Positions 1 through 64,000 of a DNA stretch of 64,000 nucleotides are shown piece after piece. Numbering within the stretch: position 1 is the stretch's first letter; the number at the start of each line of letters is the position of its first letter. The notes under the pieces are model-generated. The model saw nothing but the letters and a program-made list of their open reading frames with translations. It searched no databases and had not been told where the DNA came from. The position numbers and the translations under genes are program-made. Source of the stretch: Podarcis melisellensis (lineage: Eukaryota); assembly GCA_964234715.1 (NCBI GenBank), contig OZ174277.1. One strand, given 5' to 3'.

Positions 1-97
1 TTGGAAAAAAAGACAGAATTGCATTCCAAAATACTGCAAAAACTGGTCTCTTTTCTGACCAGGAAGGAGGTTTACCCAGCTTCTATTTCAAGCAAAT

Positions 98-301
98 TTA
101 CTTTTTCTTCCCTCCTTTTCCTCCTTTTCCTCCTCCCTTTTTTTTCTTCTGCACATCTGGGGTTTTCTTTTCTTGCTCTGCTCGAAGAGCGGCTTCTTCA
201 GCTGCTAGTGCTTCTAATCTTAAGCGCTCAGCTTCTAATAGCTTAGCTCTGTATGCTTCCCGGACGCTGAGCACCCTGCCTCGTGCTTCATCTAAGGATG
301 C
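98..301 (-). CDS. ADGB: ADGB exon 35 (last coding exon, stop TAA at 98-100)
   Basis: ASLDEARGRVLSVREAYRAKLLEAE...PDVQKKKKGGGKGGKGGKKK*. Confidence 0.94.
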   Translation of the reverse strand, partial: ASLDEARGRVLSVREAYRAKLLEAERLRLEALAAEEAALRAEQEKKTPDVQKKKKGGGKGGKGGKKK

Positions 302-1281
302 CTATCCAAAAACAAACACATCCACTCTATTCAAAATTGAACCTATAGGTATATAATAAATCTAGTGCCTTTCTAGTAATACTTTAAGTATTTCATTGAG
401 TCCATAAATATGTGGGTCTTTCCTTTTCTCAATTACATGTCTTAATTGTCAGTTTTGTTTAATTATATCAAGTGGGAGAAGCTATCATTTACCGTACCTT
501 TTCAAGTGCATACTTATATATCTTGGGTGTATACCTAAAACAACCACCAAATATTTTGAGCAGATTTCAGTGTTCTAAAACTCTAAATGCTTACTTCACA
601 ACCAAGAAAACTGCACAATGAATTCCTTACGTATTATCTAACACCAGGCCTTTTCTACCTATGGAAAAATTCTGCATCTTGATACAAGAATGTTAAAACG
701 CAACAAATGTTCTAAAGTATAATACACATCAAATGTGTATGCAAATTATTACAAGATGTTATTTACCAGAAGTCTGTAGTAGCATAGAAGGTACTGTAAT
801 AAATAAGCCTAAGTATTATCTCTTCAATACTGTGGATTGCACAACTTTTATAAAAGCATGAATATTTTAGTTGCCTAGAGCTCATGTATATTTTCTCACA
901 AAGTTTTTATTTTTCTAATGACCACACAGATGTATTATACTGAAGGTTTTTTAAAGATGTGTGTCTAGGGGCTGCTTGTCCATACATAACTCTAAGTAGC
1001 AATACTTAAAAAACTGCCTAGGGAGCAAGCCCCATTGAACCCAGCAGGACTTCTCTGAGTAAACAAGCAGAGGATCATGTTGTTGCTATTTATGATCACT
1101 ATAACTGCATGTTGTACTTCCTCTCTGTCCTCAGCAAATTTGGATTGATGATAAAAAAAAGGAAGAAAAGGAAGTGAAAGGAAATCAGGAAAAATATGAA
1201 CCAAGCAAAAACGTAACAGGTAAGCATAAATAAATAAATAAGACATTTATTCAAATGATTAGCAGAATTATGCATACTTAC

Positions 1282-1465
1282 CTGAAGATTGTCATACATA
1301 TCAAGTACATTTTGCTTCAACCGATTCCTAGTTGTGTGTTCTTGCCCTCTGTGTTCTCCAACCATCTCTCGAAATTGTCTAAAATGATTTATTTCTTCTG
1401 CCTTACGCATCTCTTGCTCTTGAATAATAGCTTCATTTTTCAAGACAGGTTCAGGTAGTGTTTTT
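1282..1465 (-). CDS. ADGB: ADGB exon 34
   Basis: KTLPEPVLKNE...KAEEINHFRQFRE...VLDMYDNLQ. Confidence 0.94.
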
Positions 1466-1843
1466 CTGTGGGTAAAGCAGAGATTAAATAGTTCCCTTTG
1501 ATGTGCTGATAAGTTAGAATTGATTTCAGAGCGCTCAGATCCAGATCCACTCCATCTCCATAGCTTTGGGAGCAGGACATGCTTAGAAAATGGGACTAGG
1601 CACAAATAAGACAACACGGTGTACTGCTAAATATAAAGGCATATAAAGGTCTGTATCCAAGGAAGCCATCCTTTTCACAAAAGGACTTTTGATTGAGTGG
1701 AATGAACTTCTCAAGTGCATGTTGTGTTCTCAACCCTCTAGAGGGGAAGTGCCGTCACACAAGTGGGAGTTCTTGTGCTCATGGGATAACTTCATGGGAT
1801 ACAACTAACCATAGGAGCTAGATGAGTACTTTAAAATATTTCT

Positions 1844-2058
1844 TAGGGTTGCCATATGTCTGGAATTTCCTGGCCATATAGGGAATACTGCATTTGGCAA
1901 CAGTGTCCAGGTGGAAATCGGTAAAACCTTCAAGATGTAATGGCAACCCATGTTGGCGATGTCAATTTTGCCGAACTGCCATCAAAGTCATTTTTTTGCA
2001 AAACAAAACCAAAAAGCTCAACAACTTTTCCGTCCCCGTTTGACATATGGCAACCCTA
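1844..2058. mobile_element. Non-autonomous DNA transposon (TAGGGTTGCCA TIR, hAT-like)
   Basis: TIR TAGGGTTGCCATATGTC/GACATATGGCAACCCTA; ATTTCTT on both flanks; related decayed copy at about 3846-3983. Confidence 0.78.
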
Positions 2059-2129
2059 CATTTCTTAACTTTAGCACATTAAAAAATATATATGTTGTAA
2101 CCAAACTTTAAACACTTGCTGCAATTTAC

Positions 2130-2226
2130 CTAATATAGGGAGAGAGGTCTAAAGGTTCCTTCCGCTGCGTTTCAGCAACTACTCCAGCAGGGGACACCAC
2201 TAGCTCAGAAACAGGAGAAGCAGTCC
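2130..2226 (-). CDS. ADGB: ADGB exon 33
   Basis: ...ETQRKEPLDLSPYI(R), compare human MDLSQYVR; phases 1 to 2 fit neighbours. Confidence 0.85.
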
Positions 2227-2632
2227 CTGGCCAGAAAAGAGAAACTGGTCAAAACTTTAGTACCAAATTATCCCAGACATGATAGTTATATATTGACCTG
2301 ATCCAAAGATATAAATATACACCAGCATGTATATTTGCAAAGTGACATGATGATCAGATGGCCAGTGAAGTCACCTTTACCCAAACCGAACTGCTGCCTG
2401 GTAGAAGAGCTTGGGCTCTATCCCAGTCTATAGAAACATATTGTCAGTACTGTCAAAGCTAACAATTTTTTACCCATCTGAATGAAACTGCACCTCCAGA
2501 CCATGTCTATCTATGTATGAGATCTCGGGTTGCACAGCAAGGTGTAAGCCTTTCTCCTTGTGCCATATTTCCTATATCCTTCCAATCACTAGGCTACAGA
2601 CTTAATTAGCTGGCTTTCACTCCATTTCTGGG

Positions 2633-2728
2633 CATAGCTGTCAACTTATCCCTTATCCCTTTTCCTGCAAGGAATCCTATTCGGAATAAGGGAATTTCCC
2701 TTAAAAAAGGAAAACGTTGACAGCTATG
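2633..2728. mobile_element. hAT-type MITE, 96 bp
   Basis: TIR CATAGCTGTCAAC/GTTGACAGCTATG; perfect 8-bp TSD TTTCTGGG. Confidence 0.88.
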
Positions 2729-4004
2729 TTTCTGGGACCAATACAAAGTGCTGGGTTTAACCTCTAAACCCCTAAAATGACTTAGGGCTGGGTTACCTGA
2801 CAGTTCACCATCCCTCATAGCTATCGGTCTAGACCCTGCAACTTCCTTGGAAGCCCTCCTCCAGGTTTCCTACCTAATTAAGTGAGAAAAAACAGCTACA
2901 AGGGAAAGGTGGTGGTATCTCCCCATTTATGGAATGTCTCCCCCGCCCCCCAAAAGCTTGCCTGGCACTTCACTATGGTCTTTATGACACCAGAAGAAGA
3001 CCTCCTTGTTTTTCCAGGCCTTTTATAATTACAACCCATTGAGTGCTTCAGCTTTTGTGCAAGGGATTTTAAGCTAGTGTTAACTATTTTAAATTCTAGG
3101 TTTCTGCTTGCTTTAGTTGCTTTTTTGCTCAGCTTTTTTTCTTAGCTTATCTTATTTCAGTGTAAGTGTTTCAACTGTGAATTATATTTTGTAATTTATG
3201 TAAACTGCGCAGAGAACTTAGTTGTATGAGTAATATACAAATGATACAAATGCAACTGACAGAAAGACAGATACCTTAAGTGCATGATGTGTGTATATAC
3301 AAGAGCCATTAGGCCTTCTGACTGGGAGTCACACAGTAGATGTTAATCCTTCCTTCCATGCTGTTCTCCCAACAAAAATGGCCAGTGAAGCTCCCAGGGG
3401 GGGGGGGAGTTGACATGGACACAAAGAGCAGCCTCCCTCCTGGGCCAAATGTCAGACTGCCAGGAGGATTTTCACTAGGAAAACATAGCGAGGGAAACAT
3501 CTTTCCTCCAAGCTGCTGCCCCTGACTTGAATCGGGAGCCTGTGCAGCAGGGTTGTTTATGTTGTGAACCACCCTGAGATCTACAGGTATAGGGAGGTAT
3601 ACAAATTTAATAAATAATAATAAAATAATAATACTTTGGACTGCAGTATTTTTGCTAAAATGCTTTCCAAAAGCAAGGTATATTCAGAAGTGATTTGACA
3701 AGCAGCATATGATAGAAGTAAAGAATATTTTGCCTATTACCAACACAGCCTGGTTGGTAATGACACACATTTTATTTCATTCCACAAATCCTACACCTGA
3801 AAACTTTCTTCAAGGTTTTCATAGGTAAGAAAGCTTGTATTATTTTAGGGTTGCCATGTGTCCTCTTTTTCCAGGACACCTTTCAGCGGTAAAATTTGAG
3901 ATAAATGGCATTTATTTGCTTTGAGTGGCCGTTATAGCAGTCATAGCATCCTCTTTTTTGCTCTTCAAAATATGGCAACCTTATTTATGTAGGCATACAC
4001 ATAC

Positions 4005-4107
4005 CTGTTTCTCCTGAACTCACTCTAGTGCTGACACTGTCAGCCTCAGATGCAACCAAACCTTTCCGCGCACATTTGTTAATAAACTGCATGCGCTCCT
4101 GAACAGC
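4005..4107 (-). CDS. ADGB: ADGB exon 32
   Basis: AVQERMQFINKCARK...; CAG/GTATG. Confidence 0.87.
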
Positions 4108-5174
4108 CTGCAAAGAGAGTTTTATTGCAAATATTTGAAGTACTGCATGATATATTAATTACCAAGCCATTTTTATATAGGGACATTTTTAGCACTGGCA
4201 AAAGATATATTCAATAATTCATGAATTTTATAGATGCAAAAGCCAGAATTTTAGGCTAAAAGCTTAATATGATCATAAAAATTCTATGCATCCATGCACT
4301 GGTAAGCACTGGCTATCAACATGGATTTAAAGCCTCTTGGTTTTATCAATACCAACATGTATCTAGCATGGATATCCAAAAGCAATTATAATAGTTTTCC
4401 CACCCTCAAGTCTGTTTAGAAGATGCTTCCAAAGCCAACATCTTGTTTATGATTCCCAGTTCACATGTAAACAAACAAGATTGGCTTGGCCTGTTGGTTG
4501 TTGGGTTGGCATTGCAAACAGACTTGGGACATCGGGAAATAGGGTTCTTCTATACAGCGACAACTGGTGAAGCAATTTTTAAACCCTCCCTTCCTTTCCC
4601 ACATAATATTGATGTTTATTGCAATAATGTGAGTCCAAATTAACACACTGTAGCCTTGGAATGCCTCTTTGCTCCAAATCAAATCCTGCCAACAGGAGGT
4701 CCTTTCATGGCTTCAGGAAAAGGTTGCCAGGCAGGAATGCTCTCCTCTCCTATATTTTATAATTTTGAAATGACTGACAAAACAGTCCTTGAGGCAGATT
4801 TACAAAAAGCCAGGCAATACAAAGCAAGGTCTTCCACAACCTTGTTGTCTGTGATGGAGAATGAGTAGGTGGTCACTCCCTTTCTTCCACTCATGCCATT
4901 TTTCTTAAAGTAATCTGGAAAGCTATTATTCCCTTCCCCCTTCAAATAAGTTGAACTCGGGGAAAGGAGATTACCTTTTTCGGAGGCACAAATTTTCAAC
5001 AACAAAGAATGTGTCACAATTAGGAAAATGATCTCAATGATTGTCATCCAGATGGGATGGGGGAGGATCCGGCTTCTCAGACAGGAGAGCAGTGGACCAG
5101 AATCCAAAACCAGAGGCAAGCTGGCGGTGAGTAGCTAAATACACAGTTCGAAATTAGGGGAGGCAGGTCCAATG

Positions 5175-5229
5175 AGTAGCCACCCAGAGTGGCTGGGGAA
5201 ACCCAGCCAGATGGGCAGGGTAGAAATAA

Positions 5230-5268
<39 letters not shown>
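5175..5268 (+). repeat. LINE/SINE 3' tail with (TTA)n; inverted relative at about 25754-25885
   Basis: CCCAGAGTGGCTGGGGAAACCCAGCCAGATGGGCAGGGTA followed by a TTA microsatellite. Confidence 0.65.
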
Positions 5269-7497
5269 GGTGGGTGCTTGTCTTCTTTCAACTCCAAAAG
5301 GCAGCTATTGTGTCTGACTATGTATGGAGAAAGAAACTAAAAGGAATGCTACAGAAAGCCAGGATTTGACACTTCACTGGTTATGTTAGGAGACACATCT
5401 ACTCAGGGCAGTCTTTAGCATATGCGCTACCCAGTGCCCCCAAAATTGGTTTAGCTGCCCCCAAATTAACTTTTATTGAGCTTTTTTTGGGAAGGGCAAA
5501 CTCAAAGTTATTGAGCTTTTTTTGGTGGGGAAATCACTCACCTGTAACAACAACACAGTGGAAAAAGCTGCTTTTGTTTCCTAACTCATCAAGAATGTTT
5601 GACGCTACGGGGTAGCAGAGCAACAGAGGAGGGAGGCGGGGACTTTCACTCCATTGCTTTTCACTGCCACCAATCGAGAGGGACTAGTATACAGCAGTAG
5701 GTATACATTTGGCACCCCCCAGAATTCAGCGCCCGAGTGCACCACACCCTGAGTAATGACGGCCCTGCATCTACTACCACATCTACTTCATGTGAGGTAC
5801 TCATATGAATACATTTCTAAGAAAGACAGGAAAGTCTAAATCATTGCATGTCTGCTACATGCCCACTTCTCCCCTGTCTGACCACTAGTTTGTGTTTGAG
5901 CTGAATACTATCTTAGAGAACAAAAACAAAGAAATAAGTTTGCATTTTCTCACCCAATCCTTTGCCCATTGCCCCATAATAGAGCCACTGCTGGTAAGAT
6001 GGCCACAATATACCAGGCACAGTCAATGTTAGGGCAAGCAACAGATAGATAGTCAAAAAGCCTGACATGGCATAAGACAGCTTCTTGTATTGCCTATGAT
6101 GTTACCATAGCAACATGGCACATGCATGTAATTGCAGTGGCATATGAAACAACAATCTCTTCAGATTTGGTCCGGCTGTACAACAGTAGCATGTTATCAT
6201 TGCACACCAAGAGAACGTATCATTTAAATTTTGAGCCGAGCGGCTTAATTGTTTTAATAAGTGATGGAGGTCTGGCTGACAACTGAATGATGAGTCACTG
6301 AATTAAAGCACACACATGGGTAAATGACTCATGTCACAACATTCAGCTGCAGTGCTTGGAGTGACAGGAACAGAAACAAAAAATCAATATTTTCTCCTTA
6401 AATTATGCAATTTTAAGCTGTTTGACTACTAGCTGTTAAATAACAAAAACAACTGGGTACATGGAAAATGCACTGAATAAAGCACAATATTTTTAAAAGG
6501 GGAGATTATTAATGCTTATAAAAGAAAAACACCTTGTTTTGTTTTGGCAGTCATGGTGATGCTCAGTTATTTACATAAAATATGCCCTGCTGGAATGGAT
6601 CAAAGGCCCAATCTAATCCAGCATTCTGAGTCCAGCAGTGACTGGTATTGTCTTTTAAACATATTAGGCTGGATTAAACTAAGTTGTTGTGCTAGCAGAA
6701 TCCAGTGCAATGAGTAATGAGTCCCACTGTAGGTCTCCCTTGCTCCCCCTCTTCCCAAATCAGCTTGGGAGGAGCAGGAGAACCCCTAGAAAAGTCGGAG
6801 GGGTGGGAAATCAGCCTGTCTGGCAAGCACAGGGGTGCCATCTCCTAGGGGCTGAACACACCCCCAAGTCCAAATCACAGAGCCGGGCACAATGTGGCCT
6901 CAATAGCCATGGCTCCTTCTCCTCTTCCTCCTCCTGCTATGGAGGGAAAAGAGGCTGGAAGCAGCCCCAGGCCGGTGGTGGCGGCAGCTGCAGGAGAAGC
7001 CACAGCCATTGAAGCTGTGCTGCCACTGTGCTGAGCTCTGCCCCAGCTCCTCCAACATCCTGACATCACATGCACTGTGCATCCCCCCCCCCCCCAATCT
7101 TATTCAGAAGCTGGCATGTGCGGGCAAGCAGAAATGCTTCTGCTGAGAGGGCAATAGATTTGGCACAAAATTTAATTACACCCATTGTAAGCCACCTCAT
7201 GTTGGCTACTGTGATGAAAACAGCAATGTTAAAAATTGCAGCCATAACCAAGTCAGAATGTTACCAGCCAGCACTGTAAAGCATAGATGAAAATTCAGGG
7301 CTTTCACTGCCTAGCTGCCTACCGTGATTTATTCAAATCAATCTCTCAGTTCAGCCTCAGCACTCACTCTTCAAACAGGAGTTTGATACTGAAAAATCTC
7401 TGCAGGGATTTGACTTTTTGGTTGGCATTTCCACACTACCCTGCTGAATCTCGGAACTCATTTTAAATGCATGTGTAAAACGATAAGCCCTGGTTAC

Positions 7498-7653
7498 CTT
7501 AACAGCTCTCCCTGGCTCCGCAGCCTCCCATGCTTGCTTCATAGCTTTGATCTCATCTGCTCTCTCAGTGTCTTTCCTCAAATCCAGTGCTTCTATTTCA
7601 TTTTGTTCAATGACTAGACGTAAGATCCAGGAGGGTTTGTTAGGATCAGATTG
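7498..7653 (-). CDS. ADGB: ADGB exon 31
   Basis: QSDPNKPSWILRLV...KDTERADEIKAMKQAWEAAEPGRAVK. Confidence 0.96.
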
Positions 7654-8929
7654 CTAGAAATGAAATGCACAAAGCAAAATCAGAAGAGCACATATTGCTT
7701 TGAAATTCTCAAATGAATGAAAGAGCCAATTCATTATCGAGAAGCACTGTCTGTGATAGACTGTTATTGTCAAAGAATGCCAAATGCCACCCTCTGGTTT
7801 CATTTGACATATGTGTGCTCAACTTTGCAAGGGAACCTGCAAGAGATACCATCCCCAGAACTAGTCTGTTTCCCCCATACATGCAGCAAAGGCTGCTTTC
7901 AGTCAATATCTTCTTTAGCAGAGCAGTAATGGGTCAATGGAGGGTTGGATTTGAAGTGAACCCCAATGTGAGTTGTTTTAAAACCTGGTTTCTAAACTGC
8001 GGTTCAGGAGTGCCCTTATTCATGGCTAGCACATGACTGCCAAGAGAAATTTGTAAAAATGGGGTAATTGCTGGGGAGGAAAGAGAGCATGTGATTCTGC
8101 TACCCAAACTATGAGTAGTCTTGGAGTAGCACTATGTTTATCATGGGTGCTAATCATTTGCAGCACATCAATGGCATGAAAGGAGGGAGAAAAAACTCTT
8201 TTTTCATTTACAGATGCTTGCTTCCGTGTCCAGTCACCTGAAGATGGTTGTTATTTGCCATAGCTAAGATACCAAGTTGCCTAGGGGGCTCTTGTGGATA
8301 ATTAGTATTACTAGGCTTATCTAGGCCATCACCATGTAAAATGAAGAAATGTGGACAGAAACAAGTTAATGAAAATAAACAAGAGAGGCCACTTGAGTTG
8401 ATCCAAGTAGATAGGCAGAAGAGAACACCCTAAAAAGTGTGGCAATGTATTTCCACCCTCAAGTGGAGGTGTAGAGGAAGGGGAATCAAAAACTATTAAG
8501 GGTCATTAAATAAAGGGTCATTAAAATAAAGATGATGATAATTATGATAGTGGAAGATATGAATGAAATGTGTATGAGGGGCCGAACAAGTTGTGAAACC
8601 TCTCAGTTGTCACAACTGTGACATTAGTGATGCAAATTACAACTGATATTAATATTTCGTTGCTCCAGCAAATTCAAATAGAATTTGAATTCAATTCAAT
8701 TTGCATTCCATTCAGTTATACAGGATTTCAAGACAGCTGCCTAGCCAGGCAGAGCTGAAATATAGCACAATACAGTGTGTTTCAGCCATAGCACTAGAGA
8801 GTGAACATATTAAAATTTTTTTACTACTTTCCCTTTCACTCTTGGAAAAATATAGAAGAAATTTACTCTATACACCATCATTCAGAACATTTGAAAATGC
8901 ACTTTATGAACTCGTTTATTTATTATTAC

Positions 8930-9114
8930 CTGTGATTCGGGCCTAACAACAGTTACGGGTTTTTCTTTAGCAGCTTTTTCTGCCTTCTCAGTTGTTTTCT
9001 CCTTCACTTTTCGACCTCCTTTGGAAGAGCCTGCAGATTTTTGTCCTTCCATGTTGCTGTGAATGTCTGGACTTAGGACACTTACACTTTCTTCATGTTT
9101 TTCAGTAGGACGTG
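8930..9114 (-). CDS. ADGB: ADGB exon 30
   Basis: RPTEKHEESVSVLSPDIHSNMEGQKS...RPESQ. Confidence 0.92.
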
Positions 9115-9648
9115 CTGTGTAAATTTCATTGTAGTGTTTATTTATGCTTTCCATTTATGCTTCTGGAGCTACATAATTGTTTGTTACCGAAGAGTTTACT
9201 TTTAGGAAACAGGTCTTAAAAATTATGCACTCTCCCTTATTTATGACAAACTGTTGTAAATTTCACTTTAAAAGTAAAATGTTCTGTCCTAGCTACTTAA
9301 TTTGGACACTAAAATCTACCCTAGATGGCACTGTTGTCTTACATTATGAAATATTAGGATGAGAGATGAAAGCTTATAGAAGTGGTTTTCTATTTTTCCA
9401 TTTACACAATAGCGTTTTTTGGAAATTATCAAGTGACATGTTCTTTTTTTGATGCAGGACTGTATCAGCATCTTTGAATAAAAAATAATTTTAACTACAT
9501 CCAGCATGTCTGCAACTCTCCTTGTCAGCCTCTTTCTGACTCAAAACACTACCACTCAAAACACTCAAAACACTACCACTACTTTTCCAAGTTAATATAA
9601 TGATAGACTTTCAGGAAGTATTTTAAATAAACAAAAAGTAACTTAGAT

Positions 9649-10171
9649 CTTCTTGGGAGAAAAGCAATGACAAACCTAGACAGCATCTTAAAAAGCAGAG
9701 ACATCACCTTGCCAACAAAGGTCTGTATAGTAAAAGCAATGGTTTTCCCAGTAGTGATGTATGGAAGTGAAAGCTGGACCATAAAGAAGGCTGTCCGCCA
9801 AAGAATTGATGCTTTTGAATTATGGTGCTGGAGGAGACTCTTGAGAGTCCCATGGATTGCAAGAAGATCAAACCTATCCATTCTTAATCAGCCCTGAGTG
9901 CTCACTGGAAGGACAGATCGTGAAGCTGAGGCTCAAATACTTTGGCCACCTCATGAGAAGAGAAGACTCCGTGGAAAAGACCCTGACGTTGGGAAAGATG
10001 GAGGGCACAAGGAGAAGGGGACGACAGAGGATGAGATGGTTGGACAGTGTTCTTGAAGGTACCAGCATGAGTTTGACCAAACTGCGGGAGGCAGTGGAAG
10101 ACAGAAGTGCCTGGTGTGCTCTGGTCCATGGGGTCACGAAGAGTCGGACACGACTAAACAACAACAACAAC
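9649..10171 (+). mobile_element. BovB (RTE) LINE, 5'-truncated 3' fragment
   Basis: Peptides MTNLDSILKSRDITLPTKV..KAMVFPVVMYGSESWTIKKA and KLRLKYFGHLMRR..EKTL; frameshift near 9888; (CAA)n tail. Confidence 0.93.
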
Positions 10172-11084
10172 TTATAACTTAAGAACAGTTAGTTGGATAA
10201 CAGTGAGTGGTCTTAAGAACAGTCAGTCACAAGGAAGGTGGGCTGGCCAGCTGATCCCACACAGACCCAGGTGGAACACGCAGTCCATTGTACACAGAAA
10301 ATTAAAAAATAAATAAATAAAAAGCACAGGCAACAGCTTCTTCCAATAGTTTCAGCCACAAGGAAAATAGGGCTGGCTGCACTCAGCCCTGGATAGAACC
10401 ATCACCATCTAAAAAAAACCCAGTTTCATATCCTTTGACATGCATAACTATTTCAATCATTATAAAGGATGGTAAAAAAGTTATCATTTGAGGCCATAAT
10501 TCAAAACAAATGGCACTCCAAAGTAGAAGTTGGAAAAATAAGACCTAATAAATAAATTGTGACATCATGCTCGCAGTATCAGAGCAACAGTTTATCTTCA
10601 ATTGTATGTTCATATTTGTTCATTTCAGCACACTGTTTCTAATGTCTTGGTGTAAGAGAGGTAATAAGGTACACTAGCATACTAAAGAAGAAAAAAGCTA
10701 CTCCCAGAGAAATTTGCACTCCAGACTTATTGAATTCCTAAAACCACCTACTAGGAAGAATGTCCCATTGAAATTCATGGGATTGCATAGGATTGCCCTG
10801 AGACTTAAGCACCATAGTTTTAATGGACTTGAATATAATTGATTTTTTCTGGATTGACCTCTCTCTCTCTCTATTTAATAAAGTTTTGTGCTACCATTCA
10901 GTAAAAACTTTCTCAGGGTGGTATTAAAGGCATTTATCAGAAACAATTTGCTATTTGTAAGTTCTCATCACAATTCTGTTAAATGTAAGTTACATAATTA
11001 GCTAACTGGCATCAAAGAAATTGGTGTTTCAGTTATGACGCATTTCAATAAAAAAATAAGCATGTAGCAAAGTCACTCACTCAC

Positions 11085-11196
11085 CTTTGATTTCATTTTT
11101 TTCCAGTTCTCTCAGTGCCTGAACAAATACCAATTGGTTCTCAGTAAGTGGCCAACTATTATGCAACACAGAGGCTTGTATAATATACTTGTGAGG
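11085..11196 (-). CDS. ADGB: ADGB exon 29
   Basis: PHKYIIQASVLHNSWPLTENQLVFVQALRELEKNEIK. Confidence 0.95.
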
Positions 11197-12009
11197 CTGT
11201 AAAAGCGAAATGCAGTAAATTACTTTTTTCAGAAATAATCACAGCTTCTTATTTTAATATTTTAAAAAACCTTGCTTTTAGCCACCACTCCTTTGACTAC
11301 TATCTTAGATTTCTGTAGGGAAGGAAAGAAGCGTCAAATAAGGTGCTTGAAGAATCTAAACCTCTCAGACTGAAATGCAGGTTGAAACTTAACTAGCCAC
11401 CAGTTCTTTCACTTCTCTGAATGCTAAGATTCAGATCTAGGCTGTTTAGTATCAAAATATGCACTTAAATATGTATATTGAAAGGACTTTTAGAATAATT
11501 TTTAGAAATGCACAAATTAATGCAGAAATGGAATGGGATTATGGGTAAAAGAGGCAAGAAATACCATGATGGGGTTTGCCCAACTATATGCCCCAGACAA
11601 GGGGGCTTGGTTTGGAGGAGCAGAAGAGAAAAAGCAGGTCCGGTGCCCTCAAGGAAAGACAGAGCACACCCCAAGGCATTACTGGGCTGCCTCTTTGACA
11701 ACTTGAGCATGTCGCTTAACTCCTTGTTTCCTACAGGTTTGCTCTGCAGGTGACTGTGCCCAGCAAAGGCATGGGTCAGCACAAGAGAGGAAGCAAACCA
11801 TGACATACAAAAGCTGCCCTATCTGTTACAGGTAAACTTGCACATATTACTTATATATTCGAGGCATTAGGCACTTGTTACACAGAGGTCTCCAAACAAC
11901 CTGCAGCTTATTAGAAACATAAGCATCAATACATTATAATATGAACATGTACCTTGGATACCAAATATTGTATTACCATGCATTTATGTATATTGTATAG
12001 ATTTAATAT

Positions 12010-12065
12010 CAGCTGAGGAAGCCCTTCGGGGTGAAACAAGGGAGATATCCGGAAACCTTGTTCTG
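12010..12065 (+). ncRNA. Type I hammerhead ribozyme motif, probably from a Penelope-like element relic (about 11930-12440)
   Basis: CTGAGGA(A)-GCCC TTCG GGGT-GAAA core; stem III CAAGG/CCTTG; GUU triplet; short stem I CAG/CTG. Confidence 0.65.
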
Positions 12066-12813
12066 CCCAAGTTAGCAGTTTGCAGCTGCACCAGCCAGCT
12101 AGTGCCAGCAGTCTACATCAGCTGTGTTGTTCTTGTTACCTTGAGGACTTTTCTATTTTCACCTAAGGATTGTGTTATACAGAAACTTACAGGAAGAAAC
12201 AATAAGAAAGCCTAAGGATTGTGTTATACAGGAACTTACAAGGAGAAACAATAAGAAAAGATAAGTAAAGAAGAAAGGTATTAATATTGTAATTAGACTC
12301 ATAGGTTATATACCGTACATATGAACTGTATATGTTGCATTAGGAAACAACCAATAAAATGTTTTTATTGGTTATTAATATTCAGCTTGTTGCGCTTTGT
12401 GTATTGTGTTACACCTGAATACAGCTACCACAAGTATGTGCCTCCATTTGGCCATTCAGTAGCCCTGGGAAGAACAAAAGCACCATTTTAACATGCTAGA
12501 GTGGCGATTCAGCAAGATAGCCCCACTGCTGGTGGTGCCTTGTTCTGTTTTGCGCAAGCGTTCTGTTCTTCCTTTTCATCTAATTCCAAACCCCCATTTA
12601 GCAGGAATCTTGAATTACCTGAACCTTGTTTTCATCCTCTTGTTTGAGATAACACTCCCCTTAGGAAACACGATACCTAAGAGTTCACTCCTGGGGAACT
12701 GCTTTATTCAACCTTCCACAGGAACTTTAGGATACAATGTTTATTACACTATGAAGCAACGTAGTAGGAATTATTCTCAAAATTCCTCCACAAATATATT
12801 TAAGATCTCTCAC

Positions 12814-13010
12814 CTGTTGAAATAAATTTTCATCAAGAACAGGGGTAACAATAGTTTCTTCTTCTGTTGAAGTTGGGCCTTCCTGTGACATCTTGGCTGC
12901 AGACTTGACATTCTTCTGAGCTGCCACAGTACCTTTTTTCTTAGAGACTGCAACTACTTCAGGTTCCTTTTTGGGAGTGCTTTGGGCAACTCCACCTTTA
13001 CTTGATGTTG
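12814..13010 (-). CDS. ADGB: ADGB exon 28
   Basis: TSSKGGVAQSTPKKEPEVV...ENLFQQ; CAG/GTGAG; phases match. Confidence 0.88.
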
Positions 13011-13481
13011 CTGGAAGAGGCAATAACATTTTATAGAGTATTTTAGCATTTAGTCATTTGTCTTACTAATTTCAATTTTATATCTACTTCTGTAATTCTC
13101 TCCTTCTCCTGCTTTACCTACTTATCTACTGACTCTTTCTAAGGATTTACATCCCAACCTTCATAAACCTTCCCAGGGAATTTTAAAACATAGTAAAATA
13201 AATAATATAATACTAAAATACAGATAACCACAACTTCGAAAATGCTGATATCAAACAATATAAAAATTAGATAAAATACCCATTTAAAATGCAATGAAAA
13301 AATAAGAAGTCTTCACCTGACACCTAATTGAGAGAGCCAAGTCTCTTCAAAGATAGCATGTAATAATCATGTACCACCACCAAAAAGGCCCAAACTGTTT
13401 TTCACCCACTAAATTTATAATGGCAGAACTTCCCAAATAATATTTCAGTGAACAGGCAGGCCCATATGGAGATTGGTGGTG

Positions 13482-13482
<1 letters not shown>

Positions 13483-13521
<39 letters not shown>
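13483..13521. repeat. (CA)n microsatellite
   Basis: Seen directly. Confidence 0.95.
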
Positions 13522-13525
<4 letters not shown>

Positions 13526-14163
13526 TCCTTTAAGTTGAATAATTCATTTTTTAAAATGGAATTCGGTCTCTTTCCTCTTTATTCTTTTGAATAATGCACG
13601 CCTGGATAATAATTATTCCAGAAAAACAGCTCAGAACTGTTTATAAGGAGCTTATAAATGTAGATTAGTCTTGGCAAAATAATTGCTTGATTGGAAGCTT
13701 GTTAGTTCTAAGTAAAACTTAACCGTCAGAATGAGGAAGTATCACATCAGACTTTGCTATTCCTGCTATTAGCTGCTGTGAGACTCCTAATAGCACCCTA
13801 GTGGAAATCTCTAGAGACAATGCCCAAATAGATGTGGTGTAGCAACATATGAGATATGGCTCTCTTGGAACACCTAACTTAGCACTGTAGGGTAATTTGA
13901 GGGGAAACAGAATTTGATTCACTTGACACGGAATGGTATACCCATTCTGCATGGTCTGATGGTCCATATGCCGGAAACAGATTCTAAATATGTAAGCCTG
14001 ATCACTCAGCAGCAAGCATGACAAAGCAAAGTCAGTAATCCTTAAATGAGGTCTTAGCGTATGCCACAAATTATTAACTCAGTTATTAAGGCAGGTGCAC
14101 ATGCAAATGTATTGGCAGTCTCTTTGTCCAAATAATCATAGCAATTCAGTTTACCATACATAC

Positions 14164-14348
14164 ACATGCTACTTAGAGGCCGCTCATTAGATATGAAATA
14201 AAATGCAGGAACAGCAGCATGACCCTTCCCAACAGAGTGCACCATTTCTTCCTCAGAGTCCAGAACTTGCACTTTAATGATTACATCTGGCTTGGAGGTC
14301 TGTACTTGCACAGTAGCCATAAGTGGTGTTGTTACTTTTACTGCATAC
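14164..14348 (-). CDS. ADGB: ADGB exon 27
   Basis: YAVKVTTPLMATVQVQTSKPDVIIKVQVLDSEEEMVHSVGKGHAAVPAFYF. Confidence 0.95.
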
Positions 14349-14877
14349 CTGAAGGAGAAGGGGGAGTAAAGGTATATAGTTAACTGAGGCAGATTTTATT
14401 ATTTTCAGCAAGTCTAAGATCTCAATCCTTAAAATAATGTTATTCAAGAAGGCAGCCTAGCCCCAGCTCAGTAAGCTCTGAGACGGAAGTTAAGACATAT
14501 GTTTAGAACAGGCCATTTGTTGCTATGGAAACCAGTTATCGAAATGAAACTGCAGTTAAAATGCCAAGATTGACTACAATAAACTTTCTGAACAAACATT
14601 AGACAAATGATAAAAAGAGGCCTGTGCAAAGCCCTGAGTCCCCTAGGAACAATCACATACATGTTTGCACAGAAGTGAGTCACTACTGAGTTCAGTGTGG
14701 TTTACTCCTTCATGTTTTTAGAATATAAACCTTATTTCTAGATCATGCAAATATCTTGAGATGAATGTGAGATAGAAAAACAACTTTCATGTCTGACTTT
14801 CAGAAAGACCAGGACTTGACCCAGCATTTTAGAAATGCCCAACGTGGTGCATTTGGGGAAAGATACAAAAGCATTAC

Positions 14878-15023
14878 TGGGACAGCTCAGTTAGCCAGAG
14901 CATAAGACTTAATCTTGTGGGTTTAAGCCCCACATTTGACAAAAATAATCATGCTTTGCAGGGGTTGGACTGGAATGATACTCACAGTCCCTTCCAACTC
15001 TAAAATCCTATGATTCTATGATT
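14878..15023 (+). mobile_element. tRNA-headed SINE with a CR1-type 3' tail
   Basis: AGCTCAGTT head; GTCCCTTCCAACTCT..ATGATTCTATGATT tail. Confidence 0.65.
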
Positions 15024-15123
15024 ACTATTCATTCATGCTTCAGTAAGTAATATGCTCAAAGTAACATATGAACACTCAAATAGGGTACATATGGAAATAC
15101 CTTTGCTGTTTCCTCAATTTTAC

Positions 15124-15311
15124 CTGAATATAATATTCTTAGCATTTGGTACATAATAGTCCTTAACTTCTTTAATGGAATATACATTGTTTATAGTCTC
15201 ACGAGAAAGAACTGGAAGGGGACTGTAGGAACCAATGAGTCGAAGCCTCCATTTCCCAGCCAACACTGGTGACTCACCAGTTTGAACTTCAGCCATAAAA
15301 GTATATCCTCT
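15124..15311 (-). CDS. ADGB: ADGB exon 26
   Basis: RGYTFMAEVQTG...KWRLRLIGS...KEVKDYYVPN. Confidence 0.95.
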
Positions 15312-15590
15312 CTGAAATTAAAGTTAATTTTGTTAGCTATTAACACAATATGATACAATAAGTACTGGTAAATAAAGAGCAAATATTATAGCTGCTGCTG
15401 ATACAATACTGTAAACCCCAAAATGGCCCTACAATAGTCAAGACTTGTACATTATGAAGGGTTGTTGCATTCACAGTACCTGGGGAAAATAATTGTTATT
15501 TATATCAGTGTGTAGTAACAGGTCCTTTGTATCATTTTGTTAGTAAGGTAGTAGTACTGTAATTACTATGAAGATGTTTGCATTTATCAC

Positions 15591-15744
15591 CTTATTCTTT
15601 GTATAAAGATGGGGTGCAACCCTGAGAAAGATCCGAGGCATTTCTTCCAATGTATCATTGTCTACAACATGCAATGCGCATGTAGGTATGGAAGAATAAA
15701 ACTTTGCTGCTATGATCATATCTTCTGGAACATAAAACACCTCT
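15591..15744 (-). CDS. ADGB: ADGB exon 25
   Basis: EVFYVPEDMII...LHVVDNDTLEEMPRIFLRVAPHLYTKNK. Confidence 0.95.
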
Positions 15745-15830
15745 CTATAATAAAGGGAGAAAAGGAAAAAGTAAGGATAAGGGGATCTGTCTATCTCCAA
15801 TTCATGCCATTTTTGCAGGTTTTACCCATA

Positions 15831-16040
15831 CAGTGGTACCTCAGTTTATGAACTTAATCTATTCCTAAACCGAAACTGTTCTTAAACCAAGGTGCGCTTT
15901 CCCTAATGAGGCCTCCTGCCGCTGGTGCCCTTCCACCGTTTGGATTCCATTCTTAGACCGAGGTAAAGTTCGCAAACTAGGACATCGCTTCCGGTTTTGC
16001 GGAGTTCGTAAACCGAATCATTAGTAAACAGGTACCACTG
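15831..16040. mobile_element. Tc1/mariner-type MITE
   Basis: TIR CAGTGGTACCT/AGGTACCACTG with TA TSD. Confidence 0.83.
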
Positions 16041-16395
16041 TATTTCCATGTCACTTCTACCATGACTCTAATTAAAAAAAAATACATTTAAAATGCCTAT
16101 TTACGGGCAGATTTTGACATGCTTAAACTGCCTAGACTGCACAACATTCAAAGAAGGGTTGCAATCTAGTGAATATCAAAGTTCTGATCCACATGTCAGT
16201 TCTAGAGATGGTGATCAGATAATTTCATATCGAAATTAATGAAGACTGAATTCCTCAAGCATGGCCTTCATGAACAAGTACAAGAATGTTTTCAACATGT
16301 GGTCACTTGGCTTTCAGTCACACAAACAGAATTAGCAGTTAAACTAGAATATGATATAGATGGTCTGTATGTGACTCATCAATAACAAACCTCAC

Positions 16396-16530
16396 CTGAA
16401 GACCACAAACCAAAAATTTGCTGGCTGGTCCGCATATGTTACAGTATAATCAGCAAAAGATGTCTTAGTCCACTCATCTTCAGCACAACGGTATTTTTCA
16501 AGTGACTTACATTTACTTTTGAACATATCT
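16396..16530 (-). CDS. ADGB: ADGB exon 24
   Basis: DMFKSKCKSLEKYRCAEDEWTKTSFADYTVTY...WFVVF. Confidence 0.95.
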
Positions 16531-17088
16531 CTATGAAACACAACAAGAAGAATATAAAATAATCAGTTGAGATCATAACCAACAGTACTGAGCTTCAAGC
16601 TGCCTCTACTCTATATATACATAAGATATAATAGCATCCCAAAGATTAAGCAGTGGCAACTGTATTATGAAAAAAATGCCTTCCTCAACAAGCAACAAAT
16701 TACTTGTGGCAGAGGCATATCAAACACTTTAAGTGTGGGTTTACTCAATCTCACAAATGAGGGATCAAGCTTTCCAGATGCTGCTAAACTACAACTCCCA
16801 TCAGCCCCAGCAAGCAAGGCCAATGGCTTCCCAACACCAGAATAAACAGTAGGAGTCTGATTTAAAGGGCAAAAGGAATATGGGGATGAAGGGTGCTGAA
16901 CTATACCCCAATCTGAGGTTTACCTCTGTTTAACTGGGATTTCACTTCTCTGTCAGCTTGAATCTAACTGGGAGGTGAAAGCAGCTGGAGCAAAAACCAC
17001 AATAAGCCTCACTACACACCTTTTTTGCTCTTAAAGCCAGACCTCCCTTGTTCCTTCTGCTTTATGCTTAATTAGCCAGACCTGTATT

Positions 17089-17222
17089 TCATGCTGGCCA
17101 CATGACCCGGAAAAACTGTCTGCGGACAAATGTCAGCTCCCTCGGCCAGTAAAGCAAGATGAGCGCCGCAACCCCAGAGTCGTTTGCAACTGGACTTAAC
17201 TGTCAGGGGTCCTTTACCTTTT
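17089..17222 (+). mobile_element. Sauria SINE 3' portion
   Basis: Closely similar to 61423-61562. Confidence 0.85.
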
Positions 17223-17964
17223 TATATTTTAAGAGCTGGCCAAACTAAAAATAGCATGGGAGATGCTCAAATGCATCTTTCAACATCTTTTTTCCTGCTA
17301 AAACCAGCTGTGACGCCCCCCACTTTGGATCACGGCCAATCTAATTCACACATACACCAGCTGCTATTAGCTGTGAAAGGAAAGTGTGCTGTGGAGAGTG
17401 AAACTCATACTGTTTCAATATATTTTACTGTCTGAAACGAATAGCAGTTCCCAGAGGGAGGATTTAGATTAGCAGTGTGACCCAAATCTAGCCCTACCCC
17501 CTCTCTGTGGCTGTTTTTGGAGAAGAATAAGATGTCGGGGGTTGTATTTCTGAATCTTTCACATCACATCTAATGTGGCCCTGAGAAGTAGCAGAAGTTC
17601 AAAGGGAAATTAAGATATGATCATGCAGCTTTATCACTGGACACAAGAAATATATTCTATACATTCTTTTAAAAAAACTACTTTCTCTGTATCAATGTAA
17701 TAGCTATGCTACCTCCAGGCTGGCATAGTTTAGGGATCCAATTCTGGGGTCTATCAGGAAAACAAAGGAACTTTGGATCCAGCGGATCCAGGGTTACCTT
17801 TTGTCTGCCTCTGCAGTACCCTGTTTCAGACCTTATTGCTGGCTGAAGCTGAGCTGTCAACACAGAACAGATGTGTACATTGGAGAGGCAGTGTCACCAT
17901 CTGTGAGCAAGAAGAAACCCCTTGTGGATTCAAGTCACAAGTCTGTTCTTACTGAGCGGTGCAA

Positions 17965-18300
17965 AATCTATAAAGCCTTAAATGGCTCAGGACCACAGTA
18001 CGTTTCCTTTCCTCATATGAACCAACCCAGTCCTTGCAATCATCATCTGAGGCCCTTCTTTGTGTGCCGCCTCCATGAGAGGTCTGGAGGGTGGCAACAC
18101 AGGAATGGGCCTTTTCTGTGGTAAACTCCGCACTTGTGGAATGCTCCCCCCAGGGAGGTGCCTGGCAAATCTATACCATTATAAACTGGGGGGAGGGTGT
18201 TTTTGCTTGTTACTATGTTATGTATTTTTGTGCTTTTCTATTGTAATCCAGTCTGTGATCCTTGGGATGATGGGTAGAAAAGAAATGTAATAAATAAAAT
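17965..18300 (+). mobile_element. Decayed L2/CR1-like LINE 3' fragment
   Basis: TATAAAGCCTTAAATGGCTCAGGACC..TGTGGAATGCTC pattern with an (AATA)n tail. Confidence 0.5.
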
Positions 18301-18878
18301 TATAAATATATAATCCATTTCTAATGATGAAAAAAAATTAAGAAACTTGGCTTCCACCTTATCAACTAACACAGTTTGAAGACAACCGTCTCTACTCAGT
18401 CAGACTATAGCCCATGATTTGTAAATCTATTCATGCAGGGCTCAGTCATTTATCTGGGACAGCAATCTGGTGTCCTTAATACAGATGTGAATGTGGATCA
18501 ATAAACAGAAGAGATGTTGCCCCATTTGCCAATTTGCACATGGTAAAGGTAAAGGTAAAGGACCCCTGACATTACATTTAATTCTTCAGTAACAAACTGA
18601 TGTAAAATTCATAGTCTGTCTCTTGATTTTTTTATCCTGAATATAAAGCAGAATAAAAATTGATTCAATGGTTAAGCAGGGTGTTCTTTAAATTTCAATT
18701 TTACATCTGAAAAACTAAATATAGGGATGCCCAAAAGTGGGCTTCAGTACTTTCCCTATAGCACTTCCACAGGGTCAGGTCAGCTTTTATGAGAGAAAAA
18801 AAGGGGGGCGGGGAGGTGTTGTGAGGCAAAACATGGGATTTATATACGTGACCCTGCAGAAACCATACTTTGTATTAC

Positions 18879-18972
18879 CTCAAAAGTGTCAAAGAACATT
18901 GTTCAAAATTTGGCTCTATTAGAGCCCACAACTTTTGAAGTGTGTCTTTGACTTTAGCATTCTCCTTAGTAC
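18879..18972 (-). CDS. ADGB: ADGB exon 23
   Basis: TKENAKVKDTLQKLWALIEPNFEQCSLTLL. Confidence 0.93.
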
Positions 18973-19773
18973 CTGAAAAATAAAAAGACAAATAAAAACA
19001 AATTTGGCTATTAGTAAATATTCAACATAGTTATCATTCCTAAACACTGGCATGAAGAAATAAGGTAAAATATAAAGCTCTGAGAGTAAGCAGAATGAAA
19101 GCATGTCTAACTGAAAAGACTATCTAACCAACACTTCTGCAAGACATCATCTGAGGACATTTGTAGCCAACAATGCCATGTTTTGCACAAATAAATAGCT
19201 TTTATGATATAATGACCAACTGCATTATACAAGCACTGTGGTGATTCCTATGGCATTCTGTGAATAATTCAAGATTCTAGGTGTCGAGATTGGGCCCTGG
19301 CCCCCCAATCTGAAAGTCAGGAAAATGGCTGTTTGGCAGCCATTTGGAAGTTCTATGTCCTTTCCACTCCTCATCTGGGCTTCTGGACAGAATCTTCCAT
19401 CCAGATCCCTTTACAGGAGTACCCTCATATATCACACCTGATAAAAAAGGCAGGGTAATGAACCATCTCACCCCTCTGGGAGTAGACTAAAGAGTCAACC
19501 CTTATCTACCACATGAGCTGGCACCCAGTGCAGCCCACTTATATACTTCAGTGGTGGACCGGAGTGAAGCCTTGGTTCCTTCAGTCCATTTCTGCATGTA
19601 GGCCTCCATTAGCCAACTTAAATTTAGAGTTTTGGTGGGATATCCCATCATCCTCCGTGGCTGGTTAAAGCCAAAGCAAATGGCTGTCTTCAAAGGAGGA
19701 AGGTGCTGCCCTGCTCCGTCCCCTAGGGGCTGTGTCAGGACGCAACTGTCACTTCTCTCAGAAGAATCCTGAC

Positions 19774-19899
19774 CTGGTTTTCTGCCATTCATTAGTAGCC
19801 GCACATAAGACCCTTTCCAGGCAGCCTGCAGTTTAAGTGCAACTTTCTCCTCTTCCGGTGTGGGTTCTTTGCTTTGCCAAGCAGAAACATCTGTCAGCT
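19774..19899 (-). CDS. ADGB: ADGB exon 22 (IQ calmodulin-binding motif)
   Basis: EEEKVALKLQAAWKGSYVRLLMNGRKP. Confidence 0.94.
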
Positions 19900-21241
19900 C
19901 TAAAAAGAAATTAATACAAAAGTTACCTGCCTGTGAGATTACAATACTTATGTCATGTCTACAAAAACCAACAATGGAGTGTTTTATTGTTTTATGATGA
20001 AATCCTCTCTCTACTAATACACATCTACAAGTGTGGATTCTTATGTAGTCACACATAAGAGGGATCATTGCAACATTTGATTGCAGTTCCCACTTGTTCA
20101 TTACAATCTAGGAACCCAAAGAAAGCCGTCTAATGCAACATTTCTGATGAAAATATATGGTTCTGTACTGTTTCCCTGCAAAATGTTTTCAGGTAACTGG
20201 ATACTGCAGGACATTTACATGAATTTAGATCAGTTTGATAGATCTGAAACATTTTTCTCATCTAATGAATGTTTATTAGACCTTACGCCAGCAAGCTTAG
20301 TGCTGCATCTATCAGTAAAAACCCAGATAGGCCAGGCAGCAAATCAGGATGGTTGGCAGATTATGTGCCCCCCCCGAGCCCACAACTGGCTGGCTGCCTT
20401 GCCCTTCTGCTGCCTGCTGCCACCTCATTCTGCCCCTGCTCCCTCCTGCCCCCTATTTGCTGCCAAGAGTGGTGGCATATACTCCATGACTTGCTCTGGG
20501 GATGGGGCACAGAGTAAGGTAATGTCAGTGAAATCTCCTAGATAGTGTCTGTACTACAGCTGAAAATTACTGCTTAAGTTGCCTTTAAAAAAAAGAAGAA
20601 GATTTAAACAGTCATTTGCTGCCAATGGAGAAAAACGGCAGCCCAGAGCATCTCTGAGATGTCTTGGTTTAAGAAAGGAGTCCTTTGTTGGAAGAGTGTG
20701 AGTGGGAGGGAGTAGTTGGTGGAGGGGAAGAAGAGGAGGAGGAGGGGAGCAGCAGAAATGGTGATGGCATCTGCTGCCCTCTCAGGTGCAATATCTACTG
20801 TTGGTCTTGGTTAATCCTGATTGCCAAAAATGGAACCTCAGTTTTCAGAGGCAATTGACTGCTAACTGTTAGATGCTAGGCAGCAACCACAGTAGTGGCT
20901 TGTAACTTCCCGGACCTTGGCCTGGCAACTATTGGAAATAAAGCACCTAGTTTTGGTCCAAGATGACCTCAAACAGACAGCACGAACAGTTTCATCCTCC
21001 ACACTAGATGCAATGCATTTACACTTTAAGTCTGGGAACATAAAATGCAAATTGATTTTTGTATTGAGTGCTAGACTTATGTCTTGCAAGCTTAGGTAAG
21101 TGATGTGTTGTTCTCCTAGTGTCAAATGCTAATTAAAACTGAAATCCAATTAAAGTTTAAGAACATATATAAGACTGATATTTTTTTTTGGTAGGTGTTG
21201 CAGAGCATTTGAATGATTGCAGTGCTGTTGAAATGGGAAAA

Positions 21242-21401
21242 GGATGTAGCTCAGTGCTATACCATATACTTTGTATGAAAAAGCTCCCAGGTTCGATCTC
21301 TGGCATCTCCACATACAGATGTAAAAGACACCTGCCTGAAATCTTGGAAAGCTGCTGTCAGTCAGTGTCAGCAATACTGAGCTAGATGGAACAATGGTCT
21401 G
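21242..21401 (+). mobile_element. tRNA-derived squamate SINE, decayed
   Basis: GTAGCTCAGTG A-box, GGTTCGATC B-box, body GCTGCTGTCAGTCAGTGT..CAATACTGAGCTAGATGG. Confidence 0.6.
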
Positions 21402-21789
21402 TCTAGAGAATCTACAATGTTCAAGTGTTGCAGGGCTGTTATTGCTAACATTGTCCTAGTCTTCCTTTGTATTCGTTTGCTTGTGTCTCCACATTGATGC
21501 CCCAAATGTTGGGATCAAAGATGGGTAAACCTCAAGAGTATCACACAAAAACCAAACAAGATCAATGGCATAAAGATGTGCTGATACAGAATTAAAGTTA
21601 GCAGCATCATGTTAGCTCTGCTGTATGAAGTTCAAAAAATCTGTAGGCTCCATCAATTATATGAGAGAATACCACCTAGGGTCTGGCAGGACATCTCAAC
21701 ATTCAGCAGATTTTTTCTGTAATGATATCTTCTTAATAGATTATTTAAAAATAAATATTGCTGGTACATTATTCATGTTTTCCATATAC

Positions 21790-21925
21790 CTGAGGAGTCT
21801 GTGTCTTCAACAGACACATCACTGTCTTTAAAATCCAAAGTGAAACATCTGTAAGCAAATTTGTAGTTGAGAGGAACATTCCCCAATGTCTGTTTTATCA
21901 AATGCCAAAAAGCATTATTGAAAGC
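21790..21925 (-). CDS. ADGB: ADGB exon 21
   Basis: AFNNAFWHLIKQTLGNVPLNYKFAYRCFTLDF. Confidence 0.9.
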
Positions 21926-23020
21926 CTAAAATGTAAAAGAGAAATGGTCAGTAAATTATTATAAATAAATGTTCAAATATTTTCTACTAATGATTTTCAG
22001 AGGAAAATATTACCAAACACATACCCAACCTGTATATTTGACTACTAGATAGAGTGGATTTGTAGAATCTGTAAAATGGCTCACTCCAACTAAATGAGTT
22101 TTCCTTTTGATATTTCAACCCAGCCACATAATGTGATCACTATCTTAAGATATGATCAGATATCTGCCTAGTGACATTATTGTTTCCAAAATATTTAATT
22201 GCATAAGCAACCAGAACAAACAAATGTATCTTTTCAACATCAGTCAAAGGTTGGGGACAATTCAGATTTGGGGGCATTGTGGTGTTTGAACAACTGACAA
22301 CCCAGCAGCAGCAGCAGCTGCAACAACAGCAGTTAGCTGAAAGATACATCCAAAGTCAAAGTATTTTGTCTGAGAAAAGGGCAGTTCAACAACATGTTAG
22401 CTACTGCAACATGGGCAGCATGATCCTAAGGCTTGCACAGCCATAGTTAAAGGGACAGTCTTTTGAGATAAGAGGAACACAGCTGCTCAGTGGAGCATAT
22501 TGTAATTGTCTCTAAAACTCATACTTCACTTTCTCATTATTTATATAATGTACTGAAAATTAGGGAGTGGAGATCTGTTCTGAAGACAAGGCTGTTGATC
22601 TCATTCATTCTTCACTGTGTCTGCATGATTTGAAAAATGGCCCTTGTGTGCCACACTGGCACAAGGCCATAATTTCATTTACATAGTGACCAAGGATACC
22701 TCAGTCCAACAGCACAGCTGCTGATTCTATGCTCTTATGTCACTAAACAGCCAGAGAACAGGCATCAGTGTGATTATTAGTTCATACCATCCAGAATATG
22801 GGGTTAGGTTTCTTGTCAACATTGAGGAAGATCTAGACTTTTCAAAGTATCTGATGTGAAATTCACAAGAGCATGTTTACAGGAATTCATGAGAGACAAC
22901 CTAAATATTCATTATCAGGAGTTTCAGCTAATGGGCTGCACTAGAAAACAATCATTTGGAAAGCACAATATATTCTGCATGTTAACAGAAGGATAAGATT
23001 CTTCTTGGTTTTTTTTTTAC

Positions 23021-23188
23021 CTTAAAGTGTTCTCTAGTTGTTCCTGGAGCACAGAGGCCAGGAGGACAATGTGTTGCTTCCAGTGTCTTTATGGCTGCGG
23101 GAAGGTTTTCTGCATTTCCAAAATTCAGTATCACATTTCCAATGGCTTTCATGATAGTGGTGGCTTGTTCTATGAACCGATAGCTTTC
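23021..23188 (-). CDS. ADGB: ADGB exon 20 (globin part with distal Gln and proximal His)
   Basis: ESYRFIEQATTIMKAIGNVILNF...LEATHCP. Confidence 0.95.
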
Positions 23189-23415
23189 CTGAGGAGAAAA
23201 TACATAAACTACCATTAGTCAGAACTATTAAAAATATATCACTATTTCAACAACATGCACATGGTCAATTCATTAGGAATTACTGAAGCACTAAACCTAT
23301 GTTAGTGACTATTACATTCGTATGTAATTTCTATGAGAGTTTTTTTAATGTCCCTGGGGAGAGGAAGGAGGGTTCCACATAAAGAATCATTTGAAAAATC
23401 TATGAATTCAATATA

Positions 23416-23666
23416 CTGTATTGGCCAGAATATAAGCCGCACTTGCAAATAAGCCACACCTTTAAAATCTGGCTGCTTGGGGGAGGCTTGGGAGCCACCG
23501 ATGGGACAGGTGCCATTGCCCCGTGCTCCCAGGCTACTCTGGGCGGGGGGTGGGGGAGAGCTGTGCTGCTTTGCCAGTGCCTTAAGGTTGCAAATATAAG
23601 CCGCACTTTAACTTTTCACGATCAGAAGTTGGAAAAAAAGTGTGGCTTATTTTGGGGCCAATACAG
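23416..23666. mobile_element. pogo/Tigger-like MITE
   Basis: TIR CTGTATTGGCC/GGCCAATACAG; internal repeat AATATAAGCCGCACTT; TA on the left side only. Confidence 0.7.
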
Positions 23667-24328
23667 TTGATCAGATCAGGAACCACAGAAACCTAAACAT
23701 AGTGAAGAAACAAAAGGGGGGGGGAACTACTGAATGAAGACTGAGCATGCTCAGTGGGTATGGAATGCTGTCTGTCTGCTAGAGGAAAACTTAGAAAAAC
23801 AGGAGATGATTGGAGAAAGAATAGAATGTCTGGAACCATGAACAGAAGGACTTTACCCTGTAATGCCACTTGTATAAATGTATTTGCTAGCTCTGTTAAA
23901 CCTACAAAAAAATACTCTAGAAAGAAAATCCAGCAGAAATTGAACCACAACTACTTTTTTGAAGAGCTAGGTGAGATCCTCGTGGAGCTCAGTCTGTAGA
24001 CATTTTGCAGAATTTTCTCCCTGTATGATTTGGAGAAAAAATGCTGGGTACTTACCTTTGGCCATCAGTGGGGCCTGCAACCAAATTTCAAAATTGCATA
24101 AGCAGTTGTATGTTTTAGCATTATTTTGTGATGATGCAAGTGTCTTCCAGATTCTGCCCATTTAAAAATTAAATTGCAGGATAATTATGGATCTGTGATC
24201 TTTTCCATTCAGAAACAGACTAAGTACTTCTCGAACAAAGCTTTAACTTCAATAGGAATTAAAACTTGACAATGAACATTTGTTTCTCCCAGTGGGAATA
24301 TAGCTCCAGTTGTTATGGTAACAAATAC

Positions 24329-24443
24329 CTTTTCAAGATTTGGCAGGACAATATCCTCTTCACCAAACACACATGGGACCATGCTACAAAGATGGATATG
24401 GTGCCCTACAGGAGAGCTCGCAGTGAAGAGTAACACATGGCGC
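24329..24443 (-). CDS. ADGB: ADGB exon 19
   Basis: RHVLLFTASSPVGHHIHLCSMVPCVFGEEDIVLPNLEK. Confidence 0.95.
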
Positions 24444-25521
24444 CTACATTTAAAATAAGCACACTAATGAACAAAGAAACTAAAACATAACAGAAATTCT
24501 AAACAGTCAGTGTAAGTAAAGCCCTCTTGTCTCTTTCATCATTTATTGCTTGGCTCTCAAAACATTTAATGTATAAAGGAAAGAGAAGGCTCTAAGACTA
24601 TTTGGTGGACCACATGTGTTTGTACACTTAGAAAAAAAGTGCTAAGACTTGTTGGCATTTCATCCACCCACTAGCAAATAAATATGTAGCTTATTTTGCA
24701 AAGTAAGTAACCATAGCTATCTTCTTCTTTGTGCAAGAACAGATGCCTCAGGTGGGAGTTGAGCTCTCCCTTGTGGCTGAAACTGAGGTGGGAATGAGAG
24801 AGTTCCTGGTATAAAAGCTAAGCTCTGAACAAGAGAAGAGATGAGGGACTAGTGAGACACGTTAGCACTAAAAGTCCAAACCATACTGAGGTAAAAAACA
24901 ACAACACTGACAGCCAGGGAGGGAAACTACCACAAAGGCACTCCGCCTTAGAAAAAACACACATACAAAACTGACAAAAATCACAAATGGATTAGAAAGA
25001 AGAGGCCAGAAAGGCAGCACAAGCTGTGTGAAACAGAGAAATCAGATTGTGGCTTTCCAAGGGAGAGGCACACAGCAACTTCTTTGAAAATGTCAACATT
25101 TCCTGTCTGCAAGCACAGGGAGGAACAAGATCCCAGTTGGAAGTGTCCTGTTGCCCACTAGAAAACAGAGAGTTCCTCTGCCGAGGCTTAGCCCTACCAT
25201 GAATTAATTTATTTAAATATTTAAAACTGTATTTTTCATAAAAGATACAGCAAGGGGGTATACAACATACAAAGTGACAATAGCTTTGATAAAAGCATAA
25301 AGGTGTGTTTATTTATTTAAATATTGAGGTAGCGTAAAAATAAATGCTTATTTCTCAGCCTCAGTAACTCCATGGAAACAATGGCCCTGACCTATTTTAC
25401 AGGATTGCTGTGAGGATTAGAAAATCTGAGAAGGTGTGTAAATATTTAAAGCGCTATTTTAAAGCACTATTGCTATGCTTCTAACTCCTGGATCAAAAGG
25501 GTGTAGCAGACTGGCACATAC

Positions 25522-25666
25522 CCAGCAGGAAGACTTATCACAGCAGCTTTAGTGGCATATGTATGGATCTTCAGGATTAATTGTCCTGGCGCCAAATTTT
25601 TCCATGAGAATTTTTCAACCATGAGTAATCCCTTGGGCAAAACATGGCCTTCTTTTTGTGCACTTG
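25522..25666 (-). CDS. ADGB: ADGB exon 18
   Basis: GLLMVEKFSWKNLAPGQLILKIHTYATKAAVISLPA. Confidence 0.94.
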
Positions 25667-26491
25667 CTATAAAATAAAAGTATACAGATAACTTGTTGTT
25701 ATTTTTATCACCAAAATGTAACCATTTCCAATATCTTTACATATGCTGAGGATTTTATTTATACCCTGCTCATCTGGCTGAGTTGCCCCATCCACTCTGG
25801 GTGGCTTCCAACACATAAAACATAAAAAAGTCAAACATTAAAAACTTCCCGATACAGGGCTGCCTTCAGATGTCTTCTGAAAGTTGTTCTTAGATATAAC
25901 TTGTAGTTTGTTGCTTGTAAACCTCATAGAACATGATTTATATCTTATAAATACATGATTTATATCTTATAAATAATGCTGAAGGGACTATGTGTACTAT
26001 GTGCCTTCCTTAAAGCCTAAAATAGAAAGCTTAGTAGTTGTGTGGACTGGGAAGCTCTAGGAGATTAATGTAGGGGGAATGGTAGGGACGGTGGTGAAGA
26101 GAGCAAGCAGGGCTGCAGACCCTAGAACTCCAGTAACAACTGAGCCGCATGTAAGGTTTTTTTATTCTGACATTTGCCTTGAGGCTGTTTTCAATTGCAA
26201 ATTATGGCAAGCCATAAAAGCAGCCTCAAATTATTATGAAGAGGATGGAAGTTGATGGAACTTTGATTTGTTTGTTAATAACATGTGCCGTTCTACTACA
26301 GACTCTGGGCTTAGGAACAATTAATTGCATCCAAGACTTTCACCAAACACTCATGAGAAAGTTGTGTGTCAACATAGGAGAAGATCACAAATACTGCAGC
26401 TCTAACAGAGTTCTATCTTTGAGTACCTCTTTGTGAAGAAAATCACAAGAATCAATACTTGCATTACCTAGCTATTTGATACTGATCTTAC

Positions 26492-26594
26492 CTCCTGATT
26501 CCCCCCAGTGTACTAATGCAGAAAAGCTAACCAGGATATCAGTAGGCTTCAAACTATCTACAGATAAATAATAGACAATATGATCGTCCACCAT
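26492..26594 (-). CDS. ADGB: ADGB exon 17
   Basis: MVDDHIVYYLSVDSLKPTDILVSFSALVHWGESG. Confidence 0.94.
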
Positions 26595-27193
26595 CTGTAA
26601 GGAAAAAAAGAGTATCCATGTTTATTATTTATCTAGTGTTGGAGCAACTAGTATTTGGCAGCATTTGAGTTATATTTTAAACACTGTTTTTCAAATCAGT
26701 GTATGATATAAAGTGAACAATGAAAAGTCATCAAGGAAAACCTTAGGTTTTGCTTCCCCATAACATTTAGTTTCTATTTTAATCTACTGAAAAAAGTTAA
26801 GTTTATCCTAAGAATAATTTTGTGTATGGCTTCCTACAAGGGCTGCTCATTAAAGATTTTCCCTGACCCACTTCTGCTATCGTAGGAGGATGAAATTGTA
26901 CATGTATACATCTCTCCATAGGTAACGTGGTAATTTGTAGCTGCATAAAGCGATGGGAGAAGTGTGTGACTCTTGCTGGTAGCTATGTAGAGAAGGACTA
27001 ATAACTGTGCCCAGTTTCATTTGCCTCAGTCCATGGGAAGTACATCAGGGGAAATCTTTAATGAGCGCCCTTCGTAAACTACTGGTCTAAATATTTTAAA
27101 AGAGAAGACACAAAAGCTAGTTAACATGAAGCAATGGGTTTAGGAATTCTGCAATTAGATTTTACTTAATTAGCACAAAATACTTAAACATAA

Positions 27194-27377
27194 GGGACGC
27201 AGGTGGCGCTGTGGGTAAAACCTCAGTGCCTAGGACTTGCTGATCGTAAGGTTGGTGGTTCAAATCCCCGCGGTGGGGTGAGCTCGGCTCCCTCGGCCAA
27301 TAGAGCGAGATGAGCGCCGTAACCCCAGAGTCGGTCATGACTGGACCTAATGGTCAGGGGCCCCTTTACCTTTACCT
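27194..27377 (+). mobile_element. Sauria SINE, internally deleted
   Basis: GGGACGCAGGTGGCGCTGTGG head with B-box GGTTCAAATCC; (ACCTTT)n tail; a second tail fragment at about 27417-27441. Confidence 0.85.
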
Positions 27378-27951
27378 AAGAGTTCATTGCTTAGATAAAA
27401 CCTCTGATACACTTTAAGGGGTCCCTTTACCTTTACCTTTAAAAGTCACTTATCAAGTACCTTTAAGACCCTGATGTAACTATTAGTATTCCTTTGTGCA
27501 CAGTATCCCTTTTAAATAGCCAATGACCTTAGTTAAAAGTTCATCATATCTCTCGTGTTATTGTCCAGCTCATATGTCAGCCTACTATACTATACAAACC
27601 ACAAAGAGGTTTCAAAGTATTCTGAGTGAATTGATGGCAGAGGAAAAATTTAAAAATACAATTATCTAAACTTGTGTTCATACAAAACAAGGCTAAGGGA
27701 ACTAGTTTCCCTGTCAGATCCAGACTGAAATTCTGCAGTATCTCTGATCCCAAAGTATCATGATAACATTGTTTTTAATGTCTGTCATTTATATTTTAGG
27801 ATTTGTATCAATTATTTCTGTGCAAGGTTTTTGTAGATAATAACATTTTACTGGCGAATGAAAATGTTTACAGAATGGATACAAAACTGGGATTCACAAT
27901 GCCGTTATAGTTTACAAAGAGATGAATAAATCATGTAGTCAGTGCACTTAC

Positions 27952-28015
27952 TCTAAAATCTGACTTCTGATAGGTGTAGCTATAGGTATTTGGCTTGTGG
28001 AAAACATATAAATTC
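27952..28015 (-). CDS. ADGB: ADGB exon 16
   Basis: NLYVFHKPNTYSYTYQKSDFR. Confidence 0.93.
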
Positions 28016-29453
28016 CTAAGGAAAGCAAACATCATTATTTTAGCATTAATTATACAGAAACCTCCCACTCATGCTGTGCATCACATTTTACTGAATTATA
28101 AGAGAACGGAAACAAACCATCAGGATTCTTTGAACAGTTACTCAGTATGTTATTACCATCTAGCAATAGAAGTTAACTTCCAAATTACATGAGTTTCTGA
28201 AATTGAAAATGTGAATAATCTGTCACCATTCTGAACTGCAAGCAGTAATTAAGTCTGTTTCCATTGTTCATTTAGGCTACAATCCTGTACTCCATTGCGG
28301 AGAGTAGGCCCCATGGAATTGAATGAGACTTGTTTTTTAATTGATGTGCATAGGATTGCACTGGTAGTTGTGGTTGCAGCCATGACAGAACTCTTCCATT
28401 ACCCCTTTATCATGTTCAGGTTGAATTTAGGATGTTTATGAGCATCAAATCTGATGTAAAAAATATAACCATGTGCTTAGGATTTCCCTAAATGCTAAAA
28501 TGTTATGTGAAAGGGCCTTTTTACTTGTACATTTTTTTCATTTCACTGTAACTGTGTTTTCATAAATAAAATAATATTTGGCATTTTAAGTCAATTATGT
28601 ATGAGGGAAGAATGTGTCCAGTGAGTCATTCTTATGTCCAGGAGATGTAGAACCAAAAACCAATGTGAAAGCATATAGAGTAAGTTCAAAGAACCTGGTT
28701 TCAGGTATGGGGCAGCAAGAGGCAGAATGGCAAGAACTGCAAGGGACCAAGAGCTCTGGGGGGGGGGGGGAGTAAAATGGAGCTTGCAAAAGTGCTTTTG
28801 TAACCAACCAGACAGGCCTACAGACCTATGGGCTGAGATGACATCTGTGACCTTATGGGTCTAGCCATTGCCATTGAGTATGTGCAGCTTGTTCTCTAAG
28901 TAACAATGGAGGGGGAATGCTAGGAGTTTGGCAACTGCTTTTGAAGACAATTATTCTTGAAAATTGATGTTAAATTTATTAAAGAAGGTTATCAGACATC
29001 ACAGAAATCTCTTACTGGGCAACATTCATTGTTGCATGAGTGGACTTTTGCTTGCACAATGGGACTTCCCCTTTTTCTCTGCCATCATATCCTCCCCAAA
29101 TCTACTCCAGGGGGTCCCTGAACCATCAAGAACAGCTTTTGAATGTATGCAGAGGACTGCAATGGGAAGGAAAGGAAGGGAAAGTTCTGTCACACCAGTA
29201 GAAGTCCATTCTCCTAGTGGTGGCCACCACTGGCCACCATCCATTGTCTTAAAGAAAATACAGCATAATTTGCTAGGAATCATCAGATGGCAGATTTATA
29301 AGAAAATCTGCTGAATTTCTAGTATGTACCACAGGGACGGAGGATGCCTTTTGTGTAGCAGCCATGAGTCACCTACACAAATTTGAAGGATAATTTGCAA
29401 AAGTCCACAAAAGAAGATATAGCCTCTGTAACAATAATAAAAGCATGCCTTAC

Positions 29454-29619
29454 TGAAAACTAACACAGAAATCTTCATAGTCCATCCATATTTCCTTGGA
29501 GATGGGGCTCTTTTCTGATTCAATCTCTTCCTGAGATTTATTTCCTAACTGGTTATTAGTAGGTTCTGTTGATTCTGGCATTGGAGCTGCTTCACTACTT
29601 ATTTTTTCAGTCGATTCCC
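29454..29619 (-). CDS. ADGB: ADGB exon 15
   Basis: ...SPISKEIWMDYEDFCVSF; CAG/GTAAG. Confidence 0.92.
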
Positions 29620-30280
29620 CTGCACAGATAAGGGGGGGGGGGAGATTTCCTTAAGTTTACACTCAGAAATGAAAGACTATATTCTACTGGTCAAGTTGAG
29701 AAACATAAACAGGGCAAAATTATCCTAGTAATTTATCACAAAGCAACTTAGCAATACTGTATATGTATACCTGTAACAGCCTAAATCCTCACTGATTGCT
29801 GTGAAGCTGCATGCACTACAAAGGCAAATGCTTTGAAGATAAATGGACTGAACTATTCTTTCTTCTCTTAAAAAGGTAAAGAAAGGGGAGAGATTGAATT
29901 TCTAACTCCCAGAAAGCAGCAGAGTAAGGCAGCCTTCTTTAACCTGGTGCCCTTCCGATATTTTGGAATACAACTCCAATCAGTCCCAGCCAGCAACACT
30001 GTACAAAACATCTGAAAGGTACCAGGTTGGGAAGGGGATGTTTGTCCAGCAACATAAGCACAGATGAACTATCAATACATCAGAAGAAAATTTTCAAAAG
30101 CAGAGAAGCATTTTTTAGAATATACACCAAGACAGCTGCTAAATAATGACTGAATCCAGGACGATTTGTCCATAAAGCGTGTTCTCCATTAACAGAGAGC
30201 ACGTGTTGCGGTTGGGGGAACAGGCCACCTTGCCATGACTAGGCAGTTTTGGAGAAACCTAAGCCTGCTAAAGGGTTAAG

Positions 30281-30339
30281 ATTGGGTACTGGGAATTGAT
30301 TGTAGCCAATTTTAGAGGAGGGGTCAGAGTATATAAATA
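30281..30339 (+). promoter_or_regulatory. Internal Pol II promoter of the YR element (CCAAT boxes plus TATA)
   Basis: ATTGG 30281-30285, CCAAT 30306-30310, TATATAAATA 30330-30339. Confidence 0.6.
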
Positions 30340-31230
30340 TAGAGGACAGACGCTGGGCCTTCCTCTTGGCCGTTTTGCATCGGATCAGGAGCTGCGCTGA
30401 TACGGTTGTATACTGCCTTGCTTTCGATTTCATTGGGCCTAGTTAAGTGGGCTGCCACCCCATCCTTTCCCTGCCTTAATTTTCCCCGTCCCCCTTTCCT
30501 TTTCCCCCTCATCTCTCCTGTGAGTTAATTTTGATTTTCTATTTAGTTTCTTATTATTTTGAAAGCAGGGAGAGCAACCAGTTTAGCCAAGGCTTGAGGG
30601 TGGGCTCCCCCCCCCCCCGCCTTGCGGGCCCTGCCTTCGGGCTGGGGCGCCGGGCTTTCGCCTTAATTACGGAGCGAACGCTGCCGGCTACCCGCGGCTG
30701 TTGAGGCTCGGCTTTGGATCTCTCCCTCTCCCGCTGATAGTGCGCTCGGGTCGGGGCCTAGTGCCGGGGAGACGACGGGGGTTTTGGCGAGTTCCTTGGG
30801 CCTACTGGTGCTCCCGTTGGGCCTAGGAGCCCTCCCCCCCTCCTAAGAAACCGGAGTTTTCTCCCTTACCTTTTTTTTTTTTTTTTTTTTTTGCGGCTTC
30901 CGGCCGCCGCGGCGGGACGGTGTTTTTTCCCGGCCTCTTCCCGTGCCGCGCCACGCCCGCCTCGCAGCGAGTGTCCTTCGGGCCTTTGCGGCTGCGGGGG
31001 CCCTTCTTTTAAATTCTCCGTCCGCAGCTGCCTTTCGGCGCGAGCGGCGGAGCGGCGGAGGAGTGCGGGCGGCCTGACTTGCTGCCGGAGCTCTCTTCCG
31101 GCGGCGGCAGCGTAGCCGGGACGGAGCGTCGGCGCTGGGGGACTGGGCCTCCTTGATTGCCCTGCTTCCCTCTCGCTTAACGTAGCGGGGCCGCGTCCCC
31201 GGGATCGGGTGCGGCTGCCCGCGTTTGCGC

Positions 31231-31450
31231 CCGCCATTTTGGTGCCTCCGTCGTCGTGCTACCGCGCCTGAAGTTTCCCTTGGTGGCTGTTGCCTTCTGG
31301 CTGCGCCACCTGGTGGCCAATTGCGGTTATTGCGGCCTGGGCCACCCGGGGGGCTCCCCCTGGTGGCGCAGTGAAGCACTGCGCCTTATTCCTGGAAGGC
31401 CTGTGGGGCTCTCCGGCGCCCCCTGCTGGTGGCACATAGGCAGTGCAGCC
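31231..31450 (-). promoter_or_regulatory. YY1 motif plus three co-oriented CTCF motifs in the element leader
   Basis: CCGCCATTTT 31231-31240. Minus strand: CCACCAGGTGGCGC (31303-31316), CCACCAGGGGGAGC (31353-31366), CCAGCAGGGGGCGC (31416-31429). Confidence 0.7.
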
Positions 31451-31590
31451 ACAATCGGCTTAATTGTTTCCTAGCTTCTACCGTTTAGTGCAAAGAAATT
31501 AAAAGAATAATAGAATAATTGATATTATTTAAACTGAATACAAATACGATTCTAAAATAAATAATTAAATATACTGTGTATGTTTCTAAT

Positions 31591-31617
31591 TAGATAGATA
31601 GATAGATAGATAGATAG
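31591..31617. repeat. (TAGA)n microsatellite inside the YR element leader
   Basis: Seen directly. Confidence 0.92.
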
Positions 31618-31747
31618 GCTAGACTGCCTGGAACTTCACTTGTGATTGTACTATTCCCTTTAATTATATTCAGCCCCTTGTCTGTGGCCACTAGTGACGC
31701 TTGGCTCTGATAATAATTGACTCTCACTTTGATTCCTAATAGCAGGT

Positions 31748-33277
31748 ATGGCCCCTAAAAAGAAGGTCGCTGCCCGTCCCGGCCCAGCCTCTGGTGCGAA
31801 ACGGCCCATTAGAGGTCCATCGCAGGCGCTTCGCTCTCCCACCCCAAACCAACCGGTGGGACGTGTGCAATCTTTGGTGGACAGTATGGCCGGCGATCCG
31901 GTGGCCTTGTCTCGCTTCGCAGCTGAGATGGATGGTTTTCTTCAACAGTGCTCTGCTCAGCCTTCAACGTCTGGAAGGCGCCCTCCCCCAGTGGTGGCAC
32001 CATTCCCAGCGTCGCCGTCATCTAGTGATGAGGAGAGAGATGGCTCATCATCTAGGGGTTTGATGACTGATTCCCAGTTAGCCCGTCCCCGTGCCTTACC
32101 TGCTGCTCGCGGACGTGCACGGAGACCGCGCCGTTCCTCTGGGAGGGCCGTGGGAAGAAGAGGCCCTTTGGCGTCATCCACCCGCCAAAGTCTCCTCACC
32201 CAACCTTCGGGCGAGGTTGCGTCAGGTTCCGGTATCTCACCTGTTGTTTCTCCTCACTCAGCTCCTGGTACATCTCACCTGAGTCCTGATTCTGAGTCTT
32301 CCATTGAGGACAGTTTGCCGGTTCCTGCCAAGAAGTCTTCAGGCGGTAAGCGTCACCGCAGGAGGTCTTCCCGGAAGCGTGCCAAGCGGAGGAGGGGCGA
32401 CTCATCTTCCTCCTATACTGGTACGTCATCCTCCAGTTCTGATGATGAGTCTAGCGCTTCCAGGGAACTCTATTGGGGTTTTGGTGAATCGGCTGCAGGT
32501 CTTCCTCGGTGGGCTTGGGAGCGTAGGGCCAACACGCATCGGGCAAGGTATGGTGCAGTTCAAGAATGCAAGGATGGTGTGCTGGTACCTGACGTTAAAG
32601 TCTCTACCAATTCCGCCAGAGACATTATCCCAGGTTCGCATTTGTCTACAAAACTGCGGTCCAGAGTTTTGAATGGTCGTTATGTGGACATTTTCAAACT
32701 GGCCCCTCCTTCCGAGGACCAGGAGAAGGGGACTTCAGCGAAGAAGCGCCAGGGTGCCCTAGTTACAGACAGGACTTTCGAACACTGGCTTGATTGTTTC
32801 CAAGTCTTTGCCGGAGTGGTCGTGGCGGCTTATCCTCGGAGATCCCTCCATCTGATAGTTTACTTATCTATTGTTCGCTCCGCTTTCACCAAAGCTGGTG
32901 AGAAGGCTGCGATAAAATATGATGAGAACTTCAGGCGCCGAGCTGCCAAGATTCCTTCAGCTCGATGGGATCGTAAGGATCTAGACGTGTGGACTACCTA
33001 TGTAGCTCCACTCATCGAAAAGAAGGTGTCTGAACCTCAGAAGCAGAGGGCTTTGCCGTTTAGGCCTAGCCGTCGCCTGCCATGCTGGGAGTTTAATAAG
33101 GGTTCCTGTCAGCGCCAAGGGTGCAAGTATGCCCACATGTGTGAAAAATGCAATGGTTCGCATCCGGCTTCCTCGTGTTATGGGAGTAGGCGGCCTTTTC
33201 GTGGAGGAAAAGGGGGTTCTCAGCAACCCCCCAAGCAAAACACCCCTCTCCCTTCCACATCAGGAACAGGAAAATAG
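31748..33277 (+). CDS. Gag-like ORF1 of the YR retrotransposon (509 aa)
   Basis: C-terminal C-x7-C-x4-C-x3-H plus C-x2-C-x3-H-x4-C zinc fingers; Ser/Arg-rich N-half; sits upstream of and overlaps RT. Confidence 0.88.
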   Translation: MAPKKKVAARPGPASGAKRPIRGPSQALRSPTPNQPVGRVQSLVDSMAGDPVALSRFAAEMDGFLQQCSAQPSTSGRRPPPVVAPFPASPSSSDEERDGSSSRGLMTDSQLARPRALPAARGRARRPRRSSGRAVGRRGPLASSTRQSLLTQPSGEVASGSGISPVVSPHSAPGTSHLSPDSESSIEDSLPVPAKKSSGGKRHRRRSSRKRAKRRRGDSSSSYTGTSSSSSDDESSASRELYWGFGESAAGLPRWAWERRANTHRARYGAVQECKDGVLVPDVKVSTNSARDIIPGSHLSTKLRSRVLNGRYVDIFKLAPPSEDQEKGTSAKKRQGALVTDRTFEHWLDCFQVFAGVVVAAYPRRSLHLIVYLSIVRSAFTKAGEKAAIKYDENFRRRAAKIPSARWDRKDLDVWTTYVAPLIEKKVSEPQKQRALPFRPSRRLPCWEFNKGSCQRQGCKYAHMCEKCNGSHPASSCYGSRRPFRGGKGGSQQPPKQNTPLPSTSGTGK

Positions 33278-34883
33278 GGTATTGACCTCCTTGGCTCATT
33301 CCCCTGTTCGTTTGCCGGCCCTACAATTCTGGTTGCAGTCATATCCTAATAGGGTCGCTGCAGGTTACTTGAGTGATGGTTTTTCGGTTGGTTTTCGGAT
33401 TCCGGTAGCCATGCCTCCCGTGGCACGGAATCCTTCTAACCAAAAGTCGGTTCGCGAGCTGCCCGAGGTTGCTCGCAGGAAGATTGCGAAGGAGTTGGCC
33501 ATGCATCGCATGGCTGGTCCTTTTAGTGCCCCTCCCTTCCTCAACTTCCATGTCTCCCCATTGGGTATAGTGCCGAAGAAGGCGCCAGGTGAATTTCGTT
33601 TAATTCATAATTTGTCAAACCCCAGAGGTACCTCAGTCAATGATGTTATTCCTCCGGAGCTCTGCTCCGTGAGGTATGCATCTCTTGATCAAGCAATCAA
33701 GATGATTAGGAAGTTTGGCCTGGGTGCCCTGTTAGCGAAATGTGATATTGAGTCGGCGTTTCGCCTCCTCCCGGTTCATCCGGATGACTTTTGGCTGCTG
33801 GGTTTTCAGTTTGAGGGCAAATTTTACTTTGATAAAGCCATGCCTATGGGCTGTTCTATTGCCTGTGCTGCGTTTGAATCCTTTAGCACCTTTTTGGAGT
33901 GGGCCCTCAAATTTAAAACTGGATTGGGTGGGGTCACTCATTATTTGGATGATTTTTTACTGGCCTCCGCTCATGACACTGGCGATTGTTCGGTGTTGCT
34001 GCACGCCTTTGCTGAACTCACGCAAGAGCTGGGGGTCCCGCTTGCAGCAGAAAAGACGGAGGGCCCATCAACCCAGCTTACTTACTTGGGTATCCTGCTG
34101 GATACAGTTTCCCAGACTTCTAGCTTGCCAATGGACAAGCTGGTAGCCTTGAAGAAAGTCATAGAGGAGCTACTCCCTTTAGAAAAGGTATCTCTTAAAC
34201 AAATCCAGTCATTACTAGGGCACCTAAACTTCGCGTGCAGGGTTGTGGCGCCTGGGCGCCCCTTCTGTTCGCGCCTGGCTCGGCTTACGGTGGGGTTGAG
34301 GGCCCCACACCATCGCGTGCGCCTTTCCAAAGGGGTGAGGACTGATCTTTCCATATGGTTGGAATTCTTGGAGGAATTCAATGGGGTGTCCTTATGGCAA
34401 GACACGCTGAACTTGCGCAATGATTTTCAGGTTCAATCGGACGCTGCAGGTTCCCTGGGCTTCGGCCTTTACTGGAAAGGGCGTTGGTGCGCCGAGCGTT
34501 GGCCGCCTGCGTGGCAGGGGGGAGAGATCACACGGGACCTAACATTTCTCGAGTTTTTTCCCATTGCAGTGGCGGTGCATTTGTGGGTCGAGGAATTCAG
34601 GAACCGTCGTGTCTGCTTCTGGACCGATAACCAGGCGGTGGTGAATGTGCTGGCAAAGCTGTCTTCACGCTCACCCAGGGTGTCGGCCTTATTGCGGGTT
34701 TTCGTGTTGCATTGTTTACGCTATAATATAGTGTTTTCTGCACGTTTTATTCCTGGGGTGTCTAATGAAATTGCTGATGCTCTGTCCCGTTTTCAGATGG
34801 AGCGGTTCAGACTTCTGGTTCCAGAGGCACGGATACGTCCGGAATATTTCCCGGATCATCTCTGGAACCTTGGCAGCAATTAG
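33129..34883 (+). CDS. Reverse transcriptase-RNase H (584 aa ORF)
   Basis: SPLGIVPKK..FRLIHNLS, KCDIESAFR, MPMG, YLDD; RNase H SDAAG / LEFFPI / WTDN / NEIADALSR; no internal stops. Confidence 0.96.
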   Translation: MPTCVKNAMVRIRLPRVMGVGGLFVEEKGVLSNPPSKTPLSLPHQEQENRVLTSLAHSPVRLPALQFWLQSYPNRVAAGYLSDGFSVGFRIPVAMPPVARNPSNQKSVRELPEVARRKIAKELAMHRMAGPFSAPPFLNFHVSPLGIVPKKAPGEFRLIHNLSNPRGTSVNDVIPPELCSVRYASLDQAIKMIRKFGLGALLAKCDIESAFRLLPVHPDDFWLLGFQFEGKFYFDKAMPMGCSIACAAFESFSTFLEWALKFKTGLGGVTHYLDDFLLASAHDTGDCSVLLHAFAELTQELGVPLAAEKTEGPSTQLTYLGILLDTVSQTSSLPMDKLVALKKVIEELLPLEKVSLKQIQSLLGHLNFACRVVAPGRPFCSRLARLTVGLRAPHHRVRLSKGVRTDLSIWLEFLEEFNGVSLWQDTLNLRNDFQVQSDAAGSLGFGLYWKGRWCAERWPPAWQGGEITRDLTFLEFFPIAVAVHLWVEEFRNRRVCFWTDNQAVVNVLAKLSSRSPRVSALLRVFVLHCLRYNIVFSARFIPGVSNEIADALSRFQMERFRLLVPEARIRPEYFPDHLWNLGSN

Positions 34884-34885
34884 TT

Positions 34886-35770
34886 TTGCAGGGAGTAGCG
34901 GCATCTGTTTCCCCTTCTACTCTTAGATCTTATACGAAAGCTTGGTCTGATTTTTTGACGTTTAATTCCCGGCCGGCCAGCGATTTAAGAGGCATCCCGC
35001 CCACCTCTTCAGAGGTGTTAAGTTATTTGGCGCATTTATTTCAGCTGGGGCGTGCTGCAAAAACTATTAAAATACATGCAGCTGCTATAACGTTTTTCTC
35101 TAGAACAGTTTTCGACAAAGACCCCTGTGCGAAGTTTATGGTGCGCAAGGCCCTAGAAGGCTGGGGGAGGCTTCGCCCTTCCCAGCCAGTTTCACGGCGC
35201 CCCATCTCTTTTGACTTGTTGAGTAAGATGCGCAAGAAATTGCGGGAGGTGTGCTGGTCGGCGTACGAGGCTCGCCTTTTCTCAGCTGCCTTTTCTATAG
35301 CCTTTTTCGGAGCCTTGAGAGTGGGTGAGCTGGTATTGGAAGATCTCAGGGATGGCCGTTCCAGGGGCCTTTTGCTACGGGACGTGCAGTTGTTCCCTGC
35401 AGAGCTAAGAATCACAGTTAGGAACTCAAAGACGGATCAGGAGGGTAGGGGTGCTCTCATTCATCTCCCTGCTACGGAAACAGCTGGCCCTTGCCCTGTA
35501 AAGGATGTCGGCAAGTATTTGGCAGTGCGTGCCTCAGGTGATGGGCCTCTGCTTCGGCATGAAAATGGGTTGCCCCTAACGAGACGCCAGTTTGCTCACG
35601 TGATGCGAAAGGCGATTCGGGCCTGTGGTGGCTCGACTGATGGTTTTGCCCCGCATTCTTTTAGGATTGGGGCTGCGACGACGGCTGCCCACTGGGGCTT
35701 GTCGGCCACTAGAATAAAGGATATGGGTCGCTGGAAGTCGAACGCGTTTCGAGGTTATGTCCGTCAATAA
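34886..35770 (+). CDS. Tyrosine recombinase (frame open from 34778; no ATG ahead of the conserved region)
   Basis: Catalytic residues present: GALRVGEL (R), NSKTDQ (K), HSFRIGAAT (HxxR), GRWKSNAFRGY (W, Y). Confidence 0.94.
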   Translation: MQGVAASVSPSTLRSYTKAWSDFLTFNSRPASDLRGIPPTSSEVLSYLAHLFQLGRAAKTIKIHAAAITFFSRTVFDKDPCAKFMVRKALEGWGRLRPSQPVSRRPISFDLLSKMRKKLREVCWSAYEARLFSAAFSIAFFGALRVGELVLEDLRDGRSRGLLLRDVQLFPAELRITVRNSKTDQEGRGALIHLPATETAGPCPVKDVGKYLAVRASGDGPLLRHENGLPLTRRQFAHVMRKAIRACGGSTDGFAPHSFRIGAATTAAHWGLSATRIKDMGRWKSNAFRGYVRQ

Positions 35771-36371
35771 TTTTGGTTACTTACAGTGTCGTTTTTTGTA
35801 TATCTTAGGTCTGGAGGCTGTCCGCATCTGGCTGGTGGGGCACAGCATCGTCCATTGGGCTGGTGTTGCAGCACAACAGTCCGGACTGGGTCCAGATCTT
35901 GGCTTCCCTCCACATGTTCAGCTATCGTGGCTGTCCAGACGGGGAATGCGTTGGCCGGAGTTCCTGCCACGGATCCGTAATCAGTTGCGTTTGGAAGGGC
36001 CCCCAGCGGCTGTGGTGGTACAGCTGGGTGAGAACGACCTGGTATCCACGGACTGTCTTTCACTTCGTGCTGCAATTTTGGGTGACCTGGAGACGTTGCG
36101 GGCATGGGTGCCGTCAGCAAAAATATTTTGGTCTAAGCTGTTGCAACGTCGCATTTGGTTGGGCAGTCGTCGCCCAGCAGCCACAGAAAGGGCCAGGAAA
36201 CGCGTCAATGCAGAGGTGGCAAAGAAAGTTGTTGAGCTGGGTGGTGACGTGATTTCCCATCCAGGAATTAAGTTCCAGGCGGCATCACTCTTTAGGGCCG
36301 ATGGTGTGCATCTTTCAGCCTCAGGGAATGAGGTTTGGCTGGGTGCAGTGGTGGCCAAGCTGAGGGCTTGA
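35757..36371 (+). CDS. SGNH/GDSL-type hydrolase
   Basis: Block I LVGHS, block II RRG, block III LGEND, block V DGVH. Confidence 0.9.
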   Translation: MSVNNFGYLQCRFLYILGLEAVRIWLVGHSIVHWAGVAAQQSGLGPDLGFPPHVQLSWLSRRGMRWPEFLPRIRNQLRLEGPPAAVVVQLGENDLVSTDCLSLRAAILGDLETLRAWVPSAKIFWSKLLQRRIWLGSRRPAATERARKRVNAEVAKKVVELGGDVISHPGIKFQAASLFRADGVHLSASGNEVWLGAVVAKLRA

Positions 36372-36379
36372 TTGGGATG

Positions 36380-36719
36380 GTGAGTGGTTTGGCGGGGAGC
36401 TGTGGGCTCCATGGCGGTTAGGCATTGGTTAAAGTGGTGCTTGGAGGGGTAAGTGCCTACCCCTCCAAATGATGCGGAGGGAATTCCGTTAAAGGAATCC
36501 AGGGGCTTGCCATTCTTTTGTCCTTGTTCATGGCGTTGGACTTGGGCCGTGCAAGCCCCACAGGAACATGAGGGTGAGAAGTGTTAGACTGTTGCCCGGC
36601 TTCACTTTCTCACCCAATACTTGTTTCCCCACACTGGCTTCCGTTGGTGTCCGGTATGCCAGCTCTGTCCCTGAGGGCATGGACAGATAGTCATAACCAA
36701 TGCCTACGCAACCACTCAC
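36380..36719 (+). ncRNA. Predicted multi-stem structured RNA in the 3' UTR of the YR element
   Basis: Perfect 10-bp and 13-bp long-range stems enclosing six internal stems or hairpins (see findings). Confidence 0.65.
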
Positions 36720-36731
36720 ATTTTGTACTTG

Positions 36732-36737
36732 AATAAA
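36732..36737 (+). terminator. Poly(A) signal of the YR element
   Basis: AATAAA 13 nt after the structured domain, followed by a GT/T-rich tract at about 36775-36800. Confidence 0.6.
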
Positions 36738-38120
36738 GTTGTGGCCAAAATTATGCCAAAAACCCAAACAAAAATTGATGTGTGAAGTGTGAATTTTTTG
36801 GGGGTGGCATTGTGGGACTCAACACGCAACCACTTGAAACAGGACCCCCAAGCCAACATATTGCTTGCATATTGAAGATTTCATACATCTTCAAAAAGAA
36901 GAAATAAATTATTTGAAGACTGTGAATTGAAATGAAGGTTGTGAAGCTGTGAGCCTTTTAAACCCAATTCACAAAAATGAAAACATAACCATTATGCTTC
37001 ACCTCTAGAGGGCTCTCTAGGTTAGCCCTGAAGCATGCTGGCAACAAATGCTTCTCTGTTTTACCTAATCTCTAGTAAAGAAGTTACAGGATACAGGGCT
37101 GTCAATGCACATCCTTGAAACTATCTTATATACCATATTTTAAAATAATTTGGGTTTTTTTTGTTTTTAAGAGACAAGCCCAACTGAAGTTCTGAAAGCA
37201 TTGTGCTCCAGGAATCCAATCTGTGCTAACTCTGATAAGAAGGGAGCTGAACAACATTTCCCAGATCAATATGACAACCTGAATTTAGTTAACTGGCTTT
37301 TGCAATTCCCTAGTGTTTGGTGCAGGTTTTGGCTCAAAAAGTATTAAAATACATTTTTAAATGTGTATTTTGAGAGAAAGCAAGTTAAGAAACGCGGATT
37401 TTGACAGAAAAGGCCTATTTAATACAGCCCCCCTAAAAAATACAGGTTAATGTGGAGATGCAATAAATGTAATTAAAAGTGAACATAAGAAAAAGTGACA
37501 CAGAACAGAAATAAACAACCATCCATCCCTAATGACGGTAGGTTACTGCTATGTGATGTTTCTGTAGTTATATGATAACACAATGTGAAATGTTAATACA
37601 CATGCTCTTTTGAGAGAGAGAAGCACTCACGTACTATGTGCATGTTTTGTCAAAGGTCATGAAGCATTAAAAGAGATTAGGTATTATTAAGAGGGCTTCA
37701 GAGAACACAGAGCTTTAGCATTTGGGAGTGTGACACAGGATTGGTTCACATGTAAACCAAACCATGGTTTAGCATAGTTTTCCCCAAACTGAGGCTCTTT
37801 AAATGTATTGGACTACAATCCTATCACCCCCCCCCCCGTAAGCAAAGTCAATGGTCAGAGATTATGTCAGCTATAGTCCAAAATTATTGGAGGGAAATAC
37901 TAGTTTAATGTGATGCAATATCAGAAATTCCTTTTTACCAACTGCTTATTTCTCTGGCAAGTTTTCATTGCTCTTCTCCCCCTATAATTTTGCATTGTAA
38001 GACACCTTGGAACTAGCTATTTATAGAATTTTTACTTCATTTATAACTAAATAACTGAATGAATTAATAAATATTTTCCTATTGAATACAGCATTCATTA
38101 TTCACAATCATATTATTTAC

Positions 38121-38166
38121 CTCTGGTGGATCCTTCCATAGTATGTGGTGCAGCTAAAGTAGATTC
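38121..38166 (-). CDS. ADGB: ADGB exon 14 (short, poorly conserved)
   Basis: ESTLAAPHTMEGSTR; CAG/GTAAA. Its 46 nt convert phase 0 (exon 13) to the phase 1 required by exon 15. Confidence 0.75.
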
Positions 38167-38653
38167 CTGCAGAGTGGGGAAAAGTTTGTTTAGAACAATA
38201 CTGACAAAATAGCAAAAAGCAAAATAAATTAAATGTGTCATAAATTAGAAGTGTCATAGAAAGCTAGTTATCTGTAGCAAACGTCCACAGTCTGGCAAAC
38301 CTCACTACACACTCATTTCCATGAGACTGTGTGTGCATGTGCACACATGTGTGCTAATGTTGGCTTCACTGCAGGATGTGAAGCAATAACTGAAAGCTTA
38401 AAACAACCCTGTTCTTGTCCCTAGGGACAACTCTTAATTCAGAAGTATGCTCAGCCATCTACTACCAAATTGCCTTTTGCATGGTGGCAGATTTAGGATC
38501 ATGCCCACCAATTCCAACTGTTCTGCTCTCAGATCAATATAGTACTGGAAGTCCAATTTAAGGGAATATTTCTGTATTTTTACAAATTGTGTCTTCCACA
38601 TTACAGTATGCTCAATAAAGGTTATAAAATGATAGAATTTGGAATCCAGGGTA

Positions 38654-38894
38654 CAGTCGTACCTTGGAAGCCCAACGGAATCTGTTCTGGAAATCCGTTT
38701 GACTTCCAAAACATTCGGCAACCGAGGTGCAGCTTCCGATTGGCTGTAGGAGCTTCTTGCAGCCAGTTGGAAGCCACACTGGATGTTTGGCTTCCAAAGA
38801 ATGTTCACAAGCCGGAACACTCACTTCCGGATTTGTGGTGTTTGGGAGCCAAAACGTATGAGTGCCAAGGCGTTCGGCTTCCAAGGTTTGACTG
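38654..38894. mobile_element. Tc1/mariner-type MITE
   Basis: TIR CAGTCGTACCTTGGAAGCC/GGCTTCCAAGGTTTGACTG with TA on both sides. Confidence 0.85.
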
Positions 38895-39374
38895 TACAGC
38901 CCCCAGAAGAGGGATAGTGGAAGCTGAATTTCCCAACTTATCCACACAGTCCCTTAAAGCCTCTCATGGGACTTGGGAGACAATGGTAAATGGGACAGAG
39001 GTATATATAACCTGCCACTAGTCACACTAGTCAGCCCAGTAGCATTTTGTGCTTGATAAGCATCCTGTTTTTGCTGCCCACCTGGGACTGCAAAAAAACA
39101 GGACCAATTTCAAACCCCAATAGGTTATACATGCATGGCTGGTAGGCTGAGCTGTGCTTGCTTGGCAAGTTGTGCAGGACTGATCTAGAATGATTTGTGA
39201 ACATCACTTTTTTACTACAAACTTCAGATGAATCACAGTCTTCAGATTTATTCAAATGCAAAGAGAAAGAGCTCAGCAACATTTTTCTTTTTTCAAAAAA
39301 CTGATCATACAGGAAGTAGTGTACACAATTTTTAGCAGGAACGGAGAACAACACATGCAGAGTAAAATCTTCAC

Positions 39375-39507
39375 CTGAGAAATTTCTTCTGTACTCGTTA
39401 AATTTGAATCTCCAGAAGAGTCAATTATGCTTTCATCATTTTCAGTGACAGCAGGAAGACTGGATGCTGGAAGAGATCCCTTTTTGAATGTAGAAGGTGG
39501 GAAATGG
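39375..39507 (-). CDS. ADGB: ADGB exon 13
   Basis: HFPPSTFKKGSLPASSLPAVTENDES...; TAG/GTGAA. Confidence 0.88.
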
Positions 39508-40164
39508 CTAAATAAAACACAGATAAATTAACATTCATCTCTAAATAAAATGTATATATTAAAATGTCCAGTGGAGTAACTCTACTCCATTAGCAGTTAC
39601 CATAAAAAGAAGTCCTACTGGAAAATAGGGAATATCCAAGGGAAATTAATTTAAGTTCAGAAATCAAAAACACTTCCTTTCACTTTGAGGAGGTGAGAGT
39701 TACTAATGAAGCTTCTAATCCTGGTACCTGTTCTATAAAAGAAGGTAGACTTTTTTAAGAGCAGAGGCTCTGCTCACCAGAGGCTGGGCTAGCTGTTCCA
39801 AGGAAGTGGGAGGCCTGTTTTAGGCTTAGTCTGGGTTCATTGTTTATTGGAGCTACATTCAAGCTTTCCTTGTCTCACTGCCAACCTAGGTGCTACTAGG
39901 AGCTATCCAGGGTACTACTTATCTAACAACCTTGCCGGTTTGCTTCATCCATATGTTTTGGGACAACTCCCATCATCCCTAGCTAACAGGACCAGTGGTC
40001 AGAGATGATGGGAACTGTAGTCCCAAAACATCTGGAGGGCTGAGTTTGGGGATGACTGATCTAGGCCTACATTTTCCTTTGTCTGGCTGTGCCTTACTGG
40101 GCCTGGCTTCCTGAATGGGAGCTAATAATATGTGACAATGAGTCCCTGGAATTTGGGTCTAGCA

Positions 40165-40300
40165 CAGGCTTCCTCAAACTCGGCCCTCCAGATGTTTTTG
40201 GCCTACAACTCCCATGATCCCTAGCTAGCAGGACCAGTGGTCAGGGATGATGGGAATTGTAGTCTCAAAACATCCGGAGGGCCGAGTTTGAGGAAGCCTG
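40165..40300. mobile_element. hAT-type MITE, 136 bp
   Basis: Long TIR CAGGCTTCCTCAAACTCGGCCCTCC; perfect 8-bp TSD GTCTAGCA. Confidence 0.9.
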
Positions 40301-41025
40301 GTCTAGCATATGCTACCACTTTGGGCAAGAACCTTGTCTCCTGGCTGAAACCACTGCCTGGGAGAAAACAAGGGCATCGTGTTGATTACCATCCATTGCA
40401 TTTTTGAAGCATAAATTGTAAGCCATCATTTCTGGTAGTTATTTTTTGTGATTGTCTTTTTTGTTTTTAAATCTGTTTTTAATGTTGTATTTAATTTTTT
40501 TGCAACCTGCCCTGGGACCTTCGGGGAAATACACATTAGAAATTAAATCATCATCATCATCTCCAGTTCCTTATGTAGCCCACCCCCCTCGCACATGCAT
40601 GCTGCCTCTCATGCTGCTCTAGGGAATCTCCAAATCCTCTGGTTCAGTTTTTCGGGGGGTGGAAAAGAATCTGAGAAAAGTGCCTCTCCTTCCCCTAACA
40701 TGAATGCAAGTCTGATTCCAACACATTGTCTTTTGGACATATAGGAAGTTATATATGTCTAATGGGATTTTTGAAGTTCAGGTTTTTTTAAATTACAGCA
40801 TTACCATGAACTTCTATGAATACAAATCACTTGTGGCACATTTCCCCTCCTTTCCTCCCTTTCTTCCTCTATTGATAAACACACCCCTTTAATACTTTGT
40901 AGTGTTAAATTGTTGTTGAATTAACCTTTATTGCACAAAATATCATTATTTATTAAATTTTATGTAACGCTTGATTGTAGGTTTCCAAATATAATTCACT
41001 GAAGCCCACTGGTTCATATACTTAC

Positions 41026-41116
41026 GTGTCTCTTGGTATTGGCATTGGAGAAAGTCTATAGCTCAGAAACGGGCTAGCAAGTTCAATGAATTGTTCTGGC
41101 TTTTTAATGACAGGTT
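41026..41116 (-). CDS. ADGB: ADGB exon 12
   Basis: PVIKKPEQFIELASPFLSYRLSPMPIPRD. Confidence 0.92.
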
Positions 41117-42019
41117 CTGGAAGGTAAAAAACAAAAACAAGAGTTCTTCATAGTTTAAGAAACCCTCCACAAAAAACGACTCTCATTGAAAAATAACAAC
41201 CTGAATCCAGGGAATAGTATATTATCTGCAGGTTCTATACAAGACTGCCTTTCATTCGGGAAGGTGAAATATGCACACAGACAAACATGGTTAGCAGGTT
41301 TATGTTAAAATGTTAACAGCACAGATTTAACAAGGAAAAAATATTCTTAATGTTGTAAAGGACATCAGCCTCACCCTCATGGCAGTACCAAAACAATGAC
41401 CCAAACTGGGTGATCCCCTTTCATGTCACCCCTTTGGGGTCAGCCCACCAGCAGCAGTCTTGCCCTGTGGGCAGGAAAAGAGGCTCAGATGCCTAGAGTC
41501 CTCCAGCTGGTTCTGCTACAGCTGTAAAGCTTCAAAGACAGATGTTGACTATTAGGAGCTCAAGGGAGGGATAATATGAGGGTAATATTCTTATCTGCCA
41601 CTCTCTTTTCTCACTGGTCTGGCCCAAACAAAGAAAAAGTCAACATTCCTCCCAACAAAATGATAACACTTTCCACATTGCAAGTTTCTGTGCCAAACCA
41701 GAGAAGTGTCCTATACTATATTTTGTGTATGTAGGTGTATTGCTGTGGGTCAGATTGCTTTCAGAAGACATAATATACCCCGATGTCTCAAACGTGGTCA
41801 AGACAAGGGAAACACAACAAAAACTACACAACAATACTACTTTCAGTATTCATTTCAAGCACAGAATAATACTTATTAGGTAAAGTAAAAAGCATCTGAA
41901 TTTTCATATATCAATCCTTTTGATCCTCTAAATAGCAGTGTGGGTGAAATCAAGAGACAAGTATTACATTTTGGCTTATTGTTAGTTTAAAATATACCGC
42001 AAAGCCTGGAAAGACAAAC

Positions 42020-42194
42020 CTTGGGGTTCATCAGTCACAATTGTTTCTTTTTTCTGGCGGATAAGTTTCCAACGGGGAATAGGTGGTGGTTTGGGAGGGG
42101 CTACCAGGGGACCGGACCTTGTTCTGGTTAGCAGTGCAGGGTGACTGTATATGTGGGAAAGACCATATTGCCGCAACTGCTCAGATGAATCAGC
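42020..42194 (-). CDS. ADGB: ADGB exon 11
   Basis: ADSSEQLRQYGLSHIYSHPALLTRTRSGPLVAPPKPPPIPRWKLIRQKKE. Confidence 0.96.
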
Positions 42195-42765
42195 CTGCAA
42201 AAGAAAGAGGAATAAAATGCTGTGTTACACGTAAAAATATCAAGAAGAAACTAATTTTGGCACAATTATGTAATTTCTGACTATCATAATTGTTCTGGGA
42301 CAGAGAGCACCACACTGCCTCTGTATGTGGGGCCATCAACAGCCCTAAACTCCATCTGAGTGCTCCAATCCTACCATTGGCAAGACAGAGTATCAAAGAG
42401 GTAGAAGGGGAATATAGAGGAATATAGGAACAACTGCACAGTCCTGCAAAAACAATAAGACTCAGGTTTGGAGTGGAAATAAAGTATTGCACTGTAATTG
42501 AGCTGTAATTTCTCTCAAAGACTGTTGGCAAACTTGGCCAGTCACTAGCATAATTACAGCCCTGTCTACTTCTAGATTATCCTTCGTTATGATGGGCAAC
42601 TTATTCTTGGCTAGACCTACATGGAAAGTCTCCAGTAACATTGGGAAGATTTCCCTGTTAATGCCAGGATTCCAATTAACTGCACATTGCTGTACCAAGT
42701 TTCAAAAAAGGAATGTTTATGAAACATACGTTTCTTTTTAACAAGTCAAAGCACTTAAGGTATAA

Positions 42766-42801
42766 AACCAACCAACCAACCAACCAACCAACCAACCAAC
42801 C
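42766..42801. repeat. (AACC)n microsatellite
   Basis: Seen directly. Confidence 0.95.
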
Positions 42802-42944
42802 ACAAAGCTGAGCAGGACAGAGGCAGAAAATTGGTCTACAAACAGCCCTTTTCACAAATATGTTTTGTGTTCTTTGTTGATACATTTGCTGTTTTTATTC
42901 GATTATTAGTTCATATTTTGAAGGCAACATAAACAAAGCCTTAC

Positions 42945-43039
42945 CATTTTCCCTAAGACAAATATCTTTCTTTCAGACACATAAAGAGGCATATAGCAAG
43001 CATATACCACCATCTGTGGCTGCAGTGGTGTTGCAGAAC
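42945..43039 (-). CDS. ADGB: ADGB exon 10
   Basis: SATPLQPQMVVYACYMPLYVSERKIFVLGKM. Confidence 0.92.
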
Positions 43040-43815
43040 CTATTAAAAGAACCCATTACATATTATTATTAATTAGATTTATATACCACCCATCAAAAGA
43101 TTTCAGGGCAGTTCACAAGATAAAAATACAAGATAAAAAACCTCCAAAATGGTAACAAAACCCCCCTGAAATGCTGCCACAGATAATAGCTCAATATTAT
43201 CATAAGTATTATAGACCTTGTTAGGTGCTATGTTGCTATGAAGGCAAGAAATGAAACTTGATTTCACCAATTTTGTTCAAGTTAAGTAACCTTTCAGGTG
43301 AATGGAGCTACTTCAGAACAGTGGTTTCCTGATCAGTTAGGGCTTTACACTTAAACAGCATACATTTTATTCACTTTTTTTTCTAGGTACTGATCTGCCC
43401 CTACGTGACCTCTTGTGCTTAGAGCAGAAAAAGAGCAGCCAAACCATGGAAGGAACTAGCAATCTCCAAGTGAATTGTTCCATGTACCTTCCCAGCCACC
43501 ACCTGCTTTTCCCACAACAAATCCAAAATTTTAGCAAAGTGTTCAGGATTGCAGTTTACCTGAAGAAGTTAACTTCTTCAGACCACCTAAAAGAAGAAGG
43601 GAATGTGGGGCAATATACACTTTCTCTGAGGCTGAAACCAACTCTGAAGTACTTTCTGCCTGCCTTTGAGATTAATTTGTGTTTCATGCAAACTGGTGTG
43701 ATCAGTCTCATTCAGCTGAGGAAAAGCCTACAATCCTTAATTATGAGCAGAAGTCAATAAAGTATTCAGGGTCGAGATCAGTTGTTACATACATCTAGGA
43801 ACAGTTATAATTTAC

Positions 43816-43944
43816 CATCAAGAAACAGCTGGAGAGAATTTTGAAAGTCAGAAGACACGCGTCCAGAATGAGGCCCTGGCCTAAATTTATCCCTTTCACC
43901 ATCTTTGCTTCTCTTCTTTCCAACATCTTTTTGATCTTGCTTCT
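43816..43944 (-). CDS. ADGB: ADGB exon 9
   Basis: KQDQKDVGKKRSKDGERDKF...; phases match neighbours. Confidence 0.92.
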
Positions 43945-44169
43945 CTACCAAAGAAAGACAATGCATGTGTGAATACTAGCATACATGGTCACACAACACC
44001 CAGGGGTCCTTGTCTCAAGCAATGGGTAGTACAGAAAACCGTGAACCAAAATGTTAAGTTCAAGATAAATCATGATTCTGTGTTCAAGGCAACCTTTACA
44101 AATGGCTCGCCACTCATATCTTGTCTATAACCTTTCCACGTATTTTAATTTAATTAATTAATTAATTAA

Positions 44170-44375
44170 TTAATTAAATTTATATAACACCTTTATCTTC
44201 CAAGGAGCTCAAGGTGGTGTGCATGGTTCTCCTCCTCCCCATTTCATCCTCTCAACAACCCTGTGAGGTAGGTTAGGCTAAGAGATGGTGACTGGCCTAA
44301 GATCACCCAGTGAGCTCCATGGCTGAGTGGGGATTCAAACCCTGGTCTCTCAGGCCATAGTCCAGCACCACCCAT
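44170..44375 (-). mobile_element. tRNA-derived CORE/MIR-like SINE
   Basis: ACAACCCTGTGAGGTAGG core, B-box GGGATTCAAACCC read on +, adjacent (TTAA)n tail. Confidence 0.7.
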
Positions 44376-46004
44376 TAGCAACTATGAGAATCAATAACCC
44401 ACGCAGAGACTGTGATCTTCACAGATGCCCCCATGCAAAGCCCCAGCAAAGACTGGAATGCCAACGCAGGGGCTTCGTGAGCAGATAATATGAGTCTCTC
44501 TGGAAAAGAACGAACACGATGCCTGTTTACTGGCCTGCCTAGCGGTTTTATAGCAGAACAAAGCACAAAGGATAACTAATAGTCACCTTTCTTTCTTATT
44601 TAAAGTGTTTTTACACTGTACTTTCCATTCTGAAGAACCTTTAAGACACTTAACAACAATATTGATAAAGACTATTCATATACAATAAAAATATAATGCT
44701 TATGCAAAACTATAAAATGTTATAGAACATTATAGTAGAAAAATTACAGTAGGGATGAAATAAAAAAAGATTACAAATCCCAGTAGCCTGGGCCCATGGA
44801 AAAATGTTTTCACCAAAAATAATAAGTTAATCTGGGCTTCTTGTGAGAAGGAATTCCAGAGGTAAGGCATGACAACAACAAAAGTCTTGACTACATACTG
44901 ATCAACCACACTTAGTCATGGAGCAGAACTTCTAAAGATCTAAGTGGCATGGGCAGGATTACAACCATTTCAGGTCTTTAAAGGTGAGAGCCAGCACCTG
45001 CCTTGAGCTCAGAAACAATTTGGAAACCAATGAAGCAGCAGAGTCCAATGATTTGATTTGATTTTTTAAAGAATCAGGTTAAGTAAAACGCTTTCTGCCA
45101 CCATTTGCAGTAGATGAAGTTTCTGGACACTTTTCAAAGGCAACCCTATATAAATTGCTGCAATAATCCAGTTTCAAGATAACTAAGGAATGTGTGAGGA
45201 TGGCCAGCCTTCTCCAGGGAAGGGCACAGCTGGCTCACAGGACCTAAGACCACCACTCCTGGTCGAAGCTGCTATGTGCTAAAAGTAGAGCTCTCCACAG
45301 TTTCTGAGGGCCAAACTTGACATGACCCCATTCCATGCAATTAGAAAGTGCACTGTATATATACACAGTATATATAGAGAAAAAGAGAATATGTGACGGG
45401 CCACAGAGATCCTTTACCTTCCTGTGATTCCTGCTATTTACTTTTTAAAAAATCATGCAATTGCTATTGGTGCAAATGTTTTTTGCCTCTAAACTATGTC
45501 ATTTAAAGAAGAAAACCCGAGATAATATTTAAGACTTGATTAAAAAATACTTACATGGAGAATATTTTTTCTGTATCCTATTTGATCAGTACTTACAACC
45601 AAACTTACACTTCACTATCCCGTGTACAGTTAAGTCTACTGAAATCAATAAGGCTTAATGTATCTACTGTGGCAGTATACTGTATATTTACTCAGAAGTA
45701 AGTCTCACTAAGTTCAGTGGTGCTGAGTTATCTGAGGGCAGTCCTAAATTTTCAATCCAGCACACTGTTGCACTGATTTCAATGGGATTTAAAGGTACTT
45801 TGTTGTACACTGGATTGCAGACTTACTTCAAACCTCAGTTCTCTCTCTCACATACACATAACACCTTCAAGTCTGGTAACTCCTTGGAGTTTAATGTGAT
45901 TATTTGACGCCTATACAGAAAAGTGCAAAGAAATAAAGATGTGGTTTCTCTGTCCAGAAGGTGTCCTTTGTTGCATATCATTTACAGTCTTTAAAATTTC
46001 ATAC

Positions 46005-46204
46005 CTTTGGCAGTTTTTTCAGGTTTCTCTACCTTCTCTGGTGGCTTAACAGTAGGTACGGCATCATTTTTAATGTCAGATGATTTCAGATCTTTTTTAG
46101 TGTCTTGAAGTGACATCTTAAGTTCAGGAACGGATTCTTCTGGTAACTTAAATTCTGGCAATGTCTCTCTTAAGAATTCCCAAACTTTATCCAAATATCC
46201 AGAT
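46005..46204 (-). CDS. ADGB: ADGB exon 8
   Basis: SGYLDKVWEFLRETLPEFKLP...EKTAK; AAG acceptor, GTATG donor. Confidence 0.92.
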
Positions 46205-47434
46205 CTTTAAAATATACATAAACATTGATTTGAAATGTAGTTCTGCCTGCTCTTTATTTACTGCATATGCATTATGCTACTCAAGTTTTCAAGTAGAAGT
46301 CAAGTCAAGCAACCATGCTGAATTTTAATACCATTTAAATAGTCTGGTTATCACTGGAACCATTCTAGTCACTCTTGGAACCTAGTGTCATCTAGAATGT
46401 ATCCACTCCTTGAAAAGAAATGCAACCTATTTTTTTTTCTAGAGTACTGAGAAAATAACTAACGAAGACAAGCACAACTGTTTGCCAAAAGGTTAGGGAC
46501 AAAGCAAAAGCAACCCCAACCAGGGGAGTAAAGTGGTGGAACAATGGCCACATGCCCAAGTCTTGCCACTTGAGCCAGTCAATAGGTTTTTTGCAATGCT
46601 GGCTCTAGGCTGATACTGTTGAGGGGCTCTATGCTGGCACTCCCCTCAGGGAATAGAGCAGCTTTACATCTAGTGGATCTATGGCTGGTTCTGCATTGTA
46701 CCTGCCCCACACTCTTAATGATTCTATAAGGCTATGTTTTGGAGCCCTATACTAGCTGCTGCAAACAGCCTTTCAACCCCCTGCACTTTTGGCAGCGATG
46801 GAGTCCTCCACTGGTGGAGGGACATCATCTTATCTTAACTCTCTCTAGCAGCACAGATCAGAAGGTTAAGATTACTCTGTAAAACCCATTCAGAAATAAC
46901 ATAAACAAAAAAACCCCCTAAACTAAGCAGTTTCAAAACCAGAAATTTAAAATGATTGTTTGATACGATGAACATAGTTTTCCCCCTACATCCTTGGACA
47001 GCACGATCCAATGTATGTTTGCTCAGATGAAAGCCCTACTGAGTTCAACAGGTCTAACTCCCAGGTAAGTGTGAATTTGAAATTCATTTAGGCTAGAATC
47101 CTATAGACACCATTAATTACCAGACAAACCCAACAAATAAAACATGTGTACAACCATTTTAAAAGGTAATATTTCACTAAAGGAGTCATAAAGTGATTAA
47201 ATAGCGAGTGAGTATTGAGCAGGCAAAAAGGAAGACATGAAAAAGATCCCAGCAACAATCAACTTATGATCTTTTAAGGTTTTTTAAAAAATTCACAGAG
47301 TTCAGTTGATTTTGACTGCTTTTAAGTTTTGAGTCATACTGTGTATCTATTCACCCCATCCCACCCCAAACACCAGATCAACCAAGTACACAGGACGCAA
47401 AGCTGAAGGAACTGCATATAAAAGTGGAACTTAC

Positions 47435-47521
47435 TGGAGAGGAATAATTTCTGGTATCCATCCAGTAAGTGCATGTAGAACTGTGAATTCCCCCAGCTCC
47501 CTTTTTCCTACATCATTTATG
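47435..47521 (-). CDS. ADGB: ADGB exon 7
   Basis: INDVGKRELGEFTVLHALTGWIPEIIPL. Confidence 0.94.
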
Positions 47522-47781
47522 CTAAAACAAATACAAATATGCATATAAGCAGATCAATATTCTATTCAGATATTAATTCTTTCTCAACAGTCACTCATAT
47601 CCTTCCAAATTCTTCATATTTCATATATAATTTCCACTGCAAACAAGAATATTCACAAATCAATTCACAGTACAGCTGCAGTCAGAAGGGTATAGGTCTC
47701 CTATCTTTTCTTCGCAGAAACAAAATATAGCATCAGATAGGAATGAAGCACTAAGCAATTCAAGCTTTCAAAGGTTTGAAG

Positions 47782-47912
47782 CAGGCTTCCTCAACCTTGG
47801 CCCTCCAGATGTTCTGAGACTACCCATGATCCCTGACCACTGGTCCTGCTAGCTAGGGATCATGGGAGTTGTAGGCCAAAAACATCTAGAGGGCCGAGGT
47901 TGAGGAAGCCTG
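47782..47912. mobile_element. hAT-type MITE, same family as 40165, opposite orientation
   Basis: TIR CAGGCTTCCTCAACCT; perfect 8-bp TSD GTTTGAAG. Confidence 0.9.
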
Positions 47913-49940
47913 GTTTGAAGAAATTAGAACAAAAACCATGGCCCTTTTTATTGGCAACACAATTTGCAGCAACTTAGTGAACAAATTCAGTTGACAGATT
48001 CCAAAAGAAAACTTATGTTAGCCAGCTAGTCTTAAGGTAACTGAAAAATGAAAATTTATCTTGAGCCATAAACTTTCATGACAATAAAGACATGCTTTCA
48101 TATTAAATGTCCATCTATAAATCTATTTAAAATTGCCATTCTACATCTTCTCAATAAAATTTTAACTTATGAACACAAAGAGAGCCTGCTGGTTCAGGTC
48201 AATAGCACATCTAATCCATCATCTTGTTCTCAGTGGCCATTAAGAAGCACACTGGAATTCAGAGGAATACTGCCCTTTCACAATGGAGGTGGAATTCTGC
48301 TGCTATAACATCTACGGTACGTTTCTTTAATTTCTTCATTATATTTGTTCCAAAGCTATGCAACTGAAACTGCTAGACACAAAGTTATAGAATTATTGGT
48401 CAAACAGACCAATGCAATGCAAATGTACTTTGTTAATTGTTGTGTTAGCTTTCCAACTGCCAACACAATTCATGATCTACAATGCAGTGAGCTCTATAAC
48501 ATATGCCCTCCTAAAACCCCGAATCTCCCCCCCCCCAACTTTCCTAGCATTTCCTTGTTTGGGTGGCCTTGGGTTTTGAGTAACCAGGTCTATAGCTCCC
48601 ATGCTGCCACAGACATTGGCTGAAGAGGGAAATAATTCCATCAAGCCCCCTCCTGAGAGGATTCTAACTGCCATCAAGTCAGTTACGGCAGCTTCCTTAG
48701 GGAAGAACGGTGGCAGAAGCTGCTCTGTCCTGCACATTGTTCAGCAGTTCTGCTCCTGGACCGGAGGAGAGGAGTGCTTCTGGTGAATAAAGCCCTGGCC
48801 ATAACTGCCTCTGACACCTGTGAGTAGATGCTGTTCTTCTATACAAACAGAATCTTATAACAGTTATAAGAACTGTAACGTTATAAATTGAGCTCCAGTT
48901 TGCTTCCCCACTCTACCTCGCTCCCCGACCACTCCTTTTCCCTCATGTGTCATCTTTTTAGATCATAAACCTAAGGGCAGGGACCATCTTAAAGCTGATT
49001 TTTTAAAAAGTCATTTTGGCAGCCTTTTTGGCTGAAGGGTGCAATATAAATCCTTCCTTAACAAAACAGAGCCTTAGAACCTACAACTGCAAAATGAGTT
49101 CCAAAAATGGAATAGGGCTTCCCCACTTCATTCTTCCTACTACAACTTCATGTCTACTTCAAAAAGCTTCATGTGAGAGTTGAAGGTGTTCAGTGGGGTA
49201 CAGGAGATTGCAGCAGAGGGATGGGAAAATCAAGGACACCCTGGGCCTCTGTGGGATTGAAATGAAAGTGTTTGTTCATTAATGTAAATATAATCCAGTT
49301 GCATTTACATGTGACATTAAACCATGGCTTATTGCTATGTGAATGAGCCTGAACAAGTCTGAGTAAAAGGTCTAAACTACTGCACTGCATTCTCTCCTTC
49401 TCCTGTACAGCTGGAAAGAGCCAAGTTTAACTTTCAAAGAATCCCAGTTTAGCATTATGTTCAAACCAGAGTTCCTGTTTAAAACAAACTCTGGTTAAGT
49501 TTCAGAAGAAAACAATTTCAAATCATGGGTTATGAAGCTCAGTTCTTAAAACTAACCAGTTTGTTTTAAACCAATGTTCTTGGTTTAACAAAAAGCTGGG
49601 ATTCTTTAAAAGTAGGACTAAACTCTGCCAAAGTCCTCCTCCCAGATGTGCAAGCGGAGTAAAGCAGGGAGGATGTAAGCTAATGCTGCAGCCAGACATT
49701 TCAGGCTCATCCATGTAGCATTAAACTATGGCTTAGTATATTATGTGTTAACATACCCACTGACTTTGGCTGCAGCTGAGGATCTTCCTTTGTTTACTAT
49801 ATTTTATAGGGTTCAAAAACCACCCCTATCAATTCATTCATTCTTAACAAACAAGCATCCACCCTATGTATTAAATTCTAGCTTTGTTGCCCATCGCTCT
49901 ATTTTGATCTCAAAACAGACACAAAGCTTAGAAAACATAC

Positions 49941-50080
49941 TCATTGTTTGCTAGTTTAATTATGGCTTTGGATAATATCAGTGGCCAAAGTTCAATTTCA
50001 CATGTTGTTACTGGAAGCAGCATATCATTGTCTTCATTGAAAGGTATGCTGTCATCCACAATGATCTTTCGCCAGCTCCC
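49941..50080 (-). CDS. ADGB: ADGB exon 6 (calpain-like domain)
   Basis: GSWRKIIVDDSIPF...ELWPLILSKAIIKLA. Confidence 0.96.
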
Positions 50081-51467
50081 CTGCAAAAGAGAAAGGAAAT
50101 TAAGTGTGATTAGGTGGCAATGAAAAATTGTGTCAGCATGAAAATCTGTGTGACCTTCCAAGAACTTGACCCTCATTATAGATAATTTTAATAAATAGGG
50201 AGAGCAAATATGAAAGTCCAGTAGATTCTGTCTGCACAATGGAAAGCAGCACAGCTAGTACTTTCGAAATTGTTTGCAGGGTACTGATGAGCTATTCCTC
50301 AGTTGTCAGCTCTTGTGGTTTTCACCAATGCAAAACTATCCTCTCAGAACTAAAAGGATTAGTTGGAACGTTCTCACCTTATAAAAGCATAATGATAAAA
50401 GCAGTTTGTCATCTATCATTATTACTCATATGAAGTGGAAATATGGGGTGGGACAAAGTGTGCTACTCAGATGCCACTGAACAACCATTGAGGGAGAATG
50501 TTATTGGAATGTTCTGGTACTTTGGGAATGGCTTCTTATGCTTCCATGGCAATATATTAGAATCCACTTTTCTGGAACTTTCCAAAGCATCTGGAACAAG
50601 GGAGAATTATTTCCTCCTTGTTTACCTATGCTGTATATATAGGACATCTCATATATGGGATTGAACTCATTTTCAATACAGGATTGTATCAACCTGAATC
50701 TACATTCACCTAAGTGTGGTTTCTCCTTAACAAATGTTACTATAATTTATATGCTTTAATGTTGGGTTTTGAATAGCTTGTGGGAACAGCTTAAATTTTA
50801 AAATGTATAATTTCTTGCTGAAGAGATAGAAATTCGTTTCAGCCTGTGCTATCTCTTTACATTCATGCAACATATAGTGGTCAGTATTTTGGTTCAAAAT
50901 TTGTCATTCATTTATTAAAATTGTTGGCCATGCTGGCTGAGGCTGATGGGAGTTGTAATCCAATAACACCTGGAGAGTTGTAGCTTCCCCAACCCAAGGC
51001 TATAGGAAGCACTGGATTTTCCTTTCTGCAGACCATGTCAGATCTGAGAGAGACATGGAGAGATCCAACCCTATATGGCCCCTCCCTGTCATTGCAGAAG
51101 TGTCCACAGCCTCTGTGTGGAAAGGAATGAAAGGGGTGTGTGCTGGGGGAAGGCACTGATTCAAAGGATTCCTAGCCTGTCCAATTCTCTGGCACACCCA
51201 CCCCTACAAACCAAGAAGAAAACCATGCCAGTTTTGGAGCTGTTGCTACTAATGAAAGGAAAACTGTGAAATAAAATAATAAACTGGAGAAGGACATAAG
51301 AGTGCAAGAACCTCACTTCCACCCTTCCAACGAAAGATCATTAAGCCTTTGGATGAGGCCGCTCAAAGGCTTTCAGCCTTCAACCACCCCTCCCCACAAC
51401 AGGACTGCAACCTATGTAAAATAAATGATGTGCATAATATATACCAAAAAGATTGATGCATCCTTAC

Positions 51468-51677
51468 CATCCAATAAAGCTTTACCACATATTTTCCATA
51501 GCTATTGTACAATGGCATATGTCCCTTGATAGCTTTGCATAATGAATATATATGTTCCCATGGCTTCCATAAAAGCTGAGGTGCTTCATTTGCATTAGCT
51601 TTAGGATCAGGACTTAAAGCAGGTGCATTATACAATTTCCAAACTGCATAGATTTCACTTATTATCCATCTTATCAG
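51468..51677 (-). CDS. ADGB: ADGB exon 5 (calpain-like domain)
   Basis: [14 protein letters not shown]...[34 protein letters not shown]. Confidence 0.96.
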
Positions 51678-52991
51678 CTGAAGTCAGGGGTTTTTTGGGG
51701 TGGTGGAGGAAATAAAAGAAGTCAGTTTTGTTCACAATACATACATATATACATATATAGTCTAACTCTACTTTAAAATGAAATACATAACGATAACAAC
51801 ACCATTTAATTGTATAGAAGCTAATAAAGCAAGTGCTGCACAGAGAACATTAAAAAAAGAAGTCTGTGCTCAACAGAGCAGAATCTAAGCACCAATATGA
51901 CATGAGAGAGAAGGGTTGGGAGACAGAAAGACATATTAAAAGGTGCAGAGAGTACTTTATTTATAAATCACCAATCAATGGTGATTTATAAAAGTAGGCA
52001 ATCAAAAAGCAGAAGAAAAATAAAAATAAAGCAGGGAACACTTTTCCAGATGAATTTATTGAGGGATCTCTTCCTGGATCACACACAGCAGGTGGTGTGT
52101 CAGTATTAAATAATCTGAAACAAAGACACCCTAAAGTAGCAAGCATGATCTGGAACCAAATGTGGCCATACATTAGTAAAAGAATGTTGTTAGGGAGAAG
52201 GAGCAGAACCCTGTCATCTGAAAGAAAAGACAACTCCTTTCCTCTCCTGTCACCACACAGTTGTTCACCAGCAGCAGCTCTAACAGCATGGATCATATGT
52301 GCATGGGGACAAAGTGGAAGATCCTGTATGTTGTTGTGGGTGAACAGCATCCAGTCTCTAGACTGAGGCCAAGAACTTTAGTTAATTTTAACCAAAGCCT
52401 AAGGTATTCTAGTATGTAGCCCTCCCTTAATTAACAGTTCAAGTCTATTCTTACCTACTCAGAAGCAAGCCTTACTGGGTTTACATACTCCTTGTTGTTG
52501 TAAGGTGCAATCCAAATGCAATCCAAATCCTTAAGGCCAATGACATCAATGAGACCCCAACACGCTTAAATTCACCTGGATCCCCCCACTTTTCCCTTTC
52601 AGTAGCTCCCCTATAACACCAAACCCCTTGTTAAAATGGATGGAAATTGTTCTCAATCCATGTGTTATCATATATTTTTTCATGTAATCTACCTCTTCAG
52701 CAGCTGGCACTCTACCCCCAAGCTGATTTTTTAAACTCAGTTCATTTTGAATTTTAAAGTCGCTCAAGGTAGCTTACACCATTTTGAAAATGTAAGGGTG
52801 CTCATTCTTCCCTTCATTTAACCCTCCTTCTGTGGCATCACCTGCAACAGGTCACTTCGCCTTGCAGCATGGTACAGCCATCCCTGCCCTAGCAAAGGCA
52901 TTTTACCTGTTTTATGACAACATCAAAAGTCTCCTCCATTCATCTACACAATTAATATGCTTTCTTTATTAAGAAGAGATCATACACATAC

Positions 52992-53063
52992 CTCACTGCC
53001 CATTAAATGTTCATTGGCTGAAAAAAGGTCAAACCATGCTTCATTTTTCACTACCACAGGCAC
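52992..53063 (-). CDS. ADGB: ADGB exon 4
   Basis: VPVVVKNEAWFDLFSANEHLMGSE; TAG/GTATG. Confidence 0.93.
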
Positions 53064-54060
53064 CTAAAAAGATATTTGTAATTCTTTTATTAAAATGTTT
53101 ATGAACGCTTATACATGTTCAAAATCTTGAAATAACTTATAACTGCCTACAAAATGTTAATCAAAAGTTAAGAAAGGTAATTTAAAGTAATCAATGCTAA
53201 AATTCTGTAAAAGACTGAGGAACTGTTGTTGAACTGAGTTTGGACATTAGTGAAATAATCAGTGGATGACATACAATAGTGTGATAGTGGCATTGTTTTC
53301 CATTGTTTCCCATGGCATACATTCACCCCCCCCCCCACTGTTATACACTGGTCAGGCAAGTTTTGAAGGCAAACACCCGCAAAACCTTTGAATATAGGTA
53401 ACAGTGGGATAGTTAAACAATACTGGCCCAGATTGGACAATGTTTGAGGAGGAAAGTCGTCTCAAATGTGTATGAGGATATGATTGTAATTATGTATGTT
53501 TCTACCATTGCACTATGCTCTCCCCTACTCAAACAACTTGGGAACAGGTAGGAACAAATAGTGATGATCATAATGATGACTCTGAAATGGGCACCCCCCA
53601 ACCCCCACCACTACAACTTTGCAGGCAGCAAAATGACTGACAGGCAGTTCCCACATTCTTTCTACTACCACAACAGAGACATTTTTAAAGAGCCTTCCAA
53701 GGAGCTCCTGCTCCATGTGGCTGGCAGGCAGAAAAACAAAACAAACAGAGCAGCTAAAAAATAAAACACAAGCTGGAAAAGTGCACTAAAGGGGAGGGGG
53801 AAACAGAAACTCTGTAGGACTCAATGGATTCATGTTGTCTGGTGTCCAAACAACTCACTTATCACACCTCTGACTTCACTCATTGGCTAAAAATATTGAC
53901 AGGCAAGAGAGCCAGACTGGCTCTTTTCACAGAAATTGATTATATCTGCATATTTTGCTTATCTGTATATTTTGCTTCATAACTGTCTTTCTAGGAAGGG
54001 AGACACTTCTTTCTTTCTCTGCTGTATAAAATAAACATCAAATAAGAAACATCTTCTCAC

Positions 54061-54153
54061 CTTAGTGACTAAGAATTCTTGTGGCCTTCTCCAGAAACTC
54101 ACTTTTAAAGAAGGGGGCAATTCAATTTTTCCTTCTGGATCTTCAAAGACATG
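54061..54153 (-). CDS. ADGB: ADGB exon 3
   Basis: HVFEDPEGKIELPPSLKVSFWRRPQEFLVTK; CAG/GTGAG. Confidence 0.95.
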
Positions 54154-56016
54154 CTGTAAAAAGCATTCATTTACTATATATATATGCTTATACTGAAGAG
54201 ATTCAATTACAATTATAAATAATAAATTATTATATTTATTACACACAATTCAAAGAAAAGTTGCAAACTTTTCACTTGCAAGTCTTTTTTTTTAGTAGCA
54301 TATCTAATATTCTAATAGTGATCAAAAACGAAAGCTTAAACAACTGAGAGAAATAAAACACTTGTATGAAATGGAAACTACCAATTATTTTTAATTCTGA
54401 ATTTTTATAGATAGCATAACAACAATCATATAAGGAAAGCAACAATGTGTGTTGTAGAGACTAGCATTAAAAGACTAGCATTAGAAGAACATAAATAGCT
54501 CCACAGTAAGTCAGGACACCAACTATCTATACTTTCCAGAAATAACTGAAGACGTTTTTTGTTTTGACAAGCTTTTCCAGATGCCTTAGGGTTTTATGTT
54601 GCATTGTTTTAAAACCTATCTTCTATTCTTTGTGCAGTCCACAAAATTATTTTCGCTGTTTTATGATGTTTGTAAATTGCCTTGAGACGCATATAAAAGG
54701 CCATTCAGAAATATATCATCAACACCAGCATCATGATCATGATCATCATCATTAATCTGGGGCATGTACCAGTCAAAGTCTGATACTTTTCAGCAGGAGT
54801 AAACTATTTTGTTTGCTGCTCACATATTGATAAGTACACAGATAGCTCTGGGAAGTGTGATGGGTCTCAGGCTTCTTCTCAGTCCTGGAACTATTGCAGG
54901 TGGAGGGAGAAGAGAAGAGGAAGCACTGGAAAACAAGTCTCTGCCTCCACCCTACAGCTCAGAGATAGAGGAAGGATGTTGGCTTGGCTTTGTGCTTGCC
55001 AGTCACTTGGAACACTTGGTGAGCACAGAGTTGCACAAGGCTCTTTACCCCTTCTGCATGGAGCTGTTGAGGGGCGGGAGCTCATTTTTACTATGTGTAA
55101 AATCCCTCTCAATGCTTTCCAGCTCATAGCTTGGAGTGGGAGAGAACAGGAGATAGTAATCATTGAGAGCCTCACACTGGGTTTTCAAAGCACAGCACCA
55201 AGTCAGTTACAAGACTCTGGCCCAGAGATCACAATATTTTGGTTGCCCATGAAGGTCAGCCAAAAATTGGGGAGCTCAACTTTTAAATCTTACTGATTTT
55301 AATATAGGTTATAACACAGATGCACACACATCTGAGCAGTTCAGCCAAAAAGTGCTTAACTTTGGCTGGACCCTATCAGCATATCCAAAGTTACTGGTGA
55401 TCCCTCTCAGAAATGCCTCATTTACAGACTTTATCCTTCTACTGCTGTTGGGAAAACCACCAGCAGTAGCTGTCTGCCCACCTAGGCAAAGTTGGGACCA
55501 TCACCATAGTGTAGCCTCCGCAACAGACAGCATTCTTCTTAGTGAAAGATACCAGCAGAGGTAACTTTGCACAATCCTGATCAGAACATGCGAACAAGAT
55601 CCTTCTATCAGTGAAGTGCTCCCCTTCCTCTACATCCTCTGGGAGTTCTCCTGGTGGTTTCAGGGGAGGCGTGAGGGCACACAGAGGGAGGAGAGGGTGC
55701 CAAGATGTCCACTGCGGTAGACCTTTTGCTGGCTTCCACCAGCAGCTGTGTTATGACTGGTGCCCACATCACTCTCTTAAAATGCAAAATGTGACCACTA
55801 GTTGGCAATGCTTGAGCTAAGGTATGATTCAGAAACAGCTAAGCACTTTTAATTTTAATATTAGTTTAATGAAAAGCCTCATTGCCTTACTAGAATGGCG
55901 AGCACTCATTCAATGATGAATCTTTAAAAGGTGTGCTTAAGAAGACACAGTGTTATACATATTTTCAAATACTGATGAATCTGAAAGAACGTTTCTGATT
56001 ACTACAGAAAACTTAC

Positions 56017-56194
56017 TAAAATAGGACTTCTTCCAGCTTTATCTTTTTCCTTTGCACCTTTTCCTGCATCCCACTTCTCTACATTGATATCTGCTTCATT
56101 CCATTCTGGCCAGATAGGAAATCTTGGTTTCCTAGACTCACCCAAAGGACCTTGAGGGTTTACACTAGAGACTGATCCAGTAATACCCCAAAGG
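56017..56194 (-). CDS. ADGB: ADGB exon 2
   Basis: RFPIWPEWNEADINVEKWDAGKGAKEKDK; tttcag acceptor, GTAAGT donor. Confidence 0.95.
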
Positions 56195-58173
56195 CTGAAA
56201 TAAAACGTGAGCACGAGAAGAGAACTTGCTGTTAGTTGCATGGTAATCAACTTCCAAATTTTCTTATTCTACTTTCAGTTTCATACTGTTGGCAAGCACA
56301 ATATCTTCATTTTGAACCCCATGCAGGTACTATCACTACAAATAAAATGAAGAGATAAGAAATACATCATTTGAGCAGCTTATTATATGTGCCTTGTGAC
56401 TGACACAGCTCACAGTCCCTCAGAAAAAAGTATAAACAATTATCATTTCTACAACCAAAACAAGAGGCTTGTAGTAATGGGAACAACATTTCTTTAAAAA
56501 TCTTTATTTTCCCTAGAATGACCCTGGGAAAGATGCTATGATGAAATGCAATTCCCATTGGTCATTCACAAGGAAGAACGCTGTTGGGTTGCTGCTTATT
56601 GTAGCTCTGCCACTACTTGAAGTAGCAGCAAGTTGTTTTTTTTGTTTTGTTTCAATAAGACAAATCACAATGCTCTACAATCAGGAAACCCACCTGAAAC
56701 ACACACTGCTCCCCCTCCAGTCTTAAAAAAATGCATGCAACTTTTGTGGGAGACAAATGACCCCAAATAATAAGGGGGGCATTATTGTCCAACCCTACTA
56801 GCCAGTTGGCAGAGAAATAGTGAAAACTCTACTAGTAGCATCTAATTGAAGAGCCATGTACCTATGAGCTCTTTGACATTCAAAGTGAGATTGTTTGTTC
56901 AACGTTGTGCCAGTCTGATAATCAAGGGTGCATTATTGACAAACAGTGCACATCACCCCTTCACCAAGCTCAAATGAATCCTTTACATAATATAAATGTT
57001 CACTGGGGCTGCGACTAAATGTCTGCACCTGCACAGAGAAATAAACTTTGATCTTGCACTGCTGTTACATTCCTACCACCTCACCCTTTGAGGAGCTGTC
57101 AATGGAACCTTAATATCCATTTCAGTTGTGGTTTCCCATCTGTGAAATACTTTTCCCAGTGAGGTCTGCATGACATATTTTTGGCGCTAAGTGAAGACTT
57201 TTTCCAAAGCTGAGCTGATTTTGTTCTGCTGCTAGTGTGCTGCTGAAAGTTTCCTGCAGATGTTACCCAGGGGGTGGGAGGGTGCATTAATTGTAGGTGT
57301 CTGCATGAGAAGGTATGGAGAATGTATGAGAATGCTAATGTTTTATATGATTTTTTAAACAGTATAATATATTTATGTTTATGTTCCTAAATGTAAGTCC
57401 CTTGAAGACCTTGGTAGCAAGTGACTAATAAAAAACAAAACTAAAAAATAACCCAAATGTACCAACAATTGAATTTTACTAGTTGAATTCAGACTAGTTT
57501 CTAAGTACCTACTATAAAAAAGACTTAGATATTCAATATTATGCATACAGACGTATGCCAACAAGCTAGGAGAAAGAAACTGACCTCTTTGAAAGTTTTA
57601 TAGTTAAAAATATCACTTAATAGACAACAACAAGCTGCCATCAACCTCTTGATTTAAATACTATCTACAGTTCAGCAGTAACTAAACTTAAATATTTCCT
57701 GACAGCTGGGGCCAGAAGGCTTAGCTGGTGGTTTGTCAAAGTAGAAGAGAGATATGCTGCTCTGACCTGACACTATTTCAAGTACAGCTTCATAAAAGAC
57801 TTCATATATATATCCTTTGGGATATATAAGCAGTGACTTGACTAAGGTCAATCTGCAGAACAATGTCAGGATTGGTTGTTGTTGTCATTAGGTTATTTGT
57901 TTAAGGGTTTCTTCCCCAGTTTCATATTAGACAAGACAGCAAAACAGTCCATCTATAACAGAAACCGAGCTTGGAAACTTCTGCCTGCTGAACTTGAAAG
58001 GGACCCAGGACATAATATAGAGCCCAGCTGTGGGGTGTGCTCTACTTTTTAAAATAAAATTGGAAAGCAGACAATTATATCACATTTGGTACTACATTTT
58101 TTTTCCTGTTCATCCCCAGGTTTCCCCCTTGTACCCTTTTCAAGAGGAATAGGTGAGGCCTCTTTATGCTATA

Positions 58174-58387
58174 AAGTCATACCTCGGGTTACAGACGCTT
58201 CAAGTTGCATGTTTTCGGGATACAAACGAGCCAAAACCCGGAAGTACCAGAATGGGTTACTTCTGGGTTTCAGCACTCGCACATGCGCAGAAACACCAAA
58301 TCGCAATCCACGCGTGCGCAGATGTGGCGCTGGGGTTTGCGAACGTGCCTCCCGCACGGATCACGTTCACAACCTGAGGGTCCACTG
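58174..58387. mobile_element. Tc1/mariner-type MITE with a degenerate left end
   Basis: ACCTCGGGTT...AACCTGAGGGTCCACTG-TA; CpG-rich relative to the intron. Confidence 0.65.
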
Positions 58388-59324
58388 TATTAGTAAATAA
58401 ATGAATTGGATAAAAGTGGATAAATACCCCAAAGACTTGCTTATCAGTGGCCACTAACCATGATGGCTGTAAGTGTATTTGACAGTTCTCAGCTGCTGAG
58501 AATAGCTGTCATTATCTTGTGTTGGGGCATGTGGCTAGCCGCCATCAAATCCACAGTGCTAGAATTGATGGCTCTTTAGCATGACCCTGCACAACTATTA
58601 TTACCAATCAGCTACTGGTTTAGCCAACTCCTGTTGAAATTTTGTTCCAGCCCTTCCAAAAAATAGTAAATTTGGTTAGTTCTCAGGTAGGCATGACATG
58701 TCTTCTGGCCACACAAGCAGTCTTATACTCCTTTCTTTCTGCATCAGAAGACGTTAGTATTCAAGGCTCAAGAAAAGTATGAGAGCTTTCTGATATAGTA
58801 ACTTATTTAATTCCTAGTTACCAGGAAACAGCTGAAACGGCTTGATATGCTCATTCAGAAGTTCCTGGAGACTGATGTGGCATCTCCTCTTTTAGTTGAT
58901 TAGGGGGAGCGGTGGTGAGAGAGGCAAACAGACATCACTGAAGACAAAGTAAATCCAAGGCTTACTAAACCAAAGAGACAGTACAACACCCAGCAATTTG
59001 GTACTGTACCCAGAATCTCAATAGCACTCATTCAACACCACTAATTGATGACAGTTCTTCCATATTTTGTATGAATTCACTCTTAACTGCGGCAGGTATG
59101 CTTGCTGTGTACCAACAGGGTGCACATAACATGTGAAGAGGAAAGCCTGTTTGCAAACATGCAGCAGACACAGAGAGGTGCAGTTAACCTTATCTTCCCA
59201 AAACATATCCCCAAGTGTTCTGAAATCATAAAAATACTTCCTGGAATCCACAAGCAGAGGGTATAAGCAATAGCTCTTCCCTGTTGTTTATAATTCCACA
59301 GTGTTCAATATTCAAAGATATACT

Positions 59325-59532
59325 TTCCTCAAACATGGAGGATGCCCTTAGCTATTAAAGCTAATAGCCACTGATAAACATATCCTCCATGAATTTTAGT
59401 AATAAAAAAGCTACCAATGCTAGCAATCATCACTGCATTCTGTGGTAATACATTCTGCAAGTTAATAATGTTTTGAGTGAAATACTCCTTCCTTTCATCT
59501 GTCCTGAGCCTACTGCCAGTCAATTTCATTGA
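59325..59532 (-). mobile_element. CR1 LINE ORF2 3' fragment, decayed
   Basis: MKLTGSRLRTDERKEYFTQNIINLQNVLPQNAV resembles the CR1 ORF2 C-terminus. Confidence 0.75.
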
Positions 59533-60339
59533 AGTTAAGAGCCTCTCCTTCCTAATTTATATGCTGCCCTTAACATACATCTGTGCAAACAAGGAAACAC
59601 AGCTACTGCTTTTAAGTGTGGCTGACTCTATTTGACTCCTACTGCTCTCGCTGCCTCTAACCTGCTTGTGTTGGATTCCACCCAGACTACATTTTCTGGG
59701 AGCAGAGCAACACTTCTGTAGCAAGTCTGCATATTCCAGACAAGGAAAATATCCGACACTTCTAAGATATAGTACCCATTTTTTTAATGGAAAAGTAGAA
59801 AGTGGAAGGATGGTTGCAGAGGAAACGCCCAGCTTCAGTCTCTGCTCAGCCTTCACACTCACCAAGGCCAATTCCTGTACCTGTTGTTAAGGACTGGGAA
59901 AGGGAAGTGTGTATGTCACACGATGAGCTCCTTCCCAAGTTTCTTGAAGGAAGGGAGAGATAATAAATGAGCAATCTACGCAGAATCATTTAAGGTTTTG
60001 AGTCCCAGCCAATCCCAGGTGCTGCAGTTCCTCAAGCATCGAAACAAGGCCACCGACAGCCGCAAAGTACACGTGGCAGATACATGTGGCCTAGAAACAA
60101 GAATCAAGGACATTTAGCACAGGCAAGACTTACTTGAGTAGCTGATGGCTAGATATAGCTAAACTGCAGCTGGAAAGAAAAAAATTGATCATCATACGCT
60201 CAACCTTTCCCTAGACCCCAGACACTGTTTTGGCAAGGATAGTGCACTCTGCACGCGCCCAGAAACACTCTTTCCTTCTATTATCGCTTCACATCTTCCA
60301 GGTGCGAGTCCTTAACCCTAGAAACAGAAATGCATTGAA

Positions 60340-60960
60340 AGAAGCGGCGAGTTGTGCGCAACCCGCAAGGAACGGGGGCCGCCTGAGAAGCGGAGGGTAT
60401 GGAGCCTTACTCTTTAGCGGGGAAGGGCGTCTGGAGAACGTTGTTGCTCTTCACCGGCTCCTTCTTTTTGCTTAACTTCGACATGCCAGGCTCCCTTAGA
60501 CGAGCTTCAGCGCCGCCGCAATAGCTCGCCTCCCTCAGGCGTCGGTCGCGTCGGCGTCCATTTCGTTGCTAAGAGACGCCGACTCAGCCGCAGAGATAGA
60601 AACGGGGTTAGAGTGATACGCGTCCCGTACTTCCGGCACAATAAAAAGCACGGAAAGTTTGAGTCGCCCACACCAGCCTCGCAATCATCAGTGCCCACTT
60701 CCGGTCCGGAACCTTCCCTCCAAAGCACTGTAGATAGGGAATGTTCTTTACCATAGAGCTGCCGCCGGGTAGACGGACGTCTCCCTGAGTCCATAGAGAT
60801 AAAAACGCGCCTCTTTGCTTCCTGTTTTTATTTATCTTTTGTATTTTTACGCTGTTGGGCGAAAAGCCCGACGAGTGAACAAAGCCGGACTTCCGCTGCC
60901 TGTTCATATCTTGATAACATGTTGAATATCTTCATAAATACAAAGAGTGAGAAGGGGACG
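60340..60960 (-). promoter_or_regulatory. ADGB CpG-island promoter with RFX X-box and ETS motifs
   Basis: CpG-rich around exon 1; X-box-like GTTGCTAAGAGAC 60565-60577; ACTTCCGG motifs near 60630 and 60697. Confidence 0.75.
60411..60484 (-). CDS. ADGB: ADGB coding exon 1 (MSKLSKKKEPVKSNNVLQTPFPAK)
   Basis: ATG in a CpG island; 74 nt ending GA|GTAAG; phase fits exon 2. Confidence 0.88.
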
Positions 60961-61233
60961 GCTCTTCAAATCTGCATTAGTGTTTATTTAGGTGGCGGGA
61001 CGGAGTTCAACTTAAACATATATAATGCACGAGAAATAAAACAATTTGAAAAACCCAACGGTGTACATCCTTTCTGCTGGAGGCAAGACACATGCTGAAG
61101 TTATTTGTCCAGAGGAGTTACTGAAAGTATTTATCTGTTAACATTAGCCTAATCTGAGAAGTAGAAGATCTCGAGACGGAATAGTTGTGATGTCTTTCTA
61201 TTATTAATGTGGCAATATTAGCCGACTACAAGG

Positions 61234-61562
61234 GGACGCGATCGGAAGGTCGGCGGTTCATATCCCCGCAACGGAGTGAGCTCCCGTTGCTTGGTCCCTG
61301 CTCCTGTCAACCTAGCAGTTCCAAAGCACATCCAAGTGCATGTAGATAAGTAGGTACCTTCTCTGGTGGGAAGGTAAACGGCATTTCCATGTGCTGCTCT
61401 GGCTTCACCAGAAGCGGCTTAGTCATGCTGGCCACATGACCCAGAAAAACTGTCTATGGAAGCAGACAAACGCCGGCTCCCTCGGCCTGTAAAGCGAGAT
61501 GAGCGCCGCAACCCCAGAGTCGTTTGCGACTGGACTTAACTGTCAGGGGTACCTTTACGTTT
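61234..61562 (+). mobile_element. Sauria SINE with a deletion in the head and a TSD
   Basis: GGGACGCG start; body GCGAGATGAGCGCCGCAACCCCAGAGTCG; ACCTTT tail; TACAAGGG repeated at 61227-61234 and 61563-61570. Confidence 0.85.
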
Positions 61563-62697
61563 TACAAGGGTATCAGAAGCCACTCTTAAATTTATCCTGC
61601 CCCCATGTATGTATGATCTACAGTACAGAATAATGGTACTGGAGTACCCAGAGCTGGTCCACCCATGAGGCAAGGTGAGGTGACCACCTCAGGTAGCAGG
61701 ATCTGCAGGGTCAGCAGATCCCTAGGTAGATTTTTATTCCTCACCCTTATTCTTGTTGTAGATCTTCACTCACTTCTTCTTTCCTGGCAGGGAAGGAGAC
61801 CACTTTGCAGTTTGCATCAGGTGCCAAAATGTCTTGGGCCTGCCCTGGGAGTACCTTACCAGATCAATTGTTGTGCTCAGTACAAGCAGTGAGGCACACG
61901 CTCAAGGAAACAGGAGTAAAAGCAAAATAGTTCTTGGAAACAAGATAAGGGAAAGAAAACATTACAGGGGAAGGAGTTTGGCATTAAAATGCAACAGATT
62001 TTCAAGTAACTCAGATTTGCAAGGATTGGGGGTCCTGTGGCCCTCCAGCTGGACTGCGTCTGAAGGACTGGTCTATACATACAGCAGAATGGAATGCACC
62101 AAGAAGTGAGTGGTGTCACTTTTGAATACTTGCTTTTAAAAAAATCCTGCAAGCAGAAGACAATGCATCGGAGAGAAAGTTTTTTGTCCAACTGCATTGG
62201 CTTTCTGTTTGCAGAGAGGTTTAACAGAGCAGTGTTGGGAAAAAGCTAAACAAGTCTGAAATACACAGTCCCCTGTAGTACAGCTTTGTTCTGCTACATA
62301 TGTGGACCAGCCTTGAATGTACACAGCAGAGAGCTGCAGCCTATCCAGTTCTCTTATTAAGACTGGTGAGATTTGGGTCTGACTCATTCCTGTGAACAGT
62401 TTGACTTGCTTGGGGTTCTTTTTTACAGTATCAGTTGCAGTTACGGGGTGGGCGGGGAATGTACAGATCATTGCATCTTCTAAAACCTGTCCAACAAAAG
62501 CTCATGAAGCCTCCTAGAACTTAAGGAAATAATGGATCTTCTGGGGAAATGAATTACTCAGTTACTTCGGATGTTTGTTAATCCACACTCTGTTTCTACC
62601 AAAACATCATCTCCCAGTACAGTACTTAACCCACATGGAATAATTCTTGACTGACTCCCACTGAAGAGAAGAGAAACACAATGTATTGACTACAAAT

Positions 62698-62703
62698 TTT
62701 ATT
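62698..62703 (-). terminator. Possible poly(A) signal of an upstream same-strand gene
   Basis: AATAAA on minus after an AT-rich UTR-like tract, with a GT/T-rich downstream element. Confidence 0.4.
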
Positions 62704-63967
62704 TATACAAAATATAAAGAGCACTTTAAAGTTTTAGAAAACAAAAATAGTCTCAAAAAAGGAAGGATGAGAACAGAGAACAGATCCTGAGCACTGTATT
62801 GGAGCAAATCAAAGTAGACAATTGCTTTTGCTTTTACACACACAAACAATTGGATTTCATATTAAAAACTTGGTGTACAAAGTAGAAAAACTATCAACAT
62901 ATATTTTCTTCCAAAAATATTTAGAAATATATAGTACATATTCTAGTGCCTAAATAGACACAGGCAACACATGTTGGATTCGAAAAGGGTTCAGTGGAGA
63001 GCCATCTTCCTAGTTAGTGTTGATGCAGAGAGTGGCACAGGCTGGATGTGGAAAGAATATGCAGGCTACACATTCCCCAAACTGCCTTGTCTCATTACCT
63101 GCTCATGCACCTATGCACTTATGCTAAGCAGGAAAACAGCTAAACTGAACAATGAGAATTGGAGTGCACTATATAACTCTTAGGCAGCAGATTATGCCCT
63201 TAATGTGGGAAATATTTTAGAACTTGTATGGTTTTAAAGAACCACTTCCAACCAGGAGCCAAAAATACAGAAGCAGTCAAGAGTCCCAAACAGGGTTAAC
63301 AACTAGGATGATGCAAGGACACAAACTGTTGCCAGTATGTCATGGGTTATATACTGTGAGCAAGCGGTTTGGATATATAGCCTAAGCATTCATTTTACAC
63401 CCGCTGGCTCAGTTTATTCATCTCATATATACGTCTCAAGCTTTATTGTGGCAAGGAACCTTTAGGTCAGCCTTCCCCAAATTTGGGTTACCAGATATTT
63501 TTGGACTACAATTTCCAATCATCCTTAGCCAGCAGGCCAATGGTCAGGAATGATGATGGCAGCTGTAGTCCAACAATATTTGGAGACTCAAGATTGGGGA
63601 AGGCCAAAGTTTCATAACTAACTTTTGACCATCCCCAAGTATGGTTAAAAACTTAAGGCGGATTGTTTATGTGGGAGCAAGTAAATTAGGAACAAAGAAT
63701 AGGACACAGAAGCAAGTTGAGACAACTAGTTCTCAGGAAGAAAAATTATTCCAAGAGAAGAAATTGTTCTTAATCCTGGAGAGCTAGTGGACAACACAGA
63801 CGTATGAAAAACAACAGTGATTGTACATGTACACACATGTATGTATAGTGTTACAGAATCCTTCATCTCAACTAGAGGACACACCACAGCAAAATGAAGG
63901 GGGGGGGGGAGAGCCAGAACATGGTTCTTGTCCATCATTCAGGAAACCCTCGAATTAGGCCAGCCTA

Positions 63968-64000
63968 CGCTGTGGGTTAAAGCCTCAGCGCCTAGGGCTT
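63968..64000 (+). mobile_element. Sauria SINE head fragment cut by the window end
   Basis: CGCTGTGGGTTAAAGCCTCAGCGCCTAGGG matches the head at about 27207. Confidence 0.65.

Follow-up and report, generated by a model that had tools for sequence, protein, structure and literature searches.

Three clustered full-length CTCF motifs in the leader of a tyrosine-recombinase retrotransposon within an intron of lizard ADGB

A retrotransposon lying antisense to ADGB (androglobin), within an intron of this gene in a lacertid lizard, carries three CTCF motifs in the same orientation in its leader. Each has the traits of an extended CTCF site, namely, a strong core, as judged with a reconstructed matrix and a reconstructed pattern, and an upstream motif at a linker of 5 to 6 bp. 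In the 64-kb stretch of DNA analyzed here (the window), the CTCF motifs are far beyond chance, and it is very likely that the sites (C, B, and A; Table 1) bind CTCF when they are accessible. We infer that the array is the retrotransposon's own cis-regulatory cassette, kept by selection for CTCF binding. The array is probably a selected feature of the element family, and the role that we tentatively place first, with confidence somewhat short of even, is that of an internal border or barrier.

Table 1. Positions of the CTCF array, of the retrotransposon that carries it, and of other features (positions in the window, except for the last row)
Feature	Position	Strand	Remarks
TATA box (TATATAA)	30330..30336	+	sole match in 30100-31760; putative element promoter
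Predicted leader intron, 1226 nt	30520..31745	+	donor GTGAGT at 30520; branch-like TTGAC; pyrimidine tract; acceptor TAGCAG
CpG island	30600..31460	.	GC 0.675; CpG observed/expected 0.89-1.05, versus 0.20 in host flanks
YY1 motif	31230..31241	-	CAAAATGGCGGG; CCGCCATTTT on the plus strand at 31231-31240; modest significance
CTCF site C	31301..31335	-	core 31301-31319, 23.1 bits; 6-bp linker; upstream motif 31326-31335, 6/10
CTCF site B	31351..31384	-	core 31351-31369, 17.7 bits; 5-bp linker; upstream motif 31375-31384, 6/10
CTCF site A	31414..31448	-	core 31414-31432, 21.6 bits; 6-bp linker; upstream motif 31439-31448, 8/10
AT-rich tract, GC 0.22	31460..31620	.	(TAGA)6.8 microsatellite at 31591-31617; abuts array
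Tyrosine-recombinase retrotransposon, Ngaro-type gene order	30170..36800	+	ends approximate, from CpG/GC content and poly(A) signal
gag-like ORF, 509 aa	31748..33277	+	CCCH and CCHC-like zinc knuckles near C terminus
Reverse transcriptase/RNase H ORF	33006..34883	+	625 aa stop to stop; YLDD
Tyrosine recombinase ORF, 330 aa	34778..35770	+	R, HxxR, and Y motifs
SGNH/GDSL hydrolase ORF, 217 aa	35718..36371	+	motifs present
3' noncoding region	36372..36760	+	strong RNA folding, z -4.0; AATAAA at 36732
Host ADGB intron with element	29621..38115	-	between coding exons 38169-38116 and 29620-29453
Short hairpin-forming MITE-like elements, inverted ends	39945-40306, 47779-47918, 50924-50977, 63468-63604, 16770-16826, 29941-30028
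Split repeats of relative L004	1-883, 5173-5282, 5303-6185, 7444-7553		1.26 kb unique between second A and B

For scoring the cores, counts were reconstructed after JASPAR MA0139.1, and the column sums of this matrix were self-consistent (908 to 913). A preliminary description of this DNA had listed three near-consensus CTCF cores in the same orientation, starting 50 and 63 bp apart. All three were present, on the minus strand, and with the reconstructed matrix they ranked first to third in the window against both 41% and 50% GC backgrounds, with P values of 3.7e-9 for site C, 6.0e-7 for site B, and 2.1e-8 for site A. The three footprints do not overlap and cover 148 bp in total, about one nucleosome. 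A matrix-free IUPAC pattern, also reconstructed, gave five matches in the window; three of these were the array, and both exact matches were among the three. Dinucleotide shuffles served as controls at a threshold of at least 17.5 bits, at which three matches are observed. Shuffling the 220 bp (31231-31450) 20,000 times and the CpG island 10,000 times never gave at least two such matches, and shuffling the element 2,000 times did so once. Moreover, no column-permuted matrix out of 5,000 equalled the observed best or third-best score. Three matches were obtained in 0 of 32,000 composition-matched shuffles over the three regions. At a 66% GC background, the middle site (B) fell to 13.0 bits, a P value of 1.3e-5, and rank 9 in the window with the reconstructed matrix.

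CTCF zinc fingers 9 to 11 are reported to bind an upstream motif resembling CTGCAGTTCC, typically across a 5-bp linker and at 13 to 15% of sites, and this 10-mer, as written in the same source, was our reference (PMC12885311). An upstream-motif-like sequence on the minus strand had been assigned to each core, and one was indeed found at each (Table 1); for every array site, the observed linker was the best of 15 tried, and the joint chance of the upstream matches at these linkers is about 1e-5 to 4e-5. These linkers are also the ones that give the 34- and 35-bp lengths of the JASPAR extended CTCF motifs (supplement table of PMC9793704). GCAnT, a pattern picked post hoc, was in register at 3 of 3 array sites and at 0 of the 10 other window matches of at least 10 bits, one of which, on the plus strand at 2181-2199 (15.2 bits), fits the upstream 10-mer at 7 of 10 positions. 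Since the zinc fingers of vertebrate CTCF are reported to be 99.5% identical in a set that includes two lizards (PMC2515639, section 7), motifs derived from the human protein should apply in the lizard. A chance origin of the array in a GC-rich leader, in favor of which stand the 67% GC of the island, the P value of site B at that background, and the reconstructed nature of the matrices, is effectively refuted by the shuffles, the permuted matrices, and the upstream motif, which is an independent signal; the YY1 site is not so refuted.

The likeness among the three units bears on how the array came about. Pairwise identity was 22 of 24 at the high-information core positions, a figure that is partly so by construction, and 12 of 12 at the upstream GCAnT. 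Elsewhere, against a background expectation of 0.29, the linkers agreed at 3 of 15, the downstream sequence at 14 of 45, the sequence further upstream at 10 of 30, and the remaining upstream-motif positions at 5 of 18. Because the units are alike only at motif positions, the comparison suggests selection for CTCF binding and argues against a recent duplication. Recent tandem duplication was considered as the source of the three sites and was ruled out, the spacers and flanks being at background identity; an old duplication followed by selection is possible. In a separate observation, the upstream motifs of sites C and B, at 31326-31335 and 31375-31384 on the minus strand, have CG in place of the consensus TG. 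None of the array cores has a CpG at the position that we take to be methylation sensitive. A methylated C could mimic T in the upstream motifs, and the predicted CTCF binding might thus tolerate methylation.

The evidence for the YY1 motif was of a different order. The motif, previously described as perfect, is present; CCGCCATTTT occurs once in the window, and the site is the best match there to a reconstructed YY1 matrix. Its statistics are modest and its support for an insulator is weak, since 6 of 100 shuffles of the window also contained one such sequence and, with the reconstructed matrix, scores as high arose in 28 of 3,000 shuffles of the island, 66 of 3,000 of the leader, and 119 of 1,000 of the element. 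The site is only modestly above chance and may be called plausible, not compelling. In human L1, YY1 has been tied to the choice of start site and possibly to later methylation (PMC10879037). Because of this role and of the modest statistics, YY1 provides no evidence of anti-silencing, and it was not counted toward an insulator, its significance against shuffles being weak.

The array lies inside the element and belongs to the retrotransposon rather than to ADGB, in agreement with the preliminary description. Four overlapping plus-strand ORFs are all free of stops and have intact catalytic motifs. Searches of Pfam returned RVT_1 (E value of 6e-12) and, below the curated cutoffs, Phage_integrase (2e-4) and, for the ORF that follows the recombinase, Lipase_GDSL_2 (5e-5). 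No methyltransferase domain was matched in Pfam after the RT/RNase H up to an E value of 0.1, a search that a divergent domain could escape. The overlapping ORFs for gag, RT/RNase H, and tyrosine recombinase are those of the DIRS order, and the SGNH hydrolase after the recombinase (amphibian type), together with the missing methyltransferase domain, is that of Ngaro-like elements. The split direct repeats of Ngaro-like elements (A1...B1-A2-B2) are absent, as are the inverted terminal repeats with an internal complementary region and the methyltransferase domain of the DIRS-like superfamily. Indeed, a repeat finder, self-blastn, and local alignment detected no split direct or inverted terminal repeats in the element above the shuffle level, and its 5' and 3' parts were most alike in a 20-bp inverted match (30097/37043) that lies beyond the likely ends. 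Because the split direct repeats are absent, we refer to the element as Ngaro type in its layout rather than as a proven Ngaro member, and the copy is probably incomplete.

The closest RTs were those of Podarcis muralis relatives (84 to 90% identical) and Zootoca, and the RT fell in a lacertid clade with support of 100/100 in a 25-row tree that holds neither a labelled Ngaro or DIRS-like reference nor an outgroup. Across most of the element, the CpG observed/expected ratio was 0.5 to 1.05, versus 0.20 in the host flanks. The four open ORFs with their catalytic motifs and the undepleted CpG give the copy a young look and suggest that it is young and intact; because it looks young, the motifs most likely arrived with the element. 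As a further feature of this copy, the RNA of the 3' noncoding region is predicted to form a long, multibranched fold closed by long-range helices (36380/36719 and 36419/36706), and 0 of 100 shuffles were as stable. No Rfam match was found for 36372-36760, and the fold is a candidate replication or packaging signal.

Within the element, the 1388-nt leader (30360-31747) contains a single ATG, compared with a shuffle mean of 14.9 (0 of 3,000 shuffles), and its minus strand has six. The GTRAG donor at 30520 is the only one in the leader, and the acceptor ends 2 nt before the gag ATG. Transcription would start near 30360, and a short first exon followed by a 1226-nt intron is predicted to occupy the leader. 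A spliced leader is not described for Ngaro-like elements in the accessible text of PMC9210276. The predicted intron contains the CpG island, the YY1 motif, the CTCF array, and the AT-rich tract, with the array about 300 bp from the acceptor and about 780 bp from the donor. The array lies at the downstream edge of the CpG island, 300 to 450 bp 5' of gag, and is situated between the element promoter and the coding body, with its motifs pointing toward the promoter.

The occurrence of the array beyond this copy was examined in relatives. None of 120 RT relatives aligned with the leader. A protein search with a minus-strand leader frame gave no match among 365 candidates, and a plus-strand frame spanning all of the motifs gave one weak match (E value of 6e-4) to a single-member record. 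A scan of prokaryotic genome contigs returned 14 loci (L001 to L014) with a related RT (37 to 50% RT identity). These are Ngaro-type RTs in bacterial metagenome-assembled genomes, most of them also with gag and recombinase, and their likely source is the DNA of animal hosts that was included in symbiont assemblies. The 14 loci are too distant to serve as a test of the lizard family. Across them, CTCF matches of at least 12 bits numbered three, all within coding regions. Because no CTCF site was found before gag in any of the eight distant relatives with sequence there (best, 8.1 bits; five had more than 400 nt), the cassette is, as far as these sequences go, not ancestral to the whole clade. 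Several of the 14 loci have tandem repeats of about 60 to 110 bp before gag or past the last ORF. One relative, L004 (45% RT identity), has split repeats of 883 and 110 bp, and its repeated 883-bp A segment stops some 55 bp short of the gag ATG. L004 might consist of one complete unit and one deleted unit in tandem; in that case, a repeat-free A-ORFs-B monomer, such as the copy in the window, may be a natural form.

In the internal-border reading, each 34- or 35-bp site would be able to engage CTCF zinc fingers 3 to 7 and 9 to 11. At an accessible copy, CTCF (with cohesin) would occupy the block at the island edge, and the occupied block would act as a border between the promoter with its CpG island and the gag-pol-recombinase body, limiting how far H3K9 or DNA methylation extends out of the coding body into the promoter. 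Because the motifs point toward the promoter, the block would also anchor the promoter to chromatin on the 5' side. CTCF sites with an upstream motif are reported to be strong enhancer blockers in two reporter studies, with stronger blocking of an enhancer located downstream of the motif, and a screen cited there needed two to four tandem sites (PMC11417384, PMC12885311). The preliminary description had proposed that the element carries its own insulator against silencing. Strong core-plus-upstream sites do lie within the element, but the array is internal and, because it is between the promoter and the coding region, it cannot shield the element from the upstream flank or from host heterochromatin.

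Several points count against a border. In mouse, H3K9 methylation is reported often to mask CTCF sites in transposons (PMC12487818). In KSHV, in HCMV, and at the BLV 5' long terminal repeat, viral CTCF is described as restraining transcription rather than protecting it (for BLV, PMC8989512). In addition, the RNA folding of the array region is somewhat stronger than that of shuffled sequence. A boundary in host chromatin, ADGB included, would be a by-product at unsilenced copies, and the further proposal, that a boundary could come with every insertion, may apply to such copies only, because of the frequent H3K9 masking of transposon CTCF sites. The border, activator, Pol II/splicing, and RNA-structure roles are mutually compatible.

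An unlikely alternative as the main role is that the clustered CTCF sites bring about germline activation of the BORIS type. Clustered CTCF motifs that are co-bound by BORIS are reported elsewhere to become start sites and to be able to drive dormant transposons (PMC10832218). The array resembles such 2xCTS regions, which have at least two CTCF motifs per peak-sized region and are GC rich and intronic; it, too, clusters at least two CTCF motifs, although 2xCTS regions are defined in mammals by CTCF-BORIS co-binding (PMC10832218). BORIS exists in reptiles (PMC2515639), a retrotransposon needs germline expression, and the position of the cluster in a CpG island shortly 5' of gag would suit such a role. 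However, the TATA box, the ATG-poor leader, and the donor-acceptor pair already imply a start near 30360, upstream motifs are a hallmark of stable, insulating sites, and the BORIS of the bearded dragon is reported to be broadly expressed and not testis restricted (PMC2515639).

We give a similarly low probability to control of Pol II and splicing, in which the array would govern how much RNA the element makes and how this RNA is divided between a spliced form, which makes protein, and an unspliced form, which is copied; the array may thereby dampen the element. The latency control region of KSHV has a like layout, with three CTCF sites within about 140 bp of the first intron (127,522-127,658; PMC3158054, PMC4517120), compared with 148 bp here, and loss of these sites was reported to raise latency transcripts and to alter Pol II and splicing. 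Keeping an intron would also require unspliced RNA or a second leader copy. Against this stand the predicted nature of the intron, the distances of the array from both splice sites, and the limits of the parallel, which is one of layout, an analogy and not homology: KSHV, a herpesvirus, is an episome for which CTCF/cohesin binding and looping have been demonstrated, whereas the lizard feature is an integrated element with a predicted intron and motifs.

A structural signal in RNA or single-stranded DNA, acting in packaging or replication and with the CTCF likeness as a by-product of GC-rich palindromes, is improbable. RNA folding in the array region gave z scores of -1.57, -2.64, and -2.77 in three segments, and the excess persisted with the motifs held fixed (z = -3.7, mononucleotide shuffles); moreover, a perfect 8-bp inverted repeat (31365-31383) overlaps CTCF site B and would form a hairpin across it. 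Nevertheless, the first of these scores is small, 7 of 14 leader segments had z below -2.5 in the same mononucleotide test, so that the array is not special, and both strands fold alike. Rfam gave no match at the array and three weak matches elsewhere, all far below the gathering score. Hairpins also leave unexplained the three same-strand matches with correctly spaced upstream motifs. RNA structure could be a second, overlapping constraint.

The host gene was mapped from 34 exons found with a Podarcis protein and a first coding exon at 60484. ADGB is on the minus strand, with its ATG at 60484 and its last exon at 301-101, and the exons that flank the element are the 14th and 15th of 35 mapped coding exons. 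The array had been placed within ADGB between its promoter and X-boxes on the 3' side, and this held: with a reconstructed consensus, X-box-like sites at 6101, 14519, and 24309 lie on the ADGB 3' side of the element and none lies 5' at that stringency. The scan gave four matches in the window, a number reached in 0 of 100 shuffles, and these predicted motifs are candidate RFX sites. In humans, FOXJ1 together with RFX2 is reported to activate ADGB by way of a 3' enhancer, and the human ADGB enhancers that passed reporter tests occupy the last intron and the region downstream of the gene (PMC7949040).

It is very improbable that the array matters mainly to the host, as a boundary retained in ADGB that separates the promoter from 3' enhancers. 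The position of the array would fit, its orientation places the 3' X-boxes on the side reported for strongest blocking, the human gene relies on 3' enhancers with RFX2, and the plus-strand CTCF-like site at 2181, with its upstream match, is convergent with the array. That site, however, falls within an ADGB coding exon (2129-2227), and because the copy looks young and intact, the integrity of its motifs is uninformative on host selection. Blocking of its own enhancers would more likely be neutral or harmful to the gene, and antisense transcripts that start in the element could affect ADGB just as directly. Elsewhere in the gene, an exact X-box (6101-6114) lies between two YY1-like matches (5995 and 6111) in a 3' ADGB intron, and this segment (5995-6122) is a candidate host enhancer. 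Several of the MITE-like hairpin elements in the window carry ACTACAAnTCCCA, which we take to be a ZNF143-type motif, and other fragments presumably represent the 3' end of a Bov-B/RTE LINE and squamate SINEs (9845-10188; 17089-17224, 27273-27375, 61423-61564; 5178-5230, 25754-25806).

Among known elements, Xenopus DIRS-53_XT and DIRS-54_XT are alike in having four overlapping ORFs, ordered as gag, RT/RNase H, tyrosine recombinase, and then SGNH hydrolase, and in showing no methyltransferase domain (PMC9210276). The lizard copy differs from Xenopus Ngaro-like elements in being without split direct repeats, as are some copies and one consensus reported there, and the accessible text of the same source reports no CTCF array for these elements and describes the DIRS order as absent from mammals and birds (PMC9210276). 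Rodent B2 SINEs are likewise mobile elements that carry CTCF motifs, the 33/34-mer form among them, and are able to give rise to boundaries (PMC3368268); the lizard element differs in its three clustered full-length motifs and in being autonomous and of another order. The BLV provirus is also an integrated retroelement with three CTCF motifs, at internal transitions of histone marks and with looping to host DNA, but its sites are in three distinct regions rather than in one 148-bp block (PMC8989512). In the accessible literature, outside which most subscription papers fall, we found no report of CTCF sites in DIRS/Ngaro or reptile elements, and the passages that name Ngaro and CTCF in the accessible part of a frog-genome preprint are unrelated. 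The spread of CTCF sites by transposons in mammals and the use of CTCF by viruses are known; the array is a clean motif feature, from which we infer function.

Three full-length sites that are alike only at contact positions suggest that the element was selected to recruit CTCF and that the array is not an accidental motif. A standing question, whether the CTCF sites that transposons carry benefit the transposons themselves, is thereby made testable. Likewise, a young insertion that may be polymorphic and that sits mid-gene, with the promoter on one side and candidate 3' RFX sites on the other, is a natural experiment on the effect of a new boundary on the host gene. If the lizard family is built like L004, complete copies would carry the array twice, with CTCF blocks in the same direction bracketing the coding region, and an array doubled in this way would make the element a self-contained mobile domain. 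It is conceivable, though we consider it rather doubtful, that an active lacertid Ngaro-type family has evolved, as one of its regular components, a nucleosome-sized CTCF insulator of three full-length sites that is bound in vivo and has been carried to many loci, and that this family would be a present source of new loop anchors in lizards.

Follow-up and report, generated by a model that had tools for sequence, protein, structure and literature searches.

A conserved multi-helix fold forms the core of the B repeat in a Ngaro-like retrotransposon of lacertid lizards

A Ngaro-like tyrosine recombinase (YR) retrotransposon of lacertid lizards occupies positions 30176–36829, on the plus strand, of the window, i.e. 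the whole 64,000-nucleotide stretch of Podarcis melisellensis DNA analysed here. All four of its open reading frames are open: ORF1 (31748–33277; 509 amino acids, with no Pfam match and gag-like by position alone), a reverse transcriptase (RT) ORF (33129–34883; Pfam RVT_1, E = 5.6e-12), a tyrosine recombinase ORF (34886–35770; Phage_int_SAM_4 and Phage_integrase, both slightly below the Pfam curated cut-off) and, last of the four, an SGNH/GDSL hydrolase ORF (35757–36371; Pfam Lipase_GDSL_2), the stop codon of which lies at 36369–36371. These Pfam matches bear out the setting given in a preliminary description of this DNA, namely a YR retrotransposon with SGNH as its last ORF. In accordance with a Ngaro assignment, the element pairs its reverse transcriptase with a tyrosine recombinase rather than a DDE integrase (the recombinase matches being those below cut-off), its ORFs gave no Pfam match to a methyltransferase domain, and the optional SGNH ORF follows the recombinase. 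Ngaro elements are defined by split direct repeats, and an SGNH ORF is reported in Xenopus elements (PMC9210276); a split-repeat layout together with an SGNH ORF after the recombinase thus corresponds to the Ngaro-like description (PMC9210276; PMC8547959). When the SGNH protein was used as a query, named matches came from squamates alone (Podarcis muralis, P. lilfordi, Lacerta agilis and Phrynocephalus), in addition to Logan contigs; the best match had 83% identity, the homologues are lacertid and agamid proteins, and all relatives compared here belong to two squamate families. The sequence shows no sign of being human, its closest relatives being those of lacertids.

Aligning the SGNH-encoding loci with the window by blastn revealed the order A1–ORFs–B1–A2–spacer–B2 in Podarcis and Lacerta copies. 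Within each of six elements with such split repeats (L001, L002, L003, L004, L013 and L015), B1 and B2 are 100% identical over 365–434 nt, as are A1 and A2 over 208–226 nt. The unique spacer between A2 and B2 measures 165–180 nt and is 88% conserved across families, which is above the level of the ORFs. The copy in the window, like L014, has the layout A1 ... B alone: it starts with AGCGTGTTCTCC at 30176 and ends with ...ACACGCAA at 36829, beyond which lies unrelated flanking DNA. Its A repeat (30176–30387) matches both A1 and A2 of L001, L002, L004 and L013, and its sole B repeat (36412–36829) matches both B1 and B2 of the relatives. A2, spacer and B2 were not found in this copy, and the window, which has no N, holds no second copy of either the folded sequence or the terminal repeats, such that the repeat character of the region becomes visible just by comparison with copies from outside. 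Either of two events would give exactly this structure: recombination between B1 and B2, deleting everything from A2 to B2, or the integration of a one-unit circle. Single-B copies such as this one are the expected leftover of B1 × B2 recombination. Isolated AB repeats, for which an origin by recombination was suggested, have been found in a study of Cafeteria (PMC9210276; PMC8547959). As the window copy has no internal B1|A2 junction, it should, on the classical model, be unable to restore its own ends. A solo B-like copy is present in L003.

The element ends with AACACGCAA (36821–36829), a candidate recombinase core half-site. In the relatives, B|A junctions read AACACGC-AAA-GCGTGTT, a 7-bp inverted repeat made up of the element end and the start of A, and AA stands directly 5' of A1 in all insertions. 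This junction is plausibly a recombinase core with an AA overlap.

Between the SGNH stop codon and the element end, positions 36380–36719 had been flagged in the preliminary description as a highly structured RNA domain, and direct reading of the sequence finds the outer stems and inner hairpins where they had been placed. The outermost helix, P0, is formed by GTGAGTGGTT (36380–36389) and AACCACTCAC (36710–36719), and its 5' arm is followed by the hairpin P0a (GGAGCT-GTG-GGCTCC, 36396–36410). The closing stem, P1, pairs TAGGCATTGGTTA (36419–36431) with TAACCAATGCCTA (36694–36706) in 13 of 13 positions. Inside P1 are P2 (TTGGAGGGGTA / TACCCCTCCAA, 36441–36468), present both in the predicted fold and in the consensus of relatives; P3 (GGA-TTCC / GGAATCC, 36480–36500, with arms 36480–36487 and 36494–36500 and a conserved loop GUUAAA); P4 (GGGGCTTGC / GCAAGCCCC with a nested hairpin, 36502–36559, helices 7–8); P5 (outer GGAACA / TGTTTC plus GGGTGAGAAGTG / CACTTTCTCACCC, 36562–36629, helices 9–11); P6 (CTGGC.. 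/ ..GCCAG, 36634–36662, helix 12); and P7 (TCTGTCC / GGACAGA, 36664–36687, helix 13). The fold is thus a junction with seven hairpin arms that is closed by a P1 of 13–14 bp and clamped by a P0 of 10 bp.

Minimum free energy (MFE) folding with ViennaRNA recovers both outer stems and all but one of the seven inner stems first proposed, and the energy of 36380–36719 is clearly better than that of dinucleotide-shuffled controls (−153.1 kcal/mol versus −122.9 ± 5.9; z = −5.1; none of 100 shuffles as good). One inner stem did not hold: the GNRA hairpin GCGGAG-GGAA-TTCCGT (36474–36489) is lost in relatives, with GAAAAA as its 5' arm in L002, and the overlapping P3 hairpin (36480–36500) is kept instead, with covariation. 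The opposite strand folds nearly as well, with −146.7 kcal/mol, and has the better z-score (−7.1). Distant and mostly decayed copies are only modestly better than their shuffles (z = −1.4, −2.9 and −2.4).

For six copies in B1 context, including the Lacerta family (ORFs of about 67–73% DNA identity), RNAalifold yielded a shared consensus of 109 pairs which, except for the GNRA hairpin, matches the stems listed earlier. A covariance model derived from these six copies then found full-length matches in the distant Podarcis families L005, L006 and L015, whose SGNH proteins are 44–47% identical to that of the window. Since an alignment of distant families by MAFFT alone misaligns the interior of the domain, covariation was scored on a 14-row alignment fitted to the covariance model. 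Such an alignment favours structure, and its B1 and B2 rows from one element are not independent; with this qualification, 93.5% of the cells are paired, against 83.6% in shuffles and 37–50% in controls with slid partners, 48 of the 109 pairs have changed on both sides (20.4 ± 3.0 in shuffles; 5–11 with slid partners), and the covariation score is 0.234 (0.098 and 0.025–0.068, respectively). All long helices contribute to this signal, with changes on both sides in 8 of 10 pairs of P0 (helix 1), 10 of 17 pairs of P4 and 16 of 24 pairs of P5. When aligned by MAFFT alone, the Lacerta copy retains 80 of the 112 pairs of the window fold and breaks 32, and 11 pairs have changed on both sides as compared to 1–8 in slid controls.

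Several of these compensatory changes can be read by eye. In alignment columns that MAFFT leaves unambiguous, P0 changes from GTGAGTGGTT / AACCACTCAC to GGTATTGGC / GCCAATACC in L005, L006 and L015. P1 is nearly invariant, remaining unchanged in most families; its core GGCATTGG / CCAATGCC becomes GGCACTGG / CCAGTGCC in L015, a compensatory change from U-A to C-G, and its innermost pair is U-A, A-U, C-G or G-C over four families (the first three types present in the model alignment, the G-C read by eye in L007). An interpretation of the P1 arms (AACCAATGCC / GGCATTGGTT) as CCAAT boxes is ruled out, L015 having the compensatory CCAGT / CACTGG. P3 shows U-A to G-C in L005 as well as U-A to G-C and G.U variants among L005 and L006. 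An agamid copy with an SGNH protein 38% identical to that of the window closes with GGCATTGGG / CCCAATGCC. The GAGC/GCUC stem of P0a is unchanged in 10 sequences, while its closing pair is CG in four, GC in two and UA in one. The Logan contigs L008–L012 (SGNH 60–63%) end at most 77 nt past the stop codon and thus contain the first arms alone.

The placement of this fold within the element is equally informative. B contains the P1-closed junction (36419–36706), the 3' arm of P0, the polyadenylation signal and the element end, whereas the 5' arm of P0 and P0a (36380–36411) lie just outside. P0a accordingly belongs to the B1 context alone and is not present upstream of B2. We therefore consider it very probable that the 340 bases originally flagged are the folded core of the B repeat of a Ngaro-like retrotransposon plus an extension, consisting of the P0 5' arm and P0a, that is specific to B1. 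Accordingly, the cis module postulated in the preliminary description stands as a structured, covariation-backed entity but not as a free-standing module of the 3' untranslated region, since it is the core of B and occurs twice in relatives; with respect to its extent, the P1 junction is contained in the repeat and the outermost 5' arm reaches beyond it. In the distant loci L005, L006 and L007, split repeats were not detectable, which makes B boundaries unusable there; in L015 they were detected.

Between the window and Podarcis copies, identity is 92–94% in the structured part of B and 93–98% in the B tail, as compared to 77–87% in the four ORFs, and the 5' untranslated region can barely be aligned past L001. 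From these comparisons, B would be the slowest-evolving part of the element or, alternatively, would have been exchanged between families by recombination. Our data show, in any case, a conserved fold inside a terminal repeat on which selection has acted at the level of single-stranded pairing. No named RNA family had been recognised in it, and the Rfam covariance models agree: the best match, SCARNA21, scores 17–19 bits, far short of the gathering threshold of 60, no other family has E < 1, and neither a known ribozyme motif nor similarity to tRNA-like structures, 7SL or 5S was found in the domain. ARAGORN detected no tRNA-like gene in it, and a metagenome scan for P1 arms at the correct spacing gave no match.

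Either the RNA or the cDNA may be the strand that folds. One-sided variants are of the G.U type at 20 pairs and of the A.C type at 16 pairs, and the plus strand is more stable by 8–17 kcal/mol in six of six copies, an advantage that may reflect its richness in G and U alone.

The signals around the fold suggest where transcripts begin and end. An AATAAA polyadenylation signal inside B (36732–36737), followed by the conserved GTTGTGGCC, is found 12–25 nt past the fold in every family and 12 nt past it in the window. Further downstream, a GT/T-rich stretch (36776–36808) is a putative poly(A) downstream element, and L004, L005 and L015 have a comparable U/GU-rich run. B thus appears to contain a complete polyadenylation unit, and the RNAs of the element would end about 35–40 nt past the fold, without the last approximately 75 nt of B. 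With the fold located 12 nt upstream of the element's polyadenylation unit, all transcripts of the element would carry it as their 3' end. In the A repeat, a CCAAT box (30306–30310) and a TATA box (30330–30339; conserved in six families) precede the conserved end of A by about 25–55 nt, which would place the transcription start at about 30358–30368 and leave transcripts without most of A. The transcription start, the poly(A) site and which of B1 and B2 is used are all deduced from consensus signals. Both the RNA start and the RNA end predicted in this way agree with the classical model, where the ends that a transcript lacks are supplied by the internal B1|A2 junction. Pairing of the predicted RNA 5' end with the domain is no stronger than expected by chance: RNAduplex gave −70.6 kcal/mol for 30355–30460 against 36372–36760, with mononucleotide shuffles averaging −76.4.

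A coincidence concerns the 5' edge of B. In every family examined, the sequence upstream of this edge differs between the B1 and B2 contexts, and the exact repeat of the window family starts at TGGCG|GTTAGG, that of the divergent L015 family at G|GTTAGG, which puts the edge 0–5 nt before the first pair of P1; in the window family, the edge can be placed only within six bases, because these are shared by both contexts. The coincidence adds one new support to the role in priming, packaging or end processing that had been suggested for the domain, a role that is plausible. At the repeat boundary, next to which LTR retroelements have a stretch complementary to a tRNA 3' end, B starts with TGGCGG, but what follows is paired with the P1 3' arm of the element itself.

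What could such a structure be for? Of the explanations considered, we favour one in which the folded core of B acts in cis as a platform of reverse transcription, although we would put it at somewhat below even odds. Its mechanistic part, which is a shade more tentative still, is that the fold serves as the site at which reverse transcription starts or switches template and thereby rebuilds the repeat. A single-stranded and probably plus-sense RNA fold would be recognised by the element's own RT or its ribonucleoprotein; the foot of P1 would be the point where minus-strand cDNA synthesis starts or where it changes template between B2 and B1; and the terminal B would be rebuilt from the internal B in each replication cycle. 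The primer end might be produced by cleavage followed by fold-back, or it might be replaced by a de novo start or by protein priming, either of them perhaps guided by the structure. A cDNA start or switch at this point would explain why the exact repeat begins at the P1 foot, a role in reverse transcription would explain why the ORFs have changed faster than B, and re-copying of the repeat from one template per cycle would keep B1 and B2 100% identical. The broader generalisation that the fold is the initiation and strand-transfer element of YR retrotransposons, with this event setting the 5' edge of B in the way that primer-binding site and polypurine tract set the edges of LTRs, is rather doubtful at present.

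Several observations sit uneasily with this mechanism. The expected poly(A) site lies about 50 nt beyond the P1 3' arm, and a paired 3'-OH at the P1 foot would thus need cleavage about 50 nt upstream of that site, or else a de novo or protein-primed start. The coincidence of boundaries is based on two families, in one of which the edge is defined within a 6-nt interval, and recombination between families, instead of selection, could be the reason why B is so highly conserved. A variant of the mechanism was also considered: in the predicted folds of the window and L015 families, the spacer end CACAACTT pairs with AAGTTGTG, located after AATAAA. Self-priming by this tail helix in the B2 context is not favoured, as the repeat edge would then fall about 7–15 nt further upstream.

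The strongest competitor to a platform of reverse transcription, in our view improbable but worth serious attention, is a post-transcriptional mRNA element that would provide export or stability to the unspliced polycistronic RNA or would control the choice between the poly(A) sites of B1 and B2. Such a function is consistent with the position of the domain between the last ORF and a conserved AATAAA in every family and with the greater stability of the plus-strand fold in all six copies. Retroviral CTE and hepadnaviral PRE are export elements that do not define repeats. Like these, the lizard structure follows the last ORF and precedes the poly(A) signal in an unspliced retroelement RNA, but it resembles neither them in sequence or shape nor any known export element in sequence or in Rfam searches. 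With regard to poly(A) choice, the two contexts do differ in a way that could matter, B1 having the strong P0 clamp and P0a, and B2 the spacer end that pairs just past AATAAA; however, the predicted pairing covers the B2 signal and not the B1 signal, which is the one that would have to be bypassed. Moreover, an mRNA element leaves unexplained both the exact start of the repeat at the P1 foot and the place of the domain inside a terminal repeat.

Less probable again is a role at the DNA level, whereby the minus-strand cDNA would fold and join the ends for the formation of circles, or the arms would be accessory sites of the recombinase similar to the arms of phage attP. The minus strand does fold as well (z = −7.1), A.C variants are almost as frequent as G.U variants, and DIRS-1 is reported to amplify via a linear single-stranded cDNA (PMC7192593). 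Furthermore, B ends 110 nt further on in the half-site that forms the 7-bp inverted repeat with the start of A, and the arms of P1 and P0 are unusually invariant in sequence. Yet, the covariation of the inner arms indicates that single-strand pairing is selected, and duplex sites therefore cannot be the whole story; the compensatory pair in P1 of L015 argues against a strictly sequence-specific protein site, and recombinase binding at these arms is purely hypothetical.

We regard it as quite unlikely that the fold belongs to a trans-acting RNA, i.e. that the promoter in A2 drives a polyadenylated non-coding RNA of about 0.55 kb, consisting of spacer and B2, which would serve as a primer, guide or decoy. 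A2, being 100% identical to A1, shares its conserved TATA box and its CCAAT box about 25–55 nt before the end of A, the spacer is more conserved across families than the ORFs, and in the predicted fold the spacer–tail helix closes the domain. Against this, such an RNA is purely conjectural, the classical model explains the layout with A2 and B1 as end-repair templates only, and the window copy has neither A2 nor spacer nor B2. Finally, a non-functional origin as a chance GC-rich palindrome or an unrelated nested MITE or SINE, for which one might cite the solo B-like copy in L003 and the modest z-scores (−1.4 to −2.9) of distant decayed copies, is contradicted by the fixed place of the domain in the element, its duplication as B1 and B2, a conservation exceeding that of the ORFs, strong covariation, and unsuccessful searches for a second copy in the window and for tRNA, 7SL or 5S similarity, and can practically be dismissed.

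With a platform of reverse transcription as the preferred reading, it is useful to ask what is already known and what is new. Known are the element type and the B repeat; new is the conserved fold within B, which is not covered by Rfam. The B repeat of Ngaro elements (Goodwin and Poulter 2004, as presented in PMC9210276 and PMC8547959) is alike in ORF set, repeat layout and position. It differs in length, with 365–434 nt in the lizard elements as compared to 152 nt in Xenopus DIRS-53_XT (PMC9210276; PMC8547959), and the lizard layout departs from the one described by its conserved unique A2–B2 spacer of 165–180 nt and, in the window copy, by a single B. In the literature searched, which lay outside most subscription journals, no conserved secondary structure is described for any Ngaro repeat.

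The preliminary description had also stated that priming in YR retroelements is poorly understood. This agrees with the published view that replication is least understood in the YR order (DIRS, Ngaro, PAT and VIPER), for which no primer, initiation site or cis-acting RNA signal is known (PMC7192593). For DIRS-1, a hairpin at the 3' terminus of the mRNA has been put forward as a possible self-primer, a proposal by Poulter and Goodwin as recounted in PMC7192593. In both systems, the transcript of a YR retroelement is structured at its 3' end, but the DIRS-1 hairpin, as given there, comprises about 14 nt (positions 4792–4805), whereas the lizard fold is a covariation-backed multi-helix junction of 340 nt in another superfamily.

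Instructive parallels also exist outside the YR order, provided that they are not stretched too far. R2 and stringent-type LINEs such as UnaL2 carry structures in the 3' untranslated region that are recognised by their own RT, and the Mauriceville retroplasmid has a tRNA-like 3' end. By analogy, the lizard fold, lying near the 3' end, could recruit its own RT in cis and set the start of the cDNA. These elements, however, initiate by target priming or de novo, have neither terminal repeats nor a recombinase, and show no sequence or Rfam similarity to the lizard fold. Hepadnaviral epsilon, a single bulged stem-loop, measures about 60 nt and is used in protein priming. Like epsilon and the retroviral R-U5 region, the lizard structure lies in a terminally repeated part and is present twice with differing flanks, but one of its copies is internal and the other at the 3' end, instead of both being at the ends of the RNA. 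Retron msr/msd and hepadnaviral epsilon, named earlier as parallels, are loose analogies.

The value of the present finding, which we consider above average, lies in making the question of priming in the YR order testable. It yields a covariation-backed element of about 340 nt that lies inside a terminal repeat and is a concrete candidate for how YR elements start or finish the copying of their RNA. Because the edge of the repeat coincides with the foot of a stem, a specific prediction of the cDNA start or template-switch site follows, and apparently young natural copies in Podarcis and Lacerta are well suited for testing it. The covariance model could be used to annotate the B repeats of squamate Ngaro elements, and even if the mechanism proposed here is wrong, a known class of repeats has gained a new family of structured RNA or DNA. 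As a last detail of the B2 context, the 3' end of the spacer provides a second P0 5' arm in the L015 family and a weaker one in the window family.

The Ngaro-like element in the window (30176-36829) has four open ORFs and a single B repeat; the block consisting of a second A repeat, a spacer and a second B repeat (A2-spacer-B2), which is present in six relatives, is missing from it. Another single-B copy is found at the related locus L014, with A1 at 2946 and B at 9143-9598. Where the block is present, A2 and B2 are separated by a unique spacer of 165-180 nt (L001 9820-9995, L002 9287-9466, L013 9298-9479, L004 12764-12928 and L015 9446-9623), whose conservation across families (88%) exceeds that of the ORFs. 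It contains a Y-box-like motif, CTGATTGGCTGG, and its 3' end, CACAACTT, is complementary to AAGTTGTG located directly 3' of the AATAAA polyadenylation signal of B.

Within the A repeat of the window copy, positions 30306-30339 span a CCAAT box followed by a TATA box (TATATAAATA), the latter being kept in six families. Since the TATA box is followed by the conserved A terminus, CCTCTTGGCCGTTTTGCATCGGATC, this arrangement suggests that transcription starts approximately 25-30 nt upstream of the end of A. The promoter in A2 and the spacer could together form a short non-coding transcription unit. The 5' UTR of the window copy (30420-31747) is a CpG-rich block with a GC content of up to 0.69, includes a 23-nt poly-T run (30870-30893) and a (GATA)n microsatellite (around 31590-31617), and is scarcely conserved between families. 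At the ATG of ORF1, the sequence directly preceding it (tcctaatagcag|GTATGG) looks like a candidate splice acceptor.

At all insertions examined (the window copy at 30174-30176 and the related loci L001-L004 and L013-L015), AA is found directly 5' of A1, and the 3' terminus of the element reads CAA (36821-36829 in the window, and the ends at the same loci). For the family to which the window copy belongs, the junction of B with A is AACACGC-AAA-GCGTGTT, a 7-bp inverted repeat. This looks like a candidate core site of the recombinase, with AA as the overlap, and is reminiscent of the TTT ends that have been reported in DIRS-like elements.

In the Ngaro copy at L015 (7642-9988), an internal deletion has fused A1 to the final third of the YR ORF, but B1-A2-spacer-B2 is perfect; this copy may be a non-autonomous derivative. 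On the minus strand of L003 (15857-16307), a solo B-like copy with approximately 73% identity to the window B has no attached ORFs and a decayed 5' arm of P1, the 13-bp stem closing the folded B core. All five short-read Logan contigs of related elements (L008-L012) end at most 77 nt past the SGNH stop, with break points close to where the B repeat begins, as would be expected of an assembler at a repeat edge.
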